A stretch of 64,000 nucleotides of DNA, from contig JAQBRI010000009.1 of the NCBI GenBank assembly GCA_028286585.1, positions 28,010 to 92,009 of the forward strand. Direction: 5' to 3'. The position numbers and the translations under genes are program-made. Positions 1 through 64,000 of this stretch are shown piece after piece. The notes below the pieces were generated by a model. The model ran no database searches and was not told the DNA's origin. It worked only from the letters and a program-made list of their open reading frames with translations. How positions within the stretch are numbered: the stretch's first letter is position 1; every line of letters begins with the position of its first letter. This DNA is from Candidatus Kaiserbacteria bacterium (GTDB lineage: Bacteria > Patescibacteriota > Minisyncoccia > Phycocordibacterales > UBA2100).

Positions 1-1
1 T

Positions 2-415
2 TCTGCACAAACAACAGCAGTTGTAACAGAGGCAACTACAACTTCGGGTACAATCGTTACACAACCACAAGGCACTTCTACTACTGGTAGTACTCCCCCT
101 ACTCCAACTCCGACCCCTAAGCCAGTTTCAATATATAAGGATGGTAGTTTTACGGGCGACAACGTTGACGCTGTGTACGGTCCAATGCAGGTAACTGCAG
201 TCATTTCGGGTGGCAAACTGACCGCAGTAACCATACTAAAAAAGCCAACTGGCCGAGGTGAGACAGATCAGATCAATGGAGCGGCATTGCCTACGCTTGT
301 TCAAGAATCAATTACTGCACAAAGTGCGAATGTTGACGGAGTTTCTGGCGCAACACAATCATCTGACGGTTTTAAAAGCTCTCTAACTTCTGCTCTTGTA
401 AAGGCAAAAGCATAA
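2..415 (+). CDS. FMN-binding domain protein (5' partial, continues upstream of window); Thr/Pro-rich linker then FMN_bind-type domain with covalent-flavinylation motif
   Basis: Open frame from nt 2 with no stop before 415. C-terminal region has VDGVSGATQSSDGF, matching the (S/T)GAT flavinylation-site motif of FMN_bind (NqrC/RnfG-type) domains. Low-complexity TTTSGT..TPPTPTPTP linker typical of secreted/tethered proteins. Confidence 0.55.
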   Translation, partial: SAQTTAVVTEATTTSGTIVTQPQGTSTTGSTPPTPTPTPKPVSIYKDGSFTGDNVDAVYGPMQVTAVISGGKLTAVTILKKPTGRGETDQINGAALPTLVQESITAQSANVDGVSGATQSSDGFKSSLTSALVKAKA

Positions 416-428
416 TAACTGCAAAAGT

Positions 429-1967
429 TTGAAACAATTTATCACCATGTCTTATATCGATTTCTTTTTAAATAAGATAACGATGTACAGTCTGGTTTTG
501 TACTATCTGCTTACGCTTCTTGGTGTTGCAATAATCGAGAGTTTCTTACATATACTTTCGTATGATCCGCTCTACATTTTACTTTCTGCAATCTTTTTGA
601 GTGCAGTATGCTGGGGAACAAATCGCCTCTGCGCATACATCTGGAAGATTCCGGCAAACGCTGAGTCGTCGATCATCACGGCACTTATTATTGCGCTTAT
701 CGTAACGCCGGTTGCACCAATGATATCGTTTTTTCCGCTTCTTTGGATGGGAATATTGTCACAGGTAAGTAAATACATCCTTACGGTCCGCGGAAAGCAT
801 ATATTTAATCCGGTAGCTGTTGGAGTGGCACTGGTGGGCATATTGCTTGGCTCATACGCCTCATGGTGGGTTGGCGGGACAATCTATCTTATGCCGTTTG
901 TCATTATTGGCGGTCTGCTGATCGTTAGAAAAATTCATCGGTTTGATATGGTGCTGGTCTATATTGTTGTATCAATAGTCGTGGGACTTATTCCAACAAT
1001 TGTCCAAGCAGGTGACATTCCAAACATAGCGCTGCGTCTTGTAGAACACACGCCAATATTCTTTTTTGCCTTTATCATGCTCACTGAGCCGCTCACGACT
1101 CCGCCGCGAAGAGCTGCACGCATGACGTATGCAACAATTATTGCAGCACTTGCAGCACCATGGGTGCACTTTGGAGAGTTTATTTATTTCACTCCGGAAA
1201 CGGCACTCCTTGCCGGTAATGTTTTTTCATATTTTATGAGTTCCCCATTCAAAAAACTGGCAACTCTTACGCAAATCAACCAAATCTCACGCGGTACGTA
1301 CGAGTATGTATTTGATGCGCAGGCAAAATTTCTTCCTGGGCAATATGCAGAATGGACAATTCACACCAAACACGATGACTCACGCGGTAATCGACGATAC
1401 TTTACTATCGCATCCTCACCTGCCGAAGGCGATCTTCGTATTGGCGTCAAAGTCTACGACAAACCCAGCACCTACAAACAGTCGCTGATGCAGCTCAAAG
1501 TTGGTGACACGATTCTTGCTGGCAGTATCGCAGGAGATTTTACAATGCCGCATGATACAACTCAAAAAATAGCTTTCATTGCGGGCGGCATTGGCATCAC
1601 ACCATTTCGAAGTATGGTGCAGCATATGATTGATACGCAGCAAAAACGCGATGCAGTTCTTTTGTATTCAAATCGCTCGGAGGACGAAATTGCCTATTAC
1701 GACTTCTTTCAAAATGCCTCCAATGTCTTGTCTCCTTCGTTTCGAGTGATACATACGCTCACCGACCCAGGAATATCAAACACATGGAATGGTGAAAAAG
1801 GTTTTATCGATGGCGCATTTATCGAGCGCACCGTGCCAGACTACAAAGAAAGAAAGTTTTATATTTCGGGCCCGCAAGGAATGGTCTCGGCGTGTCTTTC
1901 GGCACTTCTTAAGTTAGGAGTACCTCGTACAAATATTCACACCGACTACTTTCCCGGCTTTGCATAA
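429..1967 (+). CDS. Polytopic membrane protein fused to C-terminal ferredoxin-NADP reductase-type FAD/NAD(P)-binding oxidoreductase module
   Basis: N-terminal ~300 aa are hydrophobic with about 7-8 predicted TM segments and several conserved His. The C-terminal half has RYFTIASSP (RxYS FAD-binding motif of the FNR superfamily) and GGIGITPFRSM (GGxGxxP NAD(P)-binding motif). Confidence 0.6.
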   Translation: MKQFITMSYIDFFLNKITMYSLVLYYLLTLLGVAIIESFLHILSYDPLYILLSAIFLSAVCWGTNRLCAYIWKIPANAESSIITALIIALIVTPVAPMISFFPLLWMGILSQVSKYILTVRGKHIFNPVAVGVALVGILLGSYASWWVGGTIYLMPFVIIGGLLIVRKIHRFDMVLVYIVVSIVVGLIPTIVQAGDIPNIALRLVEHTPIFFFAFIMLTEPLTTPPRRAARMTYATIIAALAAPWVHFGEFIYFTPETALLAGNVFSYFMSSPFKKLATLTQINQISRGTYEYVFDAQAKFLPGQYAEWTIHTKHDDSRGNRRYFTIASSPAEGDLRIGVKVYDKPSTYKQSLMQLKVGDTILAGSIAGDFTMPHDTTQKIAFIAGGIGITPFRSMVQHMIDTQQKRDAVLLYSNRSEDEIAYYDFFQNASNVLSPSFRVIHTLTDPGISNTWNGEKGFIDGAFIERTVPDYKERKFYISGPQGMVSACLSALLKLGVPRTNIHTDYFPGFA

Positions 1968-1985
1968 TACATTTGCTTAACTGTA

Positions 1986-2648
1986 TTAGTGAACCATTCC
2001 CGGCAGCATCATGCGCGGTATTACTCCTTGCGGCTGTCCTCCGTTTACACATTCTTGATTGATGAAATCACGAGTGAGCGGGCCCATAAATCCAGTTGGG
2101 GTCGTAATACCAAATTTTGCTTGGAATCGCATCACAGCACTCTTGGTAACAGGACCAAAGTAACCGGTAATGGCGCTTTTTGGAAATACTGGATCATTTT
2201 CAAAAATGATCTGTTGTAATCTTTTTATATCTTCTCCCTGCATTCCGATTCCTATGGCGCGATCAAATTGTTTGCATTGAAAAGCTGCCGGGACAACCGG
2301 AGGCATTGCGTCTGCGACAGCCGGGGTCGAAGTACCTATTCCGCCAAGCGCCATCACTTGCTGAACAAGAGCGGAAAGCTGTTTTTTAAGAATATCAATT
2401 TGAGAAAGGAGAACATTAATCTGCGTCGTTGTTGCGGAAACTGGAGTTGTCGAAGCGGTCGATGTTGCAAGCGTGAGCGTTGTCGAGGCCGTAATAGTGT
2501 CTGTCGCTACTGTTGTCTGTGCCCACGTGTGACCAGGTAGTACTATCGCAGAAATAATCACTAGTAAAGAAAGTGTTGCATGAATTTTGCTTTGCATATA
2601 CGTAAGTATACCTCTTGCCGCGCCATTTGGTATACTGATACATATCAA
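1986..2648 (-). CDS. Secreted Thr-rich protein with coiled segment and C-terminal peptidoglycan-binding (PG_binding_1-like) domain
   Basis: Signal peptide-like N-terminus (MQSKIHATLSLLVIISAIVLPGHTWAQT), TAST-rich low complexity, and C-terminal motif ITGYFGPVTKSAVMRFQAKFGITTPTGFMGPLT typical of PG-binding domain. Confidence 0.5.
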   Translation of the reverse strand: MICISIPNGAARGILTYMQSKIHATLSLLVIISAIVLPGHTWAQTTVATDTITASTTLTLATSTASTTPVSATTTQINVLLSQIDILKKQLSALVQQVMALGGIGTSTPAVADAMPPVVPAAFQCKQFDRAIGIGMQGEDIKRLQQIIFENDPVFPKSAITGYFGPVTKSAVMRFQAKFGITTPTGFMGPLTRDFINQECVNGGQPQGVIPRMMLPGMVH

Positions 2649-2664
2649 TTAACCTTTTCTTTGT

Positions 2665-3432
2665 ATGATTTCAACACAAATTCTCCTGGGTATCGGTATT
2701 GTAGTCGTTTTGTATGCAATGAGCTGTATTCGAATTTTGCAGCAGTATCAGCGTGGCGTCATCTTTACGCTCGGTAAATTTACCGGAGTGCGAGATGCTG
2801 GGTTTCAATTACTTTTTACTCCATTCCAAACGATGACTCGTATATCGCTTCGCACCGTCACAATGCAAATTCCATCACAAAAAATAATTACAAAAGATAA
2901 CGTATCGATAGATATTGCAGCAGTCGCTTATTACAAAATTTCTGATCCAGAAAAGTCAGTTATAGCGATCGAAGACGTATACGGTGCAATCAATCAAATC
3001 AGTCAAACAACCGTTCGCAACGTAATTGGCCGATTCAGTCTTGATCAGCTGCTTGCAGAAACGGGCAAAATAAATGAACAGATCAAAACAGTTATCGATG
3101 TACATACCGAGGCGTGGGGCGTTTCGGTTACTGCGGTAGAAATAAAAGACATAACTCTTCCCGACAACATGCAGCGTGCCATGGCCAAAGAAGCCGAGGC
3201 AGAGCGTGAGCGCCGAGCAAAGATTGTTGCAGCCGAAGGAGAGTTTCAGGCTGCGAGTAAACTTGCCGATGCCGCAGACGTGATTAGTAAGCACCCTGTT
3301 GCACTGCAGCTGCGAACGCTCCAGACGATGGCAGAAATCGCAACAGAGAAAAATTCTACTATTATCTTCCCTGCTCAATTTATGAGTACGGTACAAGATG
3401 CATTTGCGACAATCGCAAAGGACCAAAAGTAG
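2665..3432 (+). CDS. SPFH/band-7 (stomatin/prohibitin/HflC-like) membrane protein
   Basis: N-terminal TM helix, then QRGVIFTLGKF..AVAYYKISDPEKSV..AMAKEAEAERERRAKIVAAEGE typical of SPFH domain plus coiled-coil. Confidence 0.8.
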   Translation: MISTQILLGIGIVVVLYAMSCIRILQQYQRGVIFTLGKFTGVRDAGFQLLFTPFQTMTRISLRTVTMQIPSQKIITKDNVSIDIAAVAYYKISDPEKSVIAIEDVYGAINQISQTTVRNVIGRFSLDQLLAETGKINEQIKTVIDVHTEAWGVSVTAVEIKDITLPDNMQRAMAKEAEAERERRAKIVAAEGEFQAASKLADAADVISKHPVALQLRTLQTMAEIATEKNSTIIFPAQFMSTVQDAFATIAKDQK

Positions 3433-3445
3433 TTGTCATTATCAA

Positions 3446-3474
3446 GCCCCGCACTTCGCGGGGCTTTTTGTTTT
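3446..3474 (+). terminator. Rho-independent terminator after SPFH gene
   Basis: GCCCCGC-acttc-GCGGGGC stem-loop followed by TTTTTGTTTT. Confidence 0.7.
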
Positions 3475-3535
3475 GTAGACGCGTCATACAGAATGCGCTA
3501 GTATCAAAAGAGGAACTGTAAAGTGGAGTATATTC

Positions 3536-3931
3536 ATGCGTATCCGTGTAAACAAAGACCAAAGAGATGCGAGCAATATTTTGGCTCTCCGGCTTACCGA
3601 AATGGGATATTTAATATTCCCCGTCGCGCCGTGGTATCGCAGGCACCATCTCGATCGCATCGCTATTTCAAAGTCGCAACAGCAATTTTTCTTTGTCTTT
3701 CGTCCGATGCGAAACGGAACAATTACGGTACGGCCATATAGCTATCACGGCAACGCCCCAATCCGTGACATGGTAAAGTCGCTCGGTATGGAGCAAACGA
3801 TCCGCTGCTGGAATCGCGCCCTTCCCAAGCTGAAAGATGGTGAGACGTGGTCAACATATCTTTCAAAAAGCGATGTTGTTACGTACTCGAGAATCATGGG
3901 CATGAGTCCGAGTGTGCGCAAAGCTGCATAA
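3536..3931 (+). CDS. Hypothetical protein (131 aa)
   Basis: ORF with upstream AAGAGGAA-like purine-rich tract, followed by terminator; no recognisable motifs. Confidence 0.35.
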   Translation: MRIRVNKDQRDASNILALRLTEMGYLIFPVAPWYRRHHLDRIAISKSQQQFFFVFRPMRNGTITVRPYSYHGNAPIRDMVKSLGMEQTIRCWNRALPKLKDGETWSTYLSKSDVVTYSRIMGMSPSVRKAA

Positions 3932-3938
3932 CTTACAA

Positions 3939-3959
3939 GCGGGAACCTTCCCGCTTTTT
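3939..3959 (+). terminator. Rho-independent terminator
   Basis: GCGGGAA-cc-TTCCCGC hairpin followed by TTTTT. Confidence 0.65.
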
Positions 3960-4065
3960 GACTGTATTTCGAAATTACAAATGTAATACTTTGAATATGT
4001 ATCCGAAACGTAAATATGATATAATTACTTATAACAAGTTTTATTAGTTTCTAAATAATGTTTTT

Positions 4066-4608
4066 ATGTCACAAACGAACCTATACACCGTTACTATTCC
4101 GCCAATGATAAAAGGACTTACTGCCCTTTCAACCATTCTTGATAAAGCCGAAAGCTTTGCTGAGGCTCACAAGCTTAGCTGGATGTCATTTGACGAGGCA
4201 CTTCTGAATGATCGTATTGTATTTACTCAGTTTCCATTTGTACGCCAAGTACAGCTCGCATGTGATCATGCAAAGGGCGGTGCAGGACGGCTTGCACAAG
4301 TCGAGGTACCAAAGCATGAGGATACAGAAAAGACTTTTGCAGAACTAAAAGCTCGCATCGCAAAGACTCTCGAGTTTGTACAAAGCATCAAGCCAGAACA
4401 AGTAATTGGCAAAGAAGACATCAGCGTTACATTGGCATTTTTCCCAGACAAATACCTCACCGGTTTTGACTATGCTATCGAATACCTCATGCCAAACTTT
4501 ATGTTCCACCTTACTACTGCATACTCAATCCTCCGCAAAAATGGAATGGAGATTGGTAAAGTCGACTTTGTCGGTACAATGCCATTTAAAGAACTAGCAA
4601 AAGCATAA
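4066..4608 (+). CDS. DUF1993-like conserved hypothetical protein
   Basis: N-terminus MSQTNLYTVTIPPMIKGLTALSTILDKAESFAEAHK resembles the conserved start of DUF1993 family proteins (about 170-180 aa); this is recalled from memory, not verified. Confidence 0.4.
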   Translation: MSQTNLYTVTIPPMIKGLTALSTILDKAESFAEAHKLSWMSFDEALLNDRIVFTQFPFVRQVQLACDHAKGGAGRLAQVEVPKHEDTEKTFAELKARIAKTLEFVQSIKPEQVIGKEDISVTLAFFPDKYLTGFDYAIEYLMPNFMFHLTTAYSILRKNGMEIGKVDFVGTMPFKELAKA

Positions 4609-4610
4609 TC

Positions 4611-5360
4611 ATGGACGCACTCAAAATTCAAAACGTAACCAAGACCTATAACAACGGAGTTGTTGCTCTTAAAAACACAACCCTCACGATTCCAGCGGGT
4701 GACTTTTTTGCACTCCTTGGCCCAAACGGTGCTGGCAAAACCACGCTCATTGGTATCGCCTCTGGTCTCGTCAACAAAACAAGCGGCAGCGTCGAAGTGT
4801 TTGGCTACGATACAGACAAGCAAACAGAAATGGCAAAAACCCAAATCGGACTTGTAGGACAAGAAATAAACTTTAATCCATTTGAGAAACCAATCGATAT
4901 CGTTGTAAACCAGGGCGGCTATTATGGAATACCACGCGATGTTGCTATTCCTCGTGCAGAAACATTACTCAAAGACCTCGGACTTGGTGAAAAAATGAAC
5001 GATAAGGCAATGGCGCTCTCTGGAGGAATGAAGCGCCGACTCATGATCGCACGCGCATTGATTCACAAACCAAAATTTTTGATACTTGATGAACCTACAG
5101 CCGGAGTCGACGTTGAATTGCGTCGCGGCATGTGGGACTACCTCAAGCGTCTTACGACCGACGGCGTCACCATCCTTCTCACAACGCATTATCTCGAAGA
5201 AGCAGAGCAGCTTGCAAAGCATGTGGCTATCATTCGCAAGGGTGAGATTGTAGCCAACGGCACCATGGACGAAATTCTAGCGCTCGGCAAAGACACGTAT
5301 ACTGCAGGAGACTTTAATGGAGGACGCCTTGAGCAAGTCTTTATCGAACTAACCAAATAA
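4611..5360 (+). CDS. ABC transporter ATP-binding protein
   Basis: Walker A GPNGAGKTT, ABC signature LSGGMKRR, Walker B FLILDEPTAGVD, H-loop TTHYLEEA. Confidence 0.9.
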   Translation: MDALKIQNVTKTYNNGVVALKNTTLTIPAGDFFALLGPNGAGKTTLIGIASGLVNKTSGSVEVFGYDTDKQTEMAKTQIGLVGQEINFNPFEKPIDIVVNQGGYYGIPRDVAIPRAETLLKDLGLGEKMNDKAMALSGGMKRRLMIARALIHKPKFLILDEPTAGVDVELRRGMWDYLKRLTTDGVTILLTTHYLEEAEQLAKHVAIIRKGEIVANGTMDEILALGKDTYTAGDFNGGRLEQVFIELTK

Positions 5361-5365
5361 GTATC

Positions 5366-6148
5366 ATGACACCATATCAACTCTGGACATCGTTCTATAC
5401 AATGCTTCGCAAAGATGTCGTCCGCATGTTTCGTATTTGGGTACAGACATTTTTGCCTTCTGTCATCACCTCGACACTCTACTTTGTCGTCTTTGGTACC
5501 GTTCTTGGATCACGCATTGGTACCATGGGCGGAGTAAAGTACATGGAATTTGTCGTGCCAGGACTTGTGATGCTCGCGATCGTTACGACGTCTTATGCAA
5601 ACACCTCATTCACATTTTTCTCCTCTAAATTCTTTGCTCGTTCAATCGACGAAATCCTCGTCTCACCTACCCCACCTTGGCTTATGATCGCTGGATTTGT
5701 AAGTGGCGGGATTGTCCGCGGCGTACTCGTTGGTTCGATCGTGCTCGCCGTATCGCTCTTTTTCACGGGGCTTGGAATTTCGATTCACAGTCTTTTGATT
5801 ATGCTTGGATTCGCCGTACTTACCTCGCTCGTGTTTGCACTTGCTGGACTGGTAAACGGAATTTACGCTAAATCAATTGATGGCATTAACATTGTTCCGA
5901 CATTTATTCTCACGCCGCTTGTATACCTTGGCGGAGTATTCTATTCGGTACATTCACTTCCAGCAGCATGGCAGCCGGTGGTCTATATAAACCCAATATT
6001 TTATCTCATCAATGGTTTTCGCTATGGCTTTATGGGTGTTGCAGATATTCCTATCGCTGTCTCACTTGCTGTTCTTGCGGCACTGGTTGTGTTACTGGTT
6101 GGAATCAACTGGTACCTTATTCGCACTGGCCTAGGACTAAAACAATAA
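5366..6148 (+). CDS. ABC-2 type transporter permease
   Basis: About 6 TM segments, immediately downstream of the ABC ATPase (5-bp spacer); ABC-2 permease-like hydrophobic profile. Confidence 0.75.
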   Translation: MTPYQLWTSFYTMLRKDVVRMFRIWVQTFLPSVITSTLYFVVFGTVLGSRIGTMGGVKYMEFVVPGLVMLAIVTTSYANTSFTFFSSKFFARSIDEILVSPTPPWLMIAGFVSGGIVRGVLVGSIVLAVSLFFTGLGISIHSLLIMLGFAVLTSLVFALAGLVNGIYAKSIDGINIVPTFILTPLVYLGGVFYSVHSLPAAWQPVVYINPIFYLINGFRYGFMGVADIPIAVSLAVLAALVVLLVGINWYLIRTGLGLKQ

Positions 6149-6158
6149 CTCTACAAAT

Positions 6159-6482
6159 ATGCCCGAAAAACCAAAGATAATTCAATTTCCTACTGAGCGC
6201 ACAAAAGAAGGACGCGAAAAAACAGCTGCTCGAAAAGAGGCCGTGCAAAATATACTTCTTTCTATTTCACCAAGCGCAATGCAACAACAAATGATACCGG
6301 GTAGTGCCGAAATATACACGAGAGAATTCGCCCAAATGAGTGAAGCCGAACTAGAGCAGTGGGTCGACGAATATTGTATTGATAAACCACTCGACTCTGC
6401 TGGACGAACATTCGATGATCAGGCACGAATAATGATCGGCGCAACCGAATACTTGCTACGACAGGCACAGAAAAATCAATAG
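6159..6482 (+). CDS. Hypothetical protein (107 aa)
   Basis: ORF tightly spaced after permease; no motifs recognised. Confidence 0.3.
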   Translation: MPEKPKIIQFPTERTKEGREKTAARKEAVQNILLSISPSAMQQQMIPGSAEIYTREFAQMSEAELEQWVDEYCIDKPLDSAGRTFDDQARIMIGATEYLLRQAQKNQ

Positions 6483-6484
6483 GG

Positions 6485-6997
6485 CTACCTCTCCAGATCA
6501 ATCCAATGATACTTAAGCCCGTTCCATTCACGGTCTTCTTTGTTCACCACATGCGTAAATTGTTCCTCATATCGAGGAAAGAAAGAATCTCCTTCTTTAT
6601 CATCATCAATCAGTGTGAGATATAGCTTGTCGACAAGCGGCAATGCTTGCGCGTAGACCTGCCCACCACCGATAACGAATATTTCGCTGTTCTCCATAGT
6701 TTTTGCGAGCTCAATTCCCTCTTTTACAGAATGGACCACATGCACATCAGGGTACGACCATGCTGAGTCGCGAGTGATTACAATGTTCGGCCTGTCTGGC
6801 AATGCCTTATGAAGATAGCTAACGATCGAATCGAATGTTTTTCGTCCCATAATCACAGGGTGTCCTTTTGTTAGTTGTTTAAACCGCTTCAGATCATCTG
6901 GGATGTGCCACAAGAGCTGATTATCCTTTCCAAGCACATGATTATGCACGCGACCATTTCCCACTGCTACAACGATACTGATTTTTGGTTTGTTCAT
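6485..6997 (-). CDS. folA: Dihydrofolate reductase
   Basis: ISIVVAVGNGRVHNHVLGKDNQLLWHIPDDLKRFKQLTKGHPVIMGRKTFDSI matches the DHFR N-terminal signature; about 170 aa. Confidence 0.85.
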   Translation of the reverse strand: MNKPKISIVVAVGNGRVHNHVLGKDNQLLWHIPDDLKRFKQLTKGHPVIMGRKTFDSIVSYLHKALPDRPNIVITRDSAWSYPDVHVVHSVKEGIELAKTMENSEIFVIGGGQVYAQALPLVDKLYLTLIDDDKEGDSFFPRYEEQFTHVVNKEDREWNGLKYHWIDLER

Positions 6998-6999
6998 AT

Positions 7000-7707
7000 T
7001 TATTTTGTTTTTAACACGTGTTCAAACAAAGGAGCATATACATCCTCTGCAATATCAATCGCCAGTTCGCTTTTATCAACTGTATCAACATATTCAATCG
7101 TAGCACTTGTAATTATCGCAAGTGGCTGTTGCTCCTTCCCCTCTCCCATTTCAAGAACGGCAGCGGTTGCAAGTGCATCAGCTACATCGGTACGCGATAA
7201 TTTAAGAAGGCGACCAAATATATCCGGGGTTTCGCGGTAGTCGCGTACACCCTTAAACCCGGCATAACCAAGCGCAACTCCTACCACTCCGGCACGTAGA
7301 GGAAATAGTCGACTGTCAGTAATCAATATTCCCAAATTTTGAATGTTGTAATGTTTTTTTAATTCACTACGCAGGCCTTCTGCTGCAATGTAACTATCCT
7401 TAGGAAGTAAAATTAATTTGCCGTCTGCATTCGACTCGTCTACTCCGGCCGAGCACATAACCATTCCATCTTTAATGGTGAGCCACGTGTACTTGGTGCG
7501 CAAAACGAATTCACTCTCTTCTGCAATAATTGCTTCGCGCTCCTCTGGTGAACTACATTCTCGAACCCGCCCTTCGGCAAGAGCGACGATTTTTGAAGTG
7601 ACCACCACAATCGATCCATCTTCTAACTTTGGGATATATTCAGTAATAAACGAGAATAAATCTTCGGATTCCTTAAAAATACGTGTTTTAACAGGTTCTA
7701 TATTCAT
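7000..7707 (-). CDS. CofE-family (F420-0:gamma-glutamyl ligase-like) protein; possible alternative folylpolyglutamate synthase (FolC2-type)
   Basis: GSIVVVTSKIVALAEGRV and CSAGVDESNADGKLILLP resemble CofE family motifs (VVTSKIVSKAEGR, AGIDESN). Immediately adjacent to folA in a folate/dTMP cluster. Confidence 0.55.
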   Translation of the reverse strand: MNIEPVKTRIFKESEDLFSFITEYIPKLEDGSIVVVTSKIVALAEGRVRECSSPEEREAIIAEESEFVLRTKYTWLTIKDGMVMCSAGVDESNADGKLILLPKDSYIAAEGLRSELKKHYNIQNLGILITDSRLFPLRAGVVGVALGYAGFKGVRDYRETPDIFGRLLKLSRTDVADALATAAVLEMGEGKEQQPLAIITSATIEYVDTVDKSELAIDIAEDVYAPLFEHVLKTK

Positions 7708-7737
7708 AGTTTGGGCAAGTTTGCATAGTATATCATT

Positions 7738-8433
7738 TTGAAAATCTTACGATATAATTGCCTAATGGGAATTAACGCCGGCATTTTTGGGGACAAAACA
7801 AGCCTAAAAGATAGATACATTCCGGATCACAAAAAGCTCGGTGAACTTGTAAAACATTGGAAAAAGTTGGGGCTCAAAATTGTGCTTACATCAGGTACCT
7901 ACGACCTCTTTCATGTGGGTCATGCCGAATATCTCGAGCGGGCAAAAGATCTTGGCGATCTCTTGATCGTGGGAGTTGATAGTGACGCAAAGGTACGAGA
8001 GCGTAAAGGTCCTCACAGGCCAGTTGTGCCCGAAGAAGAGCGCGTGCGAATACTTTCACACCTGCGCCATGTTGATGCGATCACGCTCAAACCCGCAAAG
8101 GCAAGACCAAATTCGCTTATACGACTCATCAAGCCCGACGTGCTCGTGCTCTCAAAAAGTACCAAACACGACCCAAAATACATTGCAGAAAAACAACAGT
8201 ATTGCGGATCGATTGTACTGCTGCCTCCGCAGGCAGAAACATCTACAAGTGCAAAGGTGCGTCTTTTGCACGTAAGCGGCGCAGACAAGTTTGCAAAAGA
8301 ACTCGTCCCAAAGCTCTCAACTCTTGTCGAACTCAAACTCATGGATGGATCTCAGTCGCTTGCTCGCGCTATCGCTGCTGACATGCCAAAAATAATGGAA
8401 GATATCTTGCATGAACTCAATAACAAAAAGTAA
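7738..8433 (+). CDS. Cytidylyl/adenylyltransferase-family nucleotidyltransferase (RfaE domain II-like, HxGH motif)
   Basis: KIVLTSGTYDLFHVGHAEYLERAKDLGDLLIVGVDSDAKVRERKG ... KPDVLVL closely parallels D-beta-D-heptose-1-P adenylyltransferase/glycerol-3-P cytidylyltransferase core (CFDxxHxGH). Confidence 0.65.
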   Translation: MKILRYNCLMGINAGIFGDKTSLKDRYIPDHKKLGELVKHWKKLGLKIVLTSGTYDLFHVGHAEYLERAKDLGDLLIVGVDSDAKVRERKGPHRPVVPEEERVRILSHLRHVDAITLKPAKARPNSLIRLIKPDVLVLSKSTKHDPKYIAEKQQYCGSIVLLPPQAETSTSAKVRLLHVSGADKFAKELVPKLSTLVELKLMDGSQSLARAIAADMPKIMEDILHELNNKK

Positions 8434-9265
8434 TGAAAGTGTAATCGTTGCGTACGTACCAGTACTCCACGAAGGGTACCTGCGCTTTTTTCAAAAAAAC
8501 CCGGGTGTAAAAAAAATCTACATTTTGGGTGAGGAAATCATTGCAGATTACAAACCGCTTACAAAAGATATCCGCCAAATTCCCCCAGCGACGATGCAGG
8601 GCCTTGTAACAGCGCTCGGTATCTTTGACTCTGTTGAAGTTTTAGACAAAGATATGGCGCGATCTTTTAATACAAGAGACTTCATCATAATACTTCCTGA
8701 CGAAGACGTAAGTCGCGATGTCGCAGCAGTCTATTTTCCAGACGCAAAAATTCAGTTTGATTCAATATTTTTAATGTGGGACAGGCACAACGCGCTTGCC
8801 GAAAGACCAGTCGTACCAGACGAGCAAATTACTCGAGATGCATTTCATAAACAAATCTTGGAGCAAGCCCAAACCGAGTCCGAAAAATCATCAGACATTT
8901 GGCGGCATGTTGGAGCGGCAATTGTAAAGAATGGAAAGCTTTTGCTCACCGGACACAACGAACACGTTCCTTCGGCACATTCTCAATATGCCCATGGTGA
9001 TCCTCGAAATAACTTTTCAAAAGGTGAATACATAGAATATTCAACAGCGCTTCATGCCGAAGCCGGACTCATTGCAACGGCAGCGAGCCAAGGTATCTCA
9101 CTTGAAGGATCTGACATGTACGTAACAGTATTTCCCTGCCCGCCGTGCGCAAAACTTATCGCGTATGCTGGTATAAAAACATTGTATTGCACGGGAGGAT
9201 ATGCGGTACTCGACGGACAAGATATTCTAAAAAGCCGTAATGTAAAAATAATTTTTGTAGAATAA
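8411..9265 (+). CDS. dCMP deaminase-family protein with about 150-aa N-terminal extension
   Basis: C-terminal HAEAGLIA...TVFPCPPCAKLI is the H(A/C)E...PCxxC zinc-binding signature of CMP/dCMP deaminases. Overlaps upstream gene by 23 bp. Confidence 0.75.
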   Translation: MNSITKSNESVIVAYVPVLHEGYLRFFQKNPGVKKIYILGEEIIADYKPLTKDIRQIPPATMQGLVTALGIFDSVEVLDKDMARSFNTRDFIIILPDEDVSRDVAAVYFPDAKIQFDSIFLMWDRHNALAERPVVPDEQITRDAFHKQILEQAQTESEKSSDIWRHVGAAIVKNGKLLLTGHNEHVPSAHSQYAHGDPRNNFSKGEYIEYSTALHAEAGLIATAASQGISLEGSDMYVTVFPCPPCAKLIAYAGIKTLYCTGGYAVLDGQDILKSRNVKIIFVE

Positions 9266-9266
9266 A

Positions 9267-9288
9267 AGCCGGCAATTGTGCCGGCTTT
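9267..9288 (+). terminator. Putative terminator hairpin after dCMP deaminase
   Basis: AGCCGGCA-attg-TGCCGGCT stem-loop followed by short TTT run. Confidence 0.45.
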
Positions 9289-9325
9289 CGTGTTGATGAT
9301 CAAAGATCAGAATTTGTGAGTATTG

Positions 9326-9934
9326 CTAGGCGCCGATTTCAGGGAAGAGAAAATCTTTTCCGCCGCGGCCGCGGAGTTCGTTGCGATGATCAAGAAGGCG
9401 TGCGTAATTCTTCTCGCGATCACTAGCGTCTTTCGCGAGTGGCACGCGGTACTCCGCGTCGCCATGTGGCTGAATGATATTGATGTGAATATGCGGAATC
9501 GTACCTGCGTGGTAAAGCGGATCACCGAAGCGCATGAGAATACCGCCGCCCCTCAAATCAAACTGTTTAACGGCACAAGAAAATAAAAATCCGATGCATA
9601 TCCAATCGCTGTCGGTGAGCTCCCCAACATCGGTGATGTGTTCGTCCGGGACGATCAGAAACATATGCCTTGTCTCCTTGGCGGGGAAATCATTCTTCCG
9701 AAGTTTCCAGTCCCCTGCGGCAAGTATGTCCGACCCTCCTTGTTTACAAAAAGGACAATGTCGTCTCGGATCGATGAGCGCCTTGATCGTCGAGCTGAAC
9801 TGGTCGAAGCTTCGACACCCCATAAGGTACTTCATGTTCGTGCTGAGACTCTGTATCCCAGCAAACTCGTTCGGCAAAGCAAAAAGTTCGGTAAATACTT
9901 CGCATGACATCTTACATCTCCATGACCATGTCAC
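9326..9934 (-). CDS. HIT-superfamily protein, GalT/Ap4A-phosphorylase branch (paralog 1)
   Basis: CPFCKQ zinc-knuckle plus IPHIHINIIQP (HxHxN/Q variant of the HIT motif); clear similarity to adjacent paralog (MRFGDP..H.H). Confidence 0.5.
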   Translation of the reverse strand: MTWSWRCKMSCEVFTELFALPNEFAGIQSLSTNMKYLMGCRSFDQFSSTIKALIDPRRHCPFCKQGGSDILAAGDWKLRKNDFPAKETRHMFLIVPDEHITDVGELTDSDWICIGFLFSCAVKQFDLRGGGILMRFGDPLYHAGTIPHIHINIIQPHGDAEYRVPLAKDASDREKNYARLLDHRNELRGRGGKDFLFPEIGA

Positions 9935-9981
9935 CCATCTGTGACTACGGCGATACTATCCCAAATCTGTCTTTTTCGCAA

Positions 9982-10440
9982 TTACTTCTTTGATTTTCCA
10001 ATCTTCACTCGTACTGGTTCATAATCAGGACTTTCTATATCCGGCTCGATAAGTTGTGCATGAAGATGTCTAACTGTTCCTCCCGATTTTTCTGGTTCTC
10101 CAAATCTCATCGCAATGCCTCCCCCTGTAATATTTCTCTCTTTTATCGCCCAGCGAAAATGCTCCATTAGTTCGGCATATGCTTCGGGAGATAGTTCATC
10201 GATCGCTTCGACATGATTTTTTGTGATAGCTAAAAGATGGTTTTTTGTATGCTCATATGGCCATTGATTATCTGTGAGTATCCAAAACTCTCCTTCTCTC
10301 AAAATAGGTTTTTTATGATAGCGAGCGAGATATTCCGGACAAAACGGACAAACTCCGTCTTCTACGATTATGTTCATAACCGCCCGCTGTTCATCCAGTC
10401 GTGCGTTATCCAAATTAACAAAAGCCTTTTCATTTGCCAT
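9982..10440 (-). CDS. HIT-superfamily protein, GalT/Ap4A-phosphorylase branch (paralog 2)
   Basis: VCPFCPEY zinc-knuckle, WILTDNQWPYE, and VRHLHAQLIEP (HxHxQ, the GalT/Apa2-type nucleotidyl-transfer motif). Confidence 0.55.
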   Translation of the reverse strand: MANEKAFVNLDNARLDEQRAVMNIIVEDGVCPFCPEYLARYHKKPILREGEFWILTDNQWPYEHTKNHLLAITKNHVEAIDELSPEAYAELMEHFRWAIKERNITGGGIAMRFGEPEKSGGTVRHLHAQLIEPDIESPDYEPVRVKIGKSKK

Positions 10441-10442
10441 AC

Positions 10443-11327
10443 TTATACAGCGACCGGAATGTCTTTCATTCCAGGATGTGGTTCATAGTCACTCAATTCA
10501 AAATCTTCTGAACGATATGCAAAGATGTCATCTTTTTTGTTGATCATCGTAACAGTTGGCAGTCGCAAAGGGGCGCGAGTAAGGAGCTCCTCCACGTTTG
10601 GAATCTGGTCGACATAAATATGCGCATCCGAAAAACTATGTACAAATTCGTGCGGAATTGTGTTTGTTACGTGTGCTAACATCATCAAAAGCGCGCTGTA
10701 TTGGATCATGTTTGAAGGCACTCCCACCGGAAAGTCAGCCGAGCGCTGAAACATGTGGAGCGTCAGTTTATTGTCGATAATTCTAAAGTGCATCCATCCA
10801 TGGCACGGCGCCACAACCACCTTTTGCTGTTTGCCAGTGCCGCGAATAATGTACTGTGGAATCCATGGCGAAATAAAGTGCGTTCGCAAATGCGGAAATT
10901 CGATCATCTGCTCGATAATATTTTTGATTTGGTTATAACTTTCGCCTTCGGCTGTTGGAAAATCATGAAATGCCGCACCATACGATCCGGGTCCTAAGTC
11001 TCCTACCGCAAGTCCGCGTTTTGCAGCTTTTTCAGGTGTACCCCACGGAGTCCAAAATTTACATCCATATGACTCAAGCCCTTCGAGCGTGCGTTCACCA
11101 TTTATAAACGCGCAAATTTCTCCAATAGAGCCTTTCCAAAAACCTTTTACGCTTCGCTCGGTAATCATCGGAAATCCGTTCTCAAGCTTAAAATGCATCG
11201 GAGGAGGAGCAATAACAGTAAGCGCATCCACTCCTTGCTGACTCGAAACCCGTTCGCCATGTTTGAGAATATATTCCAAATTGTCGCGATACTGCGTGTC
11301 TGGTGTTCGCTCTTCAAATGGCTTCAT
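10443..11327 (-). CDS. thyA: Thymidylate synthase (start placed at internal Met; ORF track extends to 11588)
   Basis: PCHGWMHFRI...LHMFQRSADFPVGVPSNMIQYSALLMMLAHVT matches ThyA active-site Cys and QRSxD..GxPFN motifs. The extra 87 N-terminal codons of the 381-aa ORF overlap the divergent dut gene and lack ThyA similarity. Confidence 0.85.
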   Translation of the reverse strand: MKPFEERTPDTQYRDNLEYILKHGERVSSQQGVDALTVIAPPPMHFKLENGFPMITERSVKGFWKGSIGEICAFINGERTLEGLESYGCKFWTPWGTPEKAAKRGLAVGDLGPGSYGAAFHDFPTAEGESYNQIKNIIEQMIEFPHLRTHFISPWIPQYIIRGTGKQQKVVVAPCHGWMHFRIIDNKLTLHMFQRSADFPVGVPSNMIQYSALLMMLAHVTNTIPHEFVHSFSDAHIYVDQIPNVEELLTRAPLRLPTVTMINKKDDIFAYRSEDFELSDYEPHPGMKDIPVAV

Positions 11328-11390
11328 ACGAGCAGTATAACAGAGTGAATCTGCCGTGCCAGGGACTCCAGAAAATGATAGGATTCGGGT

Positions 11391-11819
11391 ATGAAGTTGC
11401 AAATCCGGCGCCTCGACAAAACGCTCCCACTTCCAGAATATAAAACCGAAGGCGCGGCGGGGATCGATTTGTATGTTCGCGAGAAAACGCAAATTCCCGC
11501 TCGCAGCATTGCAGTTGTACCACTTAATGTATCCATAAAGCCGCCAACAGAGCATTTTGTTCTTCTTGCGCCACGTTCCTCGCTTCACAAGCGTGGGCTT
11601 ATGTTTGCAAACAGCGTTGGCATCATGGACGAGGATTATTGCGGTGATGATGACGAGTATAGAGCTATTTTATATAACTTTACAGACTCGGATGTACTTG
11701 TTGCCCGAGGCGACAGAATTGCGCAGGCGGTCATACTTCCTCGCGAAAAGGTTGCTATCGAAGAAGTCGAATCTATGGAAAGTGTGAGTCGTGGCGGCAT
11801 TGGCTCAACGGGTATATAA
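11391..11819 (+). CDS. dut: dUTP diphosphatase
   Basis: Motifs AAGIDLY, PRSSL, GIMDEDYCGD, SRGGIGSTG are the five dUTPase motifs. Confidence 0.9.
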   Translation: MKLQIRRLDKTLPLPEYKTEGAAGIDLYVREKTQIPARSIAVVPLNVSIKPPTEHFVLLAPRSSLHKRGLMFANSVGIMDEDYCGDDDEYRAILYNFTDSDVLVARGDRIAQAVILPREKVAIEEVESMESVSRGGIGSTGI

Positions 11820-11926
11820 TCTAGCGTATGATTTAATTTCGCACATAGTGATTTCTTTTACTACTTTACAACTAGCGTCGCATTTTAAAGGACAGTTACG
11901 CGACGTGATTTTGTCAAAATCAACCT

Positions 11927-13195
11927 ATGAACGACTACTCACACATTCAAAAACAAGACGAAGAGGTATTTGCATCACTTTTGGGCGAAGAAACACGCGA
12001 GCGAGAAGGTATCGAATTAATCCCTTCAGAAAATTACGTTTCAAAAGCAGTGCGCGAAGCCAACAGTTCGATTTTTACTAACAAATATTCCGAAGGCTAT
12101 CCGGGCAAACGCTATTACGGTGGGCAATTCTATACTGACATCGTCGAAAATCTTGCGATCGATCGTGCCAAGCAACTTTTTGGTGCACAATTTGTAAACG
12201 TACAACCGCACTCGGGAGCAAACGCAAACATTGCGATGTATTTTGCTTTGCTTGAACCAGGTGACACCATCTTGGGAATGGATCTTTCGCATGGCGGGCA
12301 CCTTACACATGGTCATCCTGTCACCTATCTCACCAAGATTTTTAAATTCATCCGCTACAAAATGAAGGACGTAGAAACGGGTGAAATTGATTATGACGAA
12401 ATGCGAGCAACTGCACTCGAACATAAACCAAAGATTATTCTTGCTGGATATTCTGCATATCCGCGCGAACTCGATTATGCAAAAATAGCAGCTATCGCAC
12501 ACGAAGTCGGAGCATACGCAGTGATGGATATGGCACACATTGCTGGGCTTATTGCCGGTGGTGTGATGAAAAATCCATTTGATTATGGGTTTGATGTCAT
12601 GACTACAACTACACACAAAACCTTGCGAGGACCTCGCGGCGGCATGATCCTTACTTACAACAATCCCGAGATTGCCAAAAAAATAGATAAATCAGTTTTT
12701 CCAGGTCTCCAGGGAGGTCCGCTTATGAATACAATCGCTGCAAAGGCAGTGTGTTTTGGCGAAGCGCTCAAGCCGTCGTTCAAAACATATGCTGCTCGCA
12801 TTCTCGAAAACGCAAAAGCAATGGAGACAGTTTTCAAAGCAAAAAATATTCGCATGCTGACTGGTGGAACAAGTAGTCATCTTATTCTCGCAGACGTTTT
12901 TGGATCACTTCAAGTCACCGGCAAAGAAGCAGAGAACTTGCTGGATTCTGTCGGTATTACGCTCAACAAAAATGCAATTGCTGATGATGTTCGCGGGCCA
13001 ATGGATCCTTCGGGAATCCGTTTTGGTACTCCGGCAATTACTACGCGCGGATTTGGCACAAAGGAATGCGCGCGAGTAGCAGAACTCATGATCGACACTC
13101 TCACAAACCGCGAAGACAAGACCAAACTCGAAGAAATACACAGCGAAATAAAATCTCTCTGCGAAGCATTCCCTATTCCCGATTCGTTCACATAA
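11927..13195 (+). CDS. glyA: Serine hydroxymethyltransferase
   Basis: SHMT hallmarks: GGHLTHGH, TTTTHKTLRGPRGGMIL (PLP-Lys region), 422 aa. Confidence 0.9.
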   Translation: MNDYSHIQKQDEEVFASLLGEETREREGIELIPSENYVSKAVREANSSIFTNKYSEGYPGKRYYGGQFYTDIVENLAIDRAKQLFGAQFVNVQPHSGANANIAMYFALLEPGDTILGMDLSHGGHLTHGHPVTYLTKIFKFIRYKMKDVETGEIDYDEMRATALEHKPKIILAGYSAYPRELDYAKIAAIAHEVGAYAVMDMAHIAGLIAGGVMKNPFDYGFDVMTTTTHKTLRGPRGGMILTYNNPEIAKKIDKSVFPGLQGGPLMNTIAAKAVCFGEALKPSFKTYAARILENAKAMETVFKAKNIRMLTGGTSSHLILADVFGSLQVTGKEAENLLDSVGITLNKNAIADDVRGPMDPSGIRFGTPAITTRGFGTKECARVAELMIDTLTNREDKTKLEEIHSEIKSLCEAFPIPDSFT

Positions 13196-13312
13196 CCTTG
13201 GTTTGATTTATTGCCTCAACTGCTACCTCTGTACGCATTCTAACGACCGTTACAATGCGTACAGATTGTCATTTCATATGCGTGGCGAAGTAATCAGTAT
13301 TCAGCTATACTA

Positions 13313-13954
13313 ATGAACATGTTTACTACCGTTCTGTCGCTACTTCAAATCCCACACACTTCCCTAGCACATATCGTAACACTCATCGGTTATCCAGGTA
13401 TATTTGCTGCTATTTTTGCCGAAACAGGAGTCTTTTTTGGTTTTTTCTTGCCAGGATCTAGTCTTTTGTTTACGGCAGGTCTTCTTGCTTCGAAAGGAGT
13501 ATTTAATATTTGGGTCCTTTTTACTGTTGCATCTGTTGCAGCAATTTTGGGAGACAACGCAGGATACTGGTTTGGTTCAACTGTCGGTCACCAGCTGTAT
13601 AACCGTGCAGACTCGCGTTTTTTCAAAAAGAAATATTTGCTTGAAGCACATGCTTTTTATCAAAAATATGGATTACAAACTATTGTGCTTGCCCGCTTCA
13701 TTCCTGTAATTCGTACGTTTGTTCCGATCGTGGCAGGTATCGCAGAAATGGATTACAAACGATTCTTCTTGTACAACGTATTTGGTGGTTTTTTGTGGGC
13801 TGGTGGAATGTGTGTAGCCGGATATTATTTGGGCAAACATGTCCCATGGGTATCCACCTACCTTACTCCGATCATTTTGGTGATCATATTTATATCGATA
13901 CTTCCAGTTCTTGTGCAGTTTTACAAACAGTCTCGGACAAAATCACATTCTTAA
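13313..13954 (+). CDS. DedA/SNARE-associated family membrane protein
   Basis: Multi-TM; VLARFIPVIRTFVPIVAGI matches the DedA signature region. Confidence 0.7.
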   Translation: MNMFTTVLSLLQIPHTSLAHIVTLIGYPGIFAAIFAETGVFFGFFLPGSSLLFTAGLLASKGVFNIWVLFTVASVAAILGDNAGYWFGSTVGHQLYNRADSRFFKKKYLLEAHAFYQKYGLQTIVLARFIPVIRTFVPIVAGIAEMDYKRFFLYNVFGGFLWAGGMCVAGYYLGKHVPWVSTYLTPIILVIIFISILPVLVQFYKQSRTKSHS

Positions 13955-14007
13955 AGATTTGGAATTTAAGTATCGAAGCTTTTTCGTAATGCACAAGAGA
14001 AAATTTG

Positions 14008-14817
14008 TTATTGCTCGAGAAGCGCCAGCCCTCCGTACAACCCCCCATCATCTTTGAGCTGTGAGTGTATGAGTCGCGGTATCGTTGGGAATTTATGCAT
14101 AAGTAGTTTTAAGTGTTCCGTTACACTCTCAACAGATATTCCAATTTCATTAAACATGGATCCACCCAAGACGATAGTGTCTGGAGACCACTCGAGTATC
14201 ATGTTGTGCACCCCAATCGCAGTAATGCGTGCAAGATCTTCCCATACTGGAGAATCTTTGCCCAGATCGCGCGGATGCATTCCATATTTTTTGTGAATAG
14301 CTGAGCCGGATACGAGTTCTTCAAATGTTTCAAGACTATCGCCATGCGAAAGATACTGACCGCCTATTTCAAATCCTTCAGTTGAGCGGTCGATATGTCC
14401 GTCAATAATTCGCACTCCATTTACTCCAGTCGAAATGGTAAGATACGCCATGATCGCACTTCCTACACCTGCTCCATATTTATTTTCACCAAGCCCAACC
14501 AGCGCCGTATCATTCTCAAGCGTGACCGTACACTCAAGCGCTTGCGCCAAATCATCTGCCAGCGGCTTACCGATCCATTCCATGAGATGCTCTGCTGTTG
14601 CAAGTGAGCGCTTATCATGAGAAAGCACACCAGGTACCCCCGCAACAAAGCGATCAATTGCTCCGCCTTCTGCAAGTTGTTTTGCCATTTGAACTATCAA
14701 TTCCAAACCCTGTTCATATTGCTGAGGTGTTTCAACATGCGTTGAACTGATCGATGTGTGCGCATTTGAAGCAACGCGCATTTTTGTTCCTCCAATATCA
14801 GCAAGGATTGCACGCAT
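14008..14817 (-). CDS. ROK/BadF-type sugar kinase (glucokinase-like)
   Basis: ILADIGGTKMRVA N-terminal ATPase phosphate-1 motif and GVPGV; actin-fold sugar kinase size (269 aa). Adjacent to PGI/PMI. Confidence 0.6.
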   Translation of the reverse strand: MRAILADIGGTKMRVASNAHTSISSTHVETPQQYEQGLELIVQMAKQLAEGGAIDRFVAGVPGVLSHDKRSLATAEHLMEWIGKPLADDLAQALECTVTLENDTALVGLGENKYGAGVGSAIMAYLTISTGVNGVRIIDGHIDRSTEGFEIGGQYLSHGDSLETFEELVSGSAIHKKYGMHPRDLGKDSPVWEDLARITAIGVHNMILEWSPDTIVLGGSMFNEIGISVESVTEHLKLLMHKFPTIPRLIHSQLKDDGGLYGGLALLEQ

Positions 14818-14818
14818 A

Positions 14819-15799
14819 TTATTCGGACATACGTTTTTTAAACTCAGCTATAAGCGGCGTTTGAGGGAATGGTACTCCATAGCCTGTCGCAAGCTCTCGC
14901 GCAACTGCATCCCCCAGTAATATCGTTTTAAACGCCTTACTAAAGCCGGTATCCGATAACTCTACCGTATACACCCCGATACCTTTTTCGATGAGCATCT
15001 GGCTTGCAACCTGCATACGCTTTTGTATGCGCGGATTGTCATTTGGGTCCGCAAAAATGACAACGCCCATGGAATCTGTGATTTTACTCGTACTTTCTGT
15101 AACATCAAATCCGGATAAATCATTGTGACAAAGCTCTGGGCAGACATCAATAAATGCCGGTACCTTTGTTGTTTCATTAAAATGTACTTTCCAAATATAA
15201 GAGAGCGGCGTGTTTACGTTCGAAGCCCAAATAAGTGGTATTTTGTTTTTGAGAAAAAGTGCAATCGTATTTACTGTGTCTTGATGAGGAAAAAGATCTT
15301 CACGTACACCGGCAAGCAAAATTTCTTGTTGCAATGCATCATCTTCTAGTATCAATGCCAACGCCCGCATTCCAAAACCAATCGCAAGACGAGGCTCAAG
15401 TCCGATTTCTGGAAGAATAACGAGCGGTATGTTATGAGTGCGAGCAAAATCAGCCAACTCGCCACCTGTCGTGATAGCGGCAAGCGAGCATCCGCGTACC
15501 AAGGCCTCAGCAGCTGCATCCAAAATTTCTTCGGTATTACCAGAATACGAACTCAAAATAACTAATGTATCCTTGGGATCATATATTCCTGAGTCATACA
15601 TATACACTGGGAGTCCATAATCACGATGAATGCTCAGTTCGGGTTGATTATCAAAATTTTTGACAAGCCATGCCGGCAAATGCGACCCTCCCATACCGCA
15701 AACAATTGTATGTGGTTTATGCTGCAAAAAATGGCTTCTTTCAACCTTTAACTCAGTTGTGAATTGAGATTGAAATTGTATGTGTAAATCTTCATGCAT
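14819..15799 (-). CDS. Bifunctional phosphoglucose/phosphomannose isomerase (SIS domain, archaeal/CPR type)
   Basis: SIS-domain profile (IVCGMGGSHLPA, SYSGNTEE) and about 326 aa typical of PGI/PMI family. Confidence 0.65.
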   Translation of the reverse strand: MHEDLHIQFQSQFTTELKVERSHFLQHKPHTIVCGMGGSHLPAWLVKNFDNQPELSIHRDYGLPVYMYDSGIYDPKDTLVILSSYSGNTEEILDAAAEALVRGCSLAAITTGGELADFARTHNIPLVILPEIGLEPRLAIGFGMRALALILEDDALQQEILLAGVREDLFPHQDTVNTIALFLKNKIPLIWASNVNTPLSYIWKVHFNETTKVPAFIDVCPELCHNDLSGFDVTESTSKITDSMGVVIFADPNDNPRIQKRMQVASQMLIEKGIGVYTVELSDTGFSKAFKTILLGDAVARELATGYGVPFPQTPLIAEFKKRMSE

Positions 15800-15843
15800 T
15801 TAATAATTGTACCATATTTTAGTATTTCAAAAACAGCGCCGTA

Positions 15844-17802
15844 TTATTTTTTTAAGTGCAGCATGCATTCCAAATATGCTTGTACTGTAAGTACATATGC
15901 CGCATGTGTCCACGCGAGCGGCGTTGCTCCTACCTGTTCGCCAGTGTAGGGATTTAACTGTTCAGACAGCACTCCCGAAGGCTGCGCGTGCAATACAACC
16001 CAATCAAAAATATCAGTAGCCTTTTTCATGTCTGCAATATTTTCTGCACTACGAATGATATATTCTGCATACCACAAAGTGGTGAGTACCCATGGATTTC
16101 CTGGAGCTGTGCTATCGATACGAAAATATTCATCATTCTCAAATCGTGCAACGCCTCCTGCAAGAATATTTTTTGTAAGTATTTTGATAGAAGTATTCCA
16201 CGCTCGAATCATGCGATCATCATGTACATCAAGTACTTCAAATTTCATAAGTCCATACACGCTCGAAATATCAACGGTACGATCGTATTCCATTTTTTCA
16301 CCAGTGTGAGTAATCATATTTATGAACACACCCTTTTCCTCATCCCACAAGTGTTCAAGAATCGCCGCTCGTATTTCATGTGCGACCGTCAGATACTGTA
16401 CTTCCAAATCCGATTTACCCAATATTTTTGCCATTTCGCTTGCGGCAACGAGAGCGCCATACACACTTGCGCTCGTGTATGTACTAGTTCCTCGTTTGCG
16501 CTCCCATAAATCATATGAAGGAAATGGCAGGTGTGTTCTCCCATCACGATAATGGATCATAAATTCAGCGGGCTTTTTTACCAGCACATCAAACATTGCT
16601 TCCAAAAACTCCAAATCACGACTCTGTTGAAAGTGATTGTAGAGCGCGACGACAACAATCGCCGTTTCGTCCTCTTGTATCGGAAGCTGCGGATGTCCGT
16701 CTTTGATCCATGGGTGCCACGAAGAGCCAAACGATCCGTCTGCCCAAAACTTATGCAAAAAATATCCATCTGCCGATATTACGCGTGCACAAAATTTAAA
16801 GAATCGTTTTGCTGCACTGGTGTCACCTACAATATCCAGCATGGTTGCCGCATATGCTGCGTCACGCGGCCATACATATGCATATGTATCGTATCCCCAC
16901 TGCAGCATGTCGGAATCAAGCGAGGCGATGATTCCGCCCTGACCATCGAGATGGGCGCGAACATACATTAATGATTTGGTATAGAGTTGAGATTGTACAG
17001 AAGACAATTTTGAAAGATCGGTCGTGTATGTCTTGATCCATGCGCGCCAATATTCGCGCGTACTTAACACAATGTGTGAAGCAGTTTTTTGTCGCACACT
17101 ATGATCAAGCGCACGTGCCTCATGAATTGAGTGTGCTGCAAGAAGCCAGTAATGACATACTCGTGATTGCCCTACAGCATATTGACCATAAAATCCTATT
17201 ACAGAGTCCGCGGGTCCATGTTCAATAGCGTTTTGTGACAGCATGCCATCATCACAATCTCGGTGTGTACCTTCTTGATTGTTATATCCTGCGCGCCCTG
17301 TCGCATAATCCTGAAATTGTTCGCCGTCCAAATTACCTGACATTAAAAAAGCTCGTTTGTCTTTGTAGTGCACGATTGAATGCGATTCAGGATCAAAAAA
17401 GGCAGTATCTCCGCCATGAGCTTTGTATATTTCAAACTGCTGCCCAAAATACAATTTGATTTCGCGGATACGGTCTGCACCGTTCGTGACTCGTACGCGC
17501 CGTACAAACACCGGTTGTTCATTATAAATAATATCGGTAAATAATAGTTCTATTTGTAGGTTATTATTTCGGGCAATGATACTTGAAGCAAGTGCATTAT
17601 TTTCGCAGGTGACGACGACGCTCCAATCAGGGTCTGATATCCAACTCATCACTCCTTCAACCCATACACCAACGCGATGCAAATAATGTCCGCGTACATG
17701 ATCCTCTTGTCCCACATGCGGATAATAAATATCCCGCACCTGGCCGACACTATCAAGTGCGACGGCAAGTTCGCCATTGGAAAGTATCATAGAGCGAGAC
17801 AT
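15844..17802 (-). CDS. Glycoside hydrolase family 15 (glucoamylase/glucodextranase-like) with N-terminal beta-domain
   Basis: GYDTYAYVWPRDAAYAATML and other (alpha/alpha)6-barrel GH15 motifs; 652 aa matches bacterial GH15 with N-domain. Confidence 0.75.
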   Translation of the reverse strand: MSRSMILSNGELAVALDSVGQVRDIYYPHVGQEDHVRGHYLHRVGVWVEGVMSWISDPDWSVVVTCENNALASSIIARNNNLQIELLFTDIIYNEQPVFVRRVRVTNGADRIREIKLYFGQQFEIYKAHGGDTAFFDPESHSIVHYKDKRAFLMSGNLDGEQFQDYATGRAGYNNQEGTHRDCDDGMLSQNAIEHGPADSVIGFYGQYAVGQSRVCHYWLLAAHSIHEARALDHSVRQKTASHIVLSTREYWRAWIKTYTTDLSKLSSVQSQLYTKSLMYVRAHLDGQGGIIASLDSDMLQWGYDTYAYVWPRDAAYAATMLDIVGDTSAAKRFFKFCARVISADGYFLHKFWADGSFGSSWHPWIKDGHPQLPIQEDETAIVVVALYNHFQQSRDLEFLEAMFDVLVKKPAEFMIHYRDGRTHLPFPSYDLWERKRGTSTYTSASVYGALVAASEMAKILGKSDLEVQYLTVAHEIRAAILEHLWDEEKGVFINMITHTGEKMEYDRTVDISSVYGLMKFEVLDVHDDRMIRAWNTSIKILTKNILAGGVARFENDEYFRIDSTAPGNPWVLTTLWYAEYIIRSAENIADMKKATDIFDWVVLHAQPSGVLSEQLNPYTGEQVGATPLAWTHAAYVLTVQAYLECMLHLKK

Positions 17803-17846
17803 AATATGATTATTGTAACATCATAAAATTACGATATAGTGTTCGT

Positions 17847-18335
17847 ATGAATACGCCTCCTTCGCATTACACAGATGATCATCGCATTACGAGCGAAGAC
17901 TTGTTTAACGCTAGCTCATACGAGGAATTAGCACAAATTGCACTGGGCGAACTCAAGTCTCTTGGAAATGCAGTCTCAATTGTCTGCGGACCAATAACGA
18001 CAGGCGGCCGCGGATCGATCAAGGACAACGTTGCGGTATTTGGAGCAACCATCAAAAAATTATCCGAAACGAATATATTGTTTAACCAGGTGCCCTACGA
18101 GGGCTCAATCGCACGCCTACGGCAAATATGGCACAACGAAGGCAACACCGGATACTGTATGCCAATACTTGATGTGTTTTATGCCCAACTCTTTGAGAGC
18201 GGCAATATTACCAAAGCATATTTTATTCCAGGCTGGGAATCATCATTTGGTGCACGTTGGGAACATAACGAAATGAAATTACATGGAGTAGAAATCGTGT
18301 ACCTTACCGACGAATGGATCGATAGTATTATATAA
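17847..18335 (+). CDS. Hypothetical protein (162 aa)
   Basis: ORF between divergent GH15 and GH57 genes; no recognised motifs. Confidence 0.35.
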   Translation: MNTPPSHYTDDHRITSEDLFNASSYEELAQIALGELKSLGNAVSIVCGPITTGGRGSIKDNVAVFGATIKKLSETNILFNQVPYEGSIARLRQIWHNEGNTGYCMPILDVFYAQLFESGNITKAYFIPGWESSFGARWEHNEMKLHGVEIVYLTDEWIDSII

Positions 18336-18342
18336 AAACTAT

Positions 18343-19536
18343 TTATTTTGCCCGCTCAACACGAAGCCTGAGATCCGAGAGTGCATTCATGTACGCAATG
18401 TATGCGTCATATGGTGATTCATAGGGAGAAAAATATGCGTGCACATCGCCGTCATTCGCATATTTGGTACACATATAGTAAAAGTGATCCGACGTCTGCA
18501 TTCGGCGCCAATCTTCGAGGATGCGACCGTCGTTTGCCAAGAGTACACCATCTTCAAGTGCATACACCGCATCAATTGCCGCACGCTGTAGCGGATTTCC
18601 TGTCCACGCAGACAAATCGCGGTCGGTGTCTGCCCACGTCACGATGTCTGGCATATCGATTTCATCTTTTGTATCAAAACTGCGCGAAACTTCGGATGGA
18701 GTCATAAATGTAATTCCTGGATTTTTGGCAACCTCTTGCGGCAGTGCCTCCAAAAAGTGAAAGATGCCAGTGTCCTCCCACTGGTGCTCACCAAACGTCT
18801 CATAGTCCATAAACAAATTTACAGTGTCTCCCGGCGCTTCACCAAGCCAAGCACCAAATTTTTCACTCGTGAGCGGCCATTCAGCCCAGTCTTGTGATGA
18901 AAAACGAAATGCGACATCATCAGAAAGTTTATAATTTTTAAGCAGTAGCTTTATCCGATTTGCTCCGACCGGTTTATATACATAATTTGGACTGCGCCAT
19001 CCCAAAACTGGATCCCATCCTTCTGCAAGAATAGTTTCATACCCGTTCTTGTCGGCCCAATGTGCCAAATCATTGCGATATGACAGTTCAGTGTTACGAA
19101 ATGTTCGTGGCCATACGCCAAAAAGTCGGCGTACAAGCTCGCGGTGCTTTGCTACCTGACGCTCAAACTCGGGCTGTGAATAAAAGAAGGAGAGCGAATG
19201 GTAATATGTCTCGCCAAGTACTTCGACTTGTCCTGTATCAATGACGCGCTTAAACAAATCAAGCGCTTCAGGGACATATTGCTCCAGCTGCTCGAGCGCA
19301 ATGCCAGAAAAAGAAAATGACACGTGCATTTCCGGATGCCGCTGCAAGAGCTTGAGCAATAACGACGTCGCAGGAATGTATGATTTGCGGGCAACTTTTT
19401 CGACAATACGTCGATTGTTCAAATCGGTCTCACTTCGATCATTAAAATACTCAGTATCGTGCCCAATATCAAATACTCGGTACTTTTTTACACGATAGGG
19501 TTGGTGAACTTGAAAATAAAAACAAAGTGCCTTCAT
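18343..19536 (-). CDS. Glycoside hydrolase family 57 protein (alpha-glucan processing)
   Basis: N-terminal ALCFYFQVHQPYR (FHQP motif hallmark of GH57), about 397 aa. Confidence 0.7.
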   Translation of the reverse strand: MKALCFYFQVHQPYRVKKYRVFDIGHDTEYFNDRSETDLNNRRIVEKVARKSYIPATSLLLKLLQRHPEMHVSFSFSGIALEQLEQYVPEALDLFKRVIDTGQVEVLGETYYHSLSFFYSQPEFERQVAKHRELVRRLFGVWPRTFRNTELSYRNDLAHWADKNGYETILAEGWDPVLGWRSPNYVYKPVGANRIKLLLKNYKLSDDVAFRFSSQDWAEWPLTSEKFGAWLGEAPGDTVNLFMDYETFGEHQWEDTGIFHFLEALPQEVAKNPGITFMTPSEVSRSFDTKDEIDMPDIVTWADTDRDLSAWTGNPLQRAAIDAVYALEDGVLLANDGRILEDWRRMQTSDHFYYMCTKYANDGDVHAYFSPYESPYDAYIAYMNALSDLRLRVERAK

Positions 19537-19542
19537 GTCCGC

Positions 19543-20802
19543 TTATTGTACACCACTCTCACTTACTTCACGTATGATTCTATCCACATTTTGTGCCGCA
19601 CGATCCCATGTAATGCTTAATGCTTCGTTTTGTGCATAATCACTCAGCGTAGCGTGGAGCATCGGGTGCTCAATTACTGCCAAAATCTTGTTTGCCATCT
19701 CATCCGTGTCCCAAAAGTCTACTTTAAGTGCATGAAAGACGACTTCCGAGACGCCAGACTGCTTGGAAATAAGAACAGGGGTCCCCAATCGCATTGCCTC
19801 AAGCGGAGTGATTCCAAATGGCTCGGAAACAGATGGCATAACAAATAAATCGGCGACAGCGTATGCCATAGTCCGATCATCCCCTTGCAAAAAACCTGTA
19901 AACAGAACATTTTGCCCAATACCGAGCGCCGCAGACATTTCCATAACAGACCGATCCATATCACCCGAGCCAGAAATAACAAAAATAACCTTTTTGTTTT
20001 GCTGCAGTACTCGGGCAGCAGCCTTAAGAAAGTAGTCTGGGCCTTTTTGAAGCGTAATGCGTCCCAAAAACAGCACGATCGAATAGCCCGACGCCTTGAG
20101 TGCGCGCAAGCTTGCAATACCAGGTAGTGCCTTTGGCATTGTTGTTTCGTCGATTCCGTTATGTACAACCACTATTTTGTTTGGATCGATTCCGTAGTAT
20201 TTGACGATAATATCTTTGGTCAGTTGTGATACCGCTATTACCCTATCTGCTGTTTGCATACCGAGTTTCTCAAGTTCAAATACAACCGGGTTAACACCAT
20301 CAATACCACCACACCTGTCTACTTCTGTTGCATGCACGTGCGCAATGAGTGGACGCCCGGTAATACGTTTTGCCTCGATTCCTGCACCAAACGAAAGCCA
20401 ATCATGTGCATATATGACATCACATTCCTCAGATTTTGCGATTTCTCCCGCCTGCAATGAATAGCGCAATACTTGTCCCAACAAATCCTCACCATAGATA
20501 TTTGCATCAACGACAGTGCCGTTACTCAATGTTACCTTCCCCGATCGCGAGGTGTACGGAGTAATGGTCGAAGATATACCGATAGTCCTGATACTTTTGC
20601 CGCTTATTTCTTCTACTGAGTATTCGACACTGTCGGCAAAAAGTATTTTTGCAAAAGCAGATTCAACAGGCAGTTTTTTTGGCATGACAAACGTAACATC
20701 CATTCCTCGCGATGTAAGAGCCCGAGTCAGTCCCAAGCATGCGACGCCTAATCCTCCGCTATTAAACGGAGGAAATTCCCAGCCAAACATTAGTATGCGC
20801 AT
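19543..20802 (-). CDS. Glycosyltransferase (GT-B, glycogen/alpha-glucan synthase-like)
   Basis: Start at MRILMFGWEFPPFNSGGLGVACLGLTRAL, the KIAxVxxEyxPxxKTGGLGDV-type N-terminal motif of glycogen synthase-like GT-B enzymes. The ORF track's extra 13 codons are likely non-coding. Confidence 0.65.
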   Translation of the reverse strand: MRILMFGWEFPPFNSGGLGVACLGLTRALTSRGMDVTFVMPKKLPVESAFAKILFADSVEYSVEEISGKSIRTIGISSTITPYTSRSGKVTLSNGTVVDANIYGEDLLGQVLRYSLQAGEIAKSEECDVIYAHDWLSFGAGIEAKRITGRPLIAHVHATEVDRCGGIDGVNPVVFELEKLGMQTADRVIAVSQLTKDIIVKYYGIDPNKIVVVHNGIDETTMPKALPGIASLRALKASGYSIVLFLGRITLQKGPDYFLKAAARVLQQNKKVIFVISGSGDMDRSVMEMSAALGIGQNVLFTGFLQGDDRTMAYAVADLFVMPSVSEPFGITPLEAMRLGTPVLISKQSGVSEVVFHALKVDFWDTDEMANKILAVIEHPMLHATLSDYAQNEALSITWDRAAQNVDRIIREVSESGVQ

Positions 20803-20888
20803 AGTAGTAGTGATAGGTAATCCCCAACCCGATTTTACCATGTATCTGCATCGCGCTGTCTATCCTATCCACTCTTTTCAGACTATTA

Positions 20889-21389
20889 TTATCGAGTGAC
20901 GCAAATCGGCGTCGGACTAGCCGAAACAGCAGTCTCACTCGCCGCTCCAGGCGCACAAACAGTAACTCGACCATTTGTGTCTACAGAAACCGTATAGCCC
21001 GTGCTTGGTGTAGTAGGCGCCGACGGATCGACTGGCAGCGTTGGAATGTATGTTGGTACCAAACAGTTGGTAGCAAGATCGGTATGTCCTGAAACTGTTG
21101 TTCCACCCGCATCTATGACAGATGCTGTGGCTCCAAGCGCTGGACATCCTCCAGTTGAAGCAAAAATACCTTTATTATCTGCTATTCGCTGCCCAATCGC
21201 GTTCAAAATTGCATTTACACTACTGGTTCTGTCTGTATTACGAGCCTGTGCAAATTGTCGCGCCGGATTAATCGCAATAATTACTATTGTTGCCAATATC
21301 GCAATGATGCCAATAACAACTAAAATTTCTATTAAAGTAAAACCACTCTGCGCTTGCGCGCTTTTAAACCGTTTTGTAACGGACCCCAT
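20889..21389 (-). CDS. Type IV pilin (prepilin with class-III signal; candidate major pilin)
   Basis: KRFKSAQAQSGFTLIEILVVIGIIAILATIVI is a prepilin leader with G/FTLIE cleavage-methylation site; Cys pair near C-terminus. Confidence 0.8.
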   Translation of the reverse strand: MGSVTKRFKSAQAQSGFTLIEILVVIGIIAILATIVIIAINPARQFAQARNTDRTSSVNAILNAIGQRIADNKGIFASTGGCPALGATASVIDAGGTTVSGHTDLATNCLVPTYIPTLPVDPSAPTTPSTGYTVSVDTNGRVTVCAPGAASETAVSASPTPICVTR

Positions 21390-21473
21390 ATTTTTATATC
21401 GTTACTAATAATATCTATAGTGTAGCAGTCGCTTCAAAATATTTGTGAGGTGACTTACACATGTGTTAATAAC

Positions 21474-21515
21474 TTATAAACAAAAGCCCACTAGAGCGAG
21501 CTTTCGCCATAGTGG
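21474..21515 (-). terminator. Rho-independent terminator downstream of the 21527-22015 gene (minus strand)
   Basis: CCCACTA...TAGTGGG stem with inner GCGA/TCGC pairing; on the minus strand followed by TTTTGTTTAT. Confidence 0.5.
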
Positions 21516-21526
21516 GTAAATCAAAT

Positions 21527-22015
21527 CTATAAAATGTGAGTCCATAATTCCTCGGATTCGTCGTTACTTACAACACGCTTGAGCAGCGTCGGTTTTTTAC
21601 CGTCGAGACATGCACGAAACACATCATCTCCCGATTTGAACCGTATCTCGGCCGGATCCAAATTAACCTTCTCGACATAGTGCAAACTGAGGCAAATTTT
21701 CCTTCCATCATCGACCGCAAGCACAACGCCCGTACCGTTGGCCTCGACTGAAACTTTAAATCGAGTGGCGACGTACGAAAGCAGCGCAAAACCCATCGAG
21801 TAATCATTCGTTTTTCGCAAACCCAGAATCGTCATTCCCATGTTTGCAATCGTGCGCGATGGAAAGTCGGTCAGCGGACAAAAAGGAGCGACTTCATCCT
21901 TTTCGATAACAGCCTGATCAACTATTCTGCATACGTACACGCCGCCACTATAGTACGTATAATTGGTGCAATCCTTGCATGCAGATACAAGTCCGACAAT
22001 CTTTGGCGTCGACAT
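21527..22015 (-). CDS. Cys-rich cytoplasmic hypothetical protein embedded in pilus locus
   Basis: 162 aa, N-terminal CKDC..C.....C-like cysteine cluster (SACKDCTNYTYYSGGVYVC), no TM; own terminator. Confidence 0.4.
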   Translation of the reverse strand: MSTPKIVGLVSACKDCTNYTYYSGGVYVCRIVDQAVIEKDEVAPFCPLTDFPSRTIANMGMTILGLRKTNDYSMGFALLSYVATRFKVSVEANGTGVVLAVDDGRKICLSLHYVEKVNLDPAEIRFKSGDDVFRACLDGKKPTLLKRVVSNDESEELWTHIL

Positions 22016-22126
22016 AATGGTATCTCTCTGTTGGCCCTACCAGACACGAATGTGGGCTAGTAACACATGTCCTACCGAGACAGTACACAACCAGTACCAA
22101 ATAGTCAACGATTATATGTCTTTGGT

Positions 22127-22525
22127 TTAAAATGCCGCAGTGTTCAGAATTTGCATATGCAGGGTAAGCGTCACGTAAGATTTTCTATGACTAATTGCAT
22201 TTCCCTCTTTTGCCATAGTGATAATAATAATCTTGTTACCCTCGTGAACAATTGAAACGATGGTACAGGCGTGATTACTGTTTAGAATTACATTTTGATT
22301 ATGTACTGTATATGTTGATGGGTCTGCTGCTGTTGCGATGATTCTTAGTGCAATATCTATGCATCCTTGTGATTCCATTTGTGCATCACGATACTGTTCA
22401 CTTGTCAGTACATCGGCCCTGGCAAACCAGCCTGAAAATCCCACGGTAACCATAAGCGTAAGCAATATCGCACTGATAATTAGAACTGATATGAGTGCAA
22501 TAAAACCTCTATTTTCTTTTTTCAT
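22127..22525 (-). CDS. Pilus minor pilin/PilX-like protein (N-terminal hydrophobic anchor)
   Basis: MKKENRGFIALISVLIISAILLTLMV: PilX/GspK-like N-terminus lacking the canonical Glu5; position within the pilin operon. Confidence 0.5.
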   Translation of the reverse strand: MKKENRGFIALISVLIISAILLTLMVTVGFSGWFARADVLTSEQYRDAQMESQGCIDIALRIIATAADPSTYTVHNQNVILNSNHACTIVSIVHEGNKIIIITMAKEGNAISHRKSYVTLTLHMQILNTAAF

Positions 22526-22526
22526 A

Positions 22527-23009
22527 TTATTGATTCAATATGGAATGAAGATAAAATAATCGAGATACCATATGTCCATCACTAGTGGTCGCACTGGCGA
22601 CAAACTCTCCATCGAGGACGTCGAACGATTCATCTGAATTTGAAATTTTTGCATGCGTAAATGTAAGATCTTGCACAGAGATAGTGTCTGCATTAAGAAT
22701 GTGTGGATCATTACCGCCATCGATGATCAGATTTCCACCGGTACTATATATATTTGTTTCCGTTCCGGCGTCATCAACAACATTCAATGAAGCGCCCTGT
22801 GTCTGGGGAGCCGAAATAATTGATGATGATTGTACGATATAGGTTATTTTTGAAACAATAAAATCGCCTTCTTCCACTAAAAGAGCGATACTCTGATTGC
22901 GTACTTGTGATTCAAATAGTGAATAGAGCGCAACAATTACACCTCCCATAAGTATCGAATAAAGTGCTAAATACATAACAACTTCTATCAAGGTAAATCC
23001 CCGCCTCAT
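22527..23009 (-). CDS. Prepilin-type N-terminal cleavage/methylation domain protein (minor pilin)
   Basis: MRRGFTLIEVVMYLALYSILMGGVIV: class-III signal peptide with G/FTLIE. Confidence 0.75.
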   Translation of the reverse strand: MRRGFTLIEVVMYLALYSILMGGVIVALYSLFESQVRNQSIALLVEEGDFIVSKITYIVQSSSIISAPQTQGASLNVVDDAGTETNIYSTGGNLIIDGGNDPHILNADTISVQDLTFTHAKISNSDESFDVLDGEFVASATTSDGHMVSRLFYLHSILNQ

Positions 23010-24526
23010 AATCCGGCATGTATATCGCTGATAAATCCCCCACTTGCACTCGATCCGACATAGAGCGTGTTTTGTTCACAATCAATAGCGCGACCGTTTC
23101 CAGGTAAAGCGATGGTAGCAACACGATGTGGAGCGATTTGTAGTAAATCACTATCCACTTGTAACGATTGTCCCGTAGTGGTAAGTAAAAAAGCGTATTG
23201 TGGACGAACGATCATACCGATAATACTGCTGCTTGCTGTGGCAGTTGATATAACCATTGGCGTGCTGCGATCAATGGTGTTAAGAGTGTACAAATCCGGT
23301 GCTCCTGCAGCAAAAGTGAGTCCAAGGTATGTGGTAGTTCCAATTACGTTCACGCTGCTGCCGTTTCCCCAACCCTTGTTGTCATACACATTGTACTGAC
23401 TCACAAGCGTAGGATTAGTTGGATCATTAACATCAAGAATCAACAATTCGTGCGTCGAACTGTCTGTTGCTATATAGGCATAGCCGCGGCGTACATCAAT
23501 GTCACTTACTCCGGCACCGACAACATATCCACCCACCCATCTTGGATGCAGCGGATCGTGCACGTCTATAATATTAAACTCGGGACCGCCTGCAGATTTT
23601 GTAAGACCGAGATACACATAGCCACCAATCAAAATAATAGTTTTTCCAACTGCCTGGCCGCCGCTACCGTTGAGAAATGGAGTGCTACTGGTAGGTATTG
23701 TGAAATTGGCTACCACTGTAGGATTTACGGGATTTGTAATTGCTAGTACCTGCAACTGGGCGCAGCTGGCTGACGTATGACATGTTTTAAAGTTTGCCGC
23801 GTGACCATTCGCTGCAAACACATACGAACCATTTGAGGCGATATTTTCGAGTCCATCAATACTGGAAGAATTTGTGTCAATTCCGCCTTTGTAAATCCAA
23901 TTATTTGGATCTTGCACGTCAACGACAAAGAATGAATCGTTAAGCTTGTTGCTAGTCGTTCCTACCGCGATAGACATGATGCCTCGATAGACATCCACAC
24001 TGGTTACTGGATTCGATGTTGAATACGTATGTCCCGCCGGTTGCGTTGGGGGCAGCAGGTCACCAATACTTATTTTATGATTATTAATGCTTGCATGTGC
24101 CCAGTTTCCGCCAAGCGCTCCACAAGTATCATATGACAGAGCATTCATGTAGTCGGTAAGGGCAGATACCATGGTAACTGTCTGCAAAGCCCCACCACGA
24201 TCACTCCACGACACCTTTGTGGTCGCCAAGCGCACTGCGTATGGATCATACGATGAATCTCCAATTGTAAGAGTAGAGGTAAATACTCCATCGGAGGATG
24301 TTGCGAGATTAGCAAGAGATCTTTCATCTGCATGCGCAGCAACTTGTGCATTTTCAAGCATTGTTTCAGCGTGCACAATAGCTTGGTTGTGCATAGTACC
24401 TGATAACAGTATCGATTGTCCTTCGTACGATATCAAAGCCATTGAACCTACCGTGCATGAAATTATTGCAAGCGCTATGACTATCTCGATTGTGGAAAAT
24501 GCCCTCGAATAGACTAGCGACTCCAT
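23006..24526 (-). CDS. Large pilin-like protein with LVIVD-type beta-propeller repeats (PilY1/tip-adhesin analog candidate)
   Basis: N-terminal FSTIEIVIALAIIS pseudopilin-like hydrophobic segment; repeated motifs YVYLG...FNIIDVHDPLHPRWVGGY, LLILDVNDPTNPTLVSQY, FFVVDVQDPNNW resemble LVIVD repeats. Confidence 0.5.
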   Translation of the reverse strand: MESLVYSRAFSTIEIVIALAIISCTVGSMALISYEGQSILLSGTMHNQAIVHAETMLENAQVAAHADERSLANLATSSDGVFTSTLTIGDSSYDPYAVRLATTKVSWSDRGGALQTVTMVSALTDYMNALSYDTCGALGGNWAHASINNHKISIGDLLPPTQPAGHTYSTSNPVTSVDVYRGIMSIAVGTTSNKLNDSFFVVDVQDPNNWIYKGGIDTNSSSIDGLENIASNGSYVFAANGHAANFKTCHTSASCAQLQVLAITNPVNPTVVANFTIPTSSTPFLNGSGGQAVGKTIILIGGYVYLGLTKSAGGPEFNIIDVHDPLHPRWVGGYVVGAGVSDIDVRRGYAYIATDSSTHELLILDVNDPTNPTLVSQYNVYDNKGWGNGSSVNVIGTTTYLGLTFAAGAPDLYTLNTIDRSTPMVISTATASSSIIGMIVRPQYAFLLTTTGQSLQVDSDLLQIAPHRVATIALPGNGRAIDCEQNTLYVGSSASGGFISDIHAGL

Positions 24527-24966
24527 AGTATTCGTCCAATGCTGCTAATTGTAATAGTAGCTGTCTTTCCAAATGAATCAGTAAGTAAAAAATTGCCCGA
24601 TGTTGCGACTGATCCGGAAAGAGAGGCGAATACCACTTCTGACAAACCTGTATATGTGGTGTGTTCACTCTTTTCAAAAGAAACCGAATATGATCCATCA
24701 CTATCTGCATATGAATTACCTTGAAAAACTACAATTTGATTTTGTGTGACGGCTACGCCATGAGCAGGAGAAATGTCGCAAGCACCGCTACAGACTCCCT
24801 GCATTGAAAGAGCACGCGCATGTTCGAAAAGAGTCACAAGCCTTTCCCTATCAGAGCGCAATTCTACACTTCGATATTCTCCAATGGAGGCTGCTATTGT
24901 TAGCCCGCCAATGATGAGTAACAAGGCTATTACAATAATAATTTCAATGATAGAAAAACCCCGCAT
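24514..24966 (-). CDS. Prepilin-type N-terminal cleavage/methylation domain protein (minor pilin)
   Basis: MRGFSIIEIIIVIALLLIIGGLTIA class-III signal. Confidence 0.75.
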   Translation of the reverse strand: MRGFSIIEIIIVIALLLIIGGLTIAASIGEYRSVELRSDRERLVTLFEHARALSMQGVCSGACDISPAHGVAVTQNQIVVFQGNSYADSDGSYSVSFEKSEHTTYTGLSEVVFASLSGSVATSGNFLLTDSFGKTATITISSIGRILWSR

Positions 24967-24967
24967 A

Positions 24968-26035
24968 TTAATGATTGCTAATGCTTTGTGTCAGCTGATA
25001 AATGGGAGTAATTATCGAAAGTGCAATAAACTCGACAATACTTCCCATCACAAGCATGAGGAGCGGCTCGATAAGCGTAGTAAGATTTTTGGTCATCTCT
25101 TTTACTTCTTGTTCATAATTTTCTGATATGTAACCAAAACTTTCTTGGAGTCGCCCTGTCATTTCACCAGAATGGATAATATGTACAAACATTGATGGGA
25201 ACAACCGAGGATGATGCGAAAGAGCATCTGCAACAGTGCTGCCCTCTTCTACACCAACTGCGATGAATGAAATAACATGCCTATACTGTGCAGATCCTGT
25301 CGTCGTACTAATAAGTTTTAAAACAGCTGCAGCTTGTATGCCGCTTAATAATAATGCACTGCCAGTGCGCGCAATTAGAGATAATTCGTAGCTTTGTAAT
25401 AGACCACCAATTATTGGTACGCGAAAAAGTATCCGTTCAAACAAATGTCTAAAAAATGGGACTCTTATGCACATTCCAAATACAACTAAACAGACAACTG
25501 CACCAAAAATTGCAATGTACCAATCGTGGATCAAAAAATCTGATACTCCTATTAAAATGCGGGTGGAAAGCGGCAATACGGTGTGAACACTTTTAAATAT
25601 CGGTGTAAGTTTTGGGAAAAGATAGACTGCCAAAAATAGGGATATGCACATCGTTGCGAGAATAATGATGATTGGATAGATAAGTGCGGCAATTACAGTA
25701 TTACGTAATTCTGCACGTTTTTTAAGCTCATCGGACACATATATAAGCGACTGATGCAGCGAACCTGACTCCTCTCCTATCTTCACCAGATTGATCGTCA
25801 GTGGAATAAATACTTTTGGAAACTTTTGCAAAGCCTGGGAAAATCGTATGCCATGCTGCACTTCGTGGAGGAGTGTTGTAATAATATATTTTGTATTTTT
25901 TGAGCTCTCCGAAAAACCTATCATCTTTAAAACTTCTCCTAATGGAATTCCAGCACGTAACATCATTGCAATACGTTTAAAAAGTACAACTTGCTGCTTG
26001 TTAGACAAACGCAGCATGTATGGCTTATCATTCAT
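24968..26035 (-). CDS. pilC: Type IV pilus assembly platform protein PilC / GspF family
   Basis: 355 aa, three TM segments with two cytoplasmic GspF-type domains (LLxxGxPLxEAL-like: LRAGIPLGEVLK; SGIQAAAVLK). Confidence 0.8.
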   Translation of the reverse strand: MNDKPYMLRLSNKQQVVLFKRIAMMLRAGIPLGEVLKMIGFSESSKNTKYIITTLLHEVQHGIRFSQALQKFPKVFIPLTINLVKIGEESGSLHQSLIYVSDELKKRAELRNTVIAALIYPIIIILATMCISLFLAVYLFPKLTPIFKSVHTVLPLSTRILIGVSDFLIHDWYIAIFGAVVCLVVFGMCIRVPFFRHLFERILFRVPIIGGLLQSYELSLIARTGSALLLSGIQAAAVLKLISTTTGSAQYRHVISFIAVGVEEGSTVADALSHHPRLFPSMFVHIIHSGEMTGRLQESFGYISENYEQEVKEMTKNLTTLIEPLLMLVMGSIVEFIALSIITPIYQLTQSISNH

Positions 26036-27359
26036 GCGTAAGTCGAAGCGTTTCTTCGAGCGTGGTAATTCCCTGTCGTGCTTTGAGGAGTGCGTCAGTA
26101 ATCATAATTTCCATTCCTTGCTTACATGCTTGGATACGTATTTCATCAGCGCTCGCGCGCATAACAATGCGCTCCCGAATTACTTCATCGATCTGCAATA
26201 ATTCATATACGCCAATGCGCCCTCTGTATCCAGTTCCAATACATTCTCCACAGCCACGTCCCCGATAAAACTGGGGATTGGTGTGCAATAACGAAAGTGG
26301 AGTAAGTTTTGAGACTTGTAATAATTCTGAATCCGTCAATGCTATTTTTTCACGGCAACCAATACAAATTTTTCGTACCAGTCGCTGTCCTATGACGAGG
26401 GTAACTGTAGACGCAATCAAATATGGCTCTACGTCCATATCAAGAAGACGCACGATGGTTGCCGCCGCATCGTTCGTATGAATACTCGACAAGACAAGGT
26501 GCCCAGTGAGCGCAGTATTTACAGCAAGCCGTGCGGTCTCTGTATCACGCACTTCTCCAACCATTACAATATCCGGATCTTGCCGCACGACTGCACGGAG
26601 TCCAGTTCCAAAAGTGAAGCCAATGGCGGGATTTACTTGGATTTGCCGAACTCCATGTATTGAATATTCTATCGGATCTTCAAGTGTAATAATTGATACA
26701 TCAGGCGTATTCAGTTGTGAAATCAAGGTGTACAACGTTGTCGTTTTGCCCGAACCTGTAGGACCTGTCGCAAGTATCATGCCATGTGTACGAGCGAGTG
26801 CGCGCTGTATTATTTGCTGCTGCAGATTACTAAAACCCAATTCGGGAAGACCATTAGCATTATTCATATTAGTGAGTAATCGCAATACAGCATTTTCGCC
26901 ACAATAGGTGGGTGTAATCGATACTCGCACGTCTACAATTATCGGTAGGGTTGTAGATTGTTTTATGTGAATAATTTCAGAGCGAAATCGCCCATCATGC
27001 GGCATGTAATGCTCATCGATGCGCAAACCTGCCATAACCTTTATGCGCGATATCACTTCGGAGTGTAATCCGATTGGTATGGTGTAGACATCTTGCAGTA
27101 TTCCATCGATACGCATGCGCACCATGACTATTCCATCACGCGGATCAATATGTACGTCGGACACCTTTGCAAAATATCCGTGAGATATCAATGCATCAAT
27201 AATTTTGATTGCTGAATTACCTATAATTTTTGTTATGTCCACGGGTCCGCTCTCTCGCGTAGGAATTTGCGTCGTATCAAAACAAAAAACACCCTCGGTA
27301 GGTGTTTCAGACGTGCTTTTTGCACGCGTAACAAACGCATGGAGACCCCGAATATCCAT
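26028..27359 (-). CDS. pilB: Type IV pilus assembly ATPase PilB / GspE family
   Basis: Walker A GPTGSGKTT, Asp box, His box, and tetracysteine motif CIGCRE...CGECIGTGYRGR characteristic of GspE/PilB; overlaps pilC by 8 bp. Confidence 0.9.
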   Translation of the reverse strand: MDIRGLHAFVTRAKSTSETPTEGVFCFDTTQIPTRESGPVDITKIIGNSAIKIIDALISHGYFAKVSDVHIDPRDGIVMVRMRIDGILQDVYTIPIGLHSEVISRIKVMAGLRIDEHYMPHDGRFRSEIIHIKQSTTLPIIVDVRVSITPTYCGENAVLRLLTNMNNANGLPELGFSNLQQQIIQRALARTHGMILATGPTGSGKTTTLYTLISQLNTPDVSIITLEDPIEYSIHGVRQIQVNPAIGFTFGTGLRAVVRQDPDIVMVGEVRDTETARLAVNTALTGHLVLSSIHTNDAAATIVRLLDMDVEPYLIASTVTLVIGQRLVRKICIGCREKIALTDSELLQVSKLTPLSLLHTNPQFYRGRGCGECIGTGYRGRIGVYELLQIDEVIRERIVMRASADEIRIQACKQGMEIMITDALLKARQGITTLEETLRLTHE

Positions 27360-27441
27360 GGGTTAATTTTAGCTCACACTGACGACCCGTAAAGTTTTTC
27401 AAGTGGATAACTATTGATAACTATTACTAGATATTCAATCC

Positions 27442-27541
27442 GTACCTAACCTTCGCGGTCGCGAAGGTTAGGTACATAGCATACACATTCACGATTGTGA
27501 ATGTGTATCGAATGAATTTATTAATCAACTATATTGATTAA
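27442..27541. promoter_or_regulatory. Divergent control region with three inverted repeats (34-bp perfect palindrome, 12-bp-arm palindrome, 8-bp-arm AT-rich palindrome)
   Basis: GTACCTAACCTTCGCG-gt-CGCGAAGGTTAGGTAC (27442-27475); ATACACATTCAC-gatt-GTGAATGTGTAT (27481-27508); TTAATCAA-ctata-TTGATTAA (27521-27541). Located between pilB (minus) and the FAD-oxidase gene (plus). Confidence 0.6.
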
Positions 27542-29224
27542 TTGATTTGCGTTAATTATTGTTATACTTGGAGTATGTTATTGAAAGAAGCTTTGCAAAA
27601 AATAATTCAGGGAGATGTTGTTGATGATCAAGAGTCAATAAAAAAGTACAGTCGTGACACCAGTATCTTCGAGAGAAGTCCAAAAGTTGTCGTGTTTCCA
27701 AAAAAAGCTGCTGATGTTCAGGCAGTTGTTGCGTATGTGCACGAAGCAAAACAGCGTGGAGAAGATATTTCTCTTGCCGGAAGGTCCGCTGGCACCGACA
27801 TGACAGGAGGCCCGCTCACAAAAGATATTGCACTGGTCTTTACAAAATACATGAATACTATTGGTACGATCGGGCTAAATACTGCAACAGCAGAGCCTGG
27901 TGTGTATTATCGCGATTACGAAAAGGCTACGCTTGCGGCAACAGGAATGATTACACCTTCTTACCCTGCCTCGCGCGAACTCTGTGCTATTGGTGGAATG
28001 GTTTCGAACAACTCAGGAGGTGAACTTACACTCAAATATGGCAAAACCAACAAATACGTTCGCTCATTAAATGTAGTACTTTCCGACGGAAGCAAAACTA
28101 CCATCAAGCCCCTCAGTCGCGTTGAGCTGTCCCAGCGGAAAGCACGGCAAGATCTGGAAGGTTCTATATATAGAGAGATCTCGGACCTATTGGATGCAAA
28201 CCGAACAGAAATTGAAGCGGCACGTCCTACAGTGAGCAAAAACTCTGCCGGGTACGCGTTGTGGAATGTTATAGACTCACAAAACGAAACGTTTGACCTC
28301 ACACAGCTTGTTGTAGGTTCACAAGGCACGCTCGCAATGGTAACCGAGGCAACACTTGGTCTTGTTAAAACAGCTGATCATCGGGCAATGTTGATTGTAT
28401 TTTTGTCAGACATTGCACTTTTGCCAGAAATCGTTGGGCGCGTTCTTAAGTACAATCCAGAATCATTTGAGTCCTATGACGACCAAACATTCAAACTTGC
28501 CGTGCGGTTTATTCCACAAATCGTTGGGCATTTTGGCTTACTACAAATGATTAAACTTGGATTCGCATTTATTCCCGAGGCCTGGATGGCGCTTACAGGA
28601 GGAGTGCCCAAGCTCGTTTTGATGGCAGAATTTGCAGAAAGCACTGCAGCGGAAGCTCTTGCAAAAGCAGTTGCTGCTCGCGCTGCACTCCACAACCTAT
28701 CTCTTAAAACCAAGATCGCACGATCGGAAACTGAAACCGCAAAGTATTGGACCATCCGACGAGAAAGCTTTGCACTTTTGCGAAAGAATTTGCACGGACT
28801 GTACGCGGCACCGTTTATTGACGATATTGTGGTACATCCTGCCGACTACCCTACTTTTTTGCCCGAACTTAATCTTATACTCGATCAACATAAACTTCTT
28901 TATACAATTGCGGGGCATATTGGAGATGGAAACTTTCATATCATTCCGCTTATGGATTTATCAAAAGAATCTCAGCGAAATGAAATAATCGAACTGCAGC
29001 CAAAGGTGTACGAACTTGTTGCCAAATACAAAGGCTCTACAACGGGCGAACATAATGACGGTATTATTCGGACTCCTTACCTTAAGTATATGTTTACACC
29101 AGCGATGCTCGATTTGTTTACACAAGTAAAAAAGATATTTGATCCACTTAATATATTTAATCCTGGGAAAAAAGTGGGCGGGACCATCGAGGACATTAAG
29201 TCGTCGATGATAACTCATACATAG
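27542..29224 (+). CDS. FAD-linked oxidase (GlcD/D-lactate dehydrogenase-like FAD-binding PCMH-type oxidoreductase)
   Basis: N-terminal FAD_binding_4-like region (GRSAGTDMTGG), C-terminal FAD-oxidase_C region (GHIGDGNFH, GEHNDG). True start possibly at Met 27575. Confidence 0.7.
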   Translation: MICVNYCYTWSMLLKEALQKIIQGDVVDDQESIKKYSRDTSIFERSPKVVVFPKKAADVQAVVAYVHEAKQRGEDISLAGRSAGTDMTGGPLTKDIALVFTKYMNTIGTIGLNTATAEPGVYYRDYEKATLAATGMITPSYPASRELCAIGGMVSNNSGGELTLKYGKTNKYVRSLNVVLSDGSKTTIKPLSRVELSQRKARQDLEGSIYREISDLLDANRTEIEAARPTVSKNSAGYALWNVIDSQNETFDLTQLVVGSQGTLAMVTEATLGLVKTADHRAMLIVFLSDIALLPEIVGRVLKYNPESFESYDDQTFKLAVRFIPQIVGHFGLLQMIKLGFAFIPEAWMALTGGVPKLVLMAEFAESTAAEALAKAVAARAALHNLSLKTKIARSETETAKYWTIRRESFALLRKNLHGLYAAPFIDDIVVHPADYPTFLPELNLILDQHKLLYTIAGHIGDGNFHIIPLMDLSKESQRNEIIELQPKVYELVAKYKGSTTGEHNDGIIRTPYLKYMFTPAMLDLFTQVKKIFDPLNIFNPGKKVGGTIEDIKSSMITHT

Positions 29225-29286
29225 TCGAAAAAGGAGTGTTCACAACTCTCCTTTCAAAAGTTGACAAATAAGCTATACTGGGTTGT

Positions 29287-29793
29287 ATGGAAATGATATC
29301 AACATCAACTACTCGGGAAGAACCAATCAATACAGACTTTTTACTGAAAGTTGTACAGCCGGCACTCACCGGCCTTATTGATGGCTCTGTTTCGACGCTT
29401 GCGCCTATTTTTGCCGCAGCATACGCAACACACAACCCGCATACGGCGTTCATTATTGGTGTATCTGCAGGCGTTGGAGCTGGTATTAGTATGGCTTTTG
29501 CAGAAGCACTTTCTGATACAGGCAAAGAAACGGGTCGCGGCCACCCAGTAATTCGCGGTGCAATCGTTGGTGTAATGACACTAATTGGTGGCATCCTGCA
29601 CACGCTTCCCTTTTTGATTCCACATATTACGACCGCGCTCTATGTTGCCTTTGCCGTTGTCGGAGTTGAACTTATCGCAATTGCATACCTCCGTTATCAC
29701 TTCTTTAAACTGAGTTTTTGGTCTTCGGTTGTACAAGTTGTACTAGGAGGAGGATTGGTACTTGCTGCCGGACTTCTTATCGGAAGCGCATAA
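29287..29793 (+). CDS. VIT1/CCC1-family-like membrane protein
   Basis: ALTGLIDGSVSTLAPIFAAAYA resembles the VIT-family AxLGxNDGxVSTxSLxxGVAxA motif; about 5 TM segments. Confidence 0.5.
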   Translation: MEMISTSTTREEPINTDFLLKVVQPALTGLIDGSVSTLAPIFAAAYATHNPHTAFIIGVSAGVGAGISMAFAEALSDTGKETGRGHPVIRGAIVGVMTLIGGILHTLPFLIPHITTALYVAFAVVGVELIAIAYLRYHFFKLSFWSSVVQVVLGGGLVLAAGLLIGSA

Positions 29794-29854
29794 CCATTGA
29801 CATATCTAGTGCGAAGACTATCCTGAATAAGGACTACTAAATCGAGGGGCAATA

Positions 29855-30319
29855 ATGAAACAGGCCACAATGGTTCTCGTTTTTAACGAAGATAGAAGCC
29901 ATGTTCTTTTGGGCTACAAGAAAACGGGGGAAATCGGGCAATGCACGATCAATGGCCCTGGCGGCAAAAACGAACCGGGCGAAACAGCAGAAGACTGTAT
30001 TGTGCGCGAGACCCGCGAGGAAATTGGAATTCACCTAGACAAGCAGACGCTTGTTCGCGTTGGTACTGTCATTTCGTTTGTGGCAGATATTCCAGATTTC
30101 GAAGTCACGATCTTTCATGCCGGCAAGTACGAAGGTACGCCCCAAGAAACAGATGAGATGATCCCCGAGTGGCACGACGTGTGTAAAGTTCCATTCGATC
30201 GCATGCTCGAAGGCGACCGTGACTGGTTTCCGAGAGCAATGCAAGGAGAACCATTTCGCGCGCATGTCTATTACAAAGAACGTGTGCGATTCCACCAAAG
30301 AACTGAATTTGCTACATAA
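29855..30319 (+). CDS. NUDIX hydrolase (MutT-like)
   Basis: Nudix box GGKNEPGETAEDCIVRETREEIGI (GX5EX7REUXEEXGU). Confidence 0.85.
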   Translation: MKQATMVLVFNEDRSHVLLGYKKTGEIGQCTINGPGGKNEPGETAEDCIVRETREEIGIHLDKQTLVRVGTVISFVADIPDFEVTIFHAGKYEGTPQETDEMIPEWHDVCKVPFDRMLEGDRDWFPRAMQGEPFRAHVYYKERVRFHQRTEFAT

Positions 30320-30320
30320 C

Positions 30321-30352
30321 AAAAAAGGCCCGCACACGTGCGGGCCCAATTC
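30321..30352. terminator. Bidirectional terminator hairpin between convergent NUDIX and SET genes
   Basis: AAAAAA-GGCCCGCA-cacg-TGCGGGCC palindrome; the A-run upstream gives a T-run for the minus-strand transcript. Confidence 0.65.
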
Positions 30353-30373
30353 ATAATTGGCTTTTTATACTTT

Positions 30374-30796
30374 TTACACCGGACCTCCCTGGTGTTTTTT
30401 TGCCTTGCATCTACACCCTGCATCTTTGAGAAACTGATCAAAATATTCCTCGCCATAATCATAACCAAGCTCATCCCCTGCTTTTATATTTTTGATGGCA
30501 TGAATAATGATCCGATCTTTTTCGTCGATCTCCGTTTCGCAATTTGGATCGCAGGAGTGATTGATATATCGGGCAAGGTTGCCGCGCTTTGAACCATCGA
30601 TTGTCCACTTTTCATCTATCTCAAATAAATACCGAGTTGAGAGTTTATTCGCCTGGGGTGTAGGAATCTTGTCTCCCGTATATTCAATAACAAAGTCCCC
30701 TTTCTTAAATGGAACCAATGTAAACAACCCTAGACCTGCGCCGGGTGCCGAGCGTTTTACCTCAAACTTATCTGATAGTTTATTTTTTGATGACAT
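30374..30796 (-). CDS. SET-domain protein (putative protein-lysine methyltransferase)
   Basis: RYINHSCDPNCE (NHSCxPN pseudoknot motif) and GDELGYDYG (ELxxDY) are canonical SET-domain signatures; C-terminal Cys cluster (post-SET-like CRCKAKKHQG). Confidence 0.75.
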   Translation of the reverse strand: MSSKNKLSDKFEVKRSAPGAGLGLFTLVPFKKGDFVIEYTGDKIPTPQANKLSTRYLFEIDEKWTIDGSKRGNLARYINHSCDPNCETEIDEKDRIIIHAIKNIKAGDELGYDYGEEYFDQFLKDAGCRCKAKKHQGGPV

Positions 30797-30841
30797 TGCG
30801 GAGTACTATATCATAAAGCTTTTATATGGCATACTGGCGAT

Positions 30842-32095
30842 ATGAAGAAAGTATCCACCGAAAGCTACAAGGGCGTACGTGACTTTTATCCAGAAGATCA
30901 GTTTATCCAGAGATACCTTTTTGAGCATATGGAGCGTGTGTGTGAGCTCTTTGGCTACGAGGAATACAATGCCTCGATCCTTGAACCCACCGAGATGTAT
31001 CGTGCAAAAACGAGTGAAGAAATTATTAACGAAGAGACATACTCGTTTATAGATCGTGGAGATCGTGAGGTAACCCTGCGACCCGAAATGACCCCAACGG
31101 TCGCACGTATGATTGCGGGTAAATCACGCGAGATTCCATTCCCTGCACGATGGTATTCGATACAGAACTTTTTTCGATATCAAAAGCCCCAGCACGGCCG
31201 TTTGCGCGAATTTTGGCAGCTTAATGCCGATCTTATTGGAGTATCAGGAGTAGAAGCTGATGCTGAAATAATTGCCGTGGCGCACGACTTGGTACGAAGC
31301 TTTGGTGCAGAAGAGCGAGACTTTGAAATCCGCGTATCCGACCGAAGACTTGTTGATTCAATTTTTGAAGCTGCAGGGGTTACACCAGAGTTGCGTGCAC
31401 CAATCACCCGTCTTTTGGACAGACGCGCTAAACTAGAAAACTTTGCCGATGAATTAACTACGCTCGTTGGCGACAAGGGGCTAGCACTTACTCTAATTGA
31501 CCAGATCGACAGAACCACCTCGAGCGCATACCTGGAAGAATTGCGACTATTACTTGCGCAAATGGGAGTTGGTAACATGATCGTAGACACCAAGATCACT
31601 CGCGGATTCGACTATTATACGGGCATGGTGTTTGAGGTATTCGATACCGATCCTGCTAACCGCCGTTCAATGATGGGTGGCGGACGCTATGATAATCTTT
31701 TGAGCATGTTTGGCGGAGAATCCATTCCTGCTGTGGGATTTGCCATGGGCGATGTTGTTGCAAAAGACTTTTTGGAAGCACACAATCTGCTACCAGCATA
31801 TGCTCCAGCAACTGAAGTTATGCTCGCTGTTGTCGAGAAGGACTCGCTTAGTCATGCACTTCGTCTTGCTCACGATCTTCGCCGCGAAGATGTCTGTGTA
31901 TCAGTCAACTTTTCAGGTAAGCGTGTAGGTGATCAAATCCGTCATGCCGATAAAATGAAAATCCCATTTGTAATCGCAGTTGGAACAGAAGAGCGAACAA
32001 CCGGCAGATATACACTCAAAACACTTTCTACTGGTGTAGAAATTACATTGCCAGCAGACAGAATAGCGGAGCACTTGTTTGGAGCTCTTGGATAA
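30842..32095 (+). CDS. hisS: Histidyl-tRNA synthetase
   Basis: Class II aaRS motifs (LRPEMT, GFDYYTGMVFEV, GGGRYDNL) plus C-terminal anticodon-binding domain (IPFVIAVGTEE). Confidence 0.85.
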   Translation: MKKVSTESYKGVRDFYPEDQFIQRYLFEHMERVCELFGYEEYNASILEPTEMYRAKTSEEIINEETYSFIDRGDREVTLRPEMTPTVARMIAGKSREIPFPARWYSIQNFFRYQKPQHGRLREFWQLNADLIGVSGVEADAEIIAVAHDLVRSFGAEERDFEIRVSDRRLVDSIFEAAGVTPELRAPITRLLDRRAKLENFADELTTLVGDKGLALTLIDQIDRTTSSAYLEELRLLLAQMGVGNMIVDTKITRGFDYYTGMVFEVFDTDPANRRSMMGGGRYDNLLSMFGGESIPAVGFAMGDVVAKDFLEAHNLLPAYAPATEVMLAVVEKDSLSHALRLAHDLRREDVCVSVNFSGKRVGDQIRHADKMKIPFVIAVGTEERTTGRYTLKTLSTGVEITLPADRIAEHLFGALG

Positions 32096-32130
32096 ATAAA
32101 ACCAATGTTGTTGGTTTTAAAAAAATAATT

Positions 32131-32709
32131 ATGCGAATCATAACTTTCGACATCGAAACGGCTAATTTCTTTTCCGACGTAAACTCAAACGATCCGGCTG
32201 ATCTTACGCTAGCTATCATTTGTATTCACGATTCAGAAACTGATTCATATTCAAGTTACCTAGAATCAGAATTGCCGCAGCTGTGGCCTATTCTTGAACG
32301 CGCTGACTTGCTGGTTGGATACAACTCGGATCATTTTGATATTCCCCTTTTAAATAAATATTACCCAGGGGACTTAACCCGAATGAAAAGTATCGATATT
32401 ATGAAAGAAATGCAAATGGTTACGGGCCGCAGATATAGACTTGATGCGGTCGCCGAAGGCACGTTGGGCAAAAAGAAAACTGCCGGAAAAGGCGGACAAT
32501 CGGTCATCTGGTGGCGCGAGGGCAAAATAAATGAAGTACGTGATTACTGCCTCAAAGACGTTGAACTGACAAAAAAACTATTTGACTATGCACTAGAAAA
32601 AGGCTCGCTTAAATATAAGGAGCTTGGCAAGTCGCACGAGGTAAAACTTGATATCAGTAAATGGCTTGCTCCGAAATCGAGCGCGATGACCTTCACACTT
32701 GGGTTTTAA
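32131..32709 (+). CDS. 3'-5' exonuclease, DEDDy type (RNase D/WRN-exo-like)
   Basis: Exo I FDIETA, Exo II YNSDHFDIPLL, Exo III YCLKDVELTKKLF (YxxxD). Confidence 0.7.
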   Translation: MRIITFDIETANFFSDVNSNDPADLTLAIICIHDSETDSYSSYLESELPQLWPILERADLLVGYNSDHFDIPLLNKYYPGDLTRMKSIDIMKEMQMVTGRRYRLDAVAEGTLGKKKTAGKGGQSVIWWREGKINEVRDYCLKDVELTKKLFDYALEKGSLKYKELGKSHEVKLDISKWLAPKSSAMTFTLGF

Positions 32710-32828
32710 AATTCTCGAGACATAGTGTTTACAAAGACTCTCGGAGCACGACGGTGCGAGAGGGAGCTGATTTTTCAGCAGAAAAATACAGCGTTCTTTG
32801 GAAACAGTATGTTGAGAGAATTAACGTC

Positions 32829-32904
32829 TGGTGCTTGGGGCCGGGGTCGAACCGGCGACCCTTCCCTCTTCAGGGGAATGCTCTACCAACTGAGCTACCC
32901 AAGC
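32829..32904 (-). tRNA. tRNA-Phe (anticodon GAA), CCA encoded
   Basis: Reverse complement folds as GCTTGGG/CCCAAGC acceptor, GCTC/GAGC D-stem, TTCCC-CTGAAGA-GGGAA anticodon arm (U33-GAA-G37), GCCGG-TTCGACC-CCGGC T-arm, ACCA 3' end; 76 nt. Confidence 0.9.
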
Positions 32905-32939
32905 ATGTGAGGCATTCTATCACAGCGAGATTATTATTT

Positions 32940-33344
32940 CTATCTAACCGAGCTGGTTCCATTTTCGGAACTGGTTGCAAGCTTCTGTGCTGCCGTATGC
33001 AGTACCGATTGCATTTGTTTGACCATATCCTCAAAGCCTGTGAATTTACTTTGGGTTTGCGTGTTTAGGGTCTTGGCTTGCTGGTACATCGTAATCATAC
33101 CGTCGACGGTACCGCTAAAATACGTTAAATAAATCCAAATCGGAGCGCCGAGAAAAATAATATACATGATTACTTTGAGTACACCGCCTATAAACGATGC
33201 ACGGCGCATCGAATGAAGTAGTTGATTGTTCTCCTTGGTTAGGCGATCAATATCGCGCAGCATGTCATATTGGCCGGGCTCTGTGAGGATTACCATACAC
33301 TCAAGTATACTCGCTTTATGCACGCGCACACCAGCCTTATCCAC
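32940..33344 (-). CDS. Hypothetical small membrane protein
   Basis: ORF between two tRNA genes; one strongly hydrophobic segment (FIGGVLKVIMYIIFLGAPIWIYL). Confidence 0.35.
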   Translation of the reverse strand: MDKAGVRVHKASILECMVILTEPGQYDMLRDIDRLTKENNQLLHSMRRASFIGGVLKVIMYIIFLGAPIWIYLTYFSGTVDGMITMYQQAKTLNTQTQSKFTGFEDMVKQMQSVLHTAAQKLATSSENGTSSVR

Positions 33345-33366
33345 GGCTCGTGCCGACCATATTAAT

Positions 33367-33441
33367 TGGTGCCCTTGGCGGGAATCGAACCTACATCTAC
33401 CCCTTAGGACGGGGCTGTTCTATCCATTGAACTACAAGGGC
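33367..33441 (-). tRNA. tRNA-Arg (anticodon CCU), CCA encoded
   Basis: Reverse complement: GCCCTTG/CAAGGGC acceptor, GTTC/GAAC D-stem, GCCCC-GTCCTAA-GGGGT anticodon arm (U33-CCU-A37), GTAGG-TTCGATT-CCCGC T-arm (one mismatch), ACCA; 75 nt. Confidence 0.75.
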
Positions 33442-33452
33442 GAGAGCAGCAC

Positions 33453-33692
33453 CTAGAGGTGCAAAAGCTCTTTAATTTTTTCCTGATCGTAGCCAACGAT
33501 GATTTCATCATCGATACAAATGACAGGAACACCCATTTGGCTGCTCTTATCGATCATTTCTTTCCTTTTTTCGAGATTGGTGGACACATTGTAGTCCTCG
33601 TACGCAATGTTATTTTCGGTAAAATATTCCTTTGCCATATGACAAAAATGGCATGTTGGCGTTGAATAAATGGTGACGGTAGGTTGTGACAT
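33453..33692 (-). CDS. Glutaredoxin-like protein (NrdH/Grx family, CxxC)
   Basis: VTIYSTPTCHFCHMAKEYF: thioredoxin-fold CxxC active site at the canonical position; 79 aa. Confidence 0.75.
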   Translation of the reverse strand: MSQPTVTIYSTPTCHFCHMAKEYFTENNIAYEDYNVSTNLEKRKEMIDKSSQMGVPVICIDDEIIVGYDQEKIKELLHL

Positions 33693-33809
33693 ACGATCAA
33701 TAGATAATTAATAAGTCTGTATAGTGTAGCACAAAGGCACCGAGGTTTTCAATGCAAAACAAGTCTCCATATTCGGAGACTTGTTTTGCAACCCACTATT
33801 ATCCAACAA

Positions 33810-34454
33810 TTATTGTGTTTTGAAGGATGTTGGCCATGTCACTTGGACATTGCCGTTTGCGTCTCTTGTGTAGATCACATAATAGTATGTGGTATTTGAG
33901 GCCAAGTTCGAAATGGTAACGTCTTGTACGTTTTTGAGTGATGTGTCGGTGCTTGCTGCGCTGCCGTTGACGGTAACATCATTTGAGTTCTCGGTCATAA
34001 CGAGAGGTGAAGTACTGTAATAAACGGTTCCCTGCGCTGGCTTGTTGGTCTGCCAATGAATAATCGCATATCCCTGTCCTGTAGTGCTTACAGTAGCATT
34101 AGAGATAATAGGAGCACTTGTGATATTGGTAGTGCCTCCCATCTGCGTGTTAATTAGGCCGAGGGTAAGCGGGCCAACCCGACCTACTGCAGGAAGTCCA
34201 TTTCGCGTTTGAAAACGAGAAACTGCCGAAGCCGTTAAAGATCCAAAATAACCGGTAACCAACCCTTGTGGGTAAAGTGACGAATCTGCTGCGAGAAATG
34301 TCTGGAGTGAAGAAACATCACTACCACTCATTCCAACATCCAGCTGGCGAGTGAGCGTATCAGCATATGCATACGACGATAGAGCAACTATCATTGCTAC
34401 TCCGAACAAGGTCGAGAGTATTGTGGTTCGTTGAGAAATACTGTTTGTTTTCAT
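33810..34454 (-). CDS. Secreted protein with peptidoglycan-binding domain and C-terminal FN3-like beta domain
   Basis: Signal peptide, LVTGYFGSLTASAVSRFQTRNGLPAVG (PG_binding_1-like), C-terminal region with FN3-like strand pattern (TVYYSTS...NTTYYYVIYTRD). Confidence 0.5.
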   Translation of the reverse strand: MKTNSISQRTTILSTLFGVAMIVALSSYAYADTLTRQLDVGMSGSDVSSLQTFLAADSSLYPQGLVTGYFGSLTASAVSRFQTRNGLPAVGRVGPLTLGLINTQMGGTTNITSAPIISNATVSTTGQGYAIIHWQTNKPAQGTVYYSTSPLVMTENSNDVTVNGSAASTDTSLKNVQDVTISNLASNTTYYYVIYTRDANGNVQVTWPTSFKTQ

Positions 34455-34476
34455 ATTATTATATTAATTGAATAAA

Positions 34477-34689
34477 TTACAAGACGTATGGAACATGTTG
34501 TGTTTCATCGGTCTCATATTGTGAAGACGGCCGAGATACGTTCTCATGACAACCATTTACATTTACTGTATCAATTGCACTACAACTGCAATAAGGACAA
34601 GGATCAAAAGTAAATGGATGAGGTTGCCACCCACATGGAACCCAAAGCCCAAGAGCCAAAGAACTAAAAGTACAACCGCTATAGTCCAA
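34477..34689 (-). CDS. Possible small Cys-rich peptide (70 aa) - speculative
   Basis: ORF with 7 Cys (CTF, PCGW, CPYCSCSA, GCHE); lies in a 280-bp gap between genes. Confidence 0.15.
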   Translation of the reverse strand: MDYSGCTFSSLALGLWVPCGWQPHPFTFDPCPYCSCSAIDTVNVNGCHENVSRPSSQYETDETQHVPYVL

Positions 34690-34741
34690 AGCATAAAAGT
34701 ATATGATTAATTAATAATATGAACGGATTGAAGTATTAAAT

Positions 34742-35293
34742 CTATTTTCCCAGAATCAGATCGAGCGCCTTGCTTGGCACGGTGTTGTATCCCATATAAA
34801 AGATTACGAGGTTATCTTTGGTATAAATATGGACCATCGATCCCCATGCATTTTGCTGGGAGTTCTTGCTATACATCGCGCGAAGCTTAAGAGCATCTGC
34901 CGAGGCAAGAGAATTATTTGGATACTCAAAGATTTGGATATTATCACCATGAACAGTAAAGAGTGTTCCTGGTACAGAAAGATTGGTTTTGTGAACCGTC
35001 ATAACTGGATTGAGATTCAAACCGTTTTGCTGCAACTGTGTCAGTAATGCTTGTGTTCCTGGTCCAACAACAACTTGCTGTTTTTGAGTACTTTCTACAG
35101 ACTGCACTCCTAGCGGGTTTGCGACGATGTTTAATACAAGCACTATGGCGGAGACCGCGATTACAAGACTCACCAATGCTGCATACAGAATAATGTTTCG
35201 TCGTACAAGTATCGATTCTCTGAATTGACCAAAAAAGGTATCCCGCCGACCTATCGCAAGAGTGGATAGTTTGATTGGTAGTGCTTTTGCCAT
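34742..35293 (-). CDS. Hypothetical membrane-anchored protein
   Basis: Start placed at MAKALPIKL; single TM (IILYAALVSLVIAVSAIVLVLNIV) then about 130-aa extracytoplasmic domain. Confidence 0.4.
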   Translation of the reverse strand: MAKALPIKLSTLAIGRRDTFFGQFRESILVRRNIILYAALVSLVIAVSAIVLVLNIVANPLGVQSVESTQKQQVVVGPGTQALLTQLQQNGLNLNPVMTVHKTNLSVPGTLFTVHGDNIQIFEYPNNSLASADALKLRAMYSKNSQQNAWGSMVHIYTKDNLVIFYMGYNTVPSKALDLILGK

Positions 35294-35446
35294 AAGAATT
35301 AAATATAGAGTTGGAAGATTTTGCCAATAACGACAGTCGACCTCTATCTGTAACCTATGTCGGATCAAACACAAATACATTACAAGATGATTCTTGGTTA
35401 ACTTGCATATCTTATTTATTTCGGTACTCTCACACTCAGTCTTGGT

Positions 35447-36067
35447 ATGAATTTAGGTCTTTGGCACATAGGGAGCCTACACATGGGGAAAGACAAGAAA
35501 GCTGAGCAGCGGAGGCTCGCGATCATTGGAGCTCGAAAACAGCTCGCTGAAGGTACATGGCCAAAGGTAATGACCGTATTTGAGTATTTGAACCCAAAAG
35601 CACCGCGAACGCCTGCCGAGGAATTCGCGCGACTCAAGTCATTCTACGAACATGCAGCTTTGCCAAATATGACTGTCTTCGTCGACCTGCTAAGCTTTGC
35701 GGAAAAAGAGCATAACGTGACGATATCGTACAACCTGAGTATGTGCTGGCGTCACCTTCCCGAGAATGCGCCGCCAGAATCTATTACTACAGAAGAGGCA
35801 ATGGCGTTTTTGTCCTGTCCAGATGTTTTGGTAGGAACTCGCAATGGAAGTGAAGGCGCGGCAGTTTGGCTCAGGCATTTCTCTGAAGCAATCCCTAAGA
35901 TAGCGCCGGAGCCTATCCAGGTATGGGATAAAATTTTCGGCGAGGCCGTTGAACTTCTCAAAAAGCAGCCACGTAAAGTAAGCATTGAAGATATTGTCAA
36001 TGCGGTGTTTTTAGGTGAGGACGAGGATTTAAATTTCCTTAAGTCCTCCAAGCCCACGATACAATAA
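35447..36067 (+). CDS. Hypothetical protein (206 aa)
   Basis: ORF followed by strong terminator; no recognised motifs. Confidence 0.4.
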   Translation: MNLGLWHIGSLHMGKDKKAEQRRLAIIGARKQLAEGTWPKVMTVFEYLNPKAPRTPAEEFARLKSFYEHAALPNMTVFVDLLSFAEKEHNVTISYNLSMCWRHLPENAPPESITTEEAMAFLSCPDVLVGTRNGSEGAAVWLRHFSEAIPKIAPEPIQVWDKIFGEAVELLKKQPRKVSIEDIVNAVFLGEDEDLNFLKSSKPTIQ

Positions 36068-36071
36068 AACA

Positions 36072-36108
36072 CGCCGCCAACTCCGAGGAGCTGGCGGCGC
36101 ATTTTTAT
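36072..36108 (+). terminator. Rho-independent terminator
   Basis: CGCCGCCA-ACTCC-gag-GGAGC-TGGCGGCG long hairpin followed by ATTTTTAT. Confidence 0.7.
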
Positions 36109-36145
36109 GTAACATTGATTACTTAAAACAAATTCTTTTTGGAAC

Positions 36146-36562
36146 TTAGAACATGCTCATTACCGCTGCAAGAATCATCAAACATCCGAGTGATCCTACA
36201 GCCATAATTCCAAATTTTGTAACGATCCACTTTGGCTCAGTGCCTCCAAAAAGAATTGCACTTACCTGTGTTGGTACAACAAAACCTAACCAGAAAAATC
36301 CTGCGAGTCCATAGATATTCCAGTCGGTTGGAAATCCGGTAAGCAAAATTGCGAATACCGTTGATGTCACTATAGTTACAAGAAACTGGCCCACAAGCAG
36401 CTTCCACATTCCCTTCATCATTTCCTTTTGCTCTTCTGGCGTATGCTTTTCAAACCCATGCATGGTTCCCCACATCTTGCCAAATATCGGACCATACCAA
36501 ATTGCTCCAAAAATAAACTGCAGCACTGTTGCGATAAGAATCGCCATATATGGTAAAGCCAT
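36146..36562 (-). CDS. DUF1761-like small membrane protein
   Basis: MALPYMAILIATVLQFIFGAIWYGPIFGKMW matches the DUF1761 N-terminal consensus (..FxLGxxWYxPxxFGKxW) as recalled from memory; 4 TM. Confidence 0.45.
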   Translation of the reverse strand: MALPYMAILIATVLQFIFGAIWYGPIFGKMWGTMHGFEKHTPEEQKEMMKGMWKLLVGQFLVTIVTSTVFAILLTGFPTDWNIYGLAGFFWLGFVVPTQVSAILFGGTEPKWIVTKFGIMAVGSLGCLMILAAVMSMF

Positions 36563-36618
36563 AATTTACAATTATATTATTTCCCTTATTAGTATGCCCT
36601 CAGTATATACCACAAATA

Positions 36619-38154
36619 TTAGCCCTCAGAATCAACATCTTTGATTGTTTGGTCGATATAGGTCTGTGCATGTATCAGACGTTCCTGCACCTTTTTTATA
36701 TATGCAGCATCCTCTGGAGCAAGCGTAGTCGCAGCATTACTCTTTTCGAGATCATTCTTTTGCTGTTCCAGTCCCTGTTTAATATTCAAGAGCTTTTCGT
36801 GCGTATCATTTTTAACTTTTTTTACTTCTTCGCTCATGTCTTTGCTGCGTAGTTTTTCGGAGCGACGTAAACGATTCCAGAGGACGAAGTTCATCAACAA
36901 GGAGAGAAGCGAGAGGAGTAATGCTGCCGGTAGTTCGAGTGATCCGTAATTAAATGTCCGAACTTGATCGAAGAAATTCGACTGTGCCGTATGCGCTATC
37001 GGCACCACAAAAGATAATTGATCGGAATCTGCGTAATTACCCGCATTATCAAACACTCGAAGGACTGCGGTATGCGTGCCGACCGACGATGTAACTGGAA
37101 TTCGGACAAAACCGCTTGCAAACTGTGCCTGAGATAATGTGTCAGTTGTCGTACCATCAATCAGCACCTGGTAGGTATTGATACCAGCATATGCATCCTC
37201 TGCGCTTGCCTGAATAAAGAGCGCACTACTTGTTGCATCATACGTAATGAGGGAATTAAGTACTGGAGCAGATGTGTCGATTTGGAGACGATATGACTTG
37301 ACACTACTCCAGCCGGCAGGCGTATGTGCACGAATATTAAAATACCAAACACCATCATTCACTGGATCAAATGTTTTTATTGAAATAGGCGAGTGATACA
37401 CCGCGGTTGGAATTTTACCGCTAGTTTGACTTAATTCTGCCTGCACTGAATCGATGTCACTTGAGACGGTCCATGATATTGCTGGAGACGCATTTGCATA
37501 CCAAACGCTTTCAGATGGATGCGTTGGTGATGAAATATCAATTGTTGTCGTCTCAGCTGCTGGCTTTACTGTACTTTTGACCGGTAGAACCGTTGGCTTA
37601 ACAACAGGAGAAGCAGGCGCCTTGGTTGCTGCTTCAGAAATACTAATGGTCGAGCTTTGTGATGAGCGAAGCACGTCGGTACCAAGACCATCGTTTGCGC
37701 GGACAGCACCGCCCACAACTGACACCGCAGCGCTACCGGCAGATTTTGCACGCAGCGTGACATTGAAAAGCCGTCCGTTTGTACCCTGATAACCCGGTGA
37801 TGGCACGCCGCCGTTAAACGTCACGCCGCCGTTACCGTCGGATGCTGGAGCGTCAATCCAAAGCGTGAACAAAGAAACATCTTTATTTATTGAAACAAGA
37901 TCGAACTTATCTCGTGGATATATAAGTGTGCCTTCTCCGCTATTTATTGCAACTCCTTCGCTATTAACGACAATACCCAAAGTCACAGTTGAACCAATAG
38001 TGATCGAACTTGCGCTAGGGACTATTGAGAGAATCGCAGCATACGACTGTGATGTACCGAGTACAGATAGTAGCAATACAAAAAATAAAATGCGTCCTGA
38101 AATATTAAAGCGTTGCATATTTTTTGCGGCGATATTGTAGCCAGATAAAAACAA
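36619..38154 (-). CDS. Membrane-anchored surface protein with N-terminal cohesin-like domain, Ig-like/FN3-like middle region, C-terminal TM and coiled-coil cytoplasmic tail
   Basis: Signal peptide. LSIVPSASSITIGSTVTLGIVVNSEGVAINSGEGTLIYPRDKFDLVSIN...GRLFNVTLRAKSAGSAAVSV follows the strand/Gly pattern of cohesin domains; this is visual recognition only. C-terminal LELPAALLLSLLSLLMNFVLW TM plus charged coiled coil. Confidence 0.45.
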   Translation of the reverse strand: MFLSGYNIAAKNMQRFNISGRILFFVLLLSVLGTSQSYAAILSIVPSASSITIGSTVTLGIVVNSEGVAINSGEGTLIYPRDKFDLVSINKDVSLFTLWIDAPASDGNGGVTFNGGVPSPGYQGTNGRLFNVTLRAKSAGSAAVSVVGGAVRANDGLGTDVLRSSQSSTISISEAATKAPASPVVKPTVLPVKSTVKPAAETTTIDISSPTHPSESVWYANASPAISWTVSSDIDSVQAELSQTSGKIPTAVYHSPISIKTFDPVNDGVWYFNIRAHTPAGWSSVKSYRLQIDTSAPVLNSLITYDATSSALFIQASAEDAYAGINTYQVLIDGTTTDTLSQAQFASGFVRIPVTSSVGTHTAVLRVFDNAGNYADSDQLSFVVPIAHTAQSNFFDQVRTFNYGSLELPAALLLSLLSLLMNFVLWNRLRRSEKLRSKDMSEEVKKVKNDTHEKLLNIKQGLEQQKNDLEKSNAATTLAPEDAAYIKKVQERLIHAQTYIDQTIKDVDSEG

Positions 38155-38974
38155 TCACCAACAAAATGAGTATAACACCTCCAATCAATACAAATTGCGT
38201 AGAAGATTGGGGAGAATATATTATTTTTACAACACTGTTTCCCGCGACATCAGTGGCGCGTACTCGTAACTCCGACATTCGTGTCTGATCAAGGAGCACG
38301 TAGTAACGGTCTGCGCGCACATACTCGTTTGAACCTTCTTGCACTTCATAGTACGCAATACCGCTACCACTATCTTGTGCAAAAAACGTCAGGAAATACT
38401 GATTGTTAAATAATGAAGGATCACGTCCTACTTCCACCGTAACAAACTCAGGTGGTGTCGTATCACTGAGTACGGACGATGTTGCGGTCGTGCTACTTTC
38501 AATACTAATACTTTGTGTAAATGGTTGTACTGCTACAGGTGTTCCTGAGCCATTGTCACTATATGCAACAACTTTGTTTGCAGAAAGTGTAATGTTTCCA
38601 GACGCCGCAACATGAGCAGTAAACGAAAAAAGAATTTTATCTTGATGAGCGGCAATACCTGTCTGCACACCTCCCAAAAAGTCGATAGTATGCGTATTAA
38701 CAACAAAATGCGGTGTGTCCGGCCACAGTGTCATAACAGACCCTCCGGTAGTTACAGAGTCAACTGATACATTCTGCGGAATCGAAAGAGAGCCTTCTAT
38801 TGCATTGATTGCATCATTATCGGTCGCAATATGAACCTCCGCTGTAAATTTCTGTCCGATGGCAGGAACTGATGGATTGAGCATTACCGTGAGATGCGCA
38901 GCATACGCGCTTGTTGGCAGCCGAAAGCTTAAGAATAAAAGAGCGAGAAATAGAGAGGTTAGATATTTTTTCAT
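38105..38974 (-). CDS. Membrane-anchored surface protein with cohesin-like domain (C-terminal TM anchor)
   Basis: Signal peptide. LTVMLNPSVPAIGQKFTAEVHIATDNDAINAIEGSLSIPQNVSVDSV...ILFSFTAHVAASGNITLSANKVVA is cohesin-like. C-terminal FVLIGGVILILLVIVFIWLQYRRKKY stop-transfer anchor. Confidence 0.45.
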   Translation of the reverse strand: MKKYLTSLFLALLFLSFRLPTSAYAAHLTVMLNPSVPAIGQKFTAEVHIATDNDAINAIEGSLSIPQNVSVDSVTTGGSVMTLWPDTPHFVVNTHTIDFLGGVQTGIAAHQDKILFSFTAHVAASGNITLSANKVVAYSDNGSGTPVAVQPFTQSISIESSTTATSSVLSDTTPPEFVTVEVGRDPSLFNNQYFLTFFAQDSGSGIAYYEVQEGSNEYVRADRYYVLLDQTRMSELRVRATDVAGNSVVKIIYSPQSSTQFVLIGGVILILLVIVFIWLQYRRKKYATL

Positions 38975-38992
38975 AGTGATAGTAAGTCGGAA

Positions 38993-41900
38993 TTATTTCT
39001 TCCAATGATACAGCAATATTGAGAAGTCGACTGAATCTACCTTTCCGTCGTGATTGAGGTCGACTTTATTATTTTTAAAAGGTGGCTTCGTCTTCCAATA
39101 TGCGAGAAGTATTGAGAAATCGATTCCATTCACTTTTCCATCTCCGTTGATATCGCCAATCACTTCAGTTGTAGCTGCTGGGGTAGCCACAGGTGGAGAA
39201 TTATCTCCTCCGCCTCCCCCACCTCCTCCACCTCCGCCACCGCCACCTCCATTACCTGGGTTTTGTACGGGAGCAGCAATTGCAGTAAATGACTGACTTG
39301 CACTTGATGATGCTGATCCATATTGTACTGCTACATGGAACCAATACGTTCCAATAACGGGAACAGTTGAAGAAAGTGTTGTATCAAAGTTCGCACCAGG
39401 CTGAATCAGTTTTGCTGCAGTTGAACTAAAAATATCATCACCACCTCCACAAGAATTGGTTGCAGAGTCGGTAACACACCACGTGTATTGATATTCGTAT
39501 GCTATAGAACCTTCGTTTGTTATACGCACTGCTGTGGCAATGCTTGGTACCGTCAATCCACTAAAACTCTGGATCAGAACTTGTGCTGGCGCTCCCGGTG
39601 TTGCACTCACAGGAATTGTTGTCGTGCCTCGTCCAACAAGATTTTTTGCTGATATACGGAAATCATATGAATTATTGTTGGATAGACTAGTTACCATGGT
39701 TGTTGGTGTCGTACTAATACCGTCAGAAAATATAGACCATGTTCCGCCCGAAGAAAGTTTGTATTCAACTACGTAATCAGTCACAGGTGAACCACCGTTT
39801 GATATTGGCGCCGACCATGAAAGGTTGATACTGCTGTCTTGTACAATTGCGGCGAGGTTTATTGGGGCACCGGGCACACTTGCTGGCGTCGCAGCATTAC
39901 TTGTACCGGAGCTGGTACTCGTGCCAACTGCGTTTGTTGCAGTGACAGTAAATGTGTATGTTGTTCCGTTTGTGAGGCCTTGTATAGTAGCTGAAGTTCC
40001 ATTTGTTGTAGTACTAAATACTCCACCATTTGAAGTGACGGTATAGCTTGTTATAGGAGATCCTCCATTAAAACCGGGCGCAGACCACGTAAGATTTACA
40101 CTACTGTCTGCAATTGCTGCAGCAAGATTTGTTGGCGCGTCAGGAACTGTAGCTGGGGTGACCGAATTCGTTGCGGCTGATGAAATACTTGTTCCAATTG
40201 CGTTGGTTGCCGTCACTGTAAACGTGTAGGCTGTTCCGTTTGTTAAACCAGTTACCGTTATTGGTGAACTTCCGCCAGTTGCGGTGAAGTTGCCGATATT
40301 TGAAGTAACGGTATAAGACGTAATTGCAGAGCCACCGGTAAATGATGGTGGGCTAAATGTAATAGTCGCAGTACCGTCACCGCCAACTGCCGCTACGCTC
40401 GTTGGTGCACTTGGCCCACCTGCAGGTACAACCGAATTACTTGTTCCAGAACTAGTACTTGTTCCAACATTGTTTGTTGCAGTTACTGTAAAGGTGTACG
40501 TTGTTCCATTCACGAGTCCAGTAATAGTGATCGGTGAACTTCCACCTGTTGCAGTAAATCCTCCTGTATTTGATGACACGGTGTAGTTAGTTATTGCAGC
40601 ACCGCCGTTACTAACGGGCGGTGTAAAGGAAACAGTTGCTTGGCCGTTTCCAGCAACTGCAGAAATCGAAGTGGGTGCATCAGGTACTGTGGCAGGAGTA
40701 ACGGAGTTACTTGTACCCGATGAAGTACTCGTTCCAATACTATTTGTTGCAGTGACAGTAAATGTGTATGTCGTGCCATTTGTGAGACCAGTAATTGTAA
40801 TTGGTGAAGAGCCACCTGTTGCCGTAAATCCTCCTGTATTTGATGACACGGTATAGTTTGTTATTGCAGCGCCGCCGTTACTTACAGGCGGAGTAAATGT
40901 AATTGTTGCTTGGCCGTTACCACCAACGGCAGAAATACCAGTCGGAGAATTAGGAACAGTTCCTGGTATTACTGAATTACTTGCGGATGATGCGGTACTT
41001 GTTCCTGCAGCATTCGTAGCAGTGACTGTAAATGTGTACGTAGTTCCGTTGGTAAGACCGGTCACAGTGATCGGAGAAGAACCACCTGTTGCGGTAAGGC
41101 CGCCACTACTTGATGTGACAGTGTAACTCGTAACGGCAGCTCCTCCATTATTTACTGGTGGAGTAAATGTAATTGTTGCCTGACCATTACCGCTAACTGC
41201 GGTCACGCTTGTCGGCGCGTTTGGCGTCGTCGCGGGAACAACGGTGTTACTTGTGCCCGATGGCGTACTGGTTCCAACTGCATTTGTGGCAGTCACAGTA
41301 AATGTGTAGGTTGTTCCATTTGTAAGACCGGTAATTGTAATTGGTGAAGATCCGCCGCTCGCGGTGAAGCCGCCGGTGTTTGATGACACGGTGTAGTTAG
41401 TTATTGCAGAACCGTTGTTACTTCCCGGTGTAAAGGAAACCGTAGCTTGACCATTACCGCTTACTGCCGTGACAGCAGTAGGTGCATTAGGAACAGTAAC
41501 AGGAGTAACTGAGTTACTTGCGGACGACGCAGTACTGGTTCCAACATTGTTTGATGCTGTTACGGTAAATGTGTAGGTTGTACCGTTAGTAAGGCCAGTA
41601 ATTGTAATTGGGGAGCCGCCGCCTGTTGCAGTAAAGCCGCCGGTGTTTGATGACACGGTGTAGTTAGTTATTGCAGATCCCCCGTTACTGACTGGCGGAG
41701 TAAATGTGATTGTTGCTTGGCCGTTTCCAGCAACTGCAGAAACGCTTGTTGGGGCACCCGGTGCAGTCGCAGGTGTCACAGAATTGCTTAGTGTCGAGGA
41801 GGTACTTGTGCCAACGCCATTAGTTGCAGTAACGGTAAATGTGTATGCGGTGCCATTGGTAAGACCGGTCACAGTGATTGGTGAGCCACTTCCGCTTGCT

Positions 41901-44900
41901 GTAAACCCGCCTGAGTTTGATGTCACCGTGTACGTTGTGATTGCAGCACCACCGTTACTAACAGGCGGAGTAAATGTAATTGTTGCTTGGCCGTTACCTG
42001 CTGTAGCGACTGCTCCCGTAGGTGCATTTGGAACAGTTGCTGGTGTCACAGAATTGCTTAGTGTCGAGGAGGTACTTGTGCCAACGCCATTAGTTGCAGT
42101 AACGGTAAATGTGTATGCGGTGCCATTGGTAAGACCGGTCACAGTAAGTGGAGAACTGATACCAGTGACATTAAAGCCGCCAATGTTTGATGTGACCGTG
42201 TAGTTTGTAATCGCAGAACCGTTGTTACTTCCTGGTGTAAAGGTAATTGTTGCCTGACCATTTCCACCAACTGCAGTAACGCTTGTTGGAGCACTCGGGA
42301 CACCTGCCGGCGTGATTGAATTGCTTATTCCCGAAGATGTACTTGTTCCTGCAGAATTATTTGCAGTTACAGTAAACGCATAGACTACTCCGTTTGAGAG
42401 ACCGGTCACTGTGATTGGTGAAGAACCACCTGTTGCAGTAAAGCCTCCAACATTTGAAGTAACAGTGTACGTTGTGATTGCAGCACCGCCATTACTTACG
42501 GGTGGAGTAAACGAAATTGTTGCCTGCGTATCCCCTCGCACTGCTGTCACACTTGTCGGAGCATCTGGAATTGTTGCTGGAGTGACCGATGCGCTCGCAC
42601 TCGAACTAGCACTCGTTCCAACTGAGTTAGTAGCAGTTACTGTAAATGTATATGCCGTTCCGTTTGTTAAACCAGTTACCGTGATTGGTGAAGATCCGCC
42701 GGTTGCAGTAAAGCCACCTGTGTTTGAAGACACTGTATATGTTGTGATTGCAGCGCCACCGTTACTTACAGGCGGAGTAAAGGTTACGGTCACTTCTCCA
42801 TTGCCTCTCGTGACGGTTCCTATTGTCGGCGCGTTCGGAGTAGTAGCAGGAACAACCGTGTTACTCGTTGCCGATGCGGTACTTGTTCCTGCTGAGTTAG
42901 TTCCCGTTACGGTAAAGGTGTACGTTGTTCCATTTGTGAGACCAGTAATTGTAATTGGCGAAGATCCGCCGGTTGCAGTAAAGCCACCTGTGTTTGATGA
43001 GACCGTGTACGTTGTGATTGCAGATCCCCCATTACTTACAGGTGGTGTAAAGGAAACAGTTGCTTGACCATTTCCAGCGACTGCAGAAACGCTAGTTGGG
43101 GCACCCGGTGCAGTCGCCGGAGTTATTGTATTACTGGTGCCAGAATTTGTACTCGTACCGATTGCGTTTGTTTCGGTGACAGTAAATGTGTATGCCGTTC
43201 CGTTTGTTAAACCTGTTACAGTTATTGGTGAAGAGCCACCAGTTGCAGTGAAGCCGCCGGTGTTTGATGAGACTGTATAGATCGAAATACTTGAACCATT
43301 GTTATTGCCAGGTGTAAACGAAATTGTTGCTTGGCCATTTCCGGCAACTGCGGTTACGCTTGTTGGAGCACTCGGGACTCCCGCAGGTGTGATAGCATTA
43401 CTCGTACCAGAGGCGGTACTTGTTCCCGCCGAGTTAGTAGCAGTTACTGTAAAAGTATAAATCGTACCGTTGGTAAGACCGGTTATTGTAATCGGTGAAG
43501 ATCCACCAGTTGCTGTGAGGCCTCCCACATTTGATGAGACTGTGTATGTTGTTACAGCAGAGCCGCCGTTATTCACTGGCGGAGTAAACGATATGGTAGC
43601 CTGCGTGTCGCCGCGAACTGCGCTAACACTTGTCGGCGCGTCCGGTACTGTAGCTGGTGTCACCGAACTACTAGCACTCGAACTTGCGCTCGTTCCAACC
43701 GCATTTGTTGCGGTTACTGTAAACGTGTACGCTGTGCCATTCGTTAGACCTATTAGTGTTATTGGTGAAGAGCCGCCAGATGTTGTAAAGCCGCCTGTGT
43801 TTGATGAGACGGTGTAAAGAGTAATTGGTGAACCGCCTGTATTTCCTGGTGTAAAAGAAATGGTTACCTGCCCATTACCCGCCGTCCCTATTACACTAGT
43901 AGGTGCATCAGGAATTGTCGCCGGTGTCGCAGAATTTGTTGCGTTCGAGGCCGTACTCGTACCAACTGAGTTAGTAGCAGTTACTGTAAATGTGTATGCC
44001 GTTCCGTTTGTTAAACCTGTTACAGTTATTGGTGAACTACCACCTGTTGCAGTGAATCCTCCTGTGTTTGATGTAACGGTGTAGCCAGTTATTGCAGAAC
44101 CTCCGTTACTTACGGGTGGTGTAAATGTAATTGTTGCCTGAGTGTTACCACGTGTCGCGGTTCCTATAGTTGGTGCGTCTGGCACAGTTGCAGGAACCAC
44201 ACTATTACTTGTACTTGATGGAGTACTCGTTCCCAACGCACTACTTGCCGTCACTGTAAACGTGTACGTTGTTCCGTTCACAAGTCCAGTTATTGTAATT
44301 GGTGAAGAGCCACCTGTTGCAGTGAATCCCCCAGTGTTTGATGAGACCGTGTACGTTGTGATTGCAGATCCCCCATTACTTACTGGTGGTGTAAACGTAA
44401 TTGTTGCTTGGCCATTACCGCCGGTTGCAGTGACACTAGTTGGGGCACCCGGTGCAGTCGCCGGTATCACACTGTTACTAGCAATTGACGCAGTGCTTGT
44501 ACCAACGGCGTTCGTTGCCGTAACTGTAAACGAATAGGAAATTCCATTGGTAAGGCCGGTCACAACAATTGGTGAGCCACTTCCCGTTCCAGTAAAGCCG
44601 CCAACGTTTGAAGTAACCGTGTACGTTGTGATAGCAGAGCCGCCGTTATTCACTGGCGGAGTAAACGATACAGTAGCTTGAGTATCACCGCGAACTGCAC
44701 TCACGCCGGTTGGCGCACCTGGCACTGTTGCAGGAACAACACTATTACTCGTTCCCGAAGGAGAGCTTGTACCAGCGGAATTAGTAGCAGTTACCGTGAA
44801 TGTGTACGTTGTGCCATTAACAAGTCCGGTAATCGTAATCGGAGAACTTCCGCCGGTTGCGGTAAAACCGCCGGTGTTTGAAGACACTGTATATGTTGTG

Positions 44901-47900
44901 ATTGCAGTGCCACCATTACTGACTGGAGGAGTAAATGTGATTGTTGCTTGGCCGTTACCACGTGTTGCCGTTCCTATAGTTGGTGCACCAGGCGCTGTAG
45001 CTGGTGTTACTGCATTACTAGTACCCGAAGAAATACTGGTACCTGACGCGTTCGTTGCCGTTACTGTAAATGTGTACGTTGTTCCATTTGTGAGACCAGT
45101 AATTGTGATTGGTGAGCTGCCGCCGGTTGCGGTAAAACCGCCGGTGTTTGATGAGACAGTATAATTTGTAATTGGTGAGCCTCCCGAATTTACTGGAGGT
45201 GCAAAAGTAATAGTTGCTTGTCCATTTCCGGGAACTGCCGTAACACTCGTCGGCGCATTTGGTACCGTTTGATAATTTAAATATGCATAAGTAGTTCCCG
45301 GCGTAATCGCCCAAACTGGCGAAACAAAATCCCAGTTTGTATATGTCGCCTGGGTCTTCAATGCAGTAGTAGTTGTACCTGTCATTCCTGCCGGATCGGC
45401 ACCATTACCAACACCATTACTTTTGCCAGATGTAACGTTGTCCCAATAATCAGATACGTAAGATCCACCGATTGGATTTCCAACAATGCCTCCCACATAT
45501 TGAAGTGCCGCAGCACCAGTTGCTCCTGAGGCGCCCGCGGCGCCTCCTGTTCCTCCTGTTCCTGCAGCGCCTCCTGTTCCACCTGTTGCACCACTCGTTT
45601 TGGTGCCTGTCGGCACACCTGTTGCGTATGTATTTGTAATCACCGCATTATTACTTCCAAACAATCCTCCAGCATACGCGTTTCCGCCAGCACCTCCGGC
45701 GCCGCCTGTTGCACCCGTACCATTTACACCAGCCACTCCGCCTCCTGCTGCTCCGGCGTTTCCGCCAGCACCTCCTATCGCACCGGTTCCCGGAGTTCCG
45801 GCCGTAATAGTGACGTTTCCACGTGCGTAAGTATTTGTTATAACTCCCGTGTTCTGACCAACAAGTCCTCCGCCTGTCACATCACCTCCAACACCTCCTG
45901 TGCCGCCAGTTCCTCCAGTGGCTCCTGCACCACCGTTTCCAGATCCACCCGATCCACCAACGCCTCCGTTTCCGCCCTTTCCGCCGACCGCACCATTGCC
46001 TCCGTTGCCTCCTGTTATGCTTACGTTTCCGGATGAATAACTCGTATTAAAAGTTCCGGTCGCAAGATCTGCTCCCATAAGCCCGCCCGCAAATGATGCG
46101 CCGCCGGCACCACCATTTCCTCCTGCTACAGAAGCACCACCTGCGCCACCGGCAAGTGTTCCGCCTGCGCCACCTGTACTAACGGTACCCGAGAGTCCTG
46201 CGGAGGCACCAGCGCCACCAACAAGTGAGACATTTCCTGATGACCACGAAGAGAGCACAGTACTTCCCGAAGCGTTTTGTCCGACAAGTCCGCCAGCATA
46301 TGCTGCGCCTCCGGCGCCTCCCGCCGCAGTTGCACCCATTGCTCCGCCTATACCACCTGCGCCGGTTGGACCACCCGCGCCGCCGTTTCCTCCGACACCA
46401 CCTGCACCACCTACGCCGCCAGCAGAGCCGTTTACGTTCACGGCTCCAGTTCCATATGAAGTAGAAATCGTTCCGCCATTATTTTGTCCAACAAAACCAC
46501 CGCCATACGCGATACCTCCAACACCTCCTGCAGTACGTGCGCCAGCAATGCCGCCAGTTCCGCCAGTTCCCGCAACAATTCCTGCGCCGCCCGCCGCACC
46601 ATTTCCTCCCAATCCGCCAACGCCTCCTGCGCCGCCGGTTACCGTAACAGAACTGTTTGCATATGAATCTTTAATCGTTCGCCCAGTATTGTTATATCCA
46701 TTAAATCCACCCGCGTATGCAATACCTCCAACACCAGCCGCGCCCGCTGAACCGCCCGCGCCGCCTGTCGCACCATTTGCAGCCGTTGCGATTCCGCCGG
46801 CAACTCCAGCGCCGCCAGTTCCTCCAACACCTCCTGCACCAGCCGAACCCAAAACTGTTGTTGACGCGTAGGACCCCGAAAGCACGGTTCCATCATTAAA
46901 GCCAATGAGTCCGCCCGTATAAAGAACTCCTCCAGAAACTGCTGCGCCGCCTGCACCACCTGCACCACCAACTCCGGCTGCTCCAGGTAATCCTCCTATG
47001 CCTCCTGTACCACCGGACCCGCCGACTCCACTCGTGCCAGTAACAGATGCGCCAATTGCATAACTTGTTGCAATAGTATTAAGCGCATTCACGTTGTTAC
47101 CAATGAGTCCGCCCGAGTAGGACGCGCCACCAATTCCTCCAGCACCTCCTGTTCCGCCAGTGCCTCCAACATGTGCACTTGTTCCGAGACTTCCATCGCC
47201 GCCCGCGCCGCCTGTCGCACCAGTTGCACCGTTTTTAGCAATCGAAACAACACTACCTAATGCAAACGAATTTAAAACAACTCCGATTGCGGTATTGTGT
47301 GCAATGAGTCCTCCAACATATGCTGCACCTCCTGCTCCTCCTGCTCCTCCTGCTCCACCCGAGGCGGCAGTACTACCCGATACACTTCCAGAAGCACCTC
47401 CCGCAGCTCCCGCTCCCGGTGTTCCTGCAGTGCCACTCGTTGAAGTAGCATTTCCTGTCGCGTATGAATTTCCTTGAATCGTACCAAAGTTAAAAGCGAC
47501 AAGTCCGCCGGCATATGCTGCACCGCCCACGCCGGTAGCGCCACCCAAGCCGCCGGTTCCTCCGATTGATCCAGATCCACCGGCGCCACCAATCACTCCC
47601 GCCGCGCCATTACCGCTGGTGCCGCCATTTGCAATAACATTGTCAGTTGAATAACTTGAAGTAATGATGAGGTTGTTACTCGCGGTAGCACTGGTGCGCC
47701 CTACCAACCCACCGGCATATGCAGCACCGCCAGCTCCCGACGTACCTCCACCGCCCGTTGCAGCACCAACTGCCGCGGATCCGCTGGTGCCAGAGGCTCC
47801 TGCGCTTCCTCCATTTCCTCCTGTGCCACTTGTCGAGGTTACAATATTGCCTGTTGCATATGAAGTAAGAACGTTATTGGCCCCGGTTGTCGCACCAGTA

Positions 47901-50900
47901 AATCCAGCTAATCCTCCTGCGTTACCGTCGCCTCCTGCTCCGCCAATTCCGCCGGCACCTCCCGCGCCGCCAACAGAACTTGCTGCACCATTTGCACCAA
48001 CTCCTCCTGTGTTTCCAGTGCTTCCAATACCACCCGTTGCGGAAACTGCTCCCGTTGCATAACTATTCACTATATCGCTTTGTCCCCCTGTTGTAACAAA
48101 ATTCAATCCAATCAAGCCGCCGGCAAAACCCGAACCGCCGGCTGCAGCAAGCACAGCGCCACCGCCAGCACCTCCTGCAACTGTTGTTCTAGATGCGCCA
48201 CCATTTCCGGACGTTCCTGCTGTTCCCGCATTTCCGCCGGTTGAAGAAGCATTCCCAGTAGCATAATCAAAACTATAATTTACGATTCCAGAAGTAACAT
48301 TAGTGTACCCAACCAAACCACCTGCGTTACCATCGCCTCCGATACCTGCCGAACCGCCAAGTGCTCCTGCCGAACCTGCATGAGTTACGGTTCCGGTTGA
48401 ACCATCACCTCCCACACCACCTGCTCCACCAGTGCCTCCAGTTCCGCCGGTGACCGTAGCATTTCCCGTTGCATATGAATTAAGTATTTGTAATGTTTGT
48501 GTAGTTGCATTTATACGTCCAACGAGTCCTCCGCCATACGTCACACCACCTGCACCACCGGCACCTCCTGCACCACCTGCAGCTGCAATACCACTTGCAA
48601 TTGTGCTACCACTCGTGCCTCCTGCTCCTCCCACTCCTCCCGTTCCTCCAGTACCTCCCGTGACTGAAAAAGAAATCGAGGAGTACGAATTATTCTGAAT
48701 TGTTCCAAGGTTATCACCAACAAGTCCACCATAACTACGAGCGCTTCCGGCGCCTCCTGCACCTCCTGCAGTTCCTGTACCTCCGGCAAAGGCGCCTACT
48801 CCAGTTCCGCCCGCACCGCCAATTCCGCCGGTTCCTGCCGTTTGCTCAGTTCCCGAAATCGCGATCGTATCAGAATACGATGTTGTAATAATTCCGGCAG
48901 CACTATTAAATCCCGCAAGACCTCCAACAAATGTACCGCCGCCCGCGCCTCCTACGCCTCCAACTCCGCCGGCACCTCCTGCACTTCCAGCTGCAAGTCC
49001 CGAGCCTCCAGCACCGCCATTTGCACCATTTCCCATTGCACCGCCCGCGACACTAATATTTCCTTTTCCAGATCCGGCATCAACACTTGCATACGACGCA
49101 ATAATTTCGGATGCGTTATTTCCTACAAGTCCACCGACATGAATCAAACTGGACGCGCCACCGGCTCCGCCTGCTGATCCCGCTGCACCACCACCCGCCG
49201 CTCCGCTTCTTCCAGCGGTTCCGTTTTGTCCTGCACCCCCAGTCACATTGAGTGCAGTCTTTGAATACGAAGTCTGAATAACTCCGATCGAATATCCCAC
49301 AAGACCACCGACATATACGCCGCCGCCAGCACCTCCTGCACCACCTGCGCCTGCAATACCATAAAGCGCTGTTCCTGTTCCAACTCCGCCCGCGCCGCCC
49401 TGCGCGCTTGCTCCGCCGGCACTCCCTGTCACGGTAACGGTTCCCGTTTGTGAGTATGAATTAGTAATTGTTCCAACAAAGTTTTGTCCAACGAGTCCGC
49501 CGGCCTGCAGTGCACCAGCAACGAGTCCGCCGCCAGCACCTCCGGCACCGCCCACTCCGCCAGTACCACCTAAGTGGTTGGTCGCGAGTGTTCCATCGCC
49601 GCCCGCACCACCGACACCTCCTGCACCACCTGACCCACCAGTTGCATTCACATCGGATGTTGCATATGAATTATTTATAATTCCAGCAACGGTATTGTTT
49701 CTTCCTACCAAACCGCCTACGTTAACTGCTCCGGCCACACCGCCAGAAGCACCTGCGCCGCCCGCTGCTGCTGTGCCAGCTGAAATATTTCCCGAAGCTC
49801 CTGCAGTACCTCCAGCGCCCGCGGCACCACCGGCACCAGAAAAAGCACTTACTGCTCCTGTTGTATGAAAACTGCTTTGAATTGTGGTTGGACTGTCTCC
49901 CACCAAACCTCCCGTATAGTTAACTCCTCCACCTCCACCGACTGCTCCATTACCACCAGCACCCCCAAGAGACGCGGACCCTCCTGCACCACCGGCACCA
50001 CCAGAGCCCGATGCTCCACCTGCTCCCGATGTTCCTCGGATAATTCCTGTTGAACTTGATGTCGCAATATTTCCTCCAGAAGCTGCTGCTGCTGCGACAA
50101 GGCCACCTGCGTAGGATGCGCCGCCCAATCCAGCAGCTCCACCAGTTGCACCCGCTCCTCCCGCCGAGGCTGTACCGCCAGCACCTCCGGCGCCGCCATT
50201 TCCTGCAGCACCGCCCACTCCGGCAAGGACAGTCACGTTACCTGATGTAAATGAATTTCCAATAAAAACGTTTGTGTTTGTAAATCCAAGGAGTCCACCT
50301 CCGTTTGCAAATCCTCCTGCGCCTCCAATTCCTCCTACTGCTCCCGCGCCGCCCGTTATAGAATTTGTTACCCCGCTTCCGCCCGCGCCACCTACTGCAC
50401 CTGCACCGCCCGCTCCGCCCGTTACTGTTATGTTTCCTGAAGCGCGAGAATTATTTATCGACTGTCCAGTTCCCGAGTTAAATCCTTCGAGTCCGCCTGC
50501 GTATGCACCAAAGTTAAGTGCTCCGCCGCCTCCGCCCGCGCCACCAGTTCCACCGACTGCTCCATTTGTACCGGCAACTGCCGCACCGCCCGCACCACCG
50601 CTGCCTTCTGTAATAGTGACATCGTCGGATGATGACAATGATTCAATAATCACATCTGCAAGCGAATTGAGTCCGATAGCTCCGCCACTATAGATTGGTC
50701 CGGCAACACCACCCGCGCCTCCGGTTCCACCAGTTCCATTTCTTCCACTTCCCGATCCGCCCGCGCCGCCAGTTCCGCCAGTTCCCCCAACACCACCCGA
50801 ACCGCCAAGAGTTACAGTAATTGTTCCTCCACTACTTGAAGAGGAGGCAATATTTCCATTACCTTGTCCTGCGAGACCGCCAATATATACCACGCCACCT

Positions 50901-53900
50901 CCGCCGCCGGTACCTCCAGTTCCTGCTACTCCGCCTGCATGCCCTCCTGTTCCCAATGTTCCGTCTCCGCCATTTCCACCTGCGCCTCCCGTTCCGCCAC
51001 TTCTTCCGCTTGCGGTAAGACTACCAATAACGATGTCATTAATAAGGACTCCTGAGTTATCGCCAACAAGTCCACCGATGTATTCGGCACCGCCAACTCC
51101 ACCGATACCTCCGGTCCCTCCCGTTGCACCGGTGCCTCCGGCAATATTTCCCGAAGCACCAGCGGCACCTCCCGCTCCCGCGCCACCCGCGGCTCCTCCC
51201 ACAACACTAATAGAAGTAATTGTGTATGTTACGTCTCGAATGATTCCAGTATTGAAACCCATGATGCCTCCGCCCGCAGCAAGTCCGCCGGTACCACCGG
51301 CACCTCCTGCGCCGCCCGCTCCACCAATTGCTCCGGCTGTACTGCCGCCGGCACCACCCACTCCACCTGTGACGCCAGTACCTCCGGCACCTCCCGTTGA
51401 AGAAATAGTTCCAGTAGTATTTGGAAGACTGATTGTTGTTCCTAGGACACTATCGTTACCAATCACTCCTCCTGCGTATGACGCACCACCGACTCCTCCT
51501 GCACCTGATGTAATTCCCGCAGCTCCTGCAACACCAGCGCCCGATGTTCCAGGAGTTCCGGCAAGTCCACCATTTCCCGCAGCTCCGCCAAGAGCAACAG
51601 CATTGCCCGCAGCATATGAATCAGGACTTACGACCGCTGCATTAAATCCAACAAGGCCGCCCGCAGCGGCAAGTCCTCCGGCTTCGCCACTCAATCCGGC
51701 GACACCTCCCGTTGTACCAGCCGATCCGCCGGCAAACGCACCCGAAGAATTTCCTCCGTTTCCGGTTGTCGCTCCCGCCGCTCCTACTCCACCGGTTGCA
51801 AGTGCGTTACCTGATGCGTGCGAACCATTTTGAATTATTCCGTTTGTCGTATTAAAACCGACGAGTCCGCCCGCGTACGCAAGACCTGCGGCGTTTGATG
51901 CTGCAGCACTAGCCGAAGTATTTCCTCCAGCGCCGCCTGTTGTACCAGCTCCACCATTTCCTCCGCTGCCGCCGGCACCTCCCGCCCCGCCCGTCGCTGA
52001 GGCATTGCCTGTTGCGTACGAACCATTAATTACTCCACTACTATTTCCCGCGAGTCCTCCTGCGTACGCTGCCTTACCCAAAGCAACAGCAGCGCCTGCG
52101 CCGCCCGCAGCACCAGTGCCTCCGACACCTCCGTTACCACCGCTTCCAGTTACACCCGCGGTTGAAGTTGCGTTAATAGTCGCGTGTGATCCCAAAATGA
52201 CACCGCTTGTTGAATTGTTTGCGACGAGTCCGCCGGCGTATGCAAACCCGCCAAGCGAAACACTTGTTCCGCCAACTCCACCAACTCCGCCCAAAGCACC
52301 ACTTCCACCTGTGCCCCCTGCTCCACCATTTGCGCCTATTCCACTTGCTCCACCTTGTGAGATTACAGAACCGGATTCTATATATGCATTTATTATTGTC
52401 GAAGTATTCAAGCCGACGAGACCACCAGCAAACGAGTCCCCACCCGCGCCAGCAGTTCCCCCTGTTGCACCCACCGCACCAACATGTGATGACCCTCCTG
52501 CTGATCCGTTTCCAGCAACACCCGCTGCTCCACCATTTTTTCCAGTTGATCCGGTTGCAACAATACTTCCGGACGCGTATGAATTTATTATTTCGTTTAA
52601 GTTGTTACCCACGAGTCCGCCCGCGTATGCAATAGCACCAGCGCCACCGTTTCCGCCAAGTCCACCTGCTGCTGCAGTACCCGAGTTAAACGTTGCAGTT
52701 GTAGCGCCTCCCGCACCACCTGCACCAGCATTTCCTGGCGTGCCTCCTACAGATGTGACATTGCCCGTTGAGTATGAAGTGGTTCGAATGATACCGCCGT
52801 TTTGTCCGACAAGACCTCCAGCCGTACTGATACCACCCGCGCCACCGTTGCCTCCGGTCGCTCCAACTCCACCAATCGCATTTGTTCCGCCGGTGCCTCC
52901 TGCACCACCCACTCCGCCAATGCCACCAGTTCCTCCGGTTACTGTCGTGCTACCGACCGCATAACTTGTAGTGACTGTTCCCAATGAAATGATACCAACG
53001 AGTCCTCCACCAAATGCGGCACCTCCTGCACCTCCCGTTCCACCCAATGCTCCAGCTCCACCTGTTGTACTTGCTGCTCCAGTTCCACCGGCACCTCCTG
53101 CACCTCCAATTCCGCCCGTGCCTCCAAGAGAATTAACGGTGCCCGTTGCGTAGGAAGTTAAAATTTCTCCAGTCGTCAAAAATCCAACCAAGCCTCCAAC
53201 ATACGCAATACCTCCGACAGCTCCTGTTCCTCCGGTAATGCCGGCCAAACTTGTACCACCCGCGCCACCTGCTGCTGCAGCACCGCCCGCGCCTGCTGTG
53301 CCGCTCACGTTCCCTGTTGAAAAATCATTGGTCAATGTTGATCCAGTGTTGTTTCCTACAAATCCGCCCGCATACACAATACCCCCCGCTGTTGCGGTAC
53401 CCGCAGCTCCGGCAAGTGCACCGGTGCCGCCCGCACCCCCTGCTCCTGCTGCACCTCCTGCGCCCGCAACACCTGTAACTGATCCAATAGTGTAATTACT
53501 ATCAGTAATTGTGAGTGCATTATTTCCAGCAAGTCCTCCAACATACAGAATTGCACCTGCTCCTCCAATACCACCCGCAAGACCGGCGAGTCCGGTGAGT
53601 CCTGTAACTCCGTTTGCTCCGGCACCTCCTGCGCCGCCGGTTCCATTTACAATATTTTGTGCACTCGATGTTTGAATGATTCCTGTATTACTTCCCACGA
53701 GTCCGCCGGCATATGTTGAAAGCACGTTTGCAGATCCGCCGGTGCCCGATGCACCGCCCGCACCTGACGTTCCACTTGAACCTTTGGTACCGCCCGCGCC
53801 TCCCGTGCCGCCAACTCCACCCGTGCCGCCAACAACAGTCACTAATCCAGTATTTGAAAAAGATGAAATAATTATTCCCGAGTTAAGACCAACAAGTCCT

Positions 53901-56818
53901 CCCGAATATGCTGCGCCTCCTGCGCCGCCTGCTGCTCCTCCTCCGCCTGTTCCTCCTATGTGTGCAGTTCCAAGAGATGCGTCACCTCCAGTTCCACCAA
54001 CTTGTCCAACTTTTCCCGTTGACCCAGTTGCAGTAACGGCGCCTGTCGCAAAGACCGCTGTTGTCGTACCAGTAATAATACCGCCAAGGTTATTTTGTCC
54101 AACGAGTCCGCCCGCATATGCTATAGCACCTGCTCCACCTACTCCGCCTGCACCACCAGTTGCTGCAGTGAGCGTAGTTGCAACAGCAGAAGCGCCGGCA
54201 GTTGCGCCAGCCGAACCATTGCCCGGTGTTCCTCCGGTTGATTGCACGACGCCTGTTGCGTTACTGCCCGTTTGAATTATTCCCAAGTTGTTTCCGACAA
54301 GTCCTCCGACATACGAAACACCGCCGGCTCCACCTGTGCCGCCGGCGCCTCCTGCTCCACCAATTGCAGCACCGCCTCCAGCACCACCTACGCCCGCAGT
54401 GCCGGCTGCTCCGCCCAATCCGCCGGTTCCGGTTACTGTTCCTGTTGCGGTAACAGAAGTCAGGATTCCTGCATTCACCCATCCGGCAAGGCCACCAACA
54501 TAATCAATACCTCCCGCTGCTGCAAGACCAACAGCTCCGCCTGCGCCTCCAATACCTGTTCCAGCATTAGCACCTCCGGCACCACTATTTCCAGAAGCAC
54601 CTCCTGCGCCTCCCGTTCCTATAACATTTACACCACTCGTTGCAGCTGTAATATTTCCTTGTTGAGAATAACCAACGACTCCACCAACGTAGACTGTTCC
54701 TCCCAATGCTGCCGCATTCGAAACACTTGCTCCGCCCGCGCCTGCCGTAGTCGCGCCGCTCGTTGTGTTTCCGCCTGCTGCCGCATTACCTGCTGCGCCT
54801 CCTGCACCTCCTACACCTGTTACATTTCCAGAAACACTTACGTTTGAAATCGTACCAATGTTGTATCCGACCAGTCCTCCCACATACATAGTTGCTGCAG
54901 CAGTTCCTGCCGTACCGGTTCCTCCAGCAGTTGGTGTCGTACCTGCAGTTCCAGCAGTTCCAGCGGTACCGGCAACACCCGCCGTACTTGTTGCACTAAT
55001 CAACTCGCCCGAGAGAATAACGTTTTTGATAGTGTTGTTAGAAAAACCAAAAAGACCAACATAGTTGAGCGTTGTCGTACTTATAAAAAGATTACTGATG
55101 GTAAAGTTTGCACCATCAAAGATTCCACTAAAGTTGGTTGTGTTATCGCCTATCGGCACAAAGCCTGCACCCAAGTTCCATCCCGATGTTACCGTCGCAT
55201 TAATATTATTATTAAGTTTGTATGAGTTGGTAAGTCCGGTTCGAATACCCTGCAAACCATATACGTCGTACGTAATAAAAGGATCGGTACTCACGCCAAT
55301 GCCGGTATATCGTCTAAAGGTTCCCGCTGTTACCGAAAAGTTTCCCGTCGCAGCAAATGTATTGGTGCCGGGATTGTTTGCAACAAAAGTTGCGGCTGAT
55401 GATTGCACATAATTTCCCGACAAACCTCCAGCGTTCGAAATCGTAAGACTCGCATTTTGTGTAATGGTACCAGTGTAGCCGGCGATCGTGAGCGATCCAA
55501 TAGTAAAAGCAGTATCAATGTTTGATGCGTTTGATCCTGTATCAAATATCACATCGGTGTTTACATCAGGAGTAGAAGCACCGGACGCGCCGTTAGATGT
55601 TGCCGACCAGCTTCCGGTCGAGCTCCACAAAGCGCCCGAAGCACCAACCCAGTATCGTGTCGTCGGGTCGACGACATAATCAATATCAACATTTCCAATA
55701 ATCTTAAGATCAAACTCGTCGGTCGGAGTTTGAAGATTGGTCAAAAGAATACGGTACTTTCCATCATGATCAATTGCATCAAACGTGCCGACAAGTACAC
55801 CATCAAGTGTGTACACTTCTACGCGCACCGATGCACCATCGTGTGACCGAGCATACAACGTAATGTCTTTTGTATTGTCGAGCAGCTGTGCAAACGTAAC
55901 GCGCACAAACTGTCCGTCAGAAATATTTGCATACTGCTGGTCTTGCGATTGCAAGAGTGGATACACATCGCCAATTGTATTTTTGTTTGCATCAAGTTGC
56001 AGTGCCTTCGAAATATAAATAATGGTAAATGTCTGAGTCGACAAGTGCGGCACGATCCACGCAACATGATCTATGTATCCGTTACCATCGTCATCAAACG
56101 ATTGAAACTCCATAACTTGATTTGCATTGTTCTGCCAATTTATTTTTATCTGATCTTCTTGACCAACCTTAAATATTTCTGGAATAGCAGTTCGCACCGG
56201 TACGTTCAAGATTGGTGTTATTTCATTTTCAAGATCCGCGACAGATACGACAACTGTCTTGCCATTGTCGTTTGTGTGTTCGGTGATCGTAGGCACCTGC
56301 ACCAGAATCGGTAACGCAAGATCCGAAGTCGATGCAGTATTTTGTGAATTTAAAAAAGTATCAGTCGACGTTGCTGTCAAAATTGCAGCACCACCTGAAC
56401 TAGTAAAAATATTTTGCACAGAACTCGATGCGCTGGTGTTATCAGAAATTATTTCTGTCGAAGATGCTTGAGTAAATGAAGTATCAGTTGAAGTTGCAAT
56501 ACTACTGCTCGCATTAATTACTTCACTTTGTAAACTATCGGTAGAAGTCGTTGCGGGGGGCTGTATTTTAGCATCACCCGAATCCTGTGAAACTTGGCTT
56601 CCCTGCCCAACCTGGTCGTCGGAGCTGGTAGCGACTGGCGCAGGAGTAGTCGCATCCTCTGTTGAAGTTACGATTACAGTATTTGTATCAGTGACAATTG
56701 GCGTTGCATCATCAGCATGCGTCGATACAACGTTTCCAAATAATATTCCAAGTACAAAAAAAACCCCTACAACAATTTGTAGCGGTAATCGGAATATTCT
56801 AAAAAATGGCTCAATCAC
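38993..56818 (-). CDS. Giant (5941 aa) cell-surface protein: signal-anchor, Ser/Thr-rich stalk, beta-rich N-domain, about 3200 aa of Gly-rich GLUG-like repeats, 21 fibronectin type III domains, unknown C-domain, poly-Gly linker, C-terminal type-I dockerin
   Basis: Single uninterrupted ORF with GTG start. Repeated YVGGLVG.N.G.I..SYATGNV..GG.GG.GGAGG units. FN3 units PNAPTSVTAV.GNGQATITFTPPVSNGG.AIT.YTVSSNTGGFTATGGSSPITITGLTNGTTYTFTVTATN repeated 19 times almost verbatim plus 2 divergent. C-terminus DINGDGKVNGIDFSILLAYWK...DLNHDGKVDSVDFSILLYHWKK is two calcium-binding dockerin repeats (DxNxDGxVNxxD). Preceded by 16 consecutive Gly. Confidence 0.85.
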   Translation of the reverse strand: MIEPFFRIFRLPLQIVVGVFFVLGILFGNVVSTHADDATPIVTDTNTVIVTSTEDATTPAPVATSSDDQVGQGSQVSQDSGDAKIQPPATTSTDSLQSEVINASSSIATSTDTSFTQASSTEIISDNTSASSSVQNIFTSSGGAAILTATSTDTFLNSQNTASTSDLALPILVQVPTITEHTNDNGKTVVVSVADLENEITPILNVPVRTAIPEIFKVGQEDQIKINWQNNANQVMEFQSFDDDGNGYIDHVAWIVPHLSTQTFTIIYISKALQLDANKNTIGDVYPLLQSQDQQYANISDGQFVRVTFAQLLDNTKDITLYARSHDGASVRVEVYTLDGVLVGTFDAIDHDGKYRILLTNLQTPTDEFDLKIIGNVDIDYVVDPTTRYWVGASGALWSSTGSWSATSNGASGASTPDVNTDVIFDTGSNASNIDTAFTIGSLTIAGYTGTITQNASLTISNAGGLSGNYVQSSAATFVANNPGTNTFAATGNFSVTAGTFRRYTGIGVSTDPFITYDVYGLQGIRTGLTNSYKLNNNINATVTSGWNLGAGFVPIGDNTTNFSGIFDGANFTISNLFISTTTLNYVGLFGFSNNTIKNVILSGELISATSTAGVAGTAGTAGTAGTTPTAGGTGTAGTAAATMYVGGLVGYNIGTISNVSVSGNVTGVGGAGGAAGNAAAGGNTTSGATTAGAGGASVSNAAALGGTVYVGGVVGYSQQGNITAATSGVNVIGTGGAGGASGNSGAGGANAGTGIGGAGGAVGLAAAGGIDYVGGLAGWVNAGILTSVTATGTVTGTGGLGGAAGTAGVGGAGGGAAIGGAGGAGGTGGAGGVSYVGGLVGNNLGIIQTGSNATGVVQSTGGTPGNGSAGATAGASAVATTLTAATGGAGGVGGAGAIAYAGGLVGQNNLGGIITGTTTAVFATGAVTATGSTGKVGQVGGTGGDASLGTAHIGGTGGGGAAGGAGGAAYSGGLVGLNSGIIISSFSNTGLVTVVGGTGGVGGTGGAGGTKGSSGTSGAGGASGTGGSANVLSTYAGGLVGSNTGIIQTSSAQNIVNGTGGAGGAGANGVTGLTGLAGLAGGIGGAGAILYVGGLAGNNALTITDSNYTIGSVTGVAGAGGAAGAGGAGGTGALAGAAGTATAGGIVYAGGFVGNNTGSTLTNDFSTGNVSGTAGAGGAAAAGGAGGTSLAGITGGTGAVGGIAYVGGLVGFLTTGEILTSYATGTVNSLGGTGGIGGAGGAGGTGAASTTGGAGALGGTGGAGGAAFGGGLVGIISLGTVTTSYAVGSTTVTGGTGGIGGVGGAGGTGGTNAIGGVGATGGNGGAGGISTAGGLVGQNGGIIRTTSYSTGNVTSVGGTPGNAGAGGAGGATTATFNSGTAAAGGLGGNGGAGAIAYAGGLVGNNLNEIINSYASGSIVATGSTGKNGGAAGVAGNGSAGGSSHVGAVGATGGTAGAGGDSFAGGLVGLNTSTIINAYIESGSVISQGGASGIGANGGAGGTGGSGALGGVGGVGGTSVSLGGFAYAGGLVANNSTSGVILGSHATINATSTAGVTGSGGNGGVGGTGAAGGAGAAVALGKAAYAGGLAGNSSGVINGSYATGNASATGGAGGAGGSGGNGGAGTTGGAGGNTSASAAASNAAGLAYAGGLVGFNTTNGIIQNGSHASGNALATGGVGAAGATTGNGGNSSGAFAGGSAGTTGGVAGLSGEAGGLAAAGGLVGFNAAVVSPDSYAAGNAVALGGAAGNGGLAGTPGTSGAGVAGAAGITSGAGGVGGASYAGGVIGNDSVLGTTISLPNTTGTISSTGGAGGTGVTGGVGGAGGSTAGAIGGAGGAGGAGGTGGLAAGGGIMGFNTGIIRDVTYTITSISVVGGAAGGAGAGGAAGASGNIAGGTGATGGTGGIGGVGGAEYIGGLVGDNSGVLINDIVIGSLTASGRSGGTGGAGGNGGDGTLGTGGHAGGVAGTGGTGGGGGVVYIGGLAGQGNGNIASSSSSGGTITVTLGGSGGVGGTGGTGGAGGSGSGRNGTGGTGGAGGVAGPIYSGGAIGLNSLADVIIESLSSSDDVTITEGSGGAGGAAVAGTNGAVGGTGGAGGGGGALNFGAYAGGLEGFNSGTGQSINNSRASGNITVTGGAGGAGAVGGAGGSGVTNSITGGAGAVGGIGGAGGFANGGGLLGFTNTNVFIGNSFTSGNVTVLAGVGGAAGNGGAGGAGGTASAGGAGATGGAAGLGGASYAGGLVAAAAASGGNIATSSSTGIIRGTSGAGGASGSGGAGGAGGSASLGGAGGNGAVGGGGGVNYTGGLVGDSPTTIQSSFHTTGAVSAFSGAGGAAGAGGTAGASGNISAGTAAAGGAGASGGVAGAVNVGGLVGRNNTVAGIINNSYATSDVNATGGSGGAGGVGGAGGDGTLATNHLGGTGGVGGAGGAGGGLVAGALQAGGLVGQNFVGTITNSYSQTGTVTVTGSAGGASAQGGAGGVGTGTALYGIAGAGGAGGAGGGVYVGGLVGYSIGVIQTSYSKTALNVTGGAGQNGTAGRSGAAGGGAAGSAGGAGGASSLIHVGGLVGNNASEIIASYASVDAGSGKGNISVAGGAMGNGANGGAGGSGLAAGSAGGAGGVGGVGGAGGGTFVGGLAGFNSAAGIITTSYSDTIAISGTEQTAGTGGIGGAGGTGVGAFAGGTGTAGGAGGAGSARSYGGLVGDNLGTIQNNSYSSISFSVTGGTGGTGGVGGAGGTSGSTIASGIAAAGGAGGAGGAGGVTYGGGLVGRINATTQTLQILNSYATGNATVTGGTGGTGGAGGVGGDGSTGTVTHAGSAGALGGSAGIGGDGNAGGLVGYTNVTSGIVNYSFDYATGNASSTGGNAGTAGTSGNGGASRTTVAGGAGGGAVLAAAGGSGFAGGLIGLNFVTTGGQSDIVNSYATGAVSATGGIGSTGNTGGVGANGAASSVGGAGGAGGIGGAGGDGNAGGLAGFTGATTGANNVLTSYATGNIVTSTSGTGGNGGSAGASGTSGSAAVGAATGGGGTSGAGGAAYAGGLVGRTSATASNNLIITSSYSTDNVIANGGTSGNGAAGVIGGAGGSGSIGGTGGLGGATGVGGAAYAGGLVAFNFGTIQGNSYATGNATSTSGTAGTPGAGAAGGASGSVSGSTAASGGAGGAGGAGGAAYVGGLIAHNTAIGVVLNSFALGSVVSIAKNGATGATGGAGGDGSLGTSAHVGGTGGTGGAGGIGGASYSGGLIGNNVNALNTIATSYAIGASVTGTSGVGGSGGTGGIGGLPGAAGVGGAGGAGGAAVSGGVLYTGGLIGFNDGTVLSGSYASTTVLGSAGAGGVGGTGGAGVAGGIATAANGATGGAGGSAGAAGVGGIAYAGGFNGYNNTGRTIKDSYANSSVTVTGGAGGVGGLGGNGAAGGAGIVAGTGGTGGIAGARTAGGVGGIAYGGGFVGQNNGGTISTSYGTGAVNVNGSAGGVGGAGGVGGNGGAGGPTGAGGIGGAMGATAAGGAGGAAYAGGLVGQNASGSTVLSSWSSGNVSLVGGAGASAGLSGTVSTGGAGGTLAGGAGGASVAGGNGGAGGASFAGGLMGADLATGTFNTSYSSGNVSITGGNGGNGAVGGKGGNGGVGGSGGSGNGGAGATGGTGGTGGVGGDVTGGGLVGQNTGVITNTYARGNVTITAGTPGTGAIGGAGGNAGAAGGGVAGVNGTGATGGAGGAGGNAYAGGLFGSNNAVITNTYATGVPTGTKTSGATGGTGGAAGTGGTGGAAGASGATGAAALQYVGGIVGNPIGGSYVSDYWDNVTSGKSNGVGNGADPAGMTGTTTTALKTQATYTNWDFVSPVWAITPGTTYAYLNYQTVPNAPTSVTAVPGNGQATITFAPPVNSGGSPITNYTVSSNTGGFTATGGSSPITITGLTNGTTYTFTVTATNASGTSISSGTSNAVTPATAPGAPTIGTATRGNGQATITFTPPVSNGGTAITTYTVSSNTGGFTATGGSSPITITGLVNGTTYTFTVTATNSAGTSSPSGTSNSVVPATVPGAPTGVSAVRGDTQATVSFTPPVNNGGSAITTYTVTSNVGGFTGTGSGSPIVVTGLTNGISYSFTVTATNAVGTSTASIASNSVIPATAPGAPTSVTATGGNGQATITFTPPVSNGGSAITTYTVSSNTGGFTATGGSSPITITGLVNGTTYTFTVTASSALGTSTPSSTSNSVVPATVPDAPTIGTATRGNTQATITFTPPVSNGGSAITGYTVTSNTGGFTATGGSSPITVTGLTNGTAYTFTVTATNSVGTSTASNATNSATPATIPDAPTSVIGTAGNGQVTISFTPGNTGGSPITLYTVSSNTGGFTTSGGSSPITLIGLTNGTAYTFTVTATNAVGTSASSSASSSVTPATVPDAPTSVSAVRGDTQATISFTPPVNNGGSAVTTYTVSSNVGGLTATGGSSPITITGLTNGTIYTFTVTATNSAGTSTASGTSNAITPAGVPSAPTSVTAVAGNGQATISFTPGNNNGSSISIYTVSSNTGGFTATGGSSPITVTGLTNGTAYTFTVTETNAIGTSTNSGTSNTITPATAPGAPTSVSAVAGNGQATVSFTPPVSNGGSAITTYTVSSNTGGFTATGGSSPITITGLTNGTTYTFTVTGTNSAGTSTASATSNTVVPATTPNAPTIGTVTRGNGEVTVTFTPPVSNGGAAITTYTVSSNTGGFTATGGSSPITVTGLTNGTAYTFTVTATNSVGTSASSSASASVTPATIPDAPTSVTAVRGDTQATISFTPPVSNGGAAITTYTVTSNVGGFTATGGSSPITVTGLSNGVVYAFTVTANNSAGTSTSSGISNSITPAGVPSAPTSVTAVGGNGQATITFTPGSNNGSAITNYTVTSNIGGFNVTGISSPLTVTGLTNGTAYTFTVTATNGVGTSTSSTLSNSVTPATVPNAPTGAVATAGNGQATITFTPPVSNGGAAITTYTVTSNSGGFTASGSGSPITVTGLTNGTAYTFTVTATNGVGTSTSSTLSNSVTPATAPGAPTSVSAVAGNGQATITFTPPVSNGGSAITNYTVSSNTGGFTATGGGSPITITGLTNGTTYTFTVTASNNVGTSTASSASNSVTPVTVPNAPTAVTAVSGNGQATVSFTPGSNNGSAITNYTVSSNTGGFTASGGSSPITITGLTNGTTYTFTVTATNAVGTSTPSGTSNTVVPATTPNAPTSVTAVSGNGQATITFTPPVNNGGAAVTSYTVTSSSGGLTATGGSSPITVTGLTNGTTYTFTVTATNAAGTSTASSASNSVIPGTVPNSPTGISAVGGNGQATITFTPPVSNGGAAITNYTVSSNTGGFTATGGSSPITITGLTNGTTYTFTVTATNSIGTSTSSGTSNSVTPATVPDAPTSISAVAGNGQATVSFTPPVSNGGAAITNYTVSSNTGGFTATGGSSPITITGLVNGTTYTFTVTATNNVGTSTSSGTSNSVVPAGGPSAPTSVAAVGGDGTATITFSPPSFTGGSAITSYTVTSNIGNFTATGGSSPITVTGLTNGTAYTFTVTATNAIGTSISSAATNSVTPATVPDAPTNLAAAIADSSVNLTWSAPGFNGGSPITSYTVTSNGGVFSTTTNGTSATIQGLTNGTTYTFTVTATNAVGTSTSSGTSNAATPASVPGAPINLAAIVQDSSINLSWSAPISNGGSPVTDYVVEYKLSSGGTWSIFSDGISTTPTTMVTSLSNNNSYDFRISAKNLVGRGTTTIPVSATPGAPAQVLIQSFSGLTVPSIATAVRITNEGSIAYEYQYTWCVTDSATNSCGGGDDIFSSTAAKLIQPGANFDTTLSSTVPVIGTYWFHVAVQYGSASSSASQSFTAIAAPVQNPGNGGGGGGGGGGGGGGGDNSPPVATPAATTEVIGDINGDGKVNGIDFSILLAYWKTKPPFKNNKVDLNHDGKVDSVDFSILLYHWKK
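39205..39252 (-). repeat. (GGN)16 simple repeat encoding a poly-Gly linker before the dockerin
   Basis: Plus strand cctccgcctcccccacctcctccacctccgccaccgccacctcc; protein GNGGGGGGGGGGGGGGGGDN. Confidence 0.8.
39700..45265 (-). repeat. Tandem array of about 20 near-identical repeats of about 270-285 bp, each encoding one FN3 domain
   Basis: DNA visibly repeats: the triplet sequence ...gtaactgtaaatgtgtacgttgttccatttgtgagaccagtaattgtaattggtgaagagccacc... recurs at about 275-bp spacing through the region. Confidence 0.85.
45400..55000 (-). repeat. Degenerate tandem repeats (about 180-210 bp units) encoding Gly-rich GLUG-like modules; extreme strand compositional skew (coding strand GGN-rich)
   Basis: Plus strand is dominated by CCNCC/GCNCC runs (antisense of GGN codons), generating many spurious Pro/Ala-rich plus-strand ORFs. 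Confidence 0.8.
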
Positions 56819-56953
56819 TGGGTAATTATACTATGTACCCTGCCCTAGATAGGGGGTCAAATGTTGATAAGTGTATAAGTCCTAATGCACCTTCTCTACG
56901 CCTTTTTGTATTCGTTCCAAACAGTAGTTGTTGGGCTTGTCTAACTAGTCGGA

Positions 56954-57439
56954 TCAATCAACCTCCTCATTGTCGAGCGACAAATCTTTGCTGTTTTCAG
57001 AAATTTGAGCCGATGTTCGTAGGTACCCGATAAGGTCTCGAGTCGCTACATTTGCGATTAGCGGCTTCATTGCGAGCTTCATTAACTTTTCGATTCTAAA
57101 GATGCCATCTTCTCCTTTTTCGGTAAGAGCAAGTACCCGCTCACGCCGGTCTTCACCCTGAGAAACTTTTATCCATTTGTTTTTCTCCATCGAAATAATC
57201 GCTCTACTTACTAGTGATGGCTGTACTCCAAGCGCTGCTGCAACTTCGCTCGCGCGCATACTTGTGTGTGAGTGCGAAAGAATACCAAGGATGGCCCATT
57301 CCAAATTCGTAAGACCTTGCGGCTTGAGGACCTCGGCACTCACCTGCTTGAACACTCGATACCCTTTCGCCTGGATAAGACCAATGTCGTACGTTGTGTG
57401 ATCTTTAAACAAAAGTGCGATATCAGAAAATATACCCAT
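56954..57439 (-). CDS. MarR-family transcriptional regulator
   Basis: Winged-HTH region LTNLEWAILGILSH...MRASEVAAALGVQPSLVSRAIISMEKNKWI typical of MarR; immediately upstream of the giant gene, same strand. Confidence 0.75.
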   Translation of the reverse strand: MGIFSDIALLFKDHTTYDIGLIQAKGYRVFKQVSAEVLKPQGLTNLEWAILGILSHSHTSMRASEVAAALGVQPSLVSRAIISMEKNKWIKVSQGEDRRERVLALTEKGEDGIFRIEKLMKLAMKPLIANVATRDLIGYLRTSAQISENSKDLSLDNEEVD

Positions 57440-57549
57440 AGAAATTTATTATACAGCATGTGCGTGAGTAATCTTTTTAATACAAAAACCCACAAGACCA
57501 GCCAAAGGCGATCTTGTGGATTTTTCTGCAAAAGAGAATATCAAAAACG

Positions 57550-57738
57550 TTAATGTCCAACCGAGAAGGCGAATGCAATCGCAAAAATTACGACGAACAC
57601 TGCAATTTCAACAAGTATAGCTACTATAATCAATCGCCAATACATTGCCCACATCATACCGATGAGAGTTTTGTTTGGATACTTTTCGACAAACTCTTTA
57701 AACGAAGGATTCAAACCGCCCAGATTCCACCAAGTCAT
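57550..57738 (-). CDS. Small membrane protein (62 aa)
   Basis: One strongly hydrophobic TM (LIIVAILVEIAVFVVIFAIAFAF); upstream of marR-like gene on the same strand. Confidence 0.35.
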   Translation of the reverse strand: MTWWNLGGLNPSFKEFVEKYPNKTLIGMMWAMYWRLIIVAILVEIAVFVVIFAIAFAFSVGH

Positions 57739-57877
57739 ACTGTATATATATTATGTTTCTAAATAAGAGCTAAACCAAAGTGCGTGAGCCATGCGACTCA
57801 CGTACGTATTGTGACATGTGTTTAGCGGATTGATTATATTTGTCCCCTATCTTATATGACAAATATATTTTTACACA

Positions 57878-58477
57878 CTATTTGACTGCCTGCTTTTTTA
57901 TTACGTACCTGCCAAAAAAAGCCAATGTACCTGTAAGTCCATTTACTAAAAGTAGATAGATAGGAAAAATAAGATTTGCCGGATCAAAAATTGTAGTCGA
58001 TATAACAGCAAGTCCAGATGCAAAAGCAATCAGCAGCCATTGAGTAGGTGCTTCCGACCAAGGATCCTTAAAAGCTTTTATAACAGTCGGGACCGCGGCC
58101 ATTGCATCTGCCAAGACTGCGAACAAAATTGCCAAAATCGGCTGCTGCGTTAGTAGCCAAGAAAACATCGCCAGTACTGCCAGAGCGGTGCATATCCATT
58201 CAAGCCGACCATATTTACCATATCCATAACCAAACAGACAAAGAATAACTACCGAACATGTACCGATAAAATCCCCTATCAAAAGTGCCAATGACCATGA
58301 TGCTCCAGAACTAAATTGAGCCAGGATGGAAATAAAAAGCAAAAGTGCCCACAGTGAAAATGAGAAAAAATTGGGACGAGTAGTGCCGTGCAAAATATCC
58401 TTAATGTATGGAATCACGGCCAACATTGCGATGAGACCTGCGACACTTCCAACTATTACATGCCAGTCGAAAATCAT
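57878..58477 (-). CDS. Hypothetical integral membrane protein (about 6 TM)
   Basis: 199 aa, multiple hydrophobic helices; 4-bp overlap with the upstream small gene. Confidence 0.45.
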   Translation of the reverse strand: MIFDWHVIVGSVAGLIAMLAVIPYIKDILHGTTRPNFFSFSLWALLLFISILAQFSSGASWSLALLIGDFIGTCSVVILCLFGYGYGKYGRLEWICTALAVLAMFSWLLTQQPILAILFAVLADAMAAVPTVIKAFKDPWSEAPTQWLLIAFASGLAVISTTIFDPANLIFPIYLLLVNGLTGTLAFFGRYVIKKQAVK

Positions 58478-58479
58478 AT

Positions 58480-58800
58480 TTATTCAACAACCTCTATCGG
58501 GTACACATCGGTTGCGGGCTCTTCGTATGGATGAACTTCTTTAATTGCCTTTAAGATGCCCTTTAGCTTTTCCTCCGAGCACACTGTCTCGATGCGCTCC
58601 TCTGCCGTTTTTTCAAGCTTTCCTACTTCGCCAACGGTTGGATTACTTCCTTCCCCTGGCATAAATTGGCCCGTACCTTTGATGGTGAACATGCAGTGCG
58701 TATAGTTGCCTATAACGCCGGCCCCCGCATTCCCCATCGCCTCTCGCAACTTGTCTGCATGCGATTCTGGAACATATACGACGATCTTAAACTTTTTCAT
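58480..58800 (-). CDS. Small conserved cytoplasmic protein (PII-like/Nif3-insert-like fold family, COG3323-type) - tentative
   Basis: KIVVYVPESHADKLREAM..AGAGVIGNYTHCMFTIKGTGQFMPGEGSNPTVGEVGKLEKTAEERIETVC..EVHPYEEPATDVYPI resembles a widespread about 105-aa family (..GAG.IGNY.HCSF...GTG.FRP..GANPFIGE.G.LE..EE.K.E..C...AHPYEEPA.DV.P.); recalled from memory. Confidence 0.35.
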   Translation of the reverse strand: MKKFKIVVYVPESHADKLREAMGNAGAGVIGNYTHCMFTIKGTGQFMPGEGSNPTVGEVGKLEKTAEERIETVCSEEKLKGILKAIKEVHPYEEPATDVYPIEVVE

Positions 58801-58920
58801 ATATCTCCATAGTAGCGCTTTTATCTGGATGTGGAAATGCCATTTTTAAAAAGTAGACAAGGGTGTCATCTAGGAGTACTGTTTTCTTAGGAATAAGTTC
58901 CTAACAGAAAGGCAATAGCA

Positions 58921-59655
58921 ATGAGTGACCTGGATCTCTCTGCCGAGCTGAACGCCTTCATTGAGAAGGTAGGTGTCAAAAACGGTTTCGAGCTCAGTAA
59001 CCTGCCCGAGAACGCGCTGTTCGAAATTCATACGCGGAACAGCGTGTACACCATCGTCGTCCTCGATCCTCAAAACGGCGCCATCGCGCTTATGGGCTCA
59101 CGGCCTGATTACAAGGAACCCGACATCTTTGCCTTTTTCGGTTCATCCTTTGGGATGAGCACGTCGGTAACCAGAGTCGGCTGGGTTGGCATCGGTCTTC
59201 ATTTCCGTATGCGATCACTGGATGGTGGACTTTTCACGACCACCGAGGTCAAGCATTTCGTAATGCTCAATGATCCAAGCAAGGCGCTCAGTATCAGAAA
59301 GAGGGCGGAAGCGAAACGTCCTGACGCCCTGATACCTGAGACCGAAGATGAACTAGCTCTGTGGCAAAAGAATTTCGATAAAGAGATCGAGTCCAACTTC
59401 GCAGGAGAATATCTTCCAATCGTGCAGAAGTGGCTTGCCAAGTTCTGCATAAATGGCAAATGCAGGGCGGCGACATTCTTCTTTGCAGCCAAAAGCGCCG
59501 GCAGGCTCAAAGAGGCACTTCTTCTTATGCCTCGTCACTACAAAGAGCATTGGATGTACAAGCATCCAGATATTTGCGGTGACTTGATAACACCATCGGA
59601 CACCTACCAGTGGGAAAAGGCTTACAAGGAAGCGGGCATTCCAGCTCCCTCGTAA
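58921..59655 (+). CDS. Hypothetical protein (244 aa), compositionally GC-richer than neighbours
   Basis: ORF with codon usage visibly richer in G/C-ending codons (ctg, gag, ttc, aac); followed by two strong terminators. Confidence 0.45.
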   Translation: MSDLDLSAELNAFIEKVGVKNGFELSNLPENALFEIHTRNSVYTIVVLDPQNGAIALMGSRPDYKEPDIFAFFGSSFGMSTSVTRVGWVGIGLHFRMRSLDGGLFTTTEVKHFVMLNDPSKALSIRKRAEAKRPDALIPETEDELALWQKNFDKEIESNFAGEYLPIVQKWLAKFCINGKCRAATFFFAAKSAGRLKEALLLMPRHYKEHWMYKHPDICGDLITPSDTYQWEKAYKEAGIPAPS

Positions 59656-59681
59656 CTTCAAACCCTGAATTGTGAACCTAG

Positions 59682-59713
59682 AATCCGCGCAAGAAATTGC
59701 GCGGATTATTTTT
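59682..59713 (+). terminator. Rho-independent terminator
   Basis: AATCCGCGC-aagaaatt-GCGCGGATT followed by ATTTTTG. Confidence 0.75.
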
Positions 59714-59913
59714 GTAATTATATGTAACTTGACAAGTGTTATACATATGTCATTATGAAATATATGAATCACTTAATGCGCAGAATTATTACATGTAATT
59801 CCACCTACTCCAGTGGGTTGTCTTTTGCTATGCAGAATGACAAAAACACCATGTTTATATTCAGCCGTGATTTCTCTACTCAATCGTAAAGCAAGACGAT
59901 ACCAAAATTAGAA

Positions 59914-59949
59914 AGACCTCGGCTGAATAAAAGCCGAGGTCTTTTATTT
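59914..59949 (+). terminator. Rho-independent terminator (second, 200 bp downstream)
   Basis: AGACCTCGGCT-gaataaa-AGCCGAGGTCT followed by TTTTATTT. Confidence 0.7.
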
Positions 59950-59989
59950 AGCAGAACAAAAATGCTCTTTCATATAAGGATATTCAAAG

Positions 59990-60571
59990 ATGAGCGACAT
60001 CGTATTTAGACAAGGTAAGCGTGTATTGCTTCGCCCATTGGAGCGAGCAGACATCCCTACCCTTCGGCGGTGGATGAATGATCCCGAGATAACCCAGTTC
60101 CTGATGCGAGCCTTTCCACTCATGGAAAAAGAGGAGGAGGAATGGATCGAGAACAAGCACATGAACCAGAATGATGTTGCTTTGGGAATCGTTACGGTTG
60201 AGAATAAGAAACTCATCGGCTCGATAGGACTCCACGGTATCAACTGGCAACATCGCACAGCAACAACTGGCACTGTACTTGGCGAAAAGGAATGTTGGGG
60301 AAAGGGTTACGGAACTGAAGCAAAAATGCTTCTGCTTGATTTTGCCTTCAATACCCTCGACCTGTACGGTGTTGTCTCTCGTGTTCTCTCCCACAACGGG
60401 CGCAGTCTCGCATATGGAAAAAAGTGCGGATACGAAGAAGTCGGCCGATTACCGCAATGGATACGCAGACAAAACGGTGAGCGGTGCGACGAAGTACTAC
60501 TCATCGTTACGCAAGAAAAGTGGGGGCCATTGTGGCAGGAATATCTAAAAAATAGAAAAGCTGCCGAATAA
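59990..60571 (+). CDS. GNAT-family N-acetyltransferase (RimL/RimJ-like)
   Basis: VLLRPLERADIPTLRRWMNDPEI N-terminal pattern and GKGYGTEA acetyl-CoA-binding loop (Q/RxxGxG/A). Confidence 0.75.
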   Translation: MSDIVFRQGKRVLLRPLERADIPTLRRWMNDPEITQFLMRAFPLMEKEEEEWIENKHMNQNDVALGIVTVENKKLIGSIGLHGINWQHRTATTGTVLGEKECWGKGYGTEAKMLLLDFAFNTLDLYGVVSRVLSHNGRSLAYGKKCGYEEVGRLPQWIRRQNGERCDEVLLIVTQEKWGPLWQEYLKNRKAAE

Positions 60572-60598
60572 GTACTTAGGGACGGTCACCACCGTCCC
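60569..60598 (+). terminator. Rho-independent terminator after GNAT gene
   Basis: GGGACGGT-cacc-ACCGTCCC followed by TTTTTTTATTT. Confidence 0.75.
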
Positions 60599-60628
60599 TT
60601 TTTTATTTCTTAATATTATATTTGGCAA

Positions 60629-62635
60629 TTACTCTAAAACTTCTTGAACGATTCCTTGTACAGAATCACCTTCTTCAGGAATTATAGGTTGATGACTTTT
60701 GTTGGTACTTTTTGGTAACAAAATTCTGCGTCCATCTTTTTTGTCATACATTTTAATAGTCACGTTATCACCAAGCAATGCAACTACCCTATCACCAGTT
60801 TCTCCTTTTTCCGCAAATCTACACAGAACCAGATCTCCATCATTTATGCCTGCCAAGTCCATAGAATCCCCGTTCGCACGCAGTATAAAGTAAGTGGCAC
60901 CTGCCCTAAGTTTCGACTTTGGAACCATTATTTCATCTTCAATATTTTCTTCTCCGAGCAAGGGACTTCCGCACGGTGCCGAACCCACGATCGGCACTTG
61001 AACCATTGCAACCGTAATTGGAGATTTTATAGGTTGATACTCGTTATCTGATAAAACCGCCTGCTTATCGGAAAACATTGACGAAAAATATTTTCTTAAT
61101 TCCTCATCCACAACATAAACAAATGTGCCTTTTATTCCTCGTGTTAACAATGTCTTATAGATATTTGTAATATATCCCTTGAGTTCTTCAGGGTCCGATA
61201 TTGATCTCTTCCCGTTAATATCTTTGTATTTCTTTTCATCAATAATAATGCGTTTTGCTATTGGATCATATGAAAATTCAGGTCCTATGATTACGCCGGT
61301 GTAATTTAGATCATATCCCTGTACAGTGTGAATACATCCAACTTCATTTAGAGAGTTTTTTGAATTAACCCAATCTATATTCGTGCTATTCCAGGTAAGT
61401 TGTAAGCCATCAATCTCGATATCATGACCCGGTTTGTTTCCTTTTGTTTTCCACGACCAGGCATATCCTGCAACGAGACGCGCTAATTTATGCTCTGCGT
61501 CCTTGGTTTTGATATCTTCAACCATATCGCGAATTGAGTCGTACATTTTAAATTCATAGTTTGAAAATCGAGGCTGTTCTACATGACGGCCTTCAAGTAA
61601 ATTGTCTACGAATCGCAAATAATCTTCACCTGCATTGATACGCATCTGGCTTACCAATTCAAACTCTTTTGCATCAAGTTTAGAAAAATCTGTAGCTTGT
61701 ACGTCTCCCGGGACGACATTTTGTTTTTTGTCGTAGAAGAATATTTGTTTTTTAGAGCACTTCATTACCCAATCAAGCTGTGTACCTTCCTTTGCCAGGC
61801 CTAACGCACGATTCGTTTGATCATAGGAGCCAAAGTTTGCTAGATTTACTCTTCGTCGAAGCCTATGTGCTTCATCAACAATAAGTAAATCATATTCTTT
61901 TTTCACAACATCACTCGGTCCAATCACCATTTCGACCCCAAGACCTGGAACTCTTTTTACTACTCTTTGTAGTGTTGCTCGTAAACCTGTCATTGGAACA
62001 ACAAGGGCAATCTTAAGATGACTTGTTTCCGAGGTTTCCTTAAGATGTTTGAGCAAATACATTGCGAGTATCGATTTACCAGTACCCGGATTACCATGGA
62101 CGATATGGGTCGAAACTTTATTTGCTTTTATACTTTCCTCGAGTGCTGTTGCAACTTCAAGCTGATCTTCTGTAAGTGCTTTATATGGAGAGTACTTAAA
62201 AAACTCACTGTTTTTTATCGAATGTAAATCTTCTTTAACGAGCCCGAGTTCTTGTAGTTTTGGCCATATAACATCCAATTTGGCTTGATATTTTTCCTTT
62301 TCGAAATAGTTATGATTTATTAAACCACCATTCCCATTTTGCAGTTTAAATACACCATCAGCAGAAACATATTGGATAAGTAAGGATTCGAAATCAAAGG
62401 CAGAGGAAAGATTAAATTCTTCATCTGTAAGTACGTGGATTCTTTTTAAGCGACGTCTATTCTCATTAAGGTCGTAATGTTGTTTACTTCTTGAGTAAAG
62501 AGTGGTCGTCTGTCCAATATACATCTCACTACCATTTTCTTGGATGTATACGACTGGCCAATTTAGGCCATAGTGAAAATCTCTGAGTTTATCAAAGTCT
62601 TTGCGATCAAAGGGGAAAGTTTTGATCTCTACCAT
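60629..62635 (-). CDS. Three-domain fusion: N-terminal GIY-YIG-like nuclease motif, central DUF2075/SF1-helicase-like P-loop ATPase, C-terminal UmuD/LexA-type S24 self-cleaving peptidase domain
   Basis: PVVYIQENGSEMYIGQTTTLYSRSKQH (GIY..YIG..R..H). HIVHGNPGTGKSILAMYLL (Walker A), LLIVDEAHRL (Walker B/DEAH-like), CIHTVQGYDLNYTGVIIGPEF (SF1 motif VI-like, typical of DUF2075). C-terminal SAPCGSPLLGEENIEDEIMVPKSKLRAGATYFILRANGDSMDLAGINDGDLVLCRF...VTIKMYDKKDGRRILLP aligns with UmuD (QCG/[50 protein letters not shown]...FTVKKLQ), including the Cys-Gly cleavage site, Ser (GDSM) and Lys (TIKMY) dyad. Confidence 0.65.
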   Translation of the reverse strand: MVEIKTFPFDRKDFDKLRDFHYGLNWPVVYIQENGSEMYIGQTTTLYSRSKQHYDLNENRRRLKRIHVLTDEEFNLSSAFDFESLLIQYVSADGVFKLQNGNGGLINHNYFEKEKYQAKLDVIWPKLQELGLVKEDLHSIKNSEFFKYSPYKALTEDQLEVATALEESIKANKVSTHIVHGNPGTGKSILAMYLLKHLKETSETSHLKIALVVPMTGLRATLQRVVKRVPGLGVEMVIGPSDVVKKEYDLLIVDEAHRLRRRVNLANFGSYDQTNRALGLAKEGTQLDWVMKCSKKQIFFYDKKQNVVPGDVQATDFSKLDAKEFELVSQMRINAGEDYLRFVDNLLEGRHVEQPRFSNYEFKMYDSIRDMVEDIKTKDAEHKLARLVAGYAWSWKTKGNKPGHDIEIDGLQLTWNSTNIDWVNSKNSLNEVGCIHTVQGYDLNYTGVIIGPEFSYDPIAKRIIIDEKKYKDINGKRSISDPEELKGYITNIYKTLLTRGIKGTFVYVVDEELRKYFSSMFSDKQAVLSDNEYQPIKSPITVAMVQVPIVGSAPCGSPLLGEENIEDEIMVPKSKLRAGATYFILRANGDSMDLAGINDGDLVLCRFAEKGETGDRVVALLGDNVTIKMYDKKDGRRILLPKSTNKSHQPIIPEEGDSVQGIVQEVLE

Positions 62636-62637
62636 AT

Positions 62638-63003
62638 CTACAACTGTGTATACTTTGTGTGCCGCCCTTTGGCCTTTGCTACCGGGTATTTCTCACCATT
62701 TTTCTTCATCTTTTTTTCAAGTGCATCAGAAATATCAATTTTAAGATCATTACACATTAGCAGTACCCAATAGAATACATCGGCTAACTCTTCGGCAACA
62801 TCTTCTTTATTTGTCTTTATGTGTGCCTCCATTTCTTCTTTATTTTTCCATTGAAAATGTTCCATGACTTCGGCAGCCTCTAAAACCAAGGAAATGGCTG
62901 TGTCTTTTGGGTTATGAAATTGTTTCCAATCACGAGCGTCACGAAATGAGACCACGAGCTTTTTGAGCTCCGCAAGGCTCTTTTGGGTCTTTTTTGTCGT
63001 CAT
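62638..63003 (-). CDS. MazG-like nucleoside triphosphate pyrophosphohydrolase
   Basis: LEAAEVMEHFQW and EELADVFYWVLLMCNDLKIDISDALEKKMKKNGEKYP are the EExxE...ExxD all-alpha NTP-PPase (MazG) motifs; 121 aa. Confidence 0.7.
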   Translation of the reverse strand: MTTKKTQKSLAELKKLVVSFRDARDWKQFHNPKDTAISLVLEAAEVMEHFQWKNKEEMEAHIKTNKEDVAEELADVFYWVLLMCNDLKIDISDALEKKMKKNGEKYPVAKAKGRHTKYTQL

Positions 63004-63076
63004 AGATAGTCAAATAATACTCTTTTTATGAGATAAAGCTAAAGTGTATTCATAATGATGACTGACCCTATTTCTC

Positions 63077-64000
63077 CTAGTATTTCGTACCGATATATAT
63101 ACCGTAGGTACCATAGCATTGATATCCGCCCTTGCCTTTGTGGGGGCGCATGGACGAGTCATGATTATTTCGAGTGAAGCGTTTACCACAAACACCGCAC
63201 TTAAAGATATACTTTAACCCTCCAGAAAAACGTTGCCCTTGTGGACGAAGTGTACGGACAGTCTGCATACGGGGCGCTCTCGGGGCTTTCTCCGGTTTGT
63301 TTGGATCAAACAAGTATCGATCTTCCGGTATTTCACCCGACTTCGACAGTTCAATCGGATACTGCGGTATAAATTTCACATCTGTATTTTCCAGCGTTTC
63401 CACCTTGTCGGAAATGAAGCTACGCATCCCAGGTGGATTGGTGCCTCCACTTTTGTTGTACGCAAAAAAATACTCACGTTCGCTCCCGTCCCTCTTCTGC
63501 ATGTACTTGAGCGAGTACGGCTCCACAGTGCGGTCCGCACCGTTATAGCGGAAGCGCAGAAGCGTTTGGGTACGTGCTGCGTGCATAATAGTAGCGCGAT
63601 GATCAGCATTGAAATAGGCGAATTGGGCGAAGCCGCTGTCAGAATATCCTGCGAACAGCAGTTCTAGATCTGTGGTAAATGCGATGATTGCATCCTCGAC
63701 ACCAATTAAGAATTCCTTGGCACACACCACAGACTTTGCCCATTCCTGCCGATAGTAGTCAAAACCGGTTTTCAACAGGATGCTTTTGAGTACAAAAGGA
63801 TTTCGAGAGAAGATTGTTTTTTGTATTAGCGTGCGCATCACTTCTCCCCTGTCGAGGCTGCCACCCAACTTCTGAATGGAGTAAGCATAGTCAAAAAGAT
63901 CTGGCGCGTGCTGGCGCTGCATCATACATTTCAGCTTTGTGGCGATAATCTCTTCGAGCTTCATACAGCGAATAGTGCATGCCACCTCTTCCGCATCCGA
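63077..64000 (-). CDS. AbiEii/DUF1814-like nucleotidyltransferase-family protein (3' portion; ORF continues upstream beyond window end) with C-terminal Cys/His zinc-ribbon-like tail
   Basis: No stop between the listed Met (63985) and window end (SDAEE precedes it in frame). KLEEIIATKLKCMMQRQHAPDLFDYAYS resembles the conserved ExxxAEKLxAxxxR..xRDLYDL motif of AbiEii-type NTases. C-terminal CGVCGKRFTRNNHDSSMRPH. Confidence 0.35.
   Translation of the reverse strand, partial: SDAEEVACTIRCMKLEEIIATKLKCMMQRQHAPDLFDYAYSIQKLGGSLDRGEVMRTLIQKTIFSRNPFVLKSILLKTGFDYYRQEWAKSVVCAKEFLIGVEDAIIAFTTDLELLFAGYSDSGFAQFAYFNADHRATIMHAARTQTLLRFRYNGADRTVEPYSLKYMQKRDGSEREYFFAYNKSGGTNPPGMRSFISDKVETLENTDVKFIPQYPIELSKSGEIPEDRYLFDPNKPEKAPRAPRMQTVRTLRPQGQRFSGGLKYIFKCGVCGKRFTRNNHDSSMRPHKGKGGYQCYGTYGIYIGTKY

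What the first reader, a model, noticed from the sequence alone, without database searches (positions are those of the whole stretch)
45400..55000. About 9.6 kb of Gly-rich GLUG-like modules with extreme strand asymmetry
About 50 degenerate units of the form YAGGLVG.N.G.I..SYATGNV...GG.GG.GGAGG make up more than half of the protein. The unit resembles the GLUG motif seen in IgA-protease-type and other surface proteins, interspersed with long (GGX)n tracts. It is likely a beta-helix or polyglycine-II-like fibre. At DNA level the coding strand is almost pure GGN plus GCN/ACN, so the opposite strand is CC-rich. This produces dozens of false Pro/Ala-rich ORFs in the six-frame track, and the region could be prone to G-quadruplex or i-motif-like structures and to replication slippage.
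Basis: partly seen in the sequence, partly recalled or inferred. Interest (0 to 1): 0.55.

Follow-up and report, generated by a model that had tools for sequence, protein, structure and literature searches.

The report
Glycine-clad GLUG beta-helix surface fibre
The flagged region is the core of one intact 5,941-residue surface-fibre gene of an ultra-small (Patescibacteria) bacterium. It holds 49 GLUG beta-helix repeats, each with a roughly 40-residue Gly-Gly-X insertion, and its length is almost unchanged in related species. It is a conserved structural rod, not unstable DNA.

Summary
Window 45407-54886 (minus strand) encodes 49 units of about 65 aa, which is 53% of a single intact 5,941-aa ORF (38993-56818). 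Each unit is a roughly 27-aa GLUG head plus a roughly 38-aa (GGX)n tail. Coding-strand GC skew is +0.31.

All 150 best GLUG arrays in 1.84 billion proteins have a 26-35 aa period, apart from one at 44 aa. The 65-aa unit is therefore a variant. It is conserved in about 30 Patescibacteria genomes. Eighteen orthologues align over all 3,129 aa with about 1% gaps, and tail glycines are 89% identical.

The DNA-level ideas fail. There are no canonical G4 or i-motif sequences, no DNA tandem repeat, and no sign of slippage.

The protein also has a signal or anchor segment, a conserved N-terminal domain, 21 FN3 domains, a poly-Gly run and a dockerin. It is most likely a fixed-length adhesion or spacer fibre. 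The fold and the function are inferred, not shown.

The parts
38993..56818 (-). Whole gene: intact ORF of 5,941 aa with a GTG start. It encodes a giant secreted or surface protein.
   Evidence: The orthologous ORFs stay open for more than 3,900 aa in about 25 Patescibacteria genomes.
56714..56818 (-). N-terminal hydrophobic segment (aa 1-35, ...LPLQIVVGVFFVLGILFGNVVSTHADD). It is a signal peptide or an N-terminal membrane anchor.
   Evidence: Read directly from the translation. Not tested with a predictor.
55529..56296 (-). Conserved N-terminal domain (aa ~175-430). It is shared with other Patescibacteria giant proteins and with DPANN archaea. It contains an EF-hand-like loop, DDDGNGYIDH.
   Evidence: 57-64% identity in orthologues, 35-46% in archaeal loci. 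Weak EF-hand hits.
54887..55528 (-). N-cap of the GLUG beta-helix (aa ~431-644), including a degenerate first rung, YVGLFGFSNNTIKNV.
   Evidence: 49% identity, E 9e-40, to the module that precedes each canonical GLUG array in P0045.
45500..54886 (-). Array of 48 complete 65-aa units (aa 645-3773). Each is a GLUG head of about 27 aa plus a (GGX)n tail of about 38 aa. The 49th head lies in the C-cap.
45269..45499 (-). Last GLUG head plus the C-cap (YWDNVTSG...TNWDF...W...Y.YL).
   Evidence: 38-40% identity, E 3e-7, to the C-caps of canonical GLUG arrays. Conserved in metagenome relatives.
39719..45268 (-). About 21 fibronectin type III domains of 90 aa each.
   Evidence: Pfam fn3, 21 stretches, E 7.8e-179. 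DNA tandem repeat with a 270-nt period, 17.5 copies, 69% matches.
39206..39250 (-). Run of 15 glycines (aa 5857-5871) that acts as a linker before the dockerin.
   Evidence: Relatives have 9-20 Gly at the same place.
39014..39157 (-). C-terminal dockerin type I domain.
   Evidence: Pfam PF00404, E 8.2e-11, 42.4 bits against a cut-off of 22.9. Relatives have a dockerin or, in one case, PG_binding_1.
56954..57439 (-). MarR-family regulator gene on the same strand, 135 nt upstream. It is a possible regulator. This is context only.
   Evidence: Pfam HTH_27/MarR.
36619..38974 (-). Two downstream same-strand ORFs (38105-38974 and 36619-38154) with Ig-like domains. They are possible co-transcribed surface partners. 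This is context only.
   Evidence: Pfam Big_13 at E 8.5e-7 and weak DUF7743 hits.

Best explanation
The region is the central rod of a real, intact giant cell-surface protein of a Patescibacteria (Candidate Phyla Radiation) bacterium.

**Architecture**
- It is a single GLUG-type right-handed beta-helix module: N-cap, 49 rungs, C-cap.
- Every rung has a roughly 38-residue glycine-rich insertion made of two GGX tracts of about 12-15 residues, separated by a short non-GGX linker.

**Most likely structure (inferred)**
- The GLUG heads stack on one another as in the IgA1-protease beta-helix.
- The GGX tracts adopt polyglycine-II/polyproline-II-like extended helices that pack along the side of the helix.
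- The result is a stiff, almost uncharged, Thr/Ser/Asn-decorated rod. Its length is fixed by the number of units.

**Function (inferred)**
- Other parts of the protein are the conserved N-terminal domain, a stalk of about 21 FN3 domains, a poly-Gly hinge and a C-terminal dockerin.
- With these, the protein most likely acts as a long fixed-length attachment or spacer fibre on the surface of an episymbiotic ultra-small cell.

**Status of each claim**
- Shown: gene integrity, GLUG homology, unit anatomy and conservation.
- Inferred: the polyglycine-II packing, which end is attached to the cell, and the adhesion or spacer role.
For: **Gene and homology**
- Intact 17.8-kb ORF.
- Pfam GLUG scores above the gathering cut-off.
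- The unit profile finds 13,117 GLUG proteins, but only its positions 1-32 align.
- The N-cap (E 9e-40) and C-cap (E 3e-7) are shared with canonical GLUG arrays.

**Predicted structure**
- AlphaFold2 with an internal-repeat alignment gives pLDDT 90.8 and pTM 0.84. The heads form short strands. The tails are as confident as the heads but have no helix or strand.
- The Foldseek top hit is the nine-PPII-helix springtail antifreeze protein 7jjv, E 1.3e-5.
- Glycine shows a 3-residue periodicity. The X residues are A, T, V, S, I and N.

**Conservation**
- About 25 orthologues have 44-54 heads, a median period of about 65 and Gly 0.31-0.32.
- Units are collinear between species. Orthologous units are about 62% identical and paralogous units about 44%.
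- The 18-genome alignment covers 98-99% of the array with about 1% gaps. Tail Gly is 88.6% conserved. Tail non-Gly residues are 42% conserved against 23% expected from composition.

**Rest of the protein**
- 21 FN3 domains plus a dockerin. The same order recurs in metagenome relatives, one of which has a peptidoglycan-binding domain instead.
- CPR giant surface proteins are proposed to serve host attachment (PMC8080830).
Against: - No experimental structure or expression data exist.
- The single-sequence AlphaFold run failed (pLDDT 32). The confident model rests on a pseudo-alignment of slices of the same protein, some of which overlap the query. That may inflate confidence.
- The Foldseek match to the PPII antifreeze protein is local only (TM 0.13/0.27, rmsd 21 A). 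It partly reflects glycine content.
- I could not inspect coordinates or backbone angles. Whether the tails pack laterally or form extra rungs is therefore not settled.
- Pfam PGRS matches are insignificant (best E 0.12).
- The function is inferred from domain content and from the lifestyle of related organisms only.
Confidence: 0.6

Rival explanations
1. The glycine-rich tails are intrinsically disordered, elastic linkers, like an entropic spring or a silk- or elastin-like segment. The array would then be a flexible tether rather than a rigid rod.
For: - The tail sequence is low-complexity.
- Single-sequence AlphaFold gives pLDDT 32.
- HMMER finds no family for long slices.
Against: - Tail glycines are 88.6% conserved and tail lengths are essentially invariant (about 1% gaps) across 18 species at about 60% identity. 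Non-Gly tail residues are conserved well above the compositional expectation.
- pLDDT in the tails equals that of the heads when an alignment is supplied.
- From general knowledge of beta-helices, an isolated 27-aa GLUG rung cannot fold on its own. The heads must therefore stack.
Confidence: 0.15
2. The tails form additional beta-helix or beta-roll rungs (RTX-like or generic). The rod would then be a plain but longer beta-solenoid of about three rungs per unit, with no polyglycine-II packing.
Against: - DSSP assigns no strands in the tails although strands are called in the heads.
- The RTX motif GGxGxD occurs only 7 times in 3,129 aa, and acidic residues are about 1%.
- The GGX triplet period matches PGII, not the 9-residue RTX period.
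Confidence: 0.15
3. The flat, uncharged, Thr/Ser/Asn- and Gly-rich surface is a binding face for ice, mineral or polysaccharide, as in PPII-bundle antifreeze proteins. It would not be a host-attachment spacer.
For: - The best Foldseek hit is a springtail antifreeze protein.
- Only 2.1% of residues are charged and there is no Cys.
- Many relatives come from groundwater or lake metagenomes, judging from the record titles.
Against: - The match is local and driven by composition.
- FN3 domains, a dockerin or PG-binding end and a conserved tip domain are typical of adhesins and fibres.
- No ice-binding assay or cold-specific distribution was examined.
Confidence: 0.05
4. The main significance is at DNA level. 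The G-rich/C-rich asymmetry would form G-quadruplex or i-motif structures and drive slippage or phase variation of the gene.
For: Strong GC skew of +0.31 and 200 two-tetrad G2 motifs on the coding strand.
Against: - There are no G3+ quadruplex or C3+ i-motif patterns on either strand.
- The G2 motif count equals the synonymous-shuffle expectation.
- GGG codons are depleted.
- There is no DNA tandem repeat of unit length.
- Orthologues show virtually no length variation.
Confidence: 0.03
5. The ORF is a pseudogene, an assembly artefact of a repeat, or a mis-called gene.
For: - Relatives in databases are mostly fragments, and some look frameshifted (P0002).
- One orthologue (L001) carries an in-frame TGA.
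Against: - 17.8 kb is open in a single frame.
- The units are diverged, so repeat collapse during assembly is unlikely.
- About 25 independent genomes keep the frame open for more than 3,900 aa, with unit-by-unit collinearity.
Confidence: 0.02

Closest known systems
Canonical GLUG-motif arrays (Pfam PF07581) in giant bacterial surface proteins, and the N-terminal beta-helix of Gram-positive IgA1 metalloproteases (PDB 7jgj, 7uvk, 3n6z)
   Same: - The same head motif, xVGGLVGxNxGxIxNSYATGxV.
- The same N-cap and C-cap modules.
- A weak direct sequence match to IgA1-protease rungs.
   Different: - Canonical arrays have a 26-35 aa period (mode 27-28) and a spacer Gly fraction of 0.06-0.23 in 149 of the 150 best representatives. 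Here the period is 65 aa because every rung carries a roughly 38-aa (GGX)n insertion.
- Canonical modules have about 6-15 rungs between caps and are reiterated. Here one module has 49 rungs.
- There is no protease domain.
Polyproline-II / polyglycine-II helix bundle proteins: springtail and snow-flea antifreeze proteins (PDB 7jjv, 2pne, 3bog). From my own knowledge, also the PGII sandwich of phage S16 gp38 and the predicted PGRS domains of mycobacterial PE_PGRS proteins
   Same: - GGX triplet periodicity with small X residues.
- Confident non-helix, non-strand segments in the model.
- A local Foldseek match to 7jjv at E 1.3e-5.
- GGAGGxGG strings like those in PGRS.
   Different: - Those proteins are small (80-150 aa) stand-alone bundles or are PE-linked. 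Here the GGX tracts are insertions in a beta-helix rung, repeated 49 times.
- There is no global superposition (TM at most 0.27).
- Pfam PGRS is not significant (best E 0.12).
RTX beta-roll repeats (GGxGxD nonapeptides)
   Different: There is no conserved Asp and no 9-residue period. GGxGxD occurs 7 times in 3,129 aa. Calcium binding is therefore unlikely.
Giant surface proteins of CPR and other ultra-small or predatory bacteria (for example Vampirococcus, PMC8080830; Omnitrophota giant genes, 10.1101/2023.11.21.568195)
   Same: - Multi-thousand-residue, repeat-rich extracellular proteins with FN3 and dockerin modules in organisms with tiny genomes.
- A proposed role in attachment to host or prey.
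   Different: The papers I could search describe neither GLUG arrays nor glycine-rich insertions. The architecture here is different.

Membership tests
GLUG motif repeats (Pfam PF07581) | Sequence match to the GLUG HMM above Pfam's gathering score. | tested here: met
   - Unit 1 scores 25.7 bits against a cut-off of 20.5, E 1.3e-5.
- 9 of 49 units match on their own at E<=1.
- The aa 1-700 slice scores 23.9 bits.
- Long slices return nothing, so the match is seen only when units are scanned singly.
GLUG motif repeats (Pfam PF07581) | Tandem arrangement with a period of about 27-30 residues, one motif per beta-helix rung. | tested here: not met
   The period here is 65 aa (56-74). The 150 best GLUG arrays have median periods of 26-35, apart from one at 44.
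GLUG motif repeats (Pfam PF07581) | The array is bounded by the characteristic N-cap (…DIDAS.T..WN.G.GF.PIG…F.G.FDG…I..L.I…YVGLFG) and C-cap (…YWD..TSG…T…M…T…WDF…W…YP.L). | tested here: met
   BLASTP to P0045 modules. N-cap: 49% identity, E 9e-40. C-cap: 38-40% identity, E 3e-7.
GLUG motif repeats (Pfam PF07581) | Right-handed parallel beta-helix fold as in the IgA1-protease N-terminal domain. | tested here: inconclusive
Polyglycine-II / PPII-helix bundle proteins (springtail antifreeze-like, PGII sandwich) | Glycine at two of every three positions (GGX or GXX register) over stretches of about 9-15 residues. | tested here: met
   - Glycine autocorrelation is 0.33, 0.28 and 0.27 at lags 3, 6 and 9.
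- There are 30 strict and 48 relaxed GGX tracts of 10-24 residues.
- X is A, T, V, S, I or N.
Polyglycine-II / PPII-helix bundle proteins (springtail antifreeze-like, PGII sandwich) | Backbone in left-handed PPII/PGII conformation, with helices packed about 4.8 A apart. | not testable with these tools
The indirect evidence is that the tails have no DSSP helix or strand but high pLDDT, and a local Foldseek hit to 7jjv at E 1.3e-5 with a low TM-score.
Mycobacterial-type PGRS repeats (Pfam PF21526) | Significant match to the PGRS HMM. | tested here: not met
   Only 3 of 49 units match, with a best E of 0.12.
RTX calcium-binding beta-roll | GGxGxDxUx nonapeptide with a conserved Asp. | tested here: not met
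   There are 7 GGxGxD in 3,129 aa. Asp is 1.0% and Glu 0.3%.
Collagen-like triple helix | Gly-X-Y repeats rich in Pro. | tested here: not met
   The register is GGX, not GXY, and there are only 12 Pro in 3,129 aa.
Dockerin-bearing extracellular proteins | C-terminal type I dockerin (duplicated EF-hand-like calcium loops). | tested here: met
   PF00404 scores 42.4 bits against a cut-off of 22.9, at aa 5888-5935. It is conserved in relatives. No cohesin partner was searched for.

The most novel reading that the evidence does not exclude
The array is a previously undescribed composite solenoid: a continuous 49-rung beta-helix in which every rung carries a hairpin of polyglycine-II helices. Because the roughly 4.8 A lateral spacing of PGII helices matches the 4.8 A rise of a beta-helix rung, the hairpins could tile into a continuous PGII sheet along the rod. 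This would be by far the largest PGII-containing assembly known. The near-absence of indels across Patescibacteria would mean that the rod acts as a molecular ruler. It would set a fixed distance between an ultra-small episymbiont and its host, or span a defined envelope layer.
Probability: 0.3. Interest if true: 0.75.

Novelty: new variant of a known kind. Interest (0 to 1): 0.55.

Why it matters
- **Biology of CPR bacteria.** Patescibacteria have genomes of about 1 Mb and depend on other cells, yet how they attach is largely unknown. In the complete 977-kb Falkowbacteria chromosome CP066698 the orthologue takes at least 11.8 kb, which is 1.2% or more of the genome. It is conserved unit by unit across many lineages, so it must matter to their biology. 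That makes it a concrete target for cryo-ET and metaproteomics.
- **Structural biology.** A beta-helix whose every rung is extended by GGX tracts would add a new way of building long rigid fibres. It would also provide a large natural example of polyglycine-II packing, which is currently known from only a handful of small proteins.
- **Annotation.** Such genes are usually fragmented in assemblies. HMM pipelines also miss them: Pfam returns nothing on 1,600-aa slices. Many 'hypothetical' Gly-rich fragments in metagenomes probably belong to this family.

Tried and rejected
- **Pfam on long slices.** Slices of 1,600-1,700 aa of the array gave no hit. Scanning units singly was needed.
- **Word-indexed homologue search.** A search with a 540-aa array slice gave only 2 hits, because low-complexity words saturated the candidate list.
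- **Single-sequence AlphaFold.** It failed, with pLDDT 32.
- **Source genome.** An exact-sequence look-up of the neighbouring MarR gene found nothing, so the source genome was not identified. The best relative is 64% identical over the N-terminal region.
- **Structure libraries.** afdb50 was unavailable. The viral library gave nothing significant.
- **Literature.** Searches for GLUG with Patescibacteria, for polyglycine II with PGRS or sandwich, and for giant genes found nothing describing this architecture.
- **Promoter and terminator scans.** Scans around the gene were uninformative.
- **Interpretations considered and rejected.** These were RTX beta-roll, collagen-like helix, PE_PGRS membership, G-quadruplex or i-motif hotspot, slippage-prone contingency locus, and pseudogene. 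The reasons are given under the rival explanations and the membership test.
Full report
**What is there**

The finding lies entirely inside one open reading frame on the minus strand, 38993..56818. It has a GTG start and encodes 5,941 aa. The protein has these parts, from N- to C-terminus:
- a hydrophobic N-terminal segment (aa 1-35);
- a conserved N-terminal domain (aa ~175-430);
- a Thr/Asn/Ser-rich module (aa ~431-644);
- the flagged array (aa 645-~3800);
- about 21 fibronectin type III domains;
- a run of 15 glycines;
- a C-terminal type I dockerin.

A MarR-type regulator gene lies 135 nt upstream on the same strand. Two ORFs with Ig-like domains follow downstream.

- Anchoring on the Y-x-G-G-L-V-G motif gives 49 units spaced 56-74 aa apart, median 65.
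- Their alignment gives the consensus YxGGLVGxNxxGxxIxxSYAxGxVxxTGGxGGxGGxGGAGGxGxxxxxGGAGGxGGxGGAGGxx.
- The array is 3,129 aa, 52.7% of the protein. It is 35.7% Gly, 16.9% Ala and 10.5% Thr.
- The coding strand has 36.9% G and 19.7% C, a GC skew of +0.305. This shows as a block of -0.29 to -0.33 on the + strand between 46 and 54 kb.
- Shadow ORFs are enriched. There are 92 open stretches of at least 60 codons in the non-coding frames. Only one frame is Pro/Ala-rich, with 18 stretches of up to 379 codons.
- 'Almost pure GGN/GCN/ACN' is an overstatement. Those codons make up 63% of the array.

**The heads are genuine GLUG repeats**

- Pfam finds nothing on 1,600-aa slices. Scanned singly, unit 1 scores 25.7 bits against PF07581 (cut-off 20.5), and 9 of 49 units match at E<=1.
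- A profile of the 49 units was searched against 1.84 billion representative proteins. It retrieves 13,117 proteins at E<=1e-3, and 457 at E<=1e-30. Only profile positions ~1-32, the head, align.
- The sequence before the array is 49% identical (E 9e-40) to the module that precedes every canonical GLUG array in P0045. The sequence after the array matches the canonical C-cap at E 3e-7.
- The array is therefore one GLUG module, N-cap to rungs to C-cap, with an unusually large number of rungs.

**The 65-aa unit is not the normal GLUG architecture**

- In 149 of the 150 best-scoring GLUG proteins the median distance between heads is 26-35 aa, usually 27-28. Glycine makes up 6-23% of the spacer.
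- One protein, P0189, is intermediate. Its period is 44 aa, with a short Gly/Asp/Tyr-rich insert.
- Here every rung carries a roughly 38-aa insertion that is 46% glycine. It has a strict three-residue periodicity, with autocorrelation 0.33, 0.28 and 0.27 at lags 3, 6 and 9. The X residues are A, T, V, S, I and N.
- The array has only 66 charged residues in 3,129, no Cys and 12 Pro. The RTX motif GGxGxD occurs only 7 times.

**Predicted structure**

- A single-sequence AlphaFold2 run was useless, with pLDDT 32.
- A second run predicted aa 3165-3465, using an alignment of 44 four-unit slices of the same protein. It gave pLDDT 90.8 and pTM 0.84, and four of the five models scored above 88.
- In that model each head forms three or four short strands. 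Each tail is as confident as the heads but has no DSSP helix or strand.
- The beta-helix of that protease is documented in PMC7695701.
- The 148 aligned residues equal about five heads of 29 residues. I infer that the heads stack directly on each other and that the tails are lateral excursions.
- The Foldseek top hit is the nine-polyproline-II-helix springtail antifreeze protein 7jjv, at E 1.3e-5 and probability 0.97. The TM-score is low (0.13/0.27), so the similarity is local.
- Taken together with the GGX periodicity, the most likely reading is a beta-helix core clad by polyglycine-II-type segments.
- I could not read coordinates, so this is an inference. The pseudo-alignment may also flatter the confidence.

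**Conservation**

- The window's genome is not in the collections searched. The best relatives are Patescibacteria MAGs. They are labelled Paceibacterota, Wolfebacteria, Falkowbacteria, Parcubacteria and 'Saccharibacteria', and are 57-64% identical over the N-terminal 450 aa.
- In about 25 of these genomes the ORF stays open for more than 3,900 aa, to the end of the DNA held. They have 44-54 heads, a median period of about 65 and Gly of 0.31-0.32.
- Units are collinear between species. Orthologous units are about 62% identical and paralogous units about 44-45%.
- A MAFFT alignment of the window protein with 18 orthologues covers 98-99% of the 3,129-aa array with about 1% gaps.
  - Head residues are 59% identical.
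  - Tail glycines are 88.6% identical.
  - Tail non-glycine residues are 42% identical, against 23% expected from composition.
- Unit number, and even individual tail lengths, are therefore fixed. This argues for a precisely folded, length-constrained structure.
- Metagenome relatives reached through the C-cap show the same order: array, C-cap, a variable number of FN3 domains, a poly-Gly run, then a dockerin. One relative has a peptidoglycan-binding domain instead of the dockerin.

**DNA-level claims**

- Neither strand contains a canonical G-quadruplex or i-motif pattern of four runs of three or more G or C with loops of 1-7.
- The 200 two-tetrad motifs equal the expectation from synonymous codon shuffling, 208 +/- 3.5.
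- GGG is used for 2.6% of glycines in the array, against 9.7% in 15 other ORFs of the window.
- Tandem Repeats Finder sees no array with a period of about 195 nt. It finds only a few 9-27-nt micro-repeats. It does detect the 270-nt FN3 array.
- With the near-absence of indels among orthologues, there is no support for structure-prone or slippage-prone DNA as the significant feature.

**Mechanism and function**

- Shown: a real, conserved, intact gene for a secreted multi-domain protein whose core is a GLUG array with regular GGX insertions.
- Inferred: the array forms a stiff, uncharged rod. From general beta-helix geometry it would be about 24 nm long if there is one 4.8-A rung per unit, and about 70 nm if the tails add rungs. 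The roughly 21 FN3 domains extend it further.
- The dockerin, or the peptidoglycan-binding domain in one relative, probably fixes the C-terminal end to a surface. The conserved N-terminal domain would then sit at the other end.
- Giant surface proteins of CPR bacteria are thought to mediate attachment to hosts (PMC8080830). I did not find this architecture described in the literature I could search.
- The strict length conservation suggests a spacer or ruler role. Nothing here tests that.

**Verdict**

The GLUG, beta-helix and polyglycine-II reading is supported at the level of sequence and prediction. The G4, i-motif and slippage reading is not supported. The object is a new variant of a known repeat family, conserved in Patescibacteria. 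It is structurally interesting and functionally untested.

Noticed in passing
window 55529-56296 (minus); loci L047-L079: The N-terminal ~210-330-aa domain of the giant protein also occurs in DPANN archaeal MAGs (Woesearchaeota, Pacearchaeota, Nanoarchaeota, Diapherotrites) at 35-46% identity. It also heads other Patescibacteria giant proteins with quite different C-terminal parts (FISUMP, DUF1566, BNR). It looks like a module shared by ultra-small bacteria and archaea.
   Followed up: partly
window 40430-45154: The FN3 region is a DNA-level tandem repeat: 270-nt period, 17.5 copies, 69% matches. The GLUG array is not. The number of FN3 domains varies among relatives, with 1,263-2,170 aa after the C-cap, whereas the GLUG array length is fixed.
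   Followed up: partly
window 39206-39250: A run of 15 glycines precedes the dockerin. It is encoded by an imperfect 9-nt repeat (CTCCTCCAC on the + strand). Relatives have about 9-20 glycines at the same position, so this short tract, unlike the big array, does vary in length.
   Followed up: partly
L001 20095-20097: One orthologue (Patescibacteria MAG JBBTSS010000011) has a single in-frame TGA where the others have a glycine codon, and the frame continues normally afterwards. It is a nonsense mutation or a sequencing error.
   Followed up: partly
L093 (metagenome contig Ga0182030_10004811), C-terminus of the orthologous ORF: A relative with the same 65-aa array ends in a peptidoglycan-binding domain (PF01471, E 2.3e-5) instead of a dockerin. 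This hints that the C-terminal end is the wall-binding end.
   Followed up: partly
window 60629-63003 (minus): A 668-aa protein fuses a Schlafen-group-3-like helicase domain (E 4e-67) to an S24 (LexA-like) peptidase. A MazG-like pyrophosphohydrolase gene follows immediately. This may be a defence or stress module.
   Followed up: no
protein P0189: This GLUG-array protein has an intermediate architecture. Its period is about 44 aa, and each rung is followed by a short Gly/Asp/Tyr-rich insert (for example GGDGGDAGYYWGGNGGNAYAGGF). Glycine-rich rung insertions may therefore have arisen more than once.
   Followed up: no
window 45500-54886 (minus): The array is almost uncharged, with 66 D/E/K/R in 3,129 residues. 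It has no cysteine. It uses the GGG glycine codon four times less often than other genes in the window.
   Followed up: partly
proteins P0001-P0006 and most loci: Database relatives of this protein are nearly all truncated at contig ends, and some look frameshifted (P0002). No full-length equivalent appears among the best 150 of 1.84 billion representative proteins, although this protein would score first at 981 bits. The family is systematically under-represented and unannotated.
   Followed up: partly
window 55990-56100 (minus), aa ~238-250: The N-terminal domain contains an EF-hand-like calcium-binding loop, DDDGNGYIDHVAW. The Pfam EF-hand hits are weak (E 0.004-0.07) but the loop is conserved in homologues.
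   Followed up: no

What the first reader, a model, noticed from the sequence alone, without database searches (positions are those of the whole stretch)
60629..64000. Putative defense operon: AbiEii-like NTase - MazG-like NTP pyrophosphatase - GIY-YIG/DUF2075/S24 fusion protein
Three co-directional, tightly packed genes sit at the window edge. MazG overlaps the fusion gene by 1-4 bp. They combine modules recurrent in anti-phage or abortive-infection systems. These are a DUF1814/AbiEii-type nucleotidyltransferase (partial), a MazG-type NTP pyrophosphohydrolase (known from nucleotide-depletion defenses and from phage counter-defense), and a nuclease-ATPase. The locus follows a GC-atypical orphan gene and a GNAT gene, separated by strong terminators, so it looks like an accessory island. 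I do not recognise this three-gene combination as a named system.
Basis: partly seen in the sequence, partly recalled or inferred. Interest (0 to 1): 0.8.

Follow-up and report, generated by a model that had tools for sequence, protein, structure and literature searches.

The report
MazG plus nuclease-helicase-S24 candidate defence cassette
The end of this window carries a mobile two-gene cassette: a small nucleotide-destroying enzyme followed by a DNA-cutting helicase with a LexA-like self-cleaving tail.

Summary
The three minus-strand genes and all proposed domains are real. They are a 5'-truncated AbiEii nucleotidyltransferase, a MazG-like (DCTPP1-type) NTP pyrophosphatase, and a 668-aa fusion of GIY-YIG nuclease, Schlafen-group-3/DUF2075 SF1B helicase and LexA-type S24 autoprotease.

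They are not a three-gene system. In 80 genomes with a relative of the fusion protein, a MazG-like gene abuts it in 79, usually within -4 to +5 nt. An AbiEii gene abuts it in none.

The MazG + nuclease-helicase pair is a discrete mobile cassette:
- Its GC is 0.38 against a background of 0.44.
- Between Pedobacter and Flavobacterium species, DNA similarity stops at the cassette borders.
- Its neighbours are highly variable and often defence genes (SoFic, Cas3, DUF3427 type IV enzymes, dCTP deaminase, NB-ARC).

The S24 domain is present in about half of relatives and always keeps the Ser/Lys dyad and a Cys-Gly or Ala-Gly cleavage site.

Seen from the MazG side, close MazG homologues also sit upstream of other nucleases, including a second nuclease-DUF2075 type, a PD-T4-1-like protein and an NmeDI_C protein.

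PADLOC v2 has no named system for this pair, and no paper in the searchable library describes it. The closest validated kind is Nhi/Nhi-like. A defence function is inferred, not shown.

The parts
62638..63003 (-). MazG-like all-alpha NTP pyrophosphatase (121 aa), DCTPP1/RS21-C6 type. First gene of the conserved two-gene cassette.
   Evidence: Pfam PF12643 E=8e-19. PDB 4qgp E=7e-21 and DCTPP1 structures 6sqw/2a3q E~1e-17. Metal-binding E42, E45, E48, E72 and D75 are invariant in 73 homologues. A homologue is adjacent to the fusion gene in 79 of 80 loci.
60629..62635 (-). 668-aa fusion protein: GIY-YIG nuclease, SF1B (Schlafen group 3/DUF2075) helicase and LexA-type S24 autoprotease. Second gene of the cassette.
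   Evidence: More than 120 full-length homologues at 59-74% identity in Patescibacteria.
62321..62635 (-). GIY-YIG nuclease domain (about aa 1-105).
61106..62107 (-). SF1B helicase core (aa 177-510). Walker A is G181-PGTGK187 and Walker B is D254-E255-x-H257. The TRG motif at 498-500 is read as motif VI.
   Evidence: Pfam PF09848 E=4e-67. Invariant motifs. Top Foldseek hits are SLFN11, UPF1, RecD2, nsp13 and Dda.
60632..60994 (-). LexA-type S24 self-cleaving domain (aa 548-668) with Ser591 (GDSM) and Lys628 (VTIK).
   Evidence: Pfam PF00717 E=4e-20 and TIGR00498 E=1.5e-21. LexA C-terminal domain structures E~1e-15. 37% identity to E. coli LexA with the dyad aligned. Ser and Lys are conserved in 42 of 42 S24-bearing homologues.
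60968..60973 (-). Predicted self-cleavage site Cys555-Gly556 (UmuD-like Cys-Gly; aligns with LexA Ala84-Gly85).
   Evidence: Cys-Gly occurs in 31 homologues of the Patescibacteria type. The remaining 11 align as Ala or Ser followed by Ala, one column out of register; read by eye they carry Ala-Gly.
60578..60599 (.). G+C-rich hairpin between the convergent GNAT and fusion genes. Likely a bidirectional terminator closing the cassette.
63004..63076 (-). 73-nt AT-rich spacer upstream of MazG. No terminator or sigma-70-like promoter was detected, so read-through from the AbiEii gene cannot be excluded.
63077..64000 (-). 3' two-thirds (aa 166-472) of a 472-aa AbiEii-family nucleotidyltransferase with a WYL-like and Zn-ribbon C-terminal extension. 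An adjacent, independent gene that is not part of the cassette.
   Evidence: Absent from all 80 related loci. An 85% homologue lies in an unrelated context.

Best explanation
The functional unit is a horizontally mobile two-gene cassette at 60629-63003 on the minus strand. It consists of a DCTPP1-type MazG-like dNTP pyrophosphatase that is translationally coupled to a GIY-YIG nuclease-SF1B helicase. In this genome the helicase protein also carries a C-terminal LexA-type S24 autoprotease. It is most likely an anti-phage or anti-mobile-DNA system of the Nhi-like nuclease-helicase kind.

Shown:
- The pair is conserved across phyla.
- All catalytic motifs of the four modules are intact.
- The cassette moves as a block into variable, defence-rich neighbourhoods.
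- The S24 module is optional but always catalytically complete.

Inferred mechanism:
- The helicase translocates on and unwinds invading or replicating DNA, and the GIY-YIG domain cuts it.
- The MazG partner hydrolyses dCTP-type nucleotides, perhaps base-modified ones. This would starve phages of them, or keep them out of host DNA so that the nuclease does not attack self.
- The S24 tail holds the enzyme in check until RecA-ssDNA filaments (phage replication or DNA damage) stimulate cleavage at Cys555-Gly556.
- Cleavage would release a roughly 555-aa enzyme that resembles the natural 520-570-aa homologues without S24.

The AbiEii gene upstream is a separate AbiE-type module. Together the two make a small defence island.
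For: Pairing:
- MazG is adjacent in 79 of 80 genome loci spanning Patescibacteria, Bacteroidota, Firmicutes, Mycoplasmatota and one Woesearchaeota. The exception has only 48 nt upstream.
- Gaps between the two genes are mostly -4 to +5 nt.
- No third conserved gene exists. The 427 neighbours within three genes form 384 clusters, the largest with 5 members.

Mobility:
- Between Pedobacter and Flavobacterium species, DNA similarity covers only the cassette.
- Cassette GC is 0.381 against 0.440 +/- 0.011 for the background.

Defence context:
- Neighbours include SoFic, NYN, DUF3427/mREase_IV, Mrr, NERD, dCTP deaminase, PbeA and PDC candidates; Cas3 and NB-ARC; and a PLD-helicase-DUF3427 enzyme in four loci.

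Active sites:
- GIY-YIG, helicase, MazG, S24 dyad and cleavage site.

Architecture and partners:
- The nuclease + DUF2075 architecture equals that of the validated Nhi and Nhi-like defence proteins, with partial PADLOC hits to Nhi and AbiO.
- Close MazG homologues also precede a PD-T4-1-like NOV_C protein and an NmeDI_C protein.
Against: - There is no experimental evidence for defence. The family is not a named PADLOC v2 system.
- The enrichment of defence genes among neighbours was not tested against a genome-wide baseline. Many neighbours are ordinary genes such as TspO, YgjP, methyltransferases and glycosyltransferases.
- Conservation is unusually high for an immune gene, at 59-74% identity across Patescibacteria classes.
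- The MazG substrate, any MazG-helicase interaction and RecA-dependent cleavage are untested.
- The S24 part of the structural model has low confidence.
- MazG and helicase pairwise distances correlate only moderately, r=0.43.
Confidence: 0.55

Rival explanations
1. One reading: AbiEii nucleotidyltransferase, MazG and the fusion protein form one three-gene defence operon that works together.
For: The three genes are co-directional. A 73-nt spacer with no detectable terminator lies between AbiEii and MazG, so co-transcription in this genome is possible.
Against: An AbiEii homologue is found in 0 of 80 loci that carry the pair. An 85%-identical AbiEii homologue sits next to umuDC-like genes with no MazG or DUF2075 gene. 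GC differs sharply, 0.481 against 0.381. In a 68% relative of the fusion protein, the same position holds a SoFic-like gene.
Confidence: 0.04
2. An accessory DNA-repair and nucleotide-pool-sanitation module under SOS-like control. MazG removes non-canonical dNTPs before incorporation. The UvrC-like GIY-YIG nuclease with its helicase excises them, or processes stalled forks, after incorporation. The S24 tail ties activity to RecA-sensed damage.
For: - DCTPP1 relatives are house-cleaning enzymes by established knowledge, and the homology is shown.
- The closest GIY-YIG structure by identity is UvrC.
- S24 is the hallmark of SOS proteins LexA and UmuD.
- Sequence conservation is high.
- Patescibacteria carry umuDC-like genes.
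Against: - The phyletic distribution is patchy, with cassette-only similarity between congeners and atypical GC.
- Neighbours are variable and defence-rich, including Cas3, DUF3427 enzymes, SoFic and NB-ARC.
- Half the family lacks S24.
- MazG homologues also pair with restriction-type nucleases.
Confidence: 0.2
3. A selfish toxin-antitoxin-like addiction cassette. The nuclease-helicase is a toxin and MazG neutralises it, directly or by destroying an activating nucleotide. Any benefit to the host is incidental.
For: The gene order is tight and translationally coupled, with the small gene first. The cassette is mobile. It sits among TA-type neighbours such as AbiEii, Fic and SocA_Panacea. There is a precedent in mazEFG, where MazG modulates toxicity (established knowledge).
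Against: MazG keeps a fully conserved catalytic site, which argues for enzymatic rather than stoichiometric neutralisation. In two loci (L079, L086) MazG lies downstream of the helicase gene, and in L064 it is on the opposite strand. This reading also overlaps with abortive-infection defence rather than excluding it.
Confidence: 0.12

Closest known systems
Nhi (S. epidermidis SERP2475) and the 'Nhi-like' protein of Millman et al. 2022
   Same: Both have an N-terminal nuclease fused to a DUF2075/PF09848 SF1B helicase and occur in defence contexts. PADLOC Nhi and AbiO models hit the helicase 1A region (E=1.5e-13 and 5e-12).
   Different: - The nuclease here is GIY-YIG, not PD-(D/E)XK.
- Only residues 146-379 match the Nhi model.
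- Nhi is described as a single-enzyme system (title of the paper read), whereas here a MazG-like gene is adjacent in 79 of 80 loci.
- Here there is a C-terminal S24 autoprotease, which is not among the features the Nhi paper lists.
LexA / UmuD (Peptidase S24 self-cleaving SOS proteins)
   Same: The C-terminal domain is 37% identical to the E. coli LexA C-terminal domain. It has the Ser-Lys dyad and a cleavage-site loop. The Cys-Gly site matches UmuD (from memory) and aligns with Ala84-Gly85 of LexA.
   Different: The N-terminal partner is a 545-aa nuclease-helicase instead of a winged-helix DNA-binding domain or the UmuD arm. Regulation by RecA is unproven. The domain has been repeatedly gained or lost within the family.
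DCTPP1 / RS21-C6 and archaeal MazG-like pyrophosphatase 4qgp
   Same: Same all-alpha MazG-like fold family, with the EXXE...EEXXD metal site and the C-terminal KYP...KY motif.
   Different: This is a prokaryotic 115-121-aa stand-alone protein that is genetically locked to nucleases. The substrate is unknown.
Human SLFN11/SLFN14 helicase domain (Schlafen group 3)
   Same: It is the best structural match of the helicase core (7zel, Foldseek E=5e-9) and belongs to the same Pfam family. The logic is also analogous: a nuclease-linked SF1 ATPase acting on stressed or foreign replication.
   Different: There is no Schlafen (AlbA_2) RNase domain. The bacterial 'Schlafen' defence papers found concern that RNase domain, not this helicase. 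Sequence identity is about 10%.
Type IV modification-dependent restriction enzymes (DUF3427 enzymes; PD-T4-1; PD-T4-3)
   Different: No recognisable modified-base reader domain (EVE, SRA, DUF3427) was detected in the fusion protein. Modification dependence is only a hypothesis.

Membership tests
GIY-YIG nuclease superfamily | GIY...YIG beta-hairpin motifs with conserved Arg, Glu and Asn catalytic residues | tested here: met
   VVY30...MY39-I-G41, R49, H53, E83 and N100 are invariant in 30 sequences from four phyla. Pfam PF01541 is only E=1e-3, below its cut-off.
GIY-YIG nuclease superfamily | GIY-YIG alpha/beta fold | tested here: met
Schlafen group 3 / DUF2075 SF1B helicase (PF09848) | Full-length match above the Pfam gathering score, plus Walker A and Walker B motifs (the TRG motif at 498-500 is read as motif VI) | tested here: met
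   227 bits against a cut-off of 24, covering profile positions 4-354 of 354. GxPGTGK(S/T), DExH and TRG are invariant. Top structural matches are SLFN11, UPF1, RecD2 and Dda.
Peptidase S24 (LexA/UmuD type) | Ser-Lys catalytic dyad and an Ala-Gly or Cys-Gly cleavage site in the preceding loop | tested here: met
   S591 and K628 are conserved in 42 of 42 S24-bearing homologues. The cleavage site is Cys-Gly in 31 of them. The other 11 align as Ala or Ser followed by Ala, one column out of register, and read as Ala-Gly by eye. The residues align to LexA A84-G85, S119 and K156. Pfam gives 72 bits against a cut-off of 23.
Peptidase S24 (LexA/UmuD type) | RecA-nucleofilament-stimulated self-cleavage | not testable with these tools
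   This needs biochemistry.
MazG-like / DCTPP1 family (PF12643) | Pfam match above cut-off and the EXXE...EXXD metal-binding motif | tested here: met
   68 bits against a cut-off of 27. E42, E45, E72 and D75 are invariant. Homology to DCTPP1 structures is E~1e-17.
MazG-like / DCTPP1 family (PF12643) | Preference for dCTP or 5-modified dCTP | not testable with these tools
   Substrate specificity cannot be read from the sequence here.
AbiEii (DUF1814) toxin of AbiE type IV TA/Abi systems (neighbouring gene) | PF08843 match with the nucleotidyltransferase GG...DxD motif | tested here: met
   The full-length P0121 scores 84 bits against a cut-off of 22.5. The LKGGNAL and SADLDF motifs lie in the part outside the window. 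The in-window fragment scores 25 bits.
AbiEii (DUF1814) toxin of AbiE type IV TA/Abi systems (neighbouring gene) | Cognate AbiEi antitoxin gene immediately upstream | tested here: inconclusive
   The upstream region lies outside the window and the contig could not be retrieved. In the 85% homologue locus L088, the upstream gene is a 353-aa protein with no Pfam hit.
Nhi anti-phage nuclease-helicase (PADLOC model) | Full-length match to the Nhi HMM | tested here: not met
   Only residues 146-379 match profile positions 176-374 of 470, E=1.5e-13.
Nhi anti-phage nuclease-helicase (PADLOC model) | N-terminal PD-(D/E)XK nuclease | tested here: not met
   The N-terminal domain is GIY-YIG. A sister group paired with the same MazG does carry a PD-(D/E)XK-like motif.
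Any named system in PADLOC-DB v2.0.0 | Full-length hits of the component proteins to the models of one system | tested here: not met
   MazG gives no hit. The fusion protein gives only partial hits to Nhi, AbiO, PDC-S41 and PDC-S14. DefenseFinder and later PADLOC releases could not be run.
Defence-island resident (operational criterion for candidate immune genes) | Recurrent location next to known defence genes in unrelated genomes | tested here: inconclusive
   Many such neighbours were found, but no genome-wide background frequency was computed.

The most novel reading that the evidence does not exclude
DCTPP1-type MazG pyrophosphatases may be a general, previously unrecognised partner subunit for restriction-type nucleases. 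The partners seen here are GIY-YIG-DUF2075, a second nuclease-DUF2075 type with a PD-(D/E)XK-like motif, a NOV_C/PD-T4-1-like protein and NmeDI_C-like proteins. This would define a class of immunity in which self and non-self are separated by cleansing the dNTP pool of modified cytosine-type nucleotides rather than by methylating the genome. In the S24-bearing variants, a Schlafen-like helicase-nuclease would be unleashed by RecA-triggered self-cleavage. That would be a bacterial counterpart of the SLFN11 response to replication stress.
Probability: 0.2. Interest if true: 0.85.

Novelty: new variant of a known kind. Interest (0 to 1): 0.6.

Why it matters
If the cassette is an immune system, four things follow.
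- It is one of the few candidate systems abundant in Patescibacteria (CPR).
- It links dNTP-pool chemistry directly to a DNA-cutting effector.
- It shows the LexA-type self-cleaving domain being reused as a switch on an effector enzyme rather than on a repressor.

It also gives a tractable bacterial model for the helicase half of human Schlafen proteins. The catalytic residues and the cleavage site are all identified, so the mechanism is directly testable by mutagenesis.

Tried and rejected
- Exact-sequence look-ups of the window's own proteins, and of their 100% matches, found no contig. The 5' end of the AbiEii gene and its upstream partner could therefore not be read. Only the full protein sequence (P0121) was recovered.
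- Ten literature searches found no paper describing the pair. The combinations included DUF2075+MazG, Schlafen+MazG, PF numbers, MazG+Nhi, and S24+anti-phage. The 'bacterial Schlafen' papers concern the RNase domain.
- A sequence search of PDB with the full-length profile found only LexA/UmuD and no helicase.
- The phage collection holds no convincing phage-borne copy. The one 39% hit is an 'unverified' faecal contig that also carries an oxidoreductase gene, so it is probably bacterial.
- I considered that homologues without S24 might encode S24 as a separate downstream gene. Neighbour clustering does not support this. A stand-alone LexA-like gene lies within three genes in only 3 loci.
- I considered a third conserved component and rejected it.
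- I considered membership of the PADLOC candidate PDC-S41. Only weak partial hits were found.


Full report
**What is in the window**

Three ORFs lie on the minus strand at the right-hand end.
- 63077->64000 is open to the window edge.
- 62638-63003 encodes 121 aa.
- 60629-62635 encodes 668 aa.

The 121-aa gene ends at TAG 62640-62638. Two bases later the ATG of the 668-aa gene begins at 62635, so the genes are tightly coupled but do not overlap. A 73-nt AT-rich spacer with no detectable terminator separates the truncated gene from the 121-aa gene. A G+C-rich hairpin at 60578-60599 closes the locus against the convergent GNAT gene. The sequence is from a Candidatus Kaiserbacteria (Patescibacteria/CPR) metagenome-assembled genome. 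Matches at 100% identity carry the locus tags JWO50_739, 740 and 741 on a 94,973-bp contig.

**Domains**

*The 668-aa fusion protein.*
- Pfam gives SLFN-g3_helicase (formerly DUF2075) at residues 177-510, E=4e-67.
- Pfam gives Peptidase_S24 at residues 548-656, E=4e-20.
- Pfam gives only a sub-threshold GIY-YIG hit at residues 32-63, E=1e-3.

I tested the GIY-YIG call separately.
- In an alignment of N-termini from Patescibacteria, Bacteroidota, Firmicutes, Mycoplasmatota and an archaeon, Y30, Y39, G41, R49, H53, E83 and N100 are invariant.
- The profile's best PDB hits are the GIY-YIG enzymes T4 EndoII, I-TevI and UvrC.

The helicase core has invariant Walker A, DExH and TRG motifs. In the full-length model (pLDDT 74.5) it resembles SLFN11, UPF1, RecD2, nsp13 and Dda, which makes it an SF1B enzyme.

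The C-terminal domain is 37% identical to the C-terminal domain of E. coli LexA. Cys555-Gly556 aligns with the Ala84-Gly85 cleavage site, Ser591 with Ser119 and Lys628 with Lys156. From memory, Cys-Gly is the site used by UmuD.

*The 121-aa protein.* It is a MazG-like (PF12643) enzyme, closest to the archaeal pyrophosphatase 4qgp and to mammalian dCTP pyrophosphatase 1. Its EXXE...EEXXD metal site is invariant in 73 homologues.

*The truncated gene.* It is the last 307 residues of a 472-aa AbiEii-family protein. The full-length protein scores Pfam E=1.8e-23. The GG...DxD nucleotidyltransferase motif lies in the missing part.

**What is conserved together**

In the best 80 loci, a MazG-like gene is adjacent in 79. 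The exception has only 48 nt of upstream sequence. No locus has an AbiEii homologue.
- The MazG gene is almost always directly upstream, with a gap of -4 to +5 nt.
- In two Firmicutes-like loci it is directly downstream, and in one it is divergent.
- The 427 genes within three positions of the pair fall into 384 clusters, none larger than five. There is no third component.
- An 85%-identical AbiEii homologue lies beside umuDC-like genes, with no MazG or helicase gene.

The conserved unit is two genes, and the AbiEii gene is an independent neighbour.

**Mobility and context**
- The cassette has GC 0.381. The first 39 kb of the window average 0.440 +/- 0.011, and no 2.4-kb background window is as low.
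- AbiEii (0.481), GNAT (0.485) and the orphan gene (0.51) deviate in the opposite direction, so the region is a compositional mosaic.
- Among three Pedobacter and three Flavobacterium species, nucleotide similarity of 74-91% covers only the two genes, and the flanks are unrelated. The one exception is L071 and L072, which also share an upstream flank.
- Immediate neighbours belong to 120 different Pfam families.
- They include SoFic-like Fic proteins, NYN, Mrr, NERD, PLD nucleases, type IV DUF3427 enzymes, dCTP deaminase, PbeA and several PADLOC candidate families.
- In a Clostridiales genome the pair lies between a Cas3-type nuclease/helicase gene and a PLD-helicase-DUF3427 enzyme. In a Mycoplasmatota genome it lies next to an NB-ARC NTPase.
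- The PLD-helicase-DUF3427 gene recurs next to the pair in four unrelated loci, three of which also carry a small neighbouring protein that I read by eye as Nudix-like.
- Bacillus cereus-group megaplasmids carry a related cluster.

This is the pattern expected of a mobile defence cassette. I did not compute a statistical background for it.

**The S24 module**

42 of 82 family members examined carry S24. All 42 keep the Ser and Lys residues. The cleavage site is Cys-Gly in 31 members of the Patescibacteria type. The other 11 align one column out of register and read as Ala-Gly by eye.

On a neighbour-joining tree of the nuclease-helicase core, proteins with and without S24 are interleaved. The domain has therefore been lost or gained repeatedly. 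Proteins without S24 are mostly 518-571 aa long. Cleavage at residue 555 would thus generate a product much like a natural S24-less enzyme. I read S24 as an optional, removable regulatory tail.

**Reciprocal view from MazG**

Starting from close MazG homologues (57-76% identity), I examined four look-ups and 80 metagenomic loci. The gene directly downstream was:
- the GIY-YIG-DUF2075 type in 15 loci;
- a second DUF2075 type in 21 loci. It has a different N-terminal domain with a D...ELK motif, PD-(D/E)XK-like by eye. Three of these also carry the same S24 tail;
- a roughly 368-aa protein family in 5 loci. One relative carries the NmeDI_C domain;
- a 323-372-aa group in 4 loci. One is a NOV_C/DUF3883 protein matching the validated anti-T4 protein PD-T4-1 (E=2e-24);
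- RadC in 3 loci;
- assorted single cases in 8 loci.

The remaining 24 loci could not be scored. So 36 of 56 scorable partners are nuclease-DUF2075 helicases, and most of the rest are restriction-type nucleases. The MazG-like enzyme behaves as a shared module that accompanies DNA-cutting effectors.

**Mechanism**

Shown:
- four intact catalytic modules;
- strict pairing of the two genes;
- mobility of the cassette as a block.

Inferred:
- The system is a DNA-targeting immune system of the Nhi-like kind.
- MazG acts on the dNTP pool. Mammalian DCTPP1 is known to prefer 5-modified dCTP (established knowledge, not tested here). The recurring company of modification-dependent-type nucleases makes modified cytosine nucleotides an attractive substrate. 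MazG could starve phages that build modified DNA, or keep such bases out of host DNA so that the nuclease spares self.
- S24 couples activation to RecA-ssDNA filaments.

The main rival is an SOS-linked repair and pool-sanitation module. It fits the enzymology but not the patchy, cassette-like distribution or the defence-rich neighbourhoods. An addiction-module reading overlaps with abortive-infection defence rather than excluding it.

**Comparison with known systems**

PADLOC v2 gives no hit for MazG and only partial hits for the fusion protein (Nhi and AbiO on residues 146-379, PDC-S41, PDC-S14). The second DUF2075 type is also only weakly matched.

Nhi and the Nhi-like protein are single proteins combining a nuclease with DUF2075. 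The present cassette differs in its nuclease fold, in its near-universal MazG partner and in the optional S24 domain.

Only ten papers in the searchable library mention DUF2075. None mentions it together with MazG. One notes DUF2075 genes beside DUF3427-DUF3883 enzymes and fusions of DUF2075 to GIY-YIG.

I therefore file this as a new variant of a known kind. Three caveats apply:
- Subscription-journal papers were not searchable.
- Newer DefenseFinder and PADLOC releases could not be checked.
- The family is moderate in size, with 460 clusters at 50% identity and E<=1e-30.

**Verdict**

The two-gene cassette is near-certain. The defence function is about 55-60% likely, and the mechanistic details are hypotheses. 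Interest is 0.6.

Noticed in passing
window 38993-56818 (minus strand): A single 5,941-aa ORF with a signal-like N-terminus, hundreds of Gly/Ala/Thr-rich repeats, about 40 tandem fibronectin-III-like 'PxAPT...TNGTxYTFTVTATN' modules and a dockerin-like C-terminus. It raises local GC to 0.54-0.60 with strong negative GC skew. Presumably a giant surface or adhesion protein of this CPR bacterium.
   Followed up: no
L101:4339-6201, L125:4358-6682 and 19 other metagenomic loci (L096-L166): A sister family has a different N-terminal domain (D...ELK motif, PD-(D/E)XK-like by eye) fused to the same DUF2075 helicase. It is also directly preceded by a close MazG-like homologue. In L112, L125 and L144 it also carries the same C-terminal S24 domain with an APCG site.
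   Followed up: partly
L093:3866-4981, L092:3850-4956, L115:4318-5382: Close MazG-like homologues (about 70% identical) are followed by small restriction-type proteins instead of a helicase. These are an NmeDI_C-domain protein, a 368-aa protein with no Pfam hit, and a NOV_C/DUF3883 protein matching the anti-T4 defence protein PD-T4-1.
   Followed up: partly
L027:1459-4380, L065:7700-10621, L084 about 1017-3458, L089:3459-6557: A roughly 975-1030-aa PLD nuclease-SF2 helicase-DUF3427 protein (type IV restriction-like) recurs beside the cassette. In L027, L065 and L084 there is also a small neighbouring protein that I read by eye as a Nudix-type dNTP pyrophosphohydrolase. This would be a second 'pyrophosphatase + nuclease' pairing analogous to the MazG pair.
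   Followed up: partly
window 63077-63700 (minus strand; C-terminal 200 aa of the AbiEii protein): The AbiEii-family protein has a long C-terminal extension with a weak WYL-like match (PADLOC WYL E=3e-6) and a Cys-rich zinc-ribbon-like end (CGVCGKRF...HKGKGGYQCYG). The 472-aa architecture is conserved at 58-85% identity across many CPR lineages.
   Followed up: partly
L088:6494-8367: A CPR contig carries a umuDC-like pair, a Y-family polymerase (IMS) gene plus a 187-aa S24 protein. This suggests that S24/RecA-type damage signalling exists in these reduced genomes.
   Followed up: no
window 58921-59655 (plus strand): A 244-aa ORF has no Pfam, NCBIfam or PADLOC hit and the highest GC in the neighbourhood (0.51 against 0.44). 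It lies between a small conserved gene and the GNAT gene.
   Followed up: partly
L041 609-1217, L043 3719-4891, L045 1718-3259: In three loci whose helicase protein lacks the S24 tail, a stand-alone LexA-like gene (HTH plus S24) lies within three genes of the cassette. This could be chance or a split version of the regulation.
   Followed up: no
L087 (Bacillus sp. PGP15 plasmid p1, 256179-269756): A Bacillus cereus-group megaplasmid carries a cluster of a Nudix-type pyrophosphohydrolase, an HNH endonuclease, a MazG-like pyrophosphohydrolase, a 686-aa GIY-YIG protein and a 560-aa GIY-YIG-DUF2075 protein. It is a duplicated or expanded form of the cassette.
   Followed up: partly

What the first reader, a model, noticed from the sequence alone, without database searches (positions are those of the whole stretch)
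60629..62635. Nuclease-ATPase carrying a UmuD-like (Cys-Gly site) S24 autopeptidase domain at its C-terminus
In LexA, UmuD and phage repressors, the S24 domain is C-terminal to a DNA-binding or regulatory N-domain and self-cleaves when bound to RecA-ssDNA filaments. Here the same domain is appended to a roughly 540-aa GIY-YIG plus SF1-type ATPase (DUF2075) effector. It keeps the Cys-Gly scissile bond (SAPCG), the Ser nucleophile (GDSM) and the Lys general base. The alignment to UmuD is colinear over about 110 residues. A plausible model is that DNA damage or phage-induced ssDNA triggers RecA-stimulated autocleavage that releases or activates the nuclease-helicase. That would be an SOS-sensing effector rather than an SOS repressor, a wiring I do not know to be described.
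Basis: partly seen in the sequence, partly recalled or inferred. Interest (0 to 1): 0.82.

Follow-up and report, generated by a model that had tools for sequence, protein, structure and literature searches.

The report
Self-cleaving LexA tail on nuclease-helicase
A bacterial DNA-cutting, DNA-unwinding enzyme carries at its end the self-cleaving module that normally lets the LexA repressor sense DNA damage; it always travels with a small nucleotide-hydrolysing partner gene, which suggests an undescribed way of switching such an enzyme directly in response to damaged or viral DNA.

Summary
Window 60629-62635 (minus strand) encodes a 668-aa protein from a Candidatus Kaiserbacteria MAG. It has a GIY-YIG-type nuclease, a DUF2075/Schlafen-type SF1B helicase, a variable linker, and a C-terminal S24 autopeptidase. 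Gly556, Ser591 and Lys628 are invariant in 120 homologs, and Cys555 is C in 117 and A in 3.

- The tail is LexA-derived, not UmuD-like. Its nearest relatives are LexA repressors, most of which also carry Cys-Gly.
- The gene is the second of a two-gene operon. A DCTPP1/MazG-like dNTP pyrophosphatase ends 2 nt upstream. The pair recurs in Patescibacteria, Bacteroidota, a Gastranaerophilales MAG, Bacillus megaplasmids and viral contigs.

The S24 tail is an optional module. It sits on GIY-YIG and PD-(D/E)xK versions, is absent from others, and similar tails occur on MutH-like nucleases. The tail-less pair was a Sorek-lab defence candidate (SG192) that showed no phenotype.

The LexA pocket that receives RecA Phe203 is conserved in the tail. 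RecA*-triggered self-cleavage that frees a Nhi-like nuclease-helicase is the best model, but it is untested. The direction of the switch and the physiological role (defence or repair) remain open. No published description was found.

The parts
62638..63003 (-). Partner gene: 121-aa MazG-like / DCTPP1-type all-alpha dNTP pyrophosphohydrolase, first gene of the operon. Its stop codon lies 2 nt before the start of the nuclease-helicase gene.
   Evidence: Pfam MazG-like PF12643 E=8e-19. PDB matches: 4qgp pyrophosphatase 7e-21 and DCTPP1/RS21-C6 1e-17. Homologs sit immediately upstream in L001-L014, L020 and L022-24, in L037/L038, L039-41, Bacillus plasmids and viral contigs. E42, E45, E48, E72 and D75 are invariant in 38/38 sequences.
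60629..62635 (-). Whole 668-aa ORF (stop codon 60629-60631): nuclease, SF1B helicase, linker and S24 autopeptidase.
   Evidence: P0001 is identical and comes from a Candidatus Kaiserbacteria MAG.
62216..62635 (-). N-terminal GIY-YIG-type nuclease domain (aa 1-140). Catalytic set: Y30, Y39-I-G41, R49, H53, E83, N100.
   Evidence: Pfam GIY-YIG is weak here (E=1e-3) but above threshold in homolog L027. The family profile's top PDB hits are EndoII, UvrC-N and I-TevI. The catalytic residues are invariant. The AF2 model shows beta-beta-alpha-beta-alpha topology at pLDDT 74-94.
61076..62215 (-). DUF2075 / Schlafen-group-3-type SF1B helicase core (aa 141-520). Walker A GNPGTGKS is at 62072-62095; Walker B VDEAHR is at 61862-61879.
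   Evidence: PF09848 E=4e-67. Foldseek top hits are SLFN11, RecD2, RecD, Dna2 and Upf1. G181, G184, G186, K187, D254, E255 and H257 are invariant. Coordinates checked.
60998..61075 (-). Variable, probably disordered linker (aa 521-546) between the helicase and the S24 module.
   Evidence: Mean column conservation is 0.375, against 0.74-0.82 for the domains. AF2 pLDDT is below 50 for residues 524-542.
60632..60997 (-). LexA-type S24 autopeptidase module (aa 547-668), including the cleavage-site region VPIVGSAPCGSPLL.
   Evidence: PF00717 E=4e-20 and TIGR00498 E=1.5e-21. PDB LexA E=1e-12. It is the most conserved part of the protein, 0.82.
60968..60973 (-). Predicted scissile bond Cys555-Gly556.
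   Evidence: Aligns with LexA A84-G85 and UmuD C24-G25. C in 117/120, A in 3/120, G in 120/120.
60863..60865 (-). Predicted nucleophile Ser591 (GDSM).
   Evidence: Aligns with LexA S119 and is present in 120/120. Also conserved in the Bacteroidota-type and MutH-type tails.
60752..60754 (-). Predicted general base Lys628 (TIKMY).
   Evidence: Aligns with LexA K156 and is present in 120/120.
60578..60599 (.). GC-rich perfect hairpin in the 57-nt gap between the ORF's stop and the convergent GNAT gene. It is a likely shared terminator marking the operon's end.
   Evidence: 9-bp stem, 6 GC pairs, T-run.

Best explanation
The locus is a two-gene operon. The first gene encodes a DCTPP1/MazG-like dNTP pyrophosphatase. 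The second encodes a Nhi-like enzyme (GIY-YIG nuclease plus SF1B DUF2075 helicase) that has acquired the C-terminal self-cleaving domain of a LexA repressor.

Proposed mechanism:
1. DNA damage, or phage replication and recombination, produces RecA-ssDNA filaments (RecA*).
2. The S24 tail docks on RecA* by accepting RecA Phe203 in its conserved hydrophobic pocket. This stabilises the cleavable conformation.
3. Ser591 and Lys628 cut the Cys555-Gly556 bond.
4. This detaches the tail (aa 556-668), which probably dimerises or inhibits, from a 555-aa nuclease-helicase. That fragment is equivalent to the naturally tail-less homologs and then acts on ssDNA-containing intermediates, as Nhi does.
5. The pyrophosphatase partner hydrolyses dCTP-like or modified dNTPs in parallel.

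What is shown: the architecture, the intact catalytic and cleavage-site residues, the pocket conservation, the operon conservation and the modularity.

What is inferred: self-cleavage, RecA* as the trigger, activation rather than inactivation, and the physiological role. On the role, I favour anti-phage/anti-MGE defence over DNA repair at roughly 60:40.
For: **Catalytic features.**
- The S24 fold and all catalytic features align with solved LexA.
- They are invariant in 120 CPR homologs.
- They are also kept in two further, much more divergent tail lineages: the Bacteroidota type at about 22-26% identity, and the P0137/MutH type at 38-43%. That argues for selection on catalysis, not merely on a dimerisation fold.

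**RecA link.**
- Pocket residues for RecA F203 (paper) are conserved: V550, A553, F583 (120/120), L585, V618, V625 (119/120). The contact residue E95 maps to E566 (116/120).
- RecA with an intact L2 loop is encoded about 4 kb from the operon in L008.
- A umuD-like S24 plus a Y-family polymerase gene lie on the same CPR contig in L037. This suggests an S24/RecA* axis may operate in these organisms.

**LexA origin.** The nearest relatives of the tail are true LexA repressors with the same Cys-Gly site and the same 2-residue 'ST' insertion.

**The N-fragment is a self-sufficient unit.** Natural tail-less homologs end at the end of the helicase: L013 at 524 aa, Bacillus at 560 aa, L030 at 528 aa, and about 100 Bacteroidota clusters at about 570-585 aa.

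**Precedent in the enzyme family.** Full-length Nhi is autoinhibited, and an in-cell truncation product carries the nuclease activity (Bari et al., bioRxiv 10.1101/776245).

**Defence-type neighbourhoods.**
- AbiEii/WYL in the window.
- Fic.
- EVE plus DUF559.
- A reverse transcriptase.
- Bub/ThiF plus ImmA-HTH.
- HipA, HEPN-MNT and a VapE-type element.
- An integrase-bearing viral contig.
- The tail-less pair was picked up as a defence-island candidate by Millman et al..
Against: - No experiment exists. Cleavage, RecA dependence and its consequence are all inferred.
- Cory et al. note that pocket residues vary among bona fide LexAs. The pocket residues are also buried hydrophobics that the fold itself may constrain. 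Conservation is therefore suggestive, not proof.
- The Bacteroidota-type tails have a partly different pocket (Tyr at the V79 and V153 positions) and two insertions.
- In E. coli the small LexA N-domain also contacts RecA* inside the filament groove. A 62-kDa nuclease-helicase on a 26-residue linker may not fit.
- AF2 failed to model the tail confidently, so there is no structural view of any autoinhibitory contact.
- The only experimental test of the tail-less pair (SG192) gave no phage protection.
- Repair-type neighbours also recur: Pyr_excise, ExoX-like, AddA-like UvrD-PDDEXK, and RecR.
- Sequence conservation is high, 59-74% across CPR classes, which is unusual for a fast-evolving defence gene.
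- No conserved operator or LexA box was seen upstream.
Confidence: 0.45

Rival explanations
1. Safety switch (inactivation). The full-length, S24-dimerised enzyme is the active form. RecA*-stimulated self-cleavage during the host's own SOS response dismantles or destabilises it, as cleavage does to LexA. This would stop the nuclease-helicase from attacking the cell's own RecA-coated repair and restart intermediates.
For: In the founding member LexA, cleavage inactivates by separating the functional domain from the dimerising CTD (paper). Nhi works as a dimer whose dimerisation determinant lies outside the nuclease domain. A nuclease-helicase that targets ssDNA-containing intermediates is intrinsically dangerous during host repair. 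The residue evidence is the same as for the main model.
Against: Natural tail-less homologs are common and are presumably functional without any S24 dimeriser. Full-length Nhi is the inhibited form, not the active one.
Confidence: 0.2
2. Self-cleavage is real, but RecA* is not the trigger. The tail cleaves in response to another cue. Candidates are the helicase engaging ssDNA, a phage protein, pH or redox acting on the Cys-Gly site, or the MazG partner and its nucleotide products.
For: The two operon ends (MazG 61-66% identity, tail 76-82%) are far more conserved than the middle (helicase 34-36%, nuclease domain swapped). This hints at a MazG-tail functional coupling. The Bacteroidota-type tails have an altered F203 pocket. 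The bulky N-terminal enzyme may be sterically incompatible with the RecA* groove.
Against: In the CPR-type tail the F203 pocket and E566 are conserved as in E. coli LexA. The nearest relatives are LexA repressors. To my knowledge, the characterised self-cleaving S24 family members (LexA, UmuD, lambda cI) use RecA* as co-protease.
Confidence: 0.15
3. The tail is a non-cleaving adaptor. It only dimerises the enzyme, or tethers it to RecA filaments, for example to deliver an SF1B helicase that strips RecA or processes recombination intermediates. The catalytic residues would be retained for structural reasons.
For: LexA and UmuD CTDs are dimerisation modules. SF1 helicases that modulate RecA filaments are known, for example B. 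subtilis RecD2 (abstract listed). The caspase-S24 protein P0254 shows that degenerate, non-catalytic S24 copies do exist.
Against: Ser, Lys and the small-residue-Gly scissile pair are invariant across three tail lineages that have diverged to about 22-43% identity. A pure scaffold would not maintain all of these. P0254 shows how quickly they decay when not needed.
Confidence: 0.1
4. This rival is on a different axis from the others: physiological role. The operon would be a housekeeping DNA-damage-response module rather than an anti-phage system. MazG sanitises the damaged dNTP pool, and the UvrC-like GIY-YIG nuclease plus helicase processes lesions or stalled forks. The S24 tail would restrict its action to SOS conditions.
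For: Conservation is high across CPR classes. Repair genes recur nearby: Pyr_excise, ExoX-like, AddA-like, RecR and umuDC-like. L041 sits in a purely housekeeping context. SG192 gave no phage protection. MazG-family enzymes are classic house-cleaning enzymes (DCTPP1 match).
Against: Only MazG is syntenic and the flanks differ in every locus. The operon occurs on megaplasmids, integrase-bearing elements and viral contigs. The nuclease domain is swapped and the tail is gained or lost, which is typical of defence and MGE genes. The architecture matches validated defence enzymes Nhi and Nhi-like.
Confidence: 0.35

Closest known systems
LexA repressor (MEROPS S24; E. coli LexA, PDB 1JHE/7B5G/8TRG)
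   Same: The C-terminal domain is homologous: 37-40% identity over about 107 aa, with E=1e-12 to PDB LexA and 1.5e-21 to TIGR00498. It has the same Ser-Lys dyad, the same position of the scissile (Ala/Cys)-Gly bond in a LexA-like cleavage-site strand (VPIVGSAPCGSPLL against LPLVGRVAAGEPLL), and the same hydrophobic pocket residues that accept RecA F203.
   Different: There is no winged-helix DNA-binding domain. The N-terminal 520 residues are a nuclease plus helicase, and the TIGR00498 score of 76.9 is below the 110.95 cutoff. Cleavage would release or alter an enzyme rather than derepress a regulon.
UmuD -> UmuD' (Pol V accessory subunit)
   Same: It is the one classic case in which RecA*-stimulated S24 self-cleavage activates a non-repressor function post-translationally, so it is the conceptual precedent. 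It has a Cys-Gly scissile bond, and the alignment is colinear over 117 aa.
   Different: Sequence similarity is weaker than to LexA (3e-7 against 1e-12; NF007621 48.6 bits against a cutoff of 110). UmuD is a 139-aa stand-alone subunit that loses a 24-aa N-terminal arm, and it is not covalently fused to the enzyme it controls. No umuC is adjacent here. Cys-Gly is shared with most of the nearest LexA relatives, so it is not diagnostic.
Nhi (S. epidermidis SERP2475) and Nhi-like (B. cereus SG141) nuclease-helicase defence proteins
   Same: The architecture is an N-terminal nuclease plus a DUF2075 SF1B helicase. PADLOC Nhi and AbiO profiles hit the helicase core (1.5e-13 and 5e-12). Full-length Nhi is autoinhibited and a truncated form is nuclease-active. 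Both are validated anti-phage enzymes.
   Different: Nhi has a PD-(D/E)xK nuclease, not GIY-YIG. The profile match is only partial (aa 146-379). Nhi has no S24 tail and is a single-gene system without a MazG partner.
Millman et al. 2022 candidate 'Pyrophosphatase' systems SG192 (B. firmus) and SG193 (B. thuringiensis)
   Same: Same two-gene design: a MazG-like pyrophosphatase (45-51% identical to the window's) next to a nuclease-DUF2075 protein. The PD-(D/E)xK variant with an S24 tail (L015) is 50% identical to the SG192 DUF2075 protein over 400 aa.
   Different: Neither has an S24 tail. The N-terminal nuclease is PD-(D/E)xK. SG192 showed no protection and SG193 failed cloning, so the system was never validated or named.
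Human SLFN11 (Schlafen group 3)
   Same: Its C-terminal helicase domain is the best structural match to the helicase core (Foldseek E=2e-10) and defines Pfam PF09848. From established knowledge, SLFN11 is recruited to RPA-coated ssDNA at stressed forks and kills damaged cells. That logic parallels a RecA-ssDNA-sensing bacterial homolog.
   Different: Identity is only 12%. SLFN11 has a different N-terminal (tRNA endoribonuclease) domain, no S24 module and no MazG partner. The analogy is functional, not evidence of shared regulation.
CapH/CapP-type and ImmA/IrrE-type DNA-damage-responsive control of defence systems (own knowledge)
   Same: They couple a DNA-damage or ssDNA signal to immune output through a proteolytic event.
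   Different: There, a separate metallopeptidase cleaves a transcriptional repressor, so control is transcriptional. Here a serine autopeptidase is fused to the effector itself, so control would be direct and post-translational.

Membership tests
Peptidase S24 (LexA/UmuD/cI-type autopeptidase domain) | Significant sequence match to the S24 catalytic domain | tested here: met
   PF00717 72.1 bits against a cutoff of 23.3, E=4e-20. PDB LexA 1e-12.
Peptidase S24 (LexA/UmuD/cI-type autopeptidase domain) | Ser nucleophile and Lys general base at the homologous positions | tested here: met
   S591 aligns with LexA S119 and K628 with K156. Both are invariant in 120/120 and are kept in the divergent tail lineages.
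Peptidase S24 (LexA/UmuD/cI-type autopeptidase domain) | Internal (Ala/Cys)-Gly scissile bond in a cleavage-site strand N-terminal to the catalytic core | tested here: met
   C555-G556 aligns with LexA A84-G85. C in 117, A in 3, G in 120 of 120.
Peptidase S24 (LexA/UmuD/cI-type autopeptidase domain) | Actual self-cleavage (alkaline pH) and stimulation by RecA-ssDNA-ATP filaments | not testable with these tools
   Only indirect evidence is available. The RecA-F203 pocket residues are conserved, and RecA with an intact L2 loop occurs in the lineage.
LexA repressor (NCBIfam TIGR00498 equivalog) | N-terminal winged-helix LexA DNA-binding domain (PF01726) and a full-length score above the cutoff | tested here: not met
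   There is no PF01726 hit. TIGR00498 scores 76.9 bits against a cutoff of 110.95 and matches only profile positions 79-198. The protein is not a LexA.
UmuD (NF007621, Pol V autoproteolytic subunit) | Small stand-alone S24 protein scoring above the family cutoff and encoded with umuC | tested here: not met
   48.6 bits against a cutoff of 110. The protein is 668 aa and has no Y-family polymerase neighbour in the window.
DUF2075 / Schlafen group 3 SF1B helicase (PF09848) | Profile match over the whole domain with intact Walker A and Walker B (DExH) motifs | tested here: met
   227 bits, profile positions 4-354 of 354. GNPGTGKS and VDEAHR have invariant G, K, D, E and H. The fold matches SLFN11, RecD2 and Dna2.
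GIY-YIG nuclease superfamily | GIY...YIG strands followed by Arg, Glu and Asn catalytic residues in a beta-beta-alpha-beta-alpha core | tested here: inconclusive
   This protein is below the Pfam cutoff (19.6 against 22.6 bits). However, homolog L027 is above it (32.8 bits). The family profile's best PDB hits are all GIY-YIG enzymes at E=0.015-0.3. Y30, Y39, G41, R49, H53, E83 and N100 are invariant. The AF2 topology fits. Membership is very likely but not formally at threshold.
Nhi nuclease-helicase defence family (PADLOC PDLC02372) | Full-length match to the Nhi profile, including its PD-(D/E)xK nuclease | tested here: not met
   Only aa 146-379 match profile positions 176-374 of 470 (E=1.5e-13), and the nuclease domain is of a different fold class. 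It works like Nhi by architecture but is not a member of that family.
Nhi nuclease-helicase defence family (PADLOC PDLC02372) | Anti-phage activity | not testable with these tools
   The only related experiment is Millman's tail-less SG192, which gave no protection.
'Pyrophosphatase + DUF2075' candidate system (Millman SG192/SG193) | Adjacent, co-oriented MazG-like pyrophosphatase and nuclease-DUF2075 genes homologous to the candidate's | tested here: met
   The gap is 2 nt in the window. The pairing is conserved in all but L025/L026 of the loci where the upstream sequence is available. MazG is 45-51% identical to the SG192/193 proteins, and the L015 helicase is 50% identical to SG192's.
MazG-like / DCTPP1 all-alpha NTP pyrophosphohydrolase (partner gene) | Profile match and ExxE...ExxD metal-binding motif | tested here: met
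   PF12643 68 bits against a cutoff of 27. DCTPP1 1e-17. E42, E45, E48, E72 and D75 are invariant in 38/38. Substrate specificity was not testable.

The most novel reading that the evidence does not exclude
LexA-type S24 tails are a portable, directly acting RecA*-ssDNA sensor. Bacteria have repeatedly bolted them onto nuclease effectors: GIY-YIG- and PD-(D/E)xK-DUF2075 nuclease-helicases in at least three tail lineages, and MutH/Sau3AI-like endonucleases paired with a C5 methylase. In this reading, DNA damage or phage replication switches the effector post-translationally, without any transcriptional step. This would be a new sensing principle for prokaryotic immunity. It would also be a bacterial counterpart of SLFN11's recruitment to RPA-ssDNA, with the MazG/DCTPP1-like partner acting as a second, nucleotide-pool arm of the same response.
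Probability: 0.35. Interest if true: 0.85.

Novelty: new variant of a known kind. Interest (0 to 1): 0.7.

Why it matters
- **A new output for the RecA*/S24 switch.** If the tail works as in LexA, the oldest known bacterial damage sensor would have a third kind of output, beside repressor inactivation (LexA, cI) and polymerase-subunit maturation (UmuD). That output is direct proteolytic gating of a nuclease-helicase.
- **An infection cue for Nhi-type effectors.** It would give a concrete, testable answer to how Nhi/Schlafen-type effectors can be tied to an infection or damage signal.
- **A handle on an orphan pair.** The 'pyrophosphatase + DUF2075' pair was flagged as a defence candidate but never shown to function. 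It is in fact conserved from Patescibacteria to Bacteroidota and Bacillus plasmids.
- **Tractability.** The design is abundant in human-gut Bacteroidota (one cluster has 1,040 member sequences). That lineage should be more accessible experimentally than the uncultured CPR host of this window.
- **Parallel with Schlafen.** It links bacterial DUF2075 enzymes conceptually to human SLFN11, which also responds to ssDNA at damaged forks.

Tried and rejected
1. **'UmuD-like' classification: rejected.** LexA profiles and structures score better. The nearest relatives are LexA repressors, and most of them also have Cys-Gly.
2. **AF2 of the full protein.** It gave a good nuclease and helicase but a poor tail (pLDDT 40-70).
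3. **AF2 of the tail alone.** A 12-sequence alignment gave pLDDT 53. No fold search was run on it, and no inference was drawn about tail-enzyme contacts.
4. **Search for a conserved operator or LexA box upstream of MazG in 21 loci.** Nothing was shared by eye. The Patescibacteria LexA motif paper (Sanchez-Osuna et al. 2017) is not held, so LexA control of the operon is untested.
5. **Strict sigma-70 scan.** It found no promoter upstream of MazG.
6. **RecA, or a second S24 gene, in the window.** None was found.
7. **Exact-sequence look-up of the window protein's contig.** It is not on record.
8. **PLSDB plasmids and INPHARED phages.** There is no helicase-S24 junction. All S24 hits there are LexA, UmuD, cI or XRE repressors. 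Tail-less GIY-YIG-DUF2075 plus MazG pairs do occur on Bacillus megaplasmids.
9. **P0235 (2,608 aa, 13 'S24' stretches).** It is a cadherin/Kelch repeat false positive.
10. **A too-strict Ser-motif regex.** It suggested that Bacteroidota tails lack the nucleophile. Alignment showed that all of them have G-x-S-M.
11. **Ten literature searches.** No paper describes an S24-effector fusion or a MazG-DUF2075 system beyond Millman's supplementary table.

Full report
**1. The observation**

The window has an ATG-initiated ORF at exactly 60629..62635 on the minus strand, encoding 668 aa. An identical protein is on record from a Candidatus Kaiserbacteria MAG (P0001).

Pfam gives two strong domain calls:
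- PF09848 (Schlafen group 3 helicase, formerly DUF2075) over aa 177-510, E=4e-67.
- PF00717 (Peptidase_S24) over aa 548-656, E=4e-20.

NCBIfam's LexA model matches aa 546-666 through its C-terminal half only (E=1.5e-21, below the full-length cutoff). The UmuD model matches more weakly (E=7e-13).

- SAPCG gives C555-G556.
- GDSM gives S591.
- TIKMY gives K628.
- Walker A is GNPGTGKS and Walker B is VDEAHR.

In the HMMER alignment to solved E. coli LexA, C555-G556 falls on the scissile A84-G85, S591 on the nucleophile S119, and K628 on the base K156.

The GIY-YIG call is the weakest part, at 19.6 bits against a 22.6 cutoff. Four further lines support it:
- Some homologs carry PF01541 hits, and a distant homolog (L027) scores above threshold.
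- A profile of 19 N-terminal domains has T4 endonuclease II, UvrC-N and I-TevI as its best PDB matches.
- Y30, Y39-x-G41, R49, H53, E83 and N100 are invariant.
- The AF2 model has the expected beta-beta-alpha-beta-alpha topology at high confidence.

The helicase core folds like SLFN11, RecD2, RecD, Dna2 and Upf1, that is, SF1B.

**2. It is a family, not an accident**

The best 120 clusters at 90% identity are all 659-698 aa, 59-74% identical, and all carry PF09848 plus PF00717. Source names include Kaiser-, Pace-, Nomura- and Kerfeldbacteria.

A scan of GTDB species genomes added Adlerbacteria, Saccharibacteria, Moraniibacteriota, Paceibacterota and one Gastranaerophilales MAG.

Across the 120 proteins, G556, S591 and K628 are invariant, and C555 is Cys in 117 and Ala in 3. 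The S24 module is the best conserved part (0.82 mean column conservation, against 0.74-0.76 for helicase and nuclease). The 26-residue linker is variable (0.375) and AF2 predicts it to be disordered.

**3.

Directly upstream, with its stop codon 2 nt before the ATG, lies a 121-aa MazG-like gene at 62638..63003. Its closest solved relatives are an archaeal pyrophosphatase (4qgp, 7e-21) and dCTP pyrophosphatase 1/RS21-C6 (1e-17).

A homolog (44-73% identical) sits 3-8 nt upstream of the nuclease-helicase gene in L001-L014, L020 and L022-L024. Only L025/L026 lack it.

The same pairing holds in every wider lineage examined:
- Further CPR contigs.
- Two Bacteroidota-type lineages, with a 4-nt overlap.
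- IMG/VR viral contigs, in either gene order.
- Bacillus cereus-group megaplasmids, where NCBI annotates 'nucleotide pyrophosphohydrolase' next to 'DUF2075 domain-containing protein'.

The ExxE...ExxD metal site (E42, E45, E48, E72, D75) is invariant in 38 of 38 sequences, including mouse DCTPP1. Nothing else in the neighbourhood is syntenic.

**4. Modularity**

*Swapped nuclease.* In L015, L016, L019 (Saccharibacteria and Paceibacterota) and L017 (Gastranaerophilales), the GIY-YIG domain is replaced by an unrelated ~250-aa PD-(D/E)xK-like domain (…RIDFII…IIIELKQW). There the helicase is only 34-36% identical to the window's, yet the S24 tail is 76-82% identical and MazG 63-66%. I cannot explain why the operon's two ends are so much more conserved than its middle.

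*Lost tail.* L013 keeps MazG and the GIY-YIG-helicase (57% identical) but ends at residue 524 with no tail.

*Distant tailed homologs.* A 38%-identical homolog on viral contigs with a Bacteroidota-type integrase (L027, 747 aa) has GIY-YIG + DUF2075 + S24 (E=1e-10), with AACG, GNSM and SLKKY. Its relatives are abundant: one cluster has 1,040 member sequences.

*Tailed and tail-less forms interleave.* In that search, 17 tailed clusters (725-748 aa) are interleaved with about 100 tail-less ones (~570-585 aa), one of them from cultured Alistipes provencensis. All tailed ones keep (A/C)-G, G-x-S-M and (S/T)-(I/V)-K.

*A third tail type.* It is found on a DUF2075 fragment (P0137), on MutH-like nucleases (P0167, P0274) and on P0166, and it also keeps Cys-Gly, Ser and Lys. 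The MutH-S24 protein lies divergently next to a C5 DNA methylase and an AIPR gene. A caspase-S24 protein (P0254) has degenerate sites, which shows what relaxed selection looks like.

The S24 tail is therefore an optional, repeatedly gained or lost module on nuclease effectors. Wherever it is present on these nuclease-type proteins, it is catalytically intact.

**5. Origin of the tail**

A full phmmer scan of 1.84 billion representatives with aa 521-668 found 9 hits below 1e-30, all from the fusion family. The next hits are ~200-210-aa proteins at 45-50% identity. Those are LexA repressors with LexA_DNA_bind + S24.

Of the 84 nearest LexA-sized relatives, 56 have Cys-Gly and 27 have Ala-Gly. 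They share the tail's two-residue 'ST' insertion relative to E. coli LexA.

The tail is therefore a captured LexA C-terminal domain, and Cys-Gly is not a UmuD signature.

**6. Does it sense RecA*?**

Cory et al. (bioRxiv 10.1101/2023.10.30.564768) show that RecA F203 inserts into a LexA pocket formed by V79, V82, F111, L113, V146 and V153. This pocket exists only in the cleavable conformation. E95, D151, K135 and E189 make lesser contacts.

These residues map to the target as follows:

| LexA residue | Target residue | Conservation in 120 homologs |
|---|---|---|
| V79 | V550 | 111 |
| V82 | A553 | 117 |
| F111 | F583 | 120 |
| L113 | L585 | 88 L, 30 V |
| V146 | V618 | 112 |
| V153 | V625 | 119 |
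| E95 | E566 | 116 |

A Saccharibacteria RecA about 4 kb from one operon is 58% identical to E. coli RecA. Its L2 loop, QIRMQIGVMFGNPETTTGG, includes F203. A CPR contig with the operon also has a umuD-like S24 plus Y-family polymerase pair.

This is consistent with RecA* responsiveness but does not prove it, for three reasons:
- Pocket residues vary among true LexAs.
- The Bacteroidota tails differ at two pocket positions.
- A 62-kDa N-terminal enzyme may clash with the filament groove, where LexA's small N-domain normally sits.

**7. What cleavage would do**

The predicted N-fragment (1-555) is essentially the natural tail-less enzyme: L013 is 524 aa, Bacillus 560 aa, L030 528 aa, and Bacteroidota ~570-585 aa.

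In the only biochemically studied relative, Nhi, the full-length dimer is nearly devoid of nuclease activity, 'suggesting a mechanism of autoinhibition'. An N-terminal truncation product formed in cells is active. [quoted passage not shown]

I therefore favour activation by release of an inhibitory or dimerising tail. The opposite remains a serious rival: a safety switch that disables the enzyme during the host's own SOS response.

**8. Role**

Evidence for defence:
- Millman et al. (bioRxiv 10.1101/2022.05.11.491447) included 'Pyrophosphatase' candidates SG192 (B. firmus) and SG193 (B. thuringiensis) among their defence-island predictions. These are MazG-like + PD-(D/E)xK-DUF2075 pairs. SG192 showed no protection ('x') and SG193 failed cloning, whereas the single-gene Nhi-like SG141 was verified.
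- L015's enzyme is 50% identical to SG192's over 400 aa, and the window's MazG is 45-51% identical to theirs.
- Defence- or MGE-type neighbours recur: AbiEii/WYL, Fic, EVE + DUF559, a reverse transcriptase, Bub/ThiF, ImmA-HTH, HipA, HEPN-MNT, VapE, integrase, zeta toxin and HNH.

Evidence for repair:
- Repair genes also recur nearby: Pyr_excise, ExoX-like, AddA-like, RecR and umuDC-like.
- Conservation across CPR classes is unusually high.

I put defence against repair at about 60:40.

**9. Novelty**

Each part is known: S24 autocleavage, Nhi-type nuclease-helicases, and MazG/DCTPP1 enzymes. UmuD is a precedent for S24 cleavage activating a non-repressor function.

The covalent fusion of a LexA-type tail to an effector enzyme was not described in any paper I could find. 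The same holds for its obligatory MazG partner, its spread over several phyla and its recurrence on other nucleases.

The only traces found are:
- JGI's automatic double annotation, 'DUF2075 family protein/SOS-response transcriptional repressor LexA'.
- A remark that DUF2075 is fused to GIY-YIG or PD-(D/E)xK domains (PMC6765204).
- Millman's unvalidated tail-less candidate.

I class it as a new variant of a known kind.

**10. Limits**

Everything about activity is inferred. AF2 did not model the tail. No operator was found. The host genome beyond this window could not be inspected for lexA or recA.

Noticed in passing
window 38993..56818 (-): A single 5,941-aa ORF. Its GC content is 0.55-0.58 against about 0.43 background, with GC skew near -0.3. 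It contains long Gly/Ala/Thr-rich repeats, about 30 FN3-like repeats (…ATITFTPPVSNGGSAITxYTVxSNxGGFTATG…TYTFTVTATN…) and a dockerin-like C-terminus. It is probably a giant surface protein of this CPR bacterium.
   Followed up: no
window 63077..63985 (-): The 302-aa ORF immediately upstream of the MazG gene matches only the C-terminal half of AbiEii toxin profiles. This is followed by a WYL-like segment and a Cys-rich tail. It looks like a truncated or rearranged AbiEii-type defence gene.
   Followed up: partly
L034 5001-6893 (also L035, L036); proteins P0167/P0271/P0274: A 630-641-aa protein with an N-terminal MutH/Sau3AI-like nuclease domain and a C-terminal S24 tail with intact Cys-Gly, Ser and Lys. 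It is encoded divergently from a C5 DNA methylase and next to an AIPR abortive-infection gene. It appears to be a restriction-like nuclease with a LexA-type tail.
   Followed up: partly
L015 6951-9611, L017 707-3405 compared with window 60629-63003: The two ends of the operon (MazG 63-66% identity, S24 tail 76-82%) are far more conserved than the middle (helicase 34-36%, nuclease domain replaced). Possible explanations are cassette exchange, or co-constraint of MazG and the tail. This is unexplained.
   Followed up: partly
L032 1432-3492 and 3899-5581 (Bacillus sp. PGP15 plasmid p1): Between the MazG gene and the GIY-YIG-DUF2075 gene lies a 686-aa 'GIY-YIG nuclease family protein'. Its first ~60 residues are almost identical to those of the DUF2075 protein, but it continues into a different P-loop NTPase (GMGKSS). 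The nuclease module is duplicated onto another NTPase.
   Followed up: no
protein P0254 (733 aa, JGI, named 'SOS regulatory protein LexA'): The architecture is caspase (Peptidase_C14) + S24 + LexA_DNA_bind + S24. The first S24 copy has Lys replaced by Arg, and the second has Ser replaced by Ala and Lys by Arg. These are degenerate S24 copies on a caspase-like protein.
   Followed up: partly
L037 16253-17845 and 5695-7530: A CPR contig carrying the operon also encodes a 96-aa S24 protein followed by a Y-family polymerase (umuDC-like). An RVT_1 reverse transcriptase lies directly upstream of MazG.
   Followed up: no
L038 7113-7454 and 11078-15048: A Pyr_excise (T4 endoV-like) gene lies directly upstream of MazG. 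Downstream are ImmA/IrrE + HTH, a Multi_ubiq-ThiF-BubE ubiquitin-like system and a NYN nuclease.
   Followed up: no
L030 3125-5034 (IMG/VR contig): A tail-less GIY-YIG-DUF2075 gene with MazG downstream (reversed gene order) sits among SNF2-, HTH_36- and DnaB-like genes. That is a phage replication-module-like context rather than a defence island.
   Followed up: partly
window 60578..60599: A perfect 9-bp GC-rich hairpin with flanking T/A runs lies in the 57-nt gap between the convergent GNAT gene and the nuclease-helicase gene. It is a likely bidirectional terminator.
   Followed up: no
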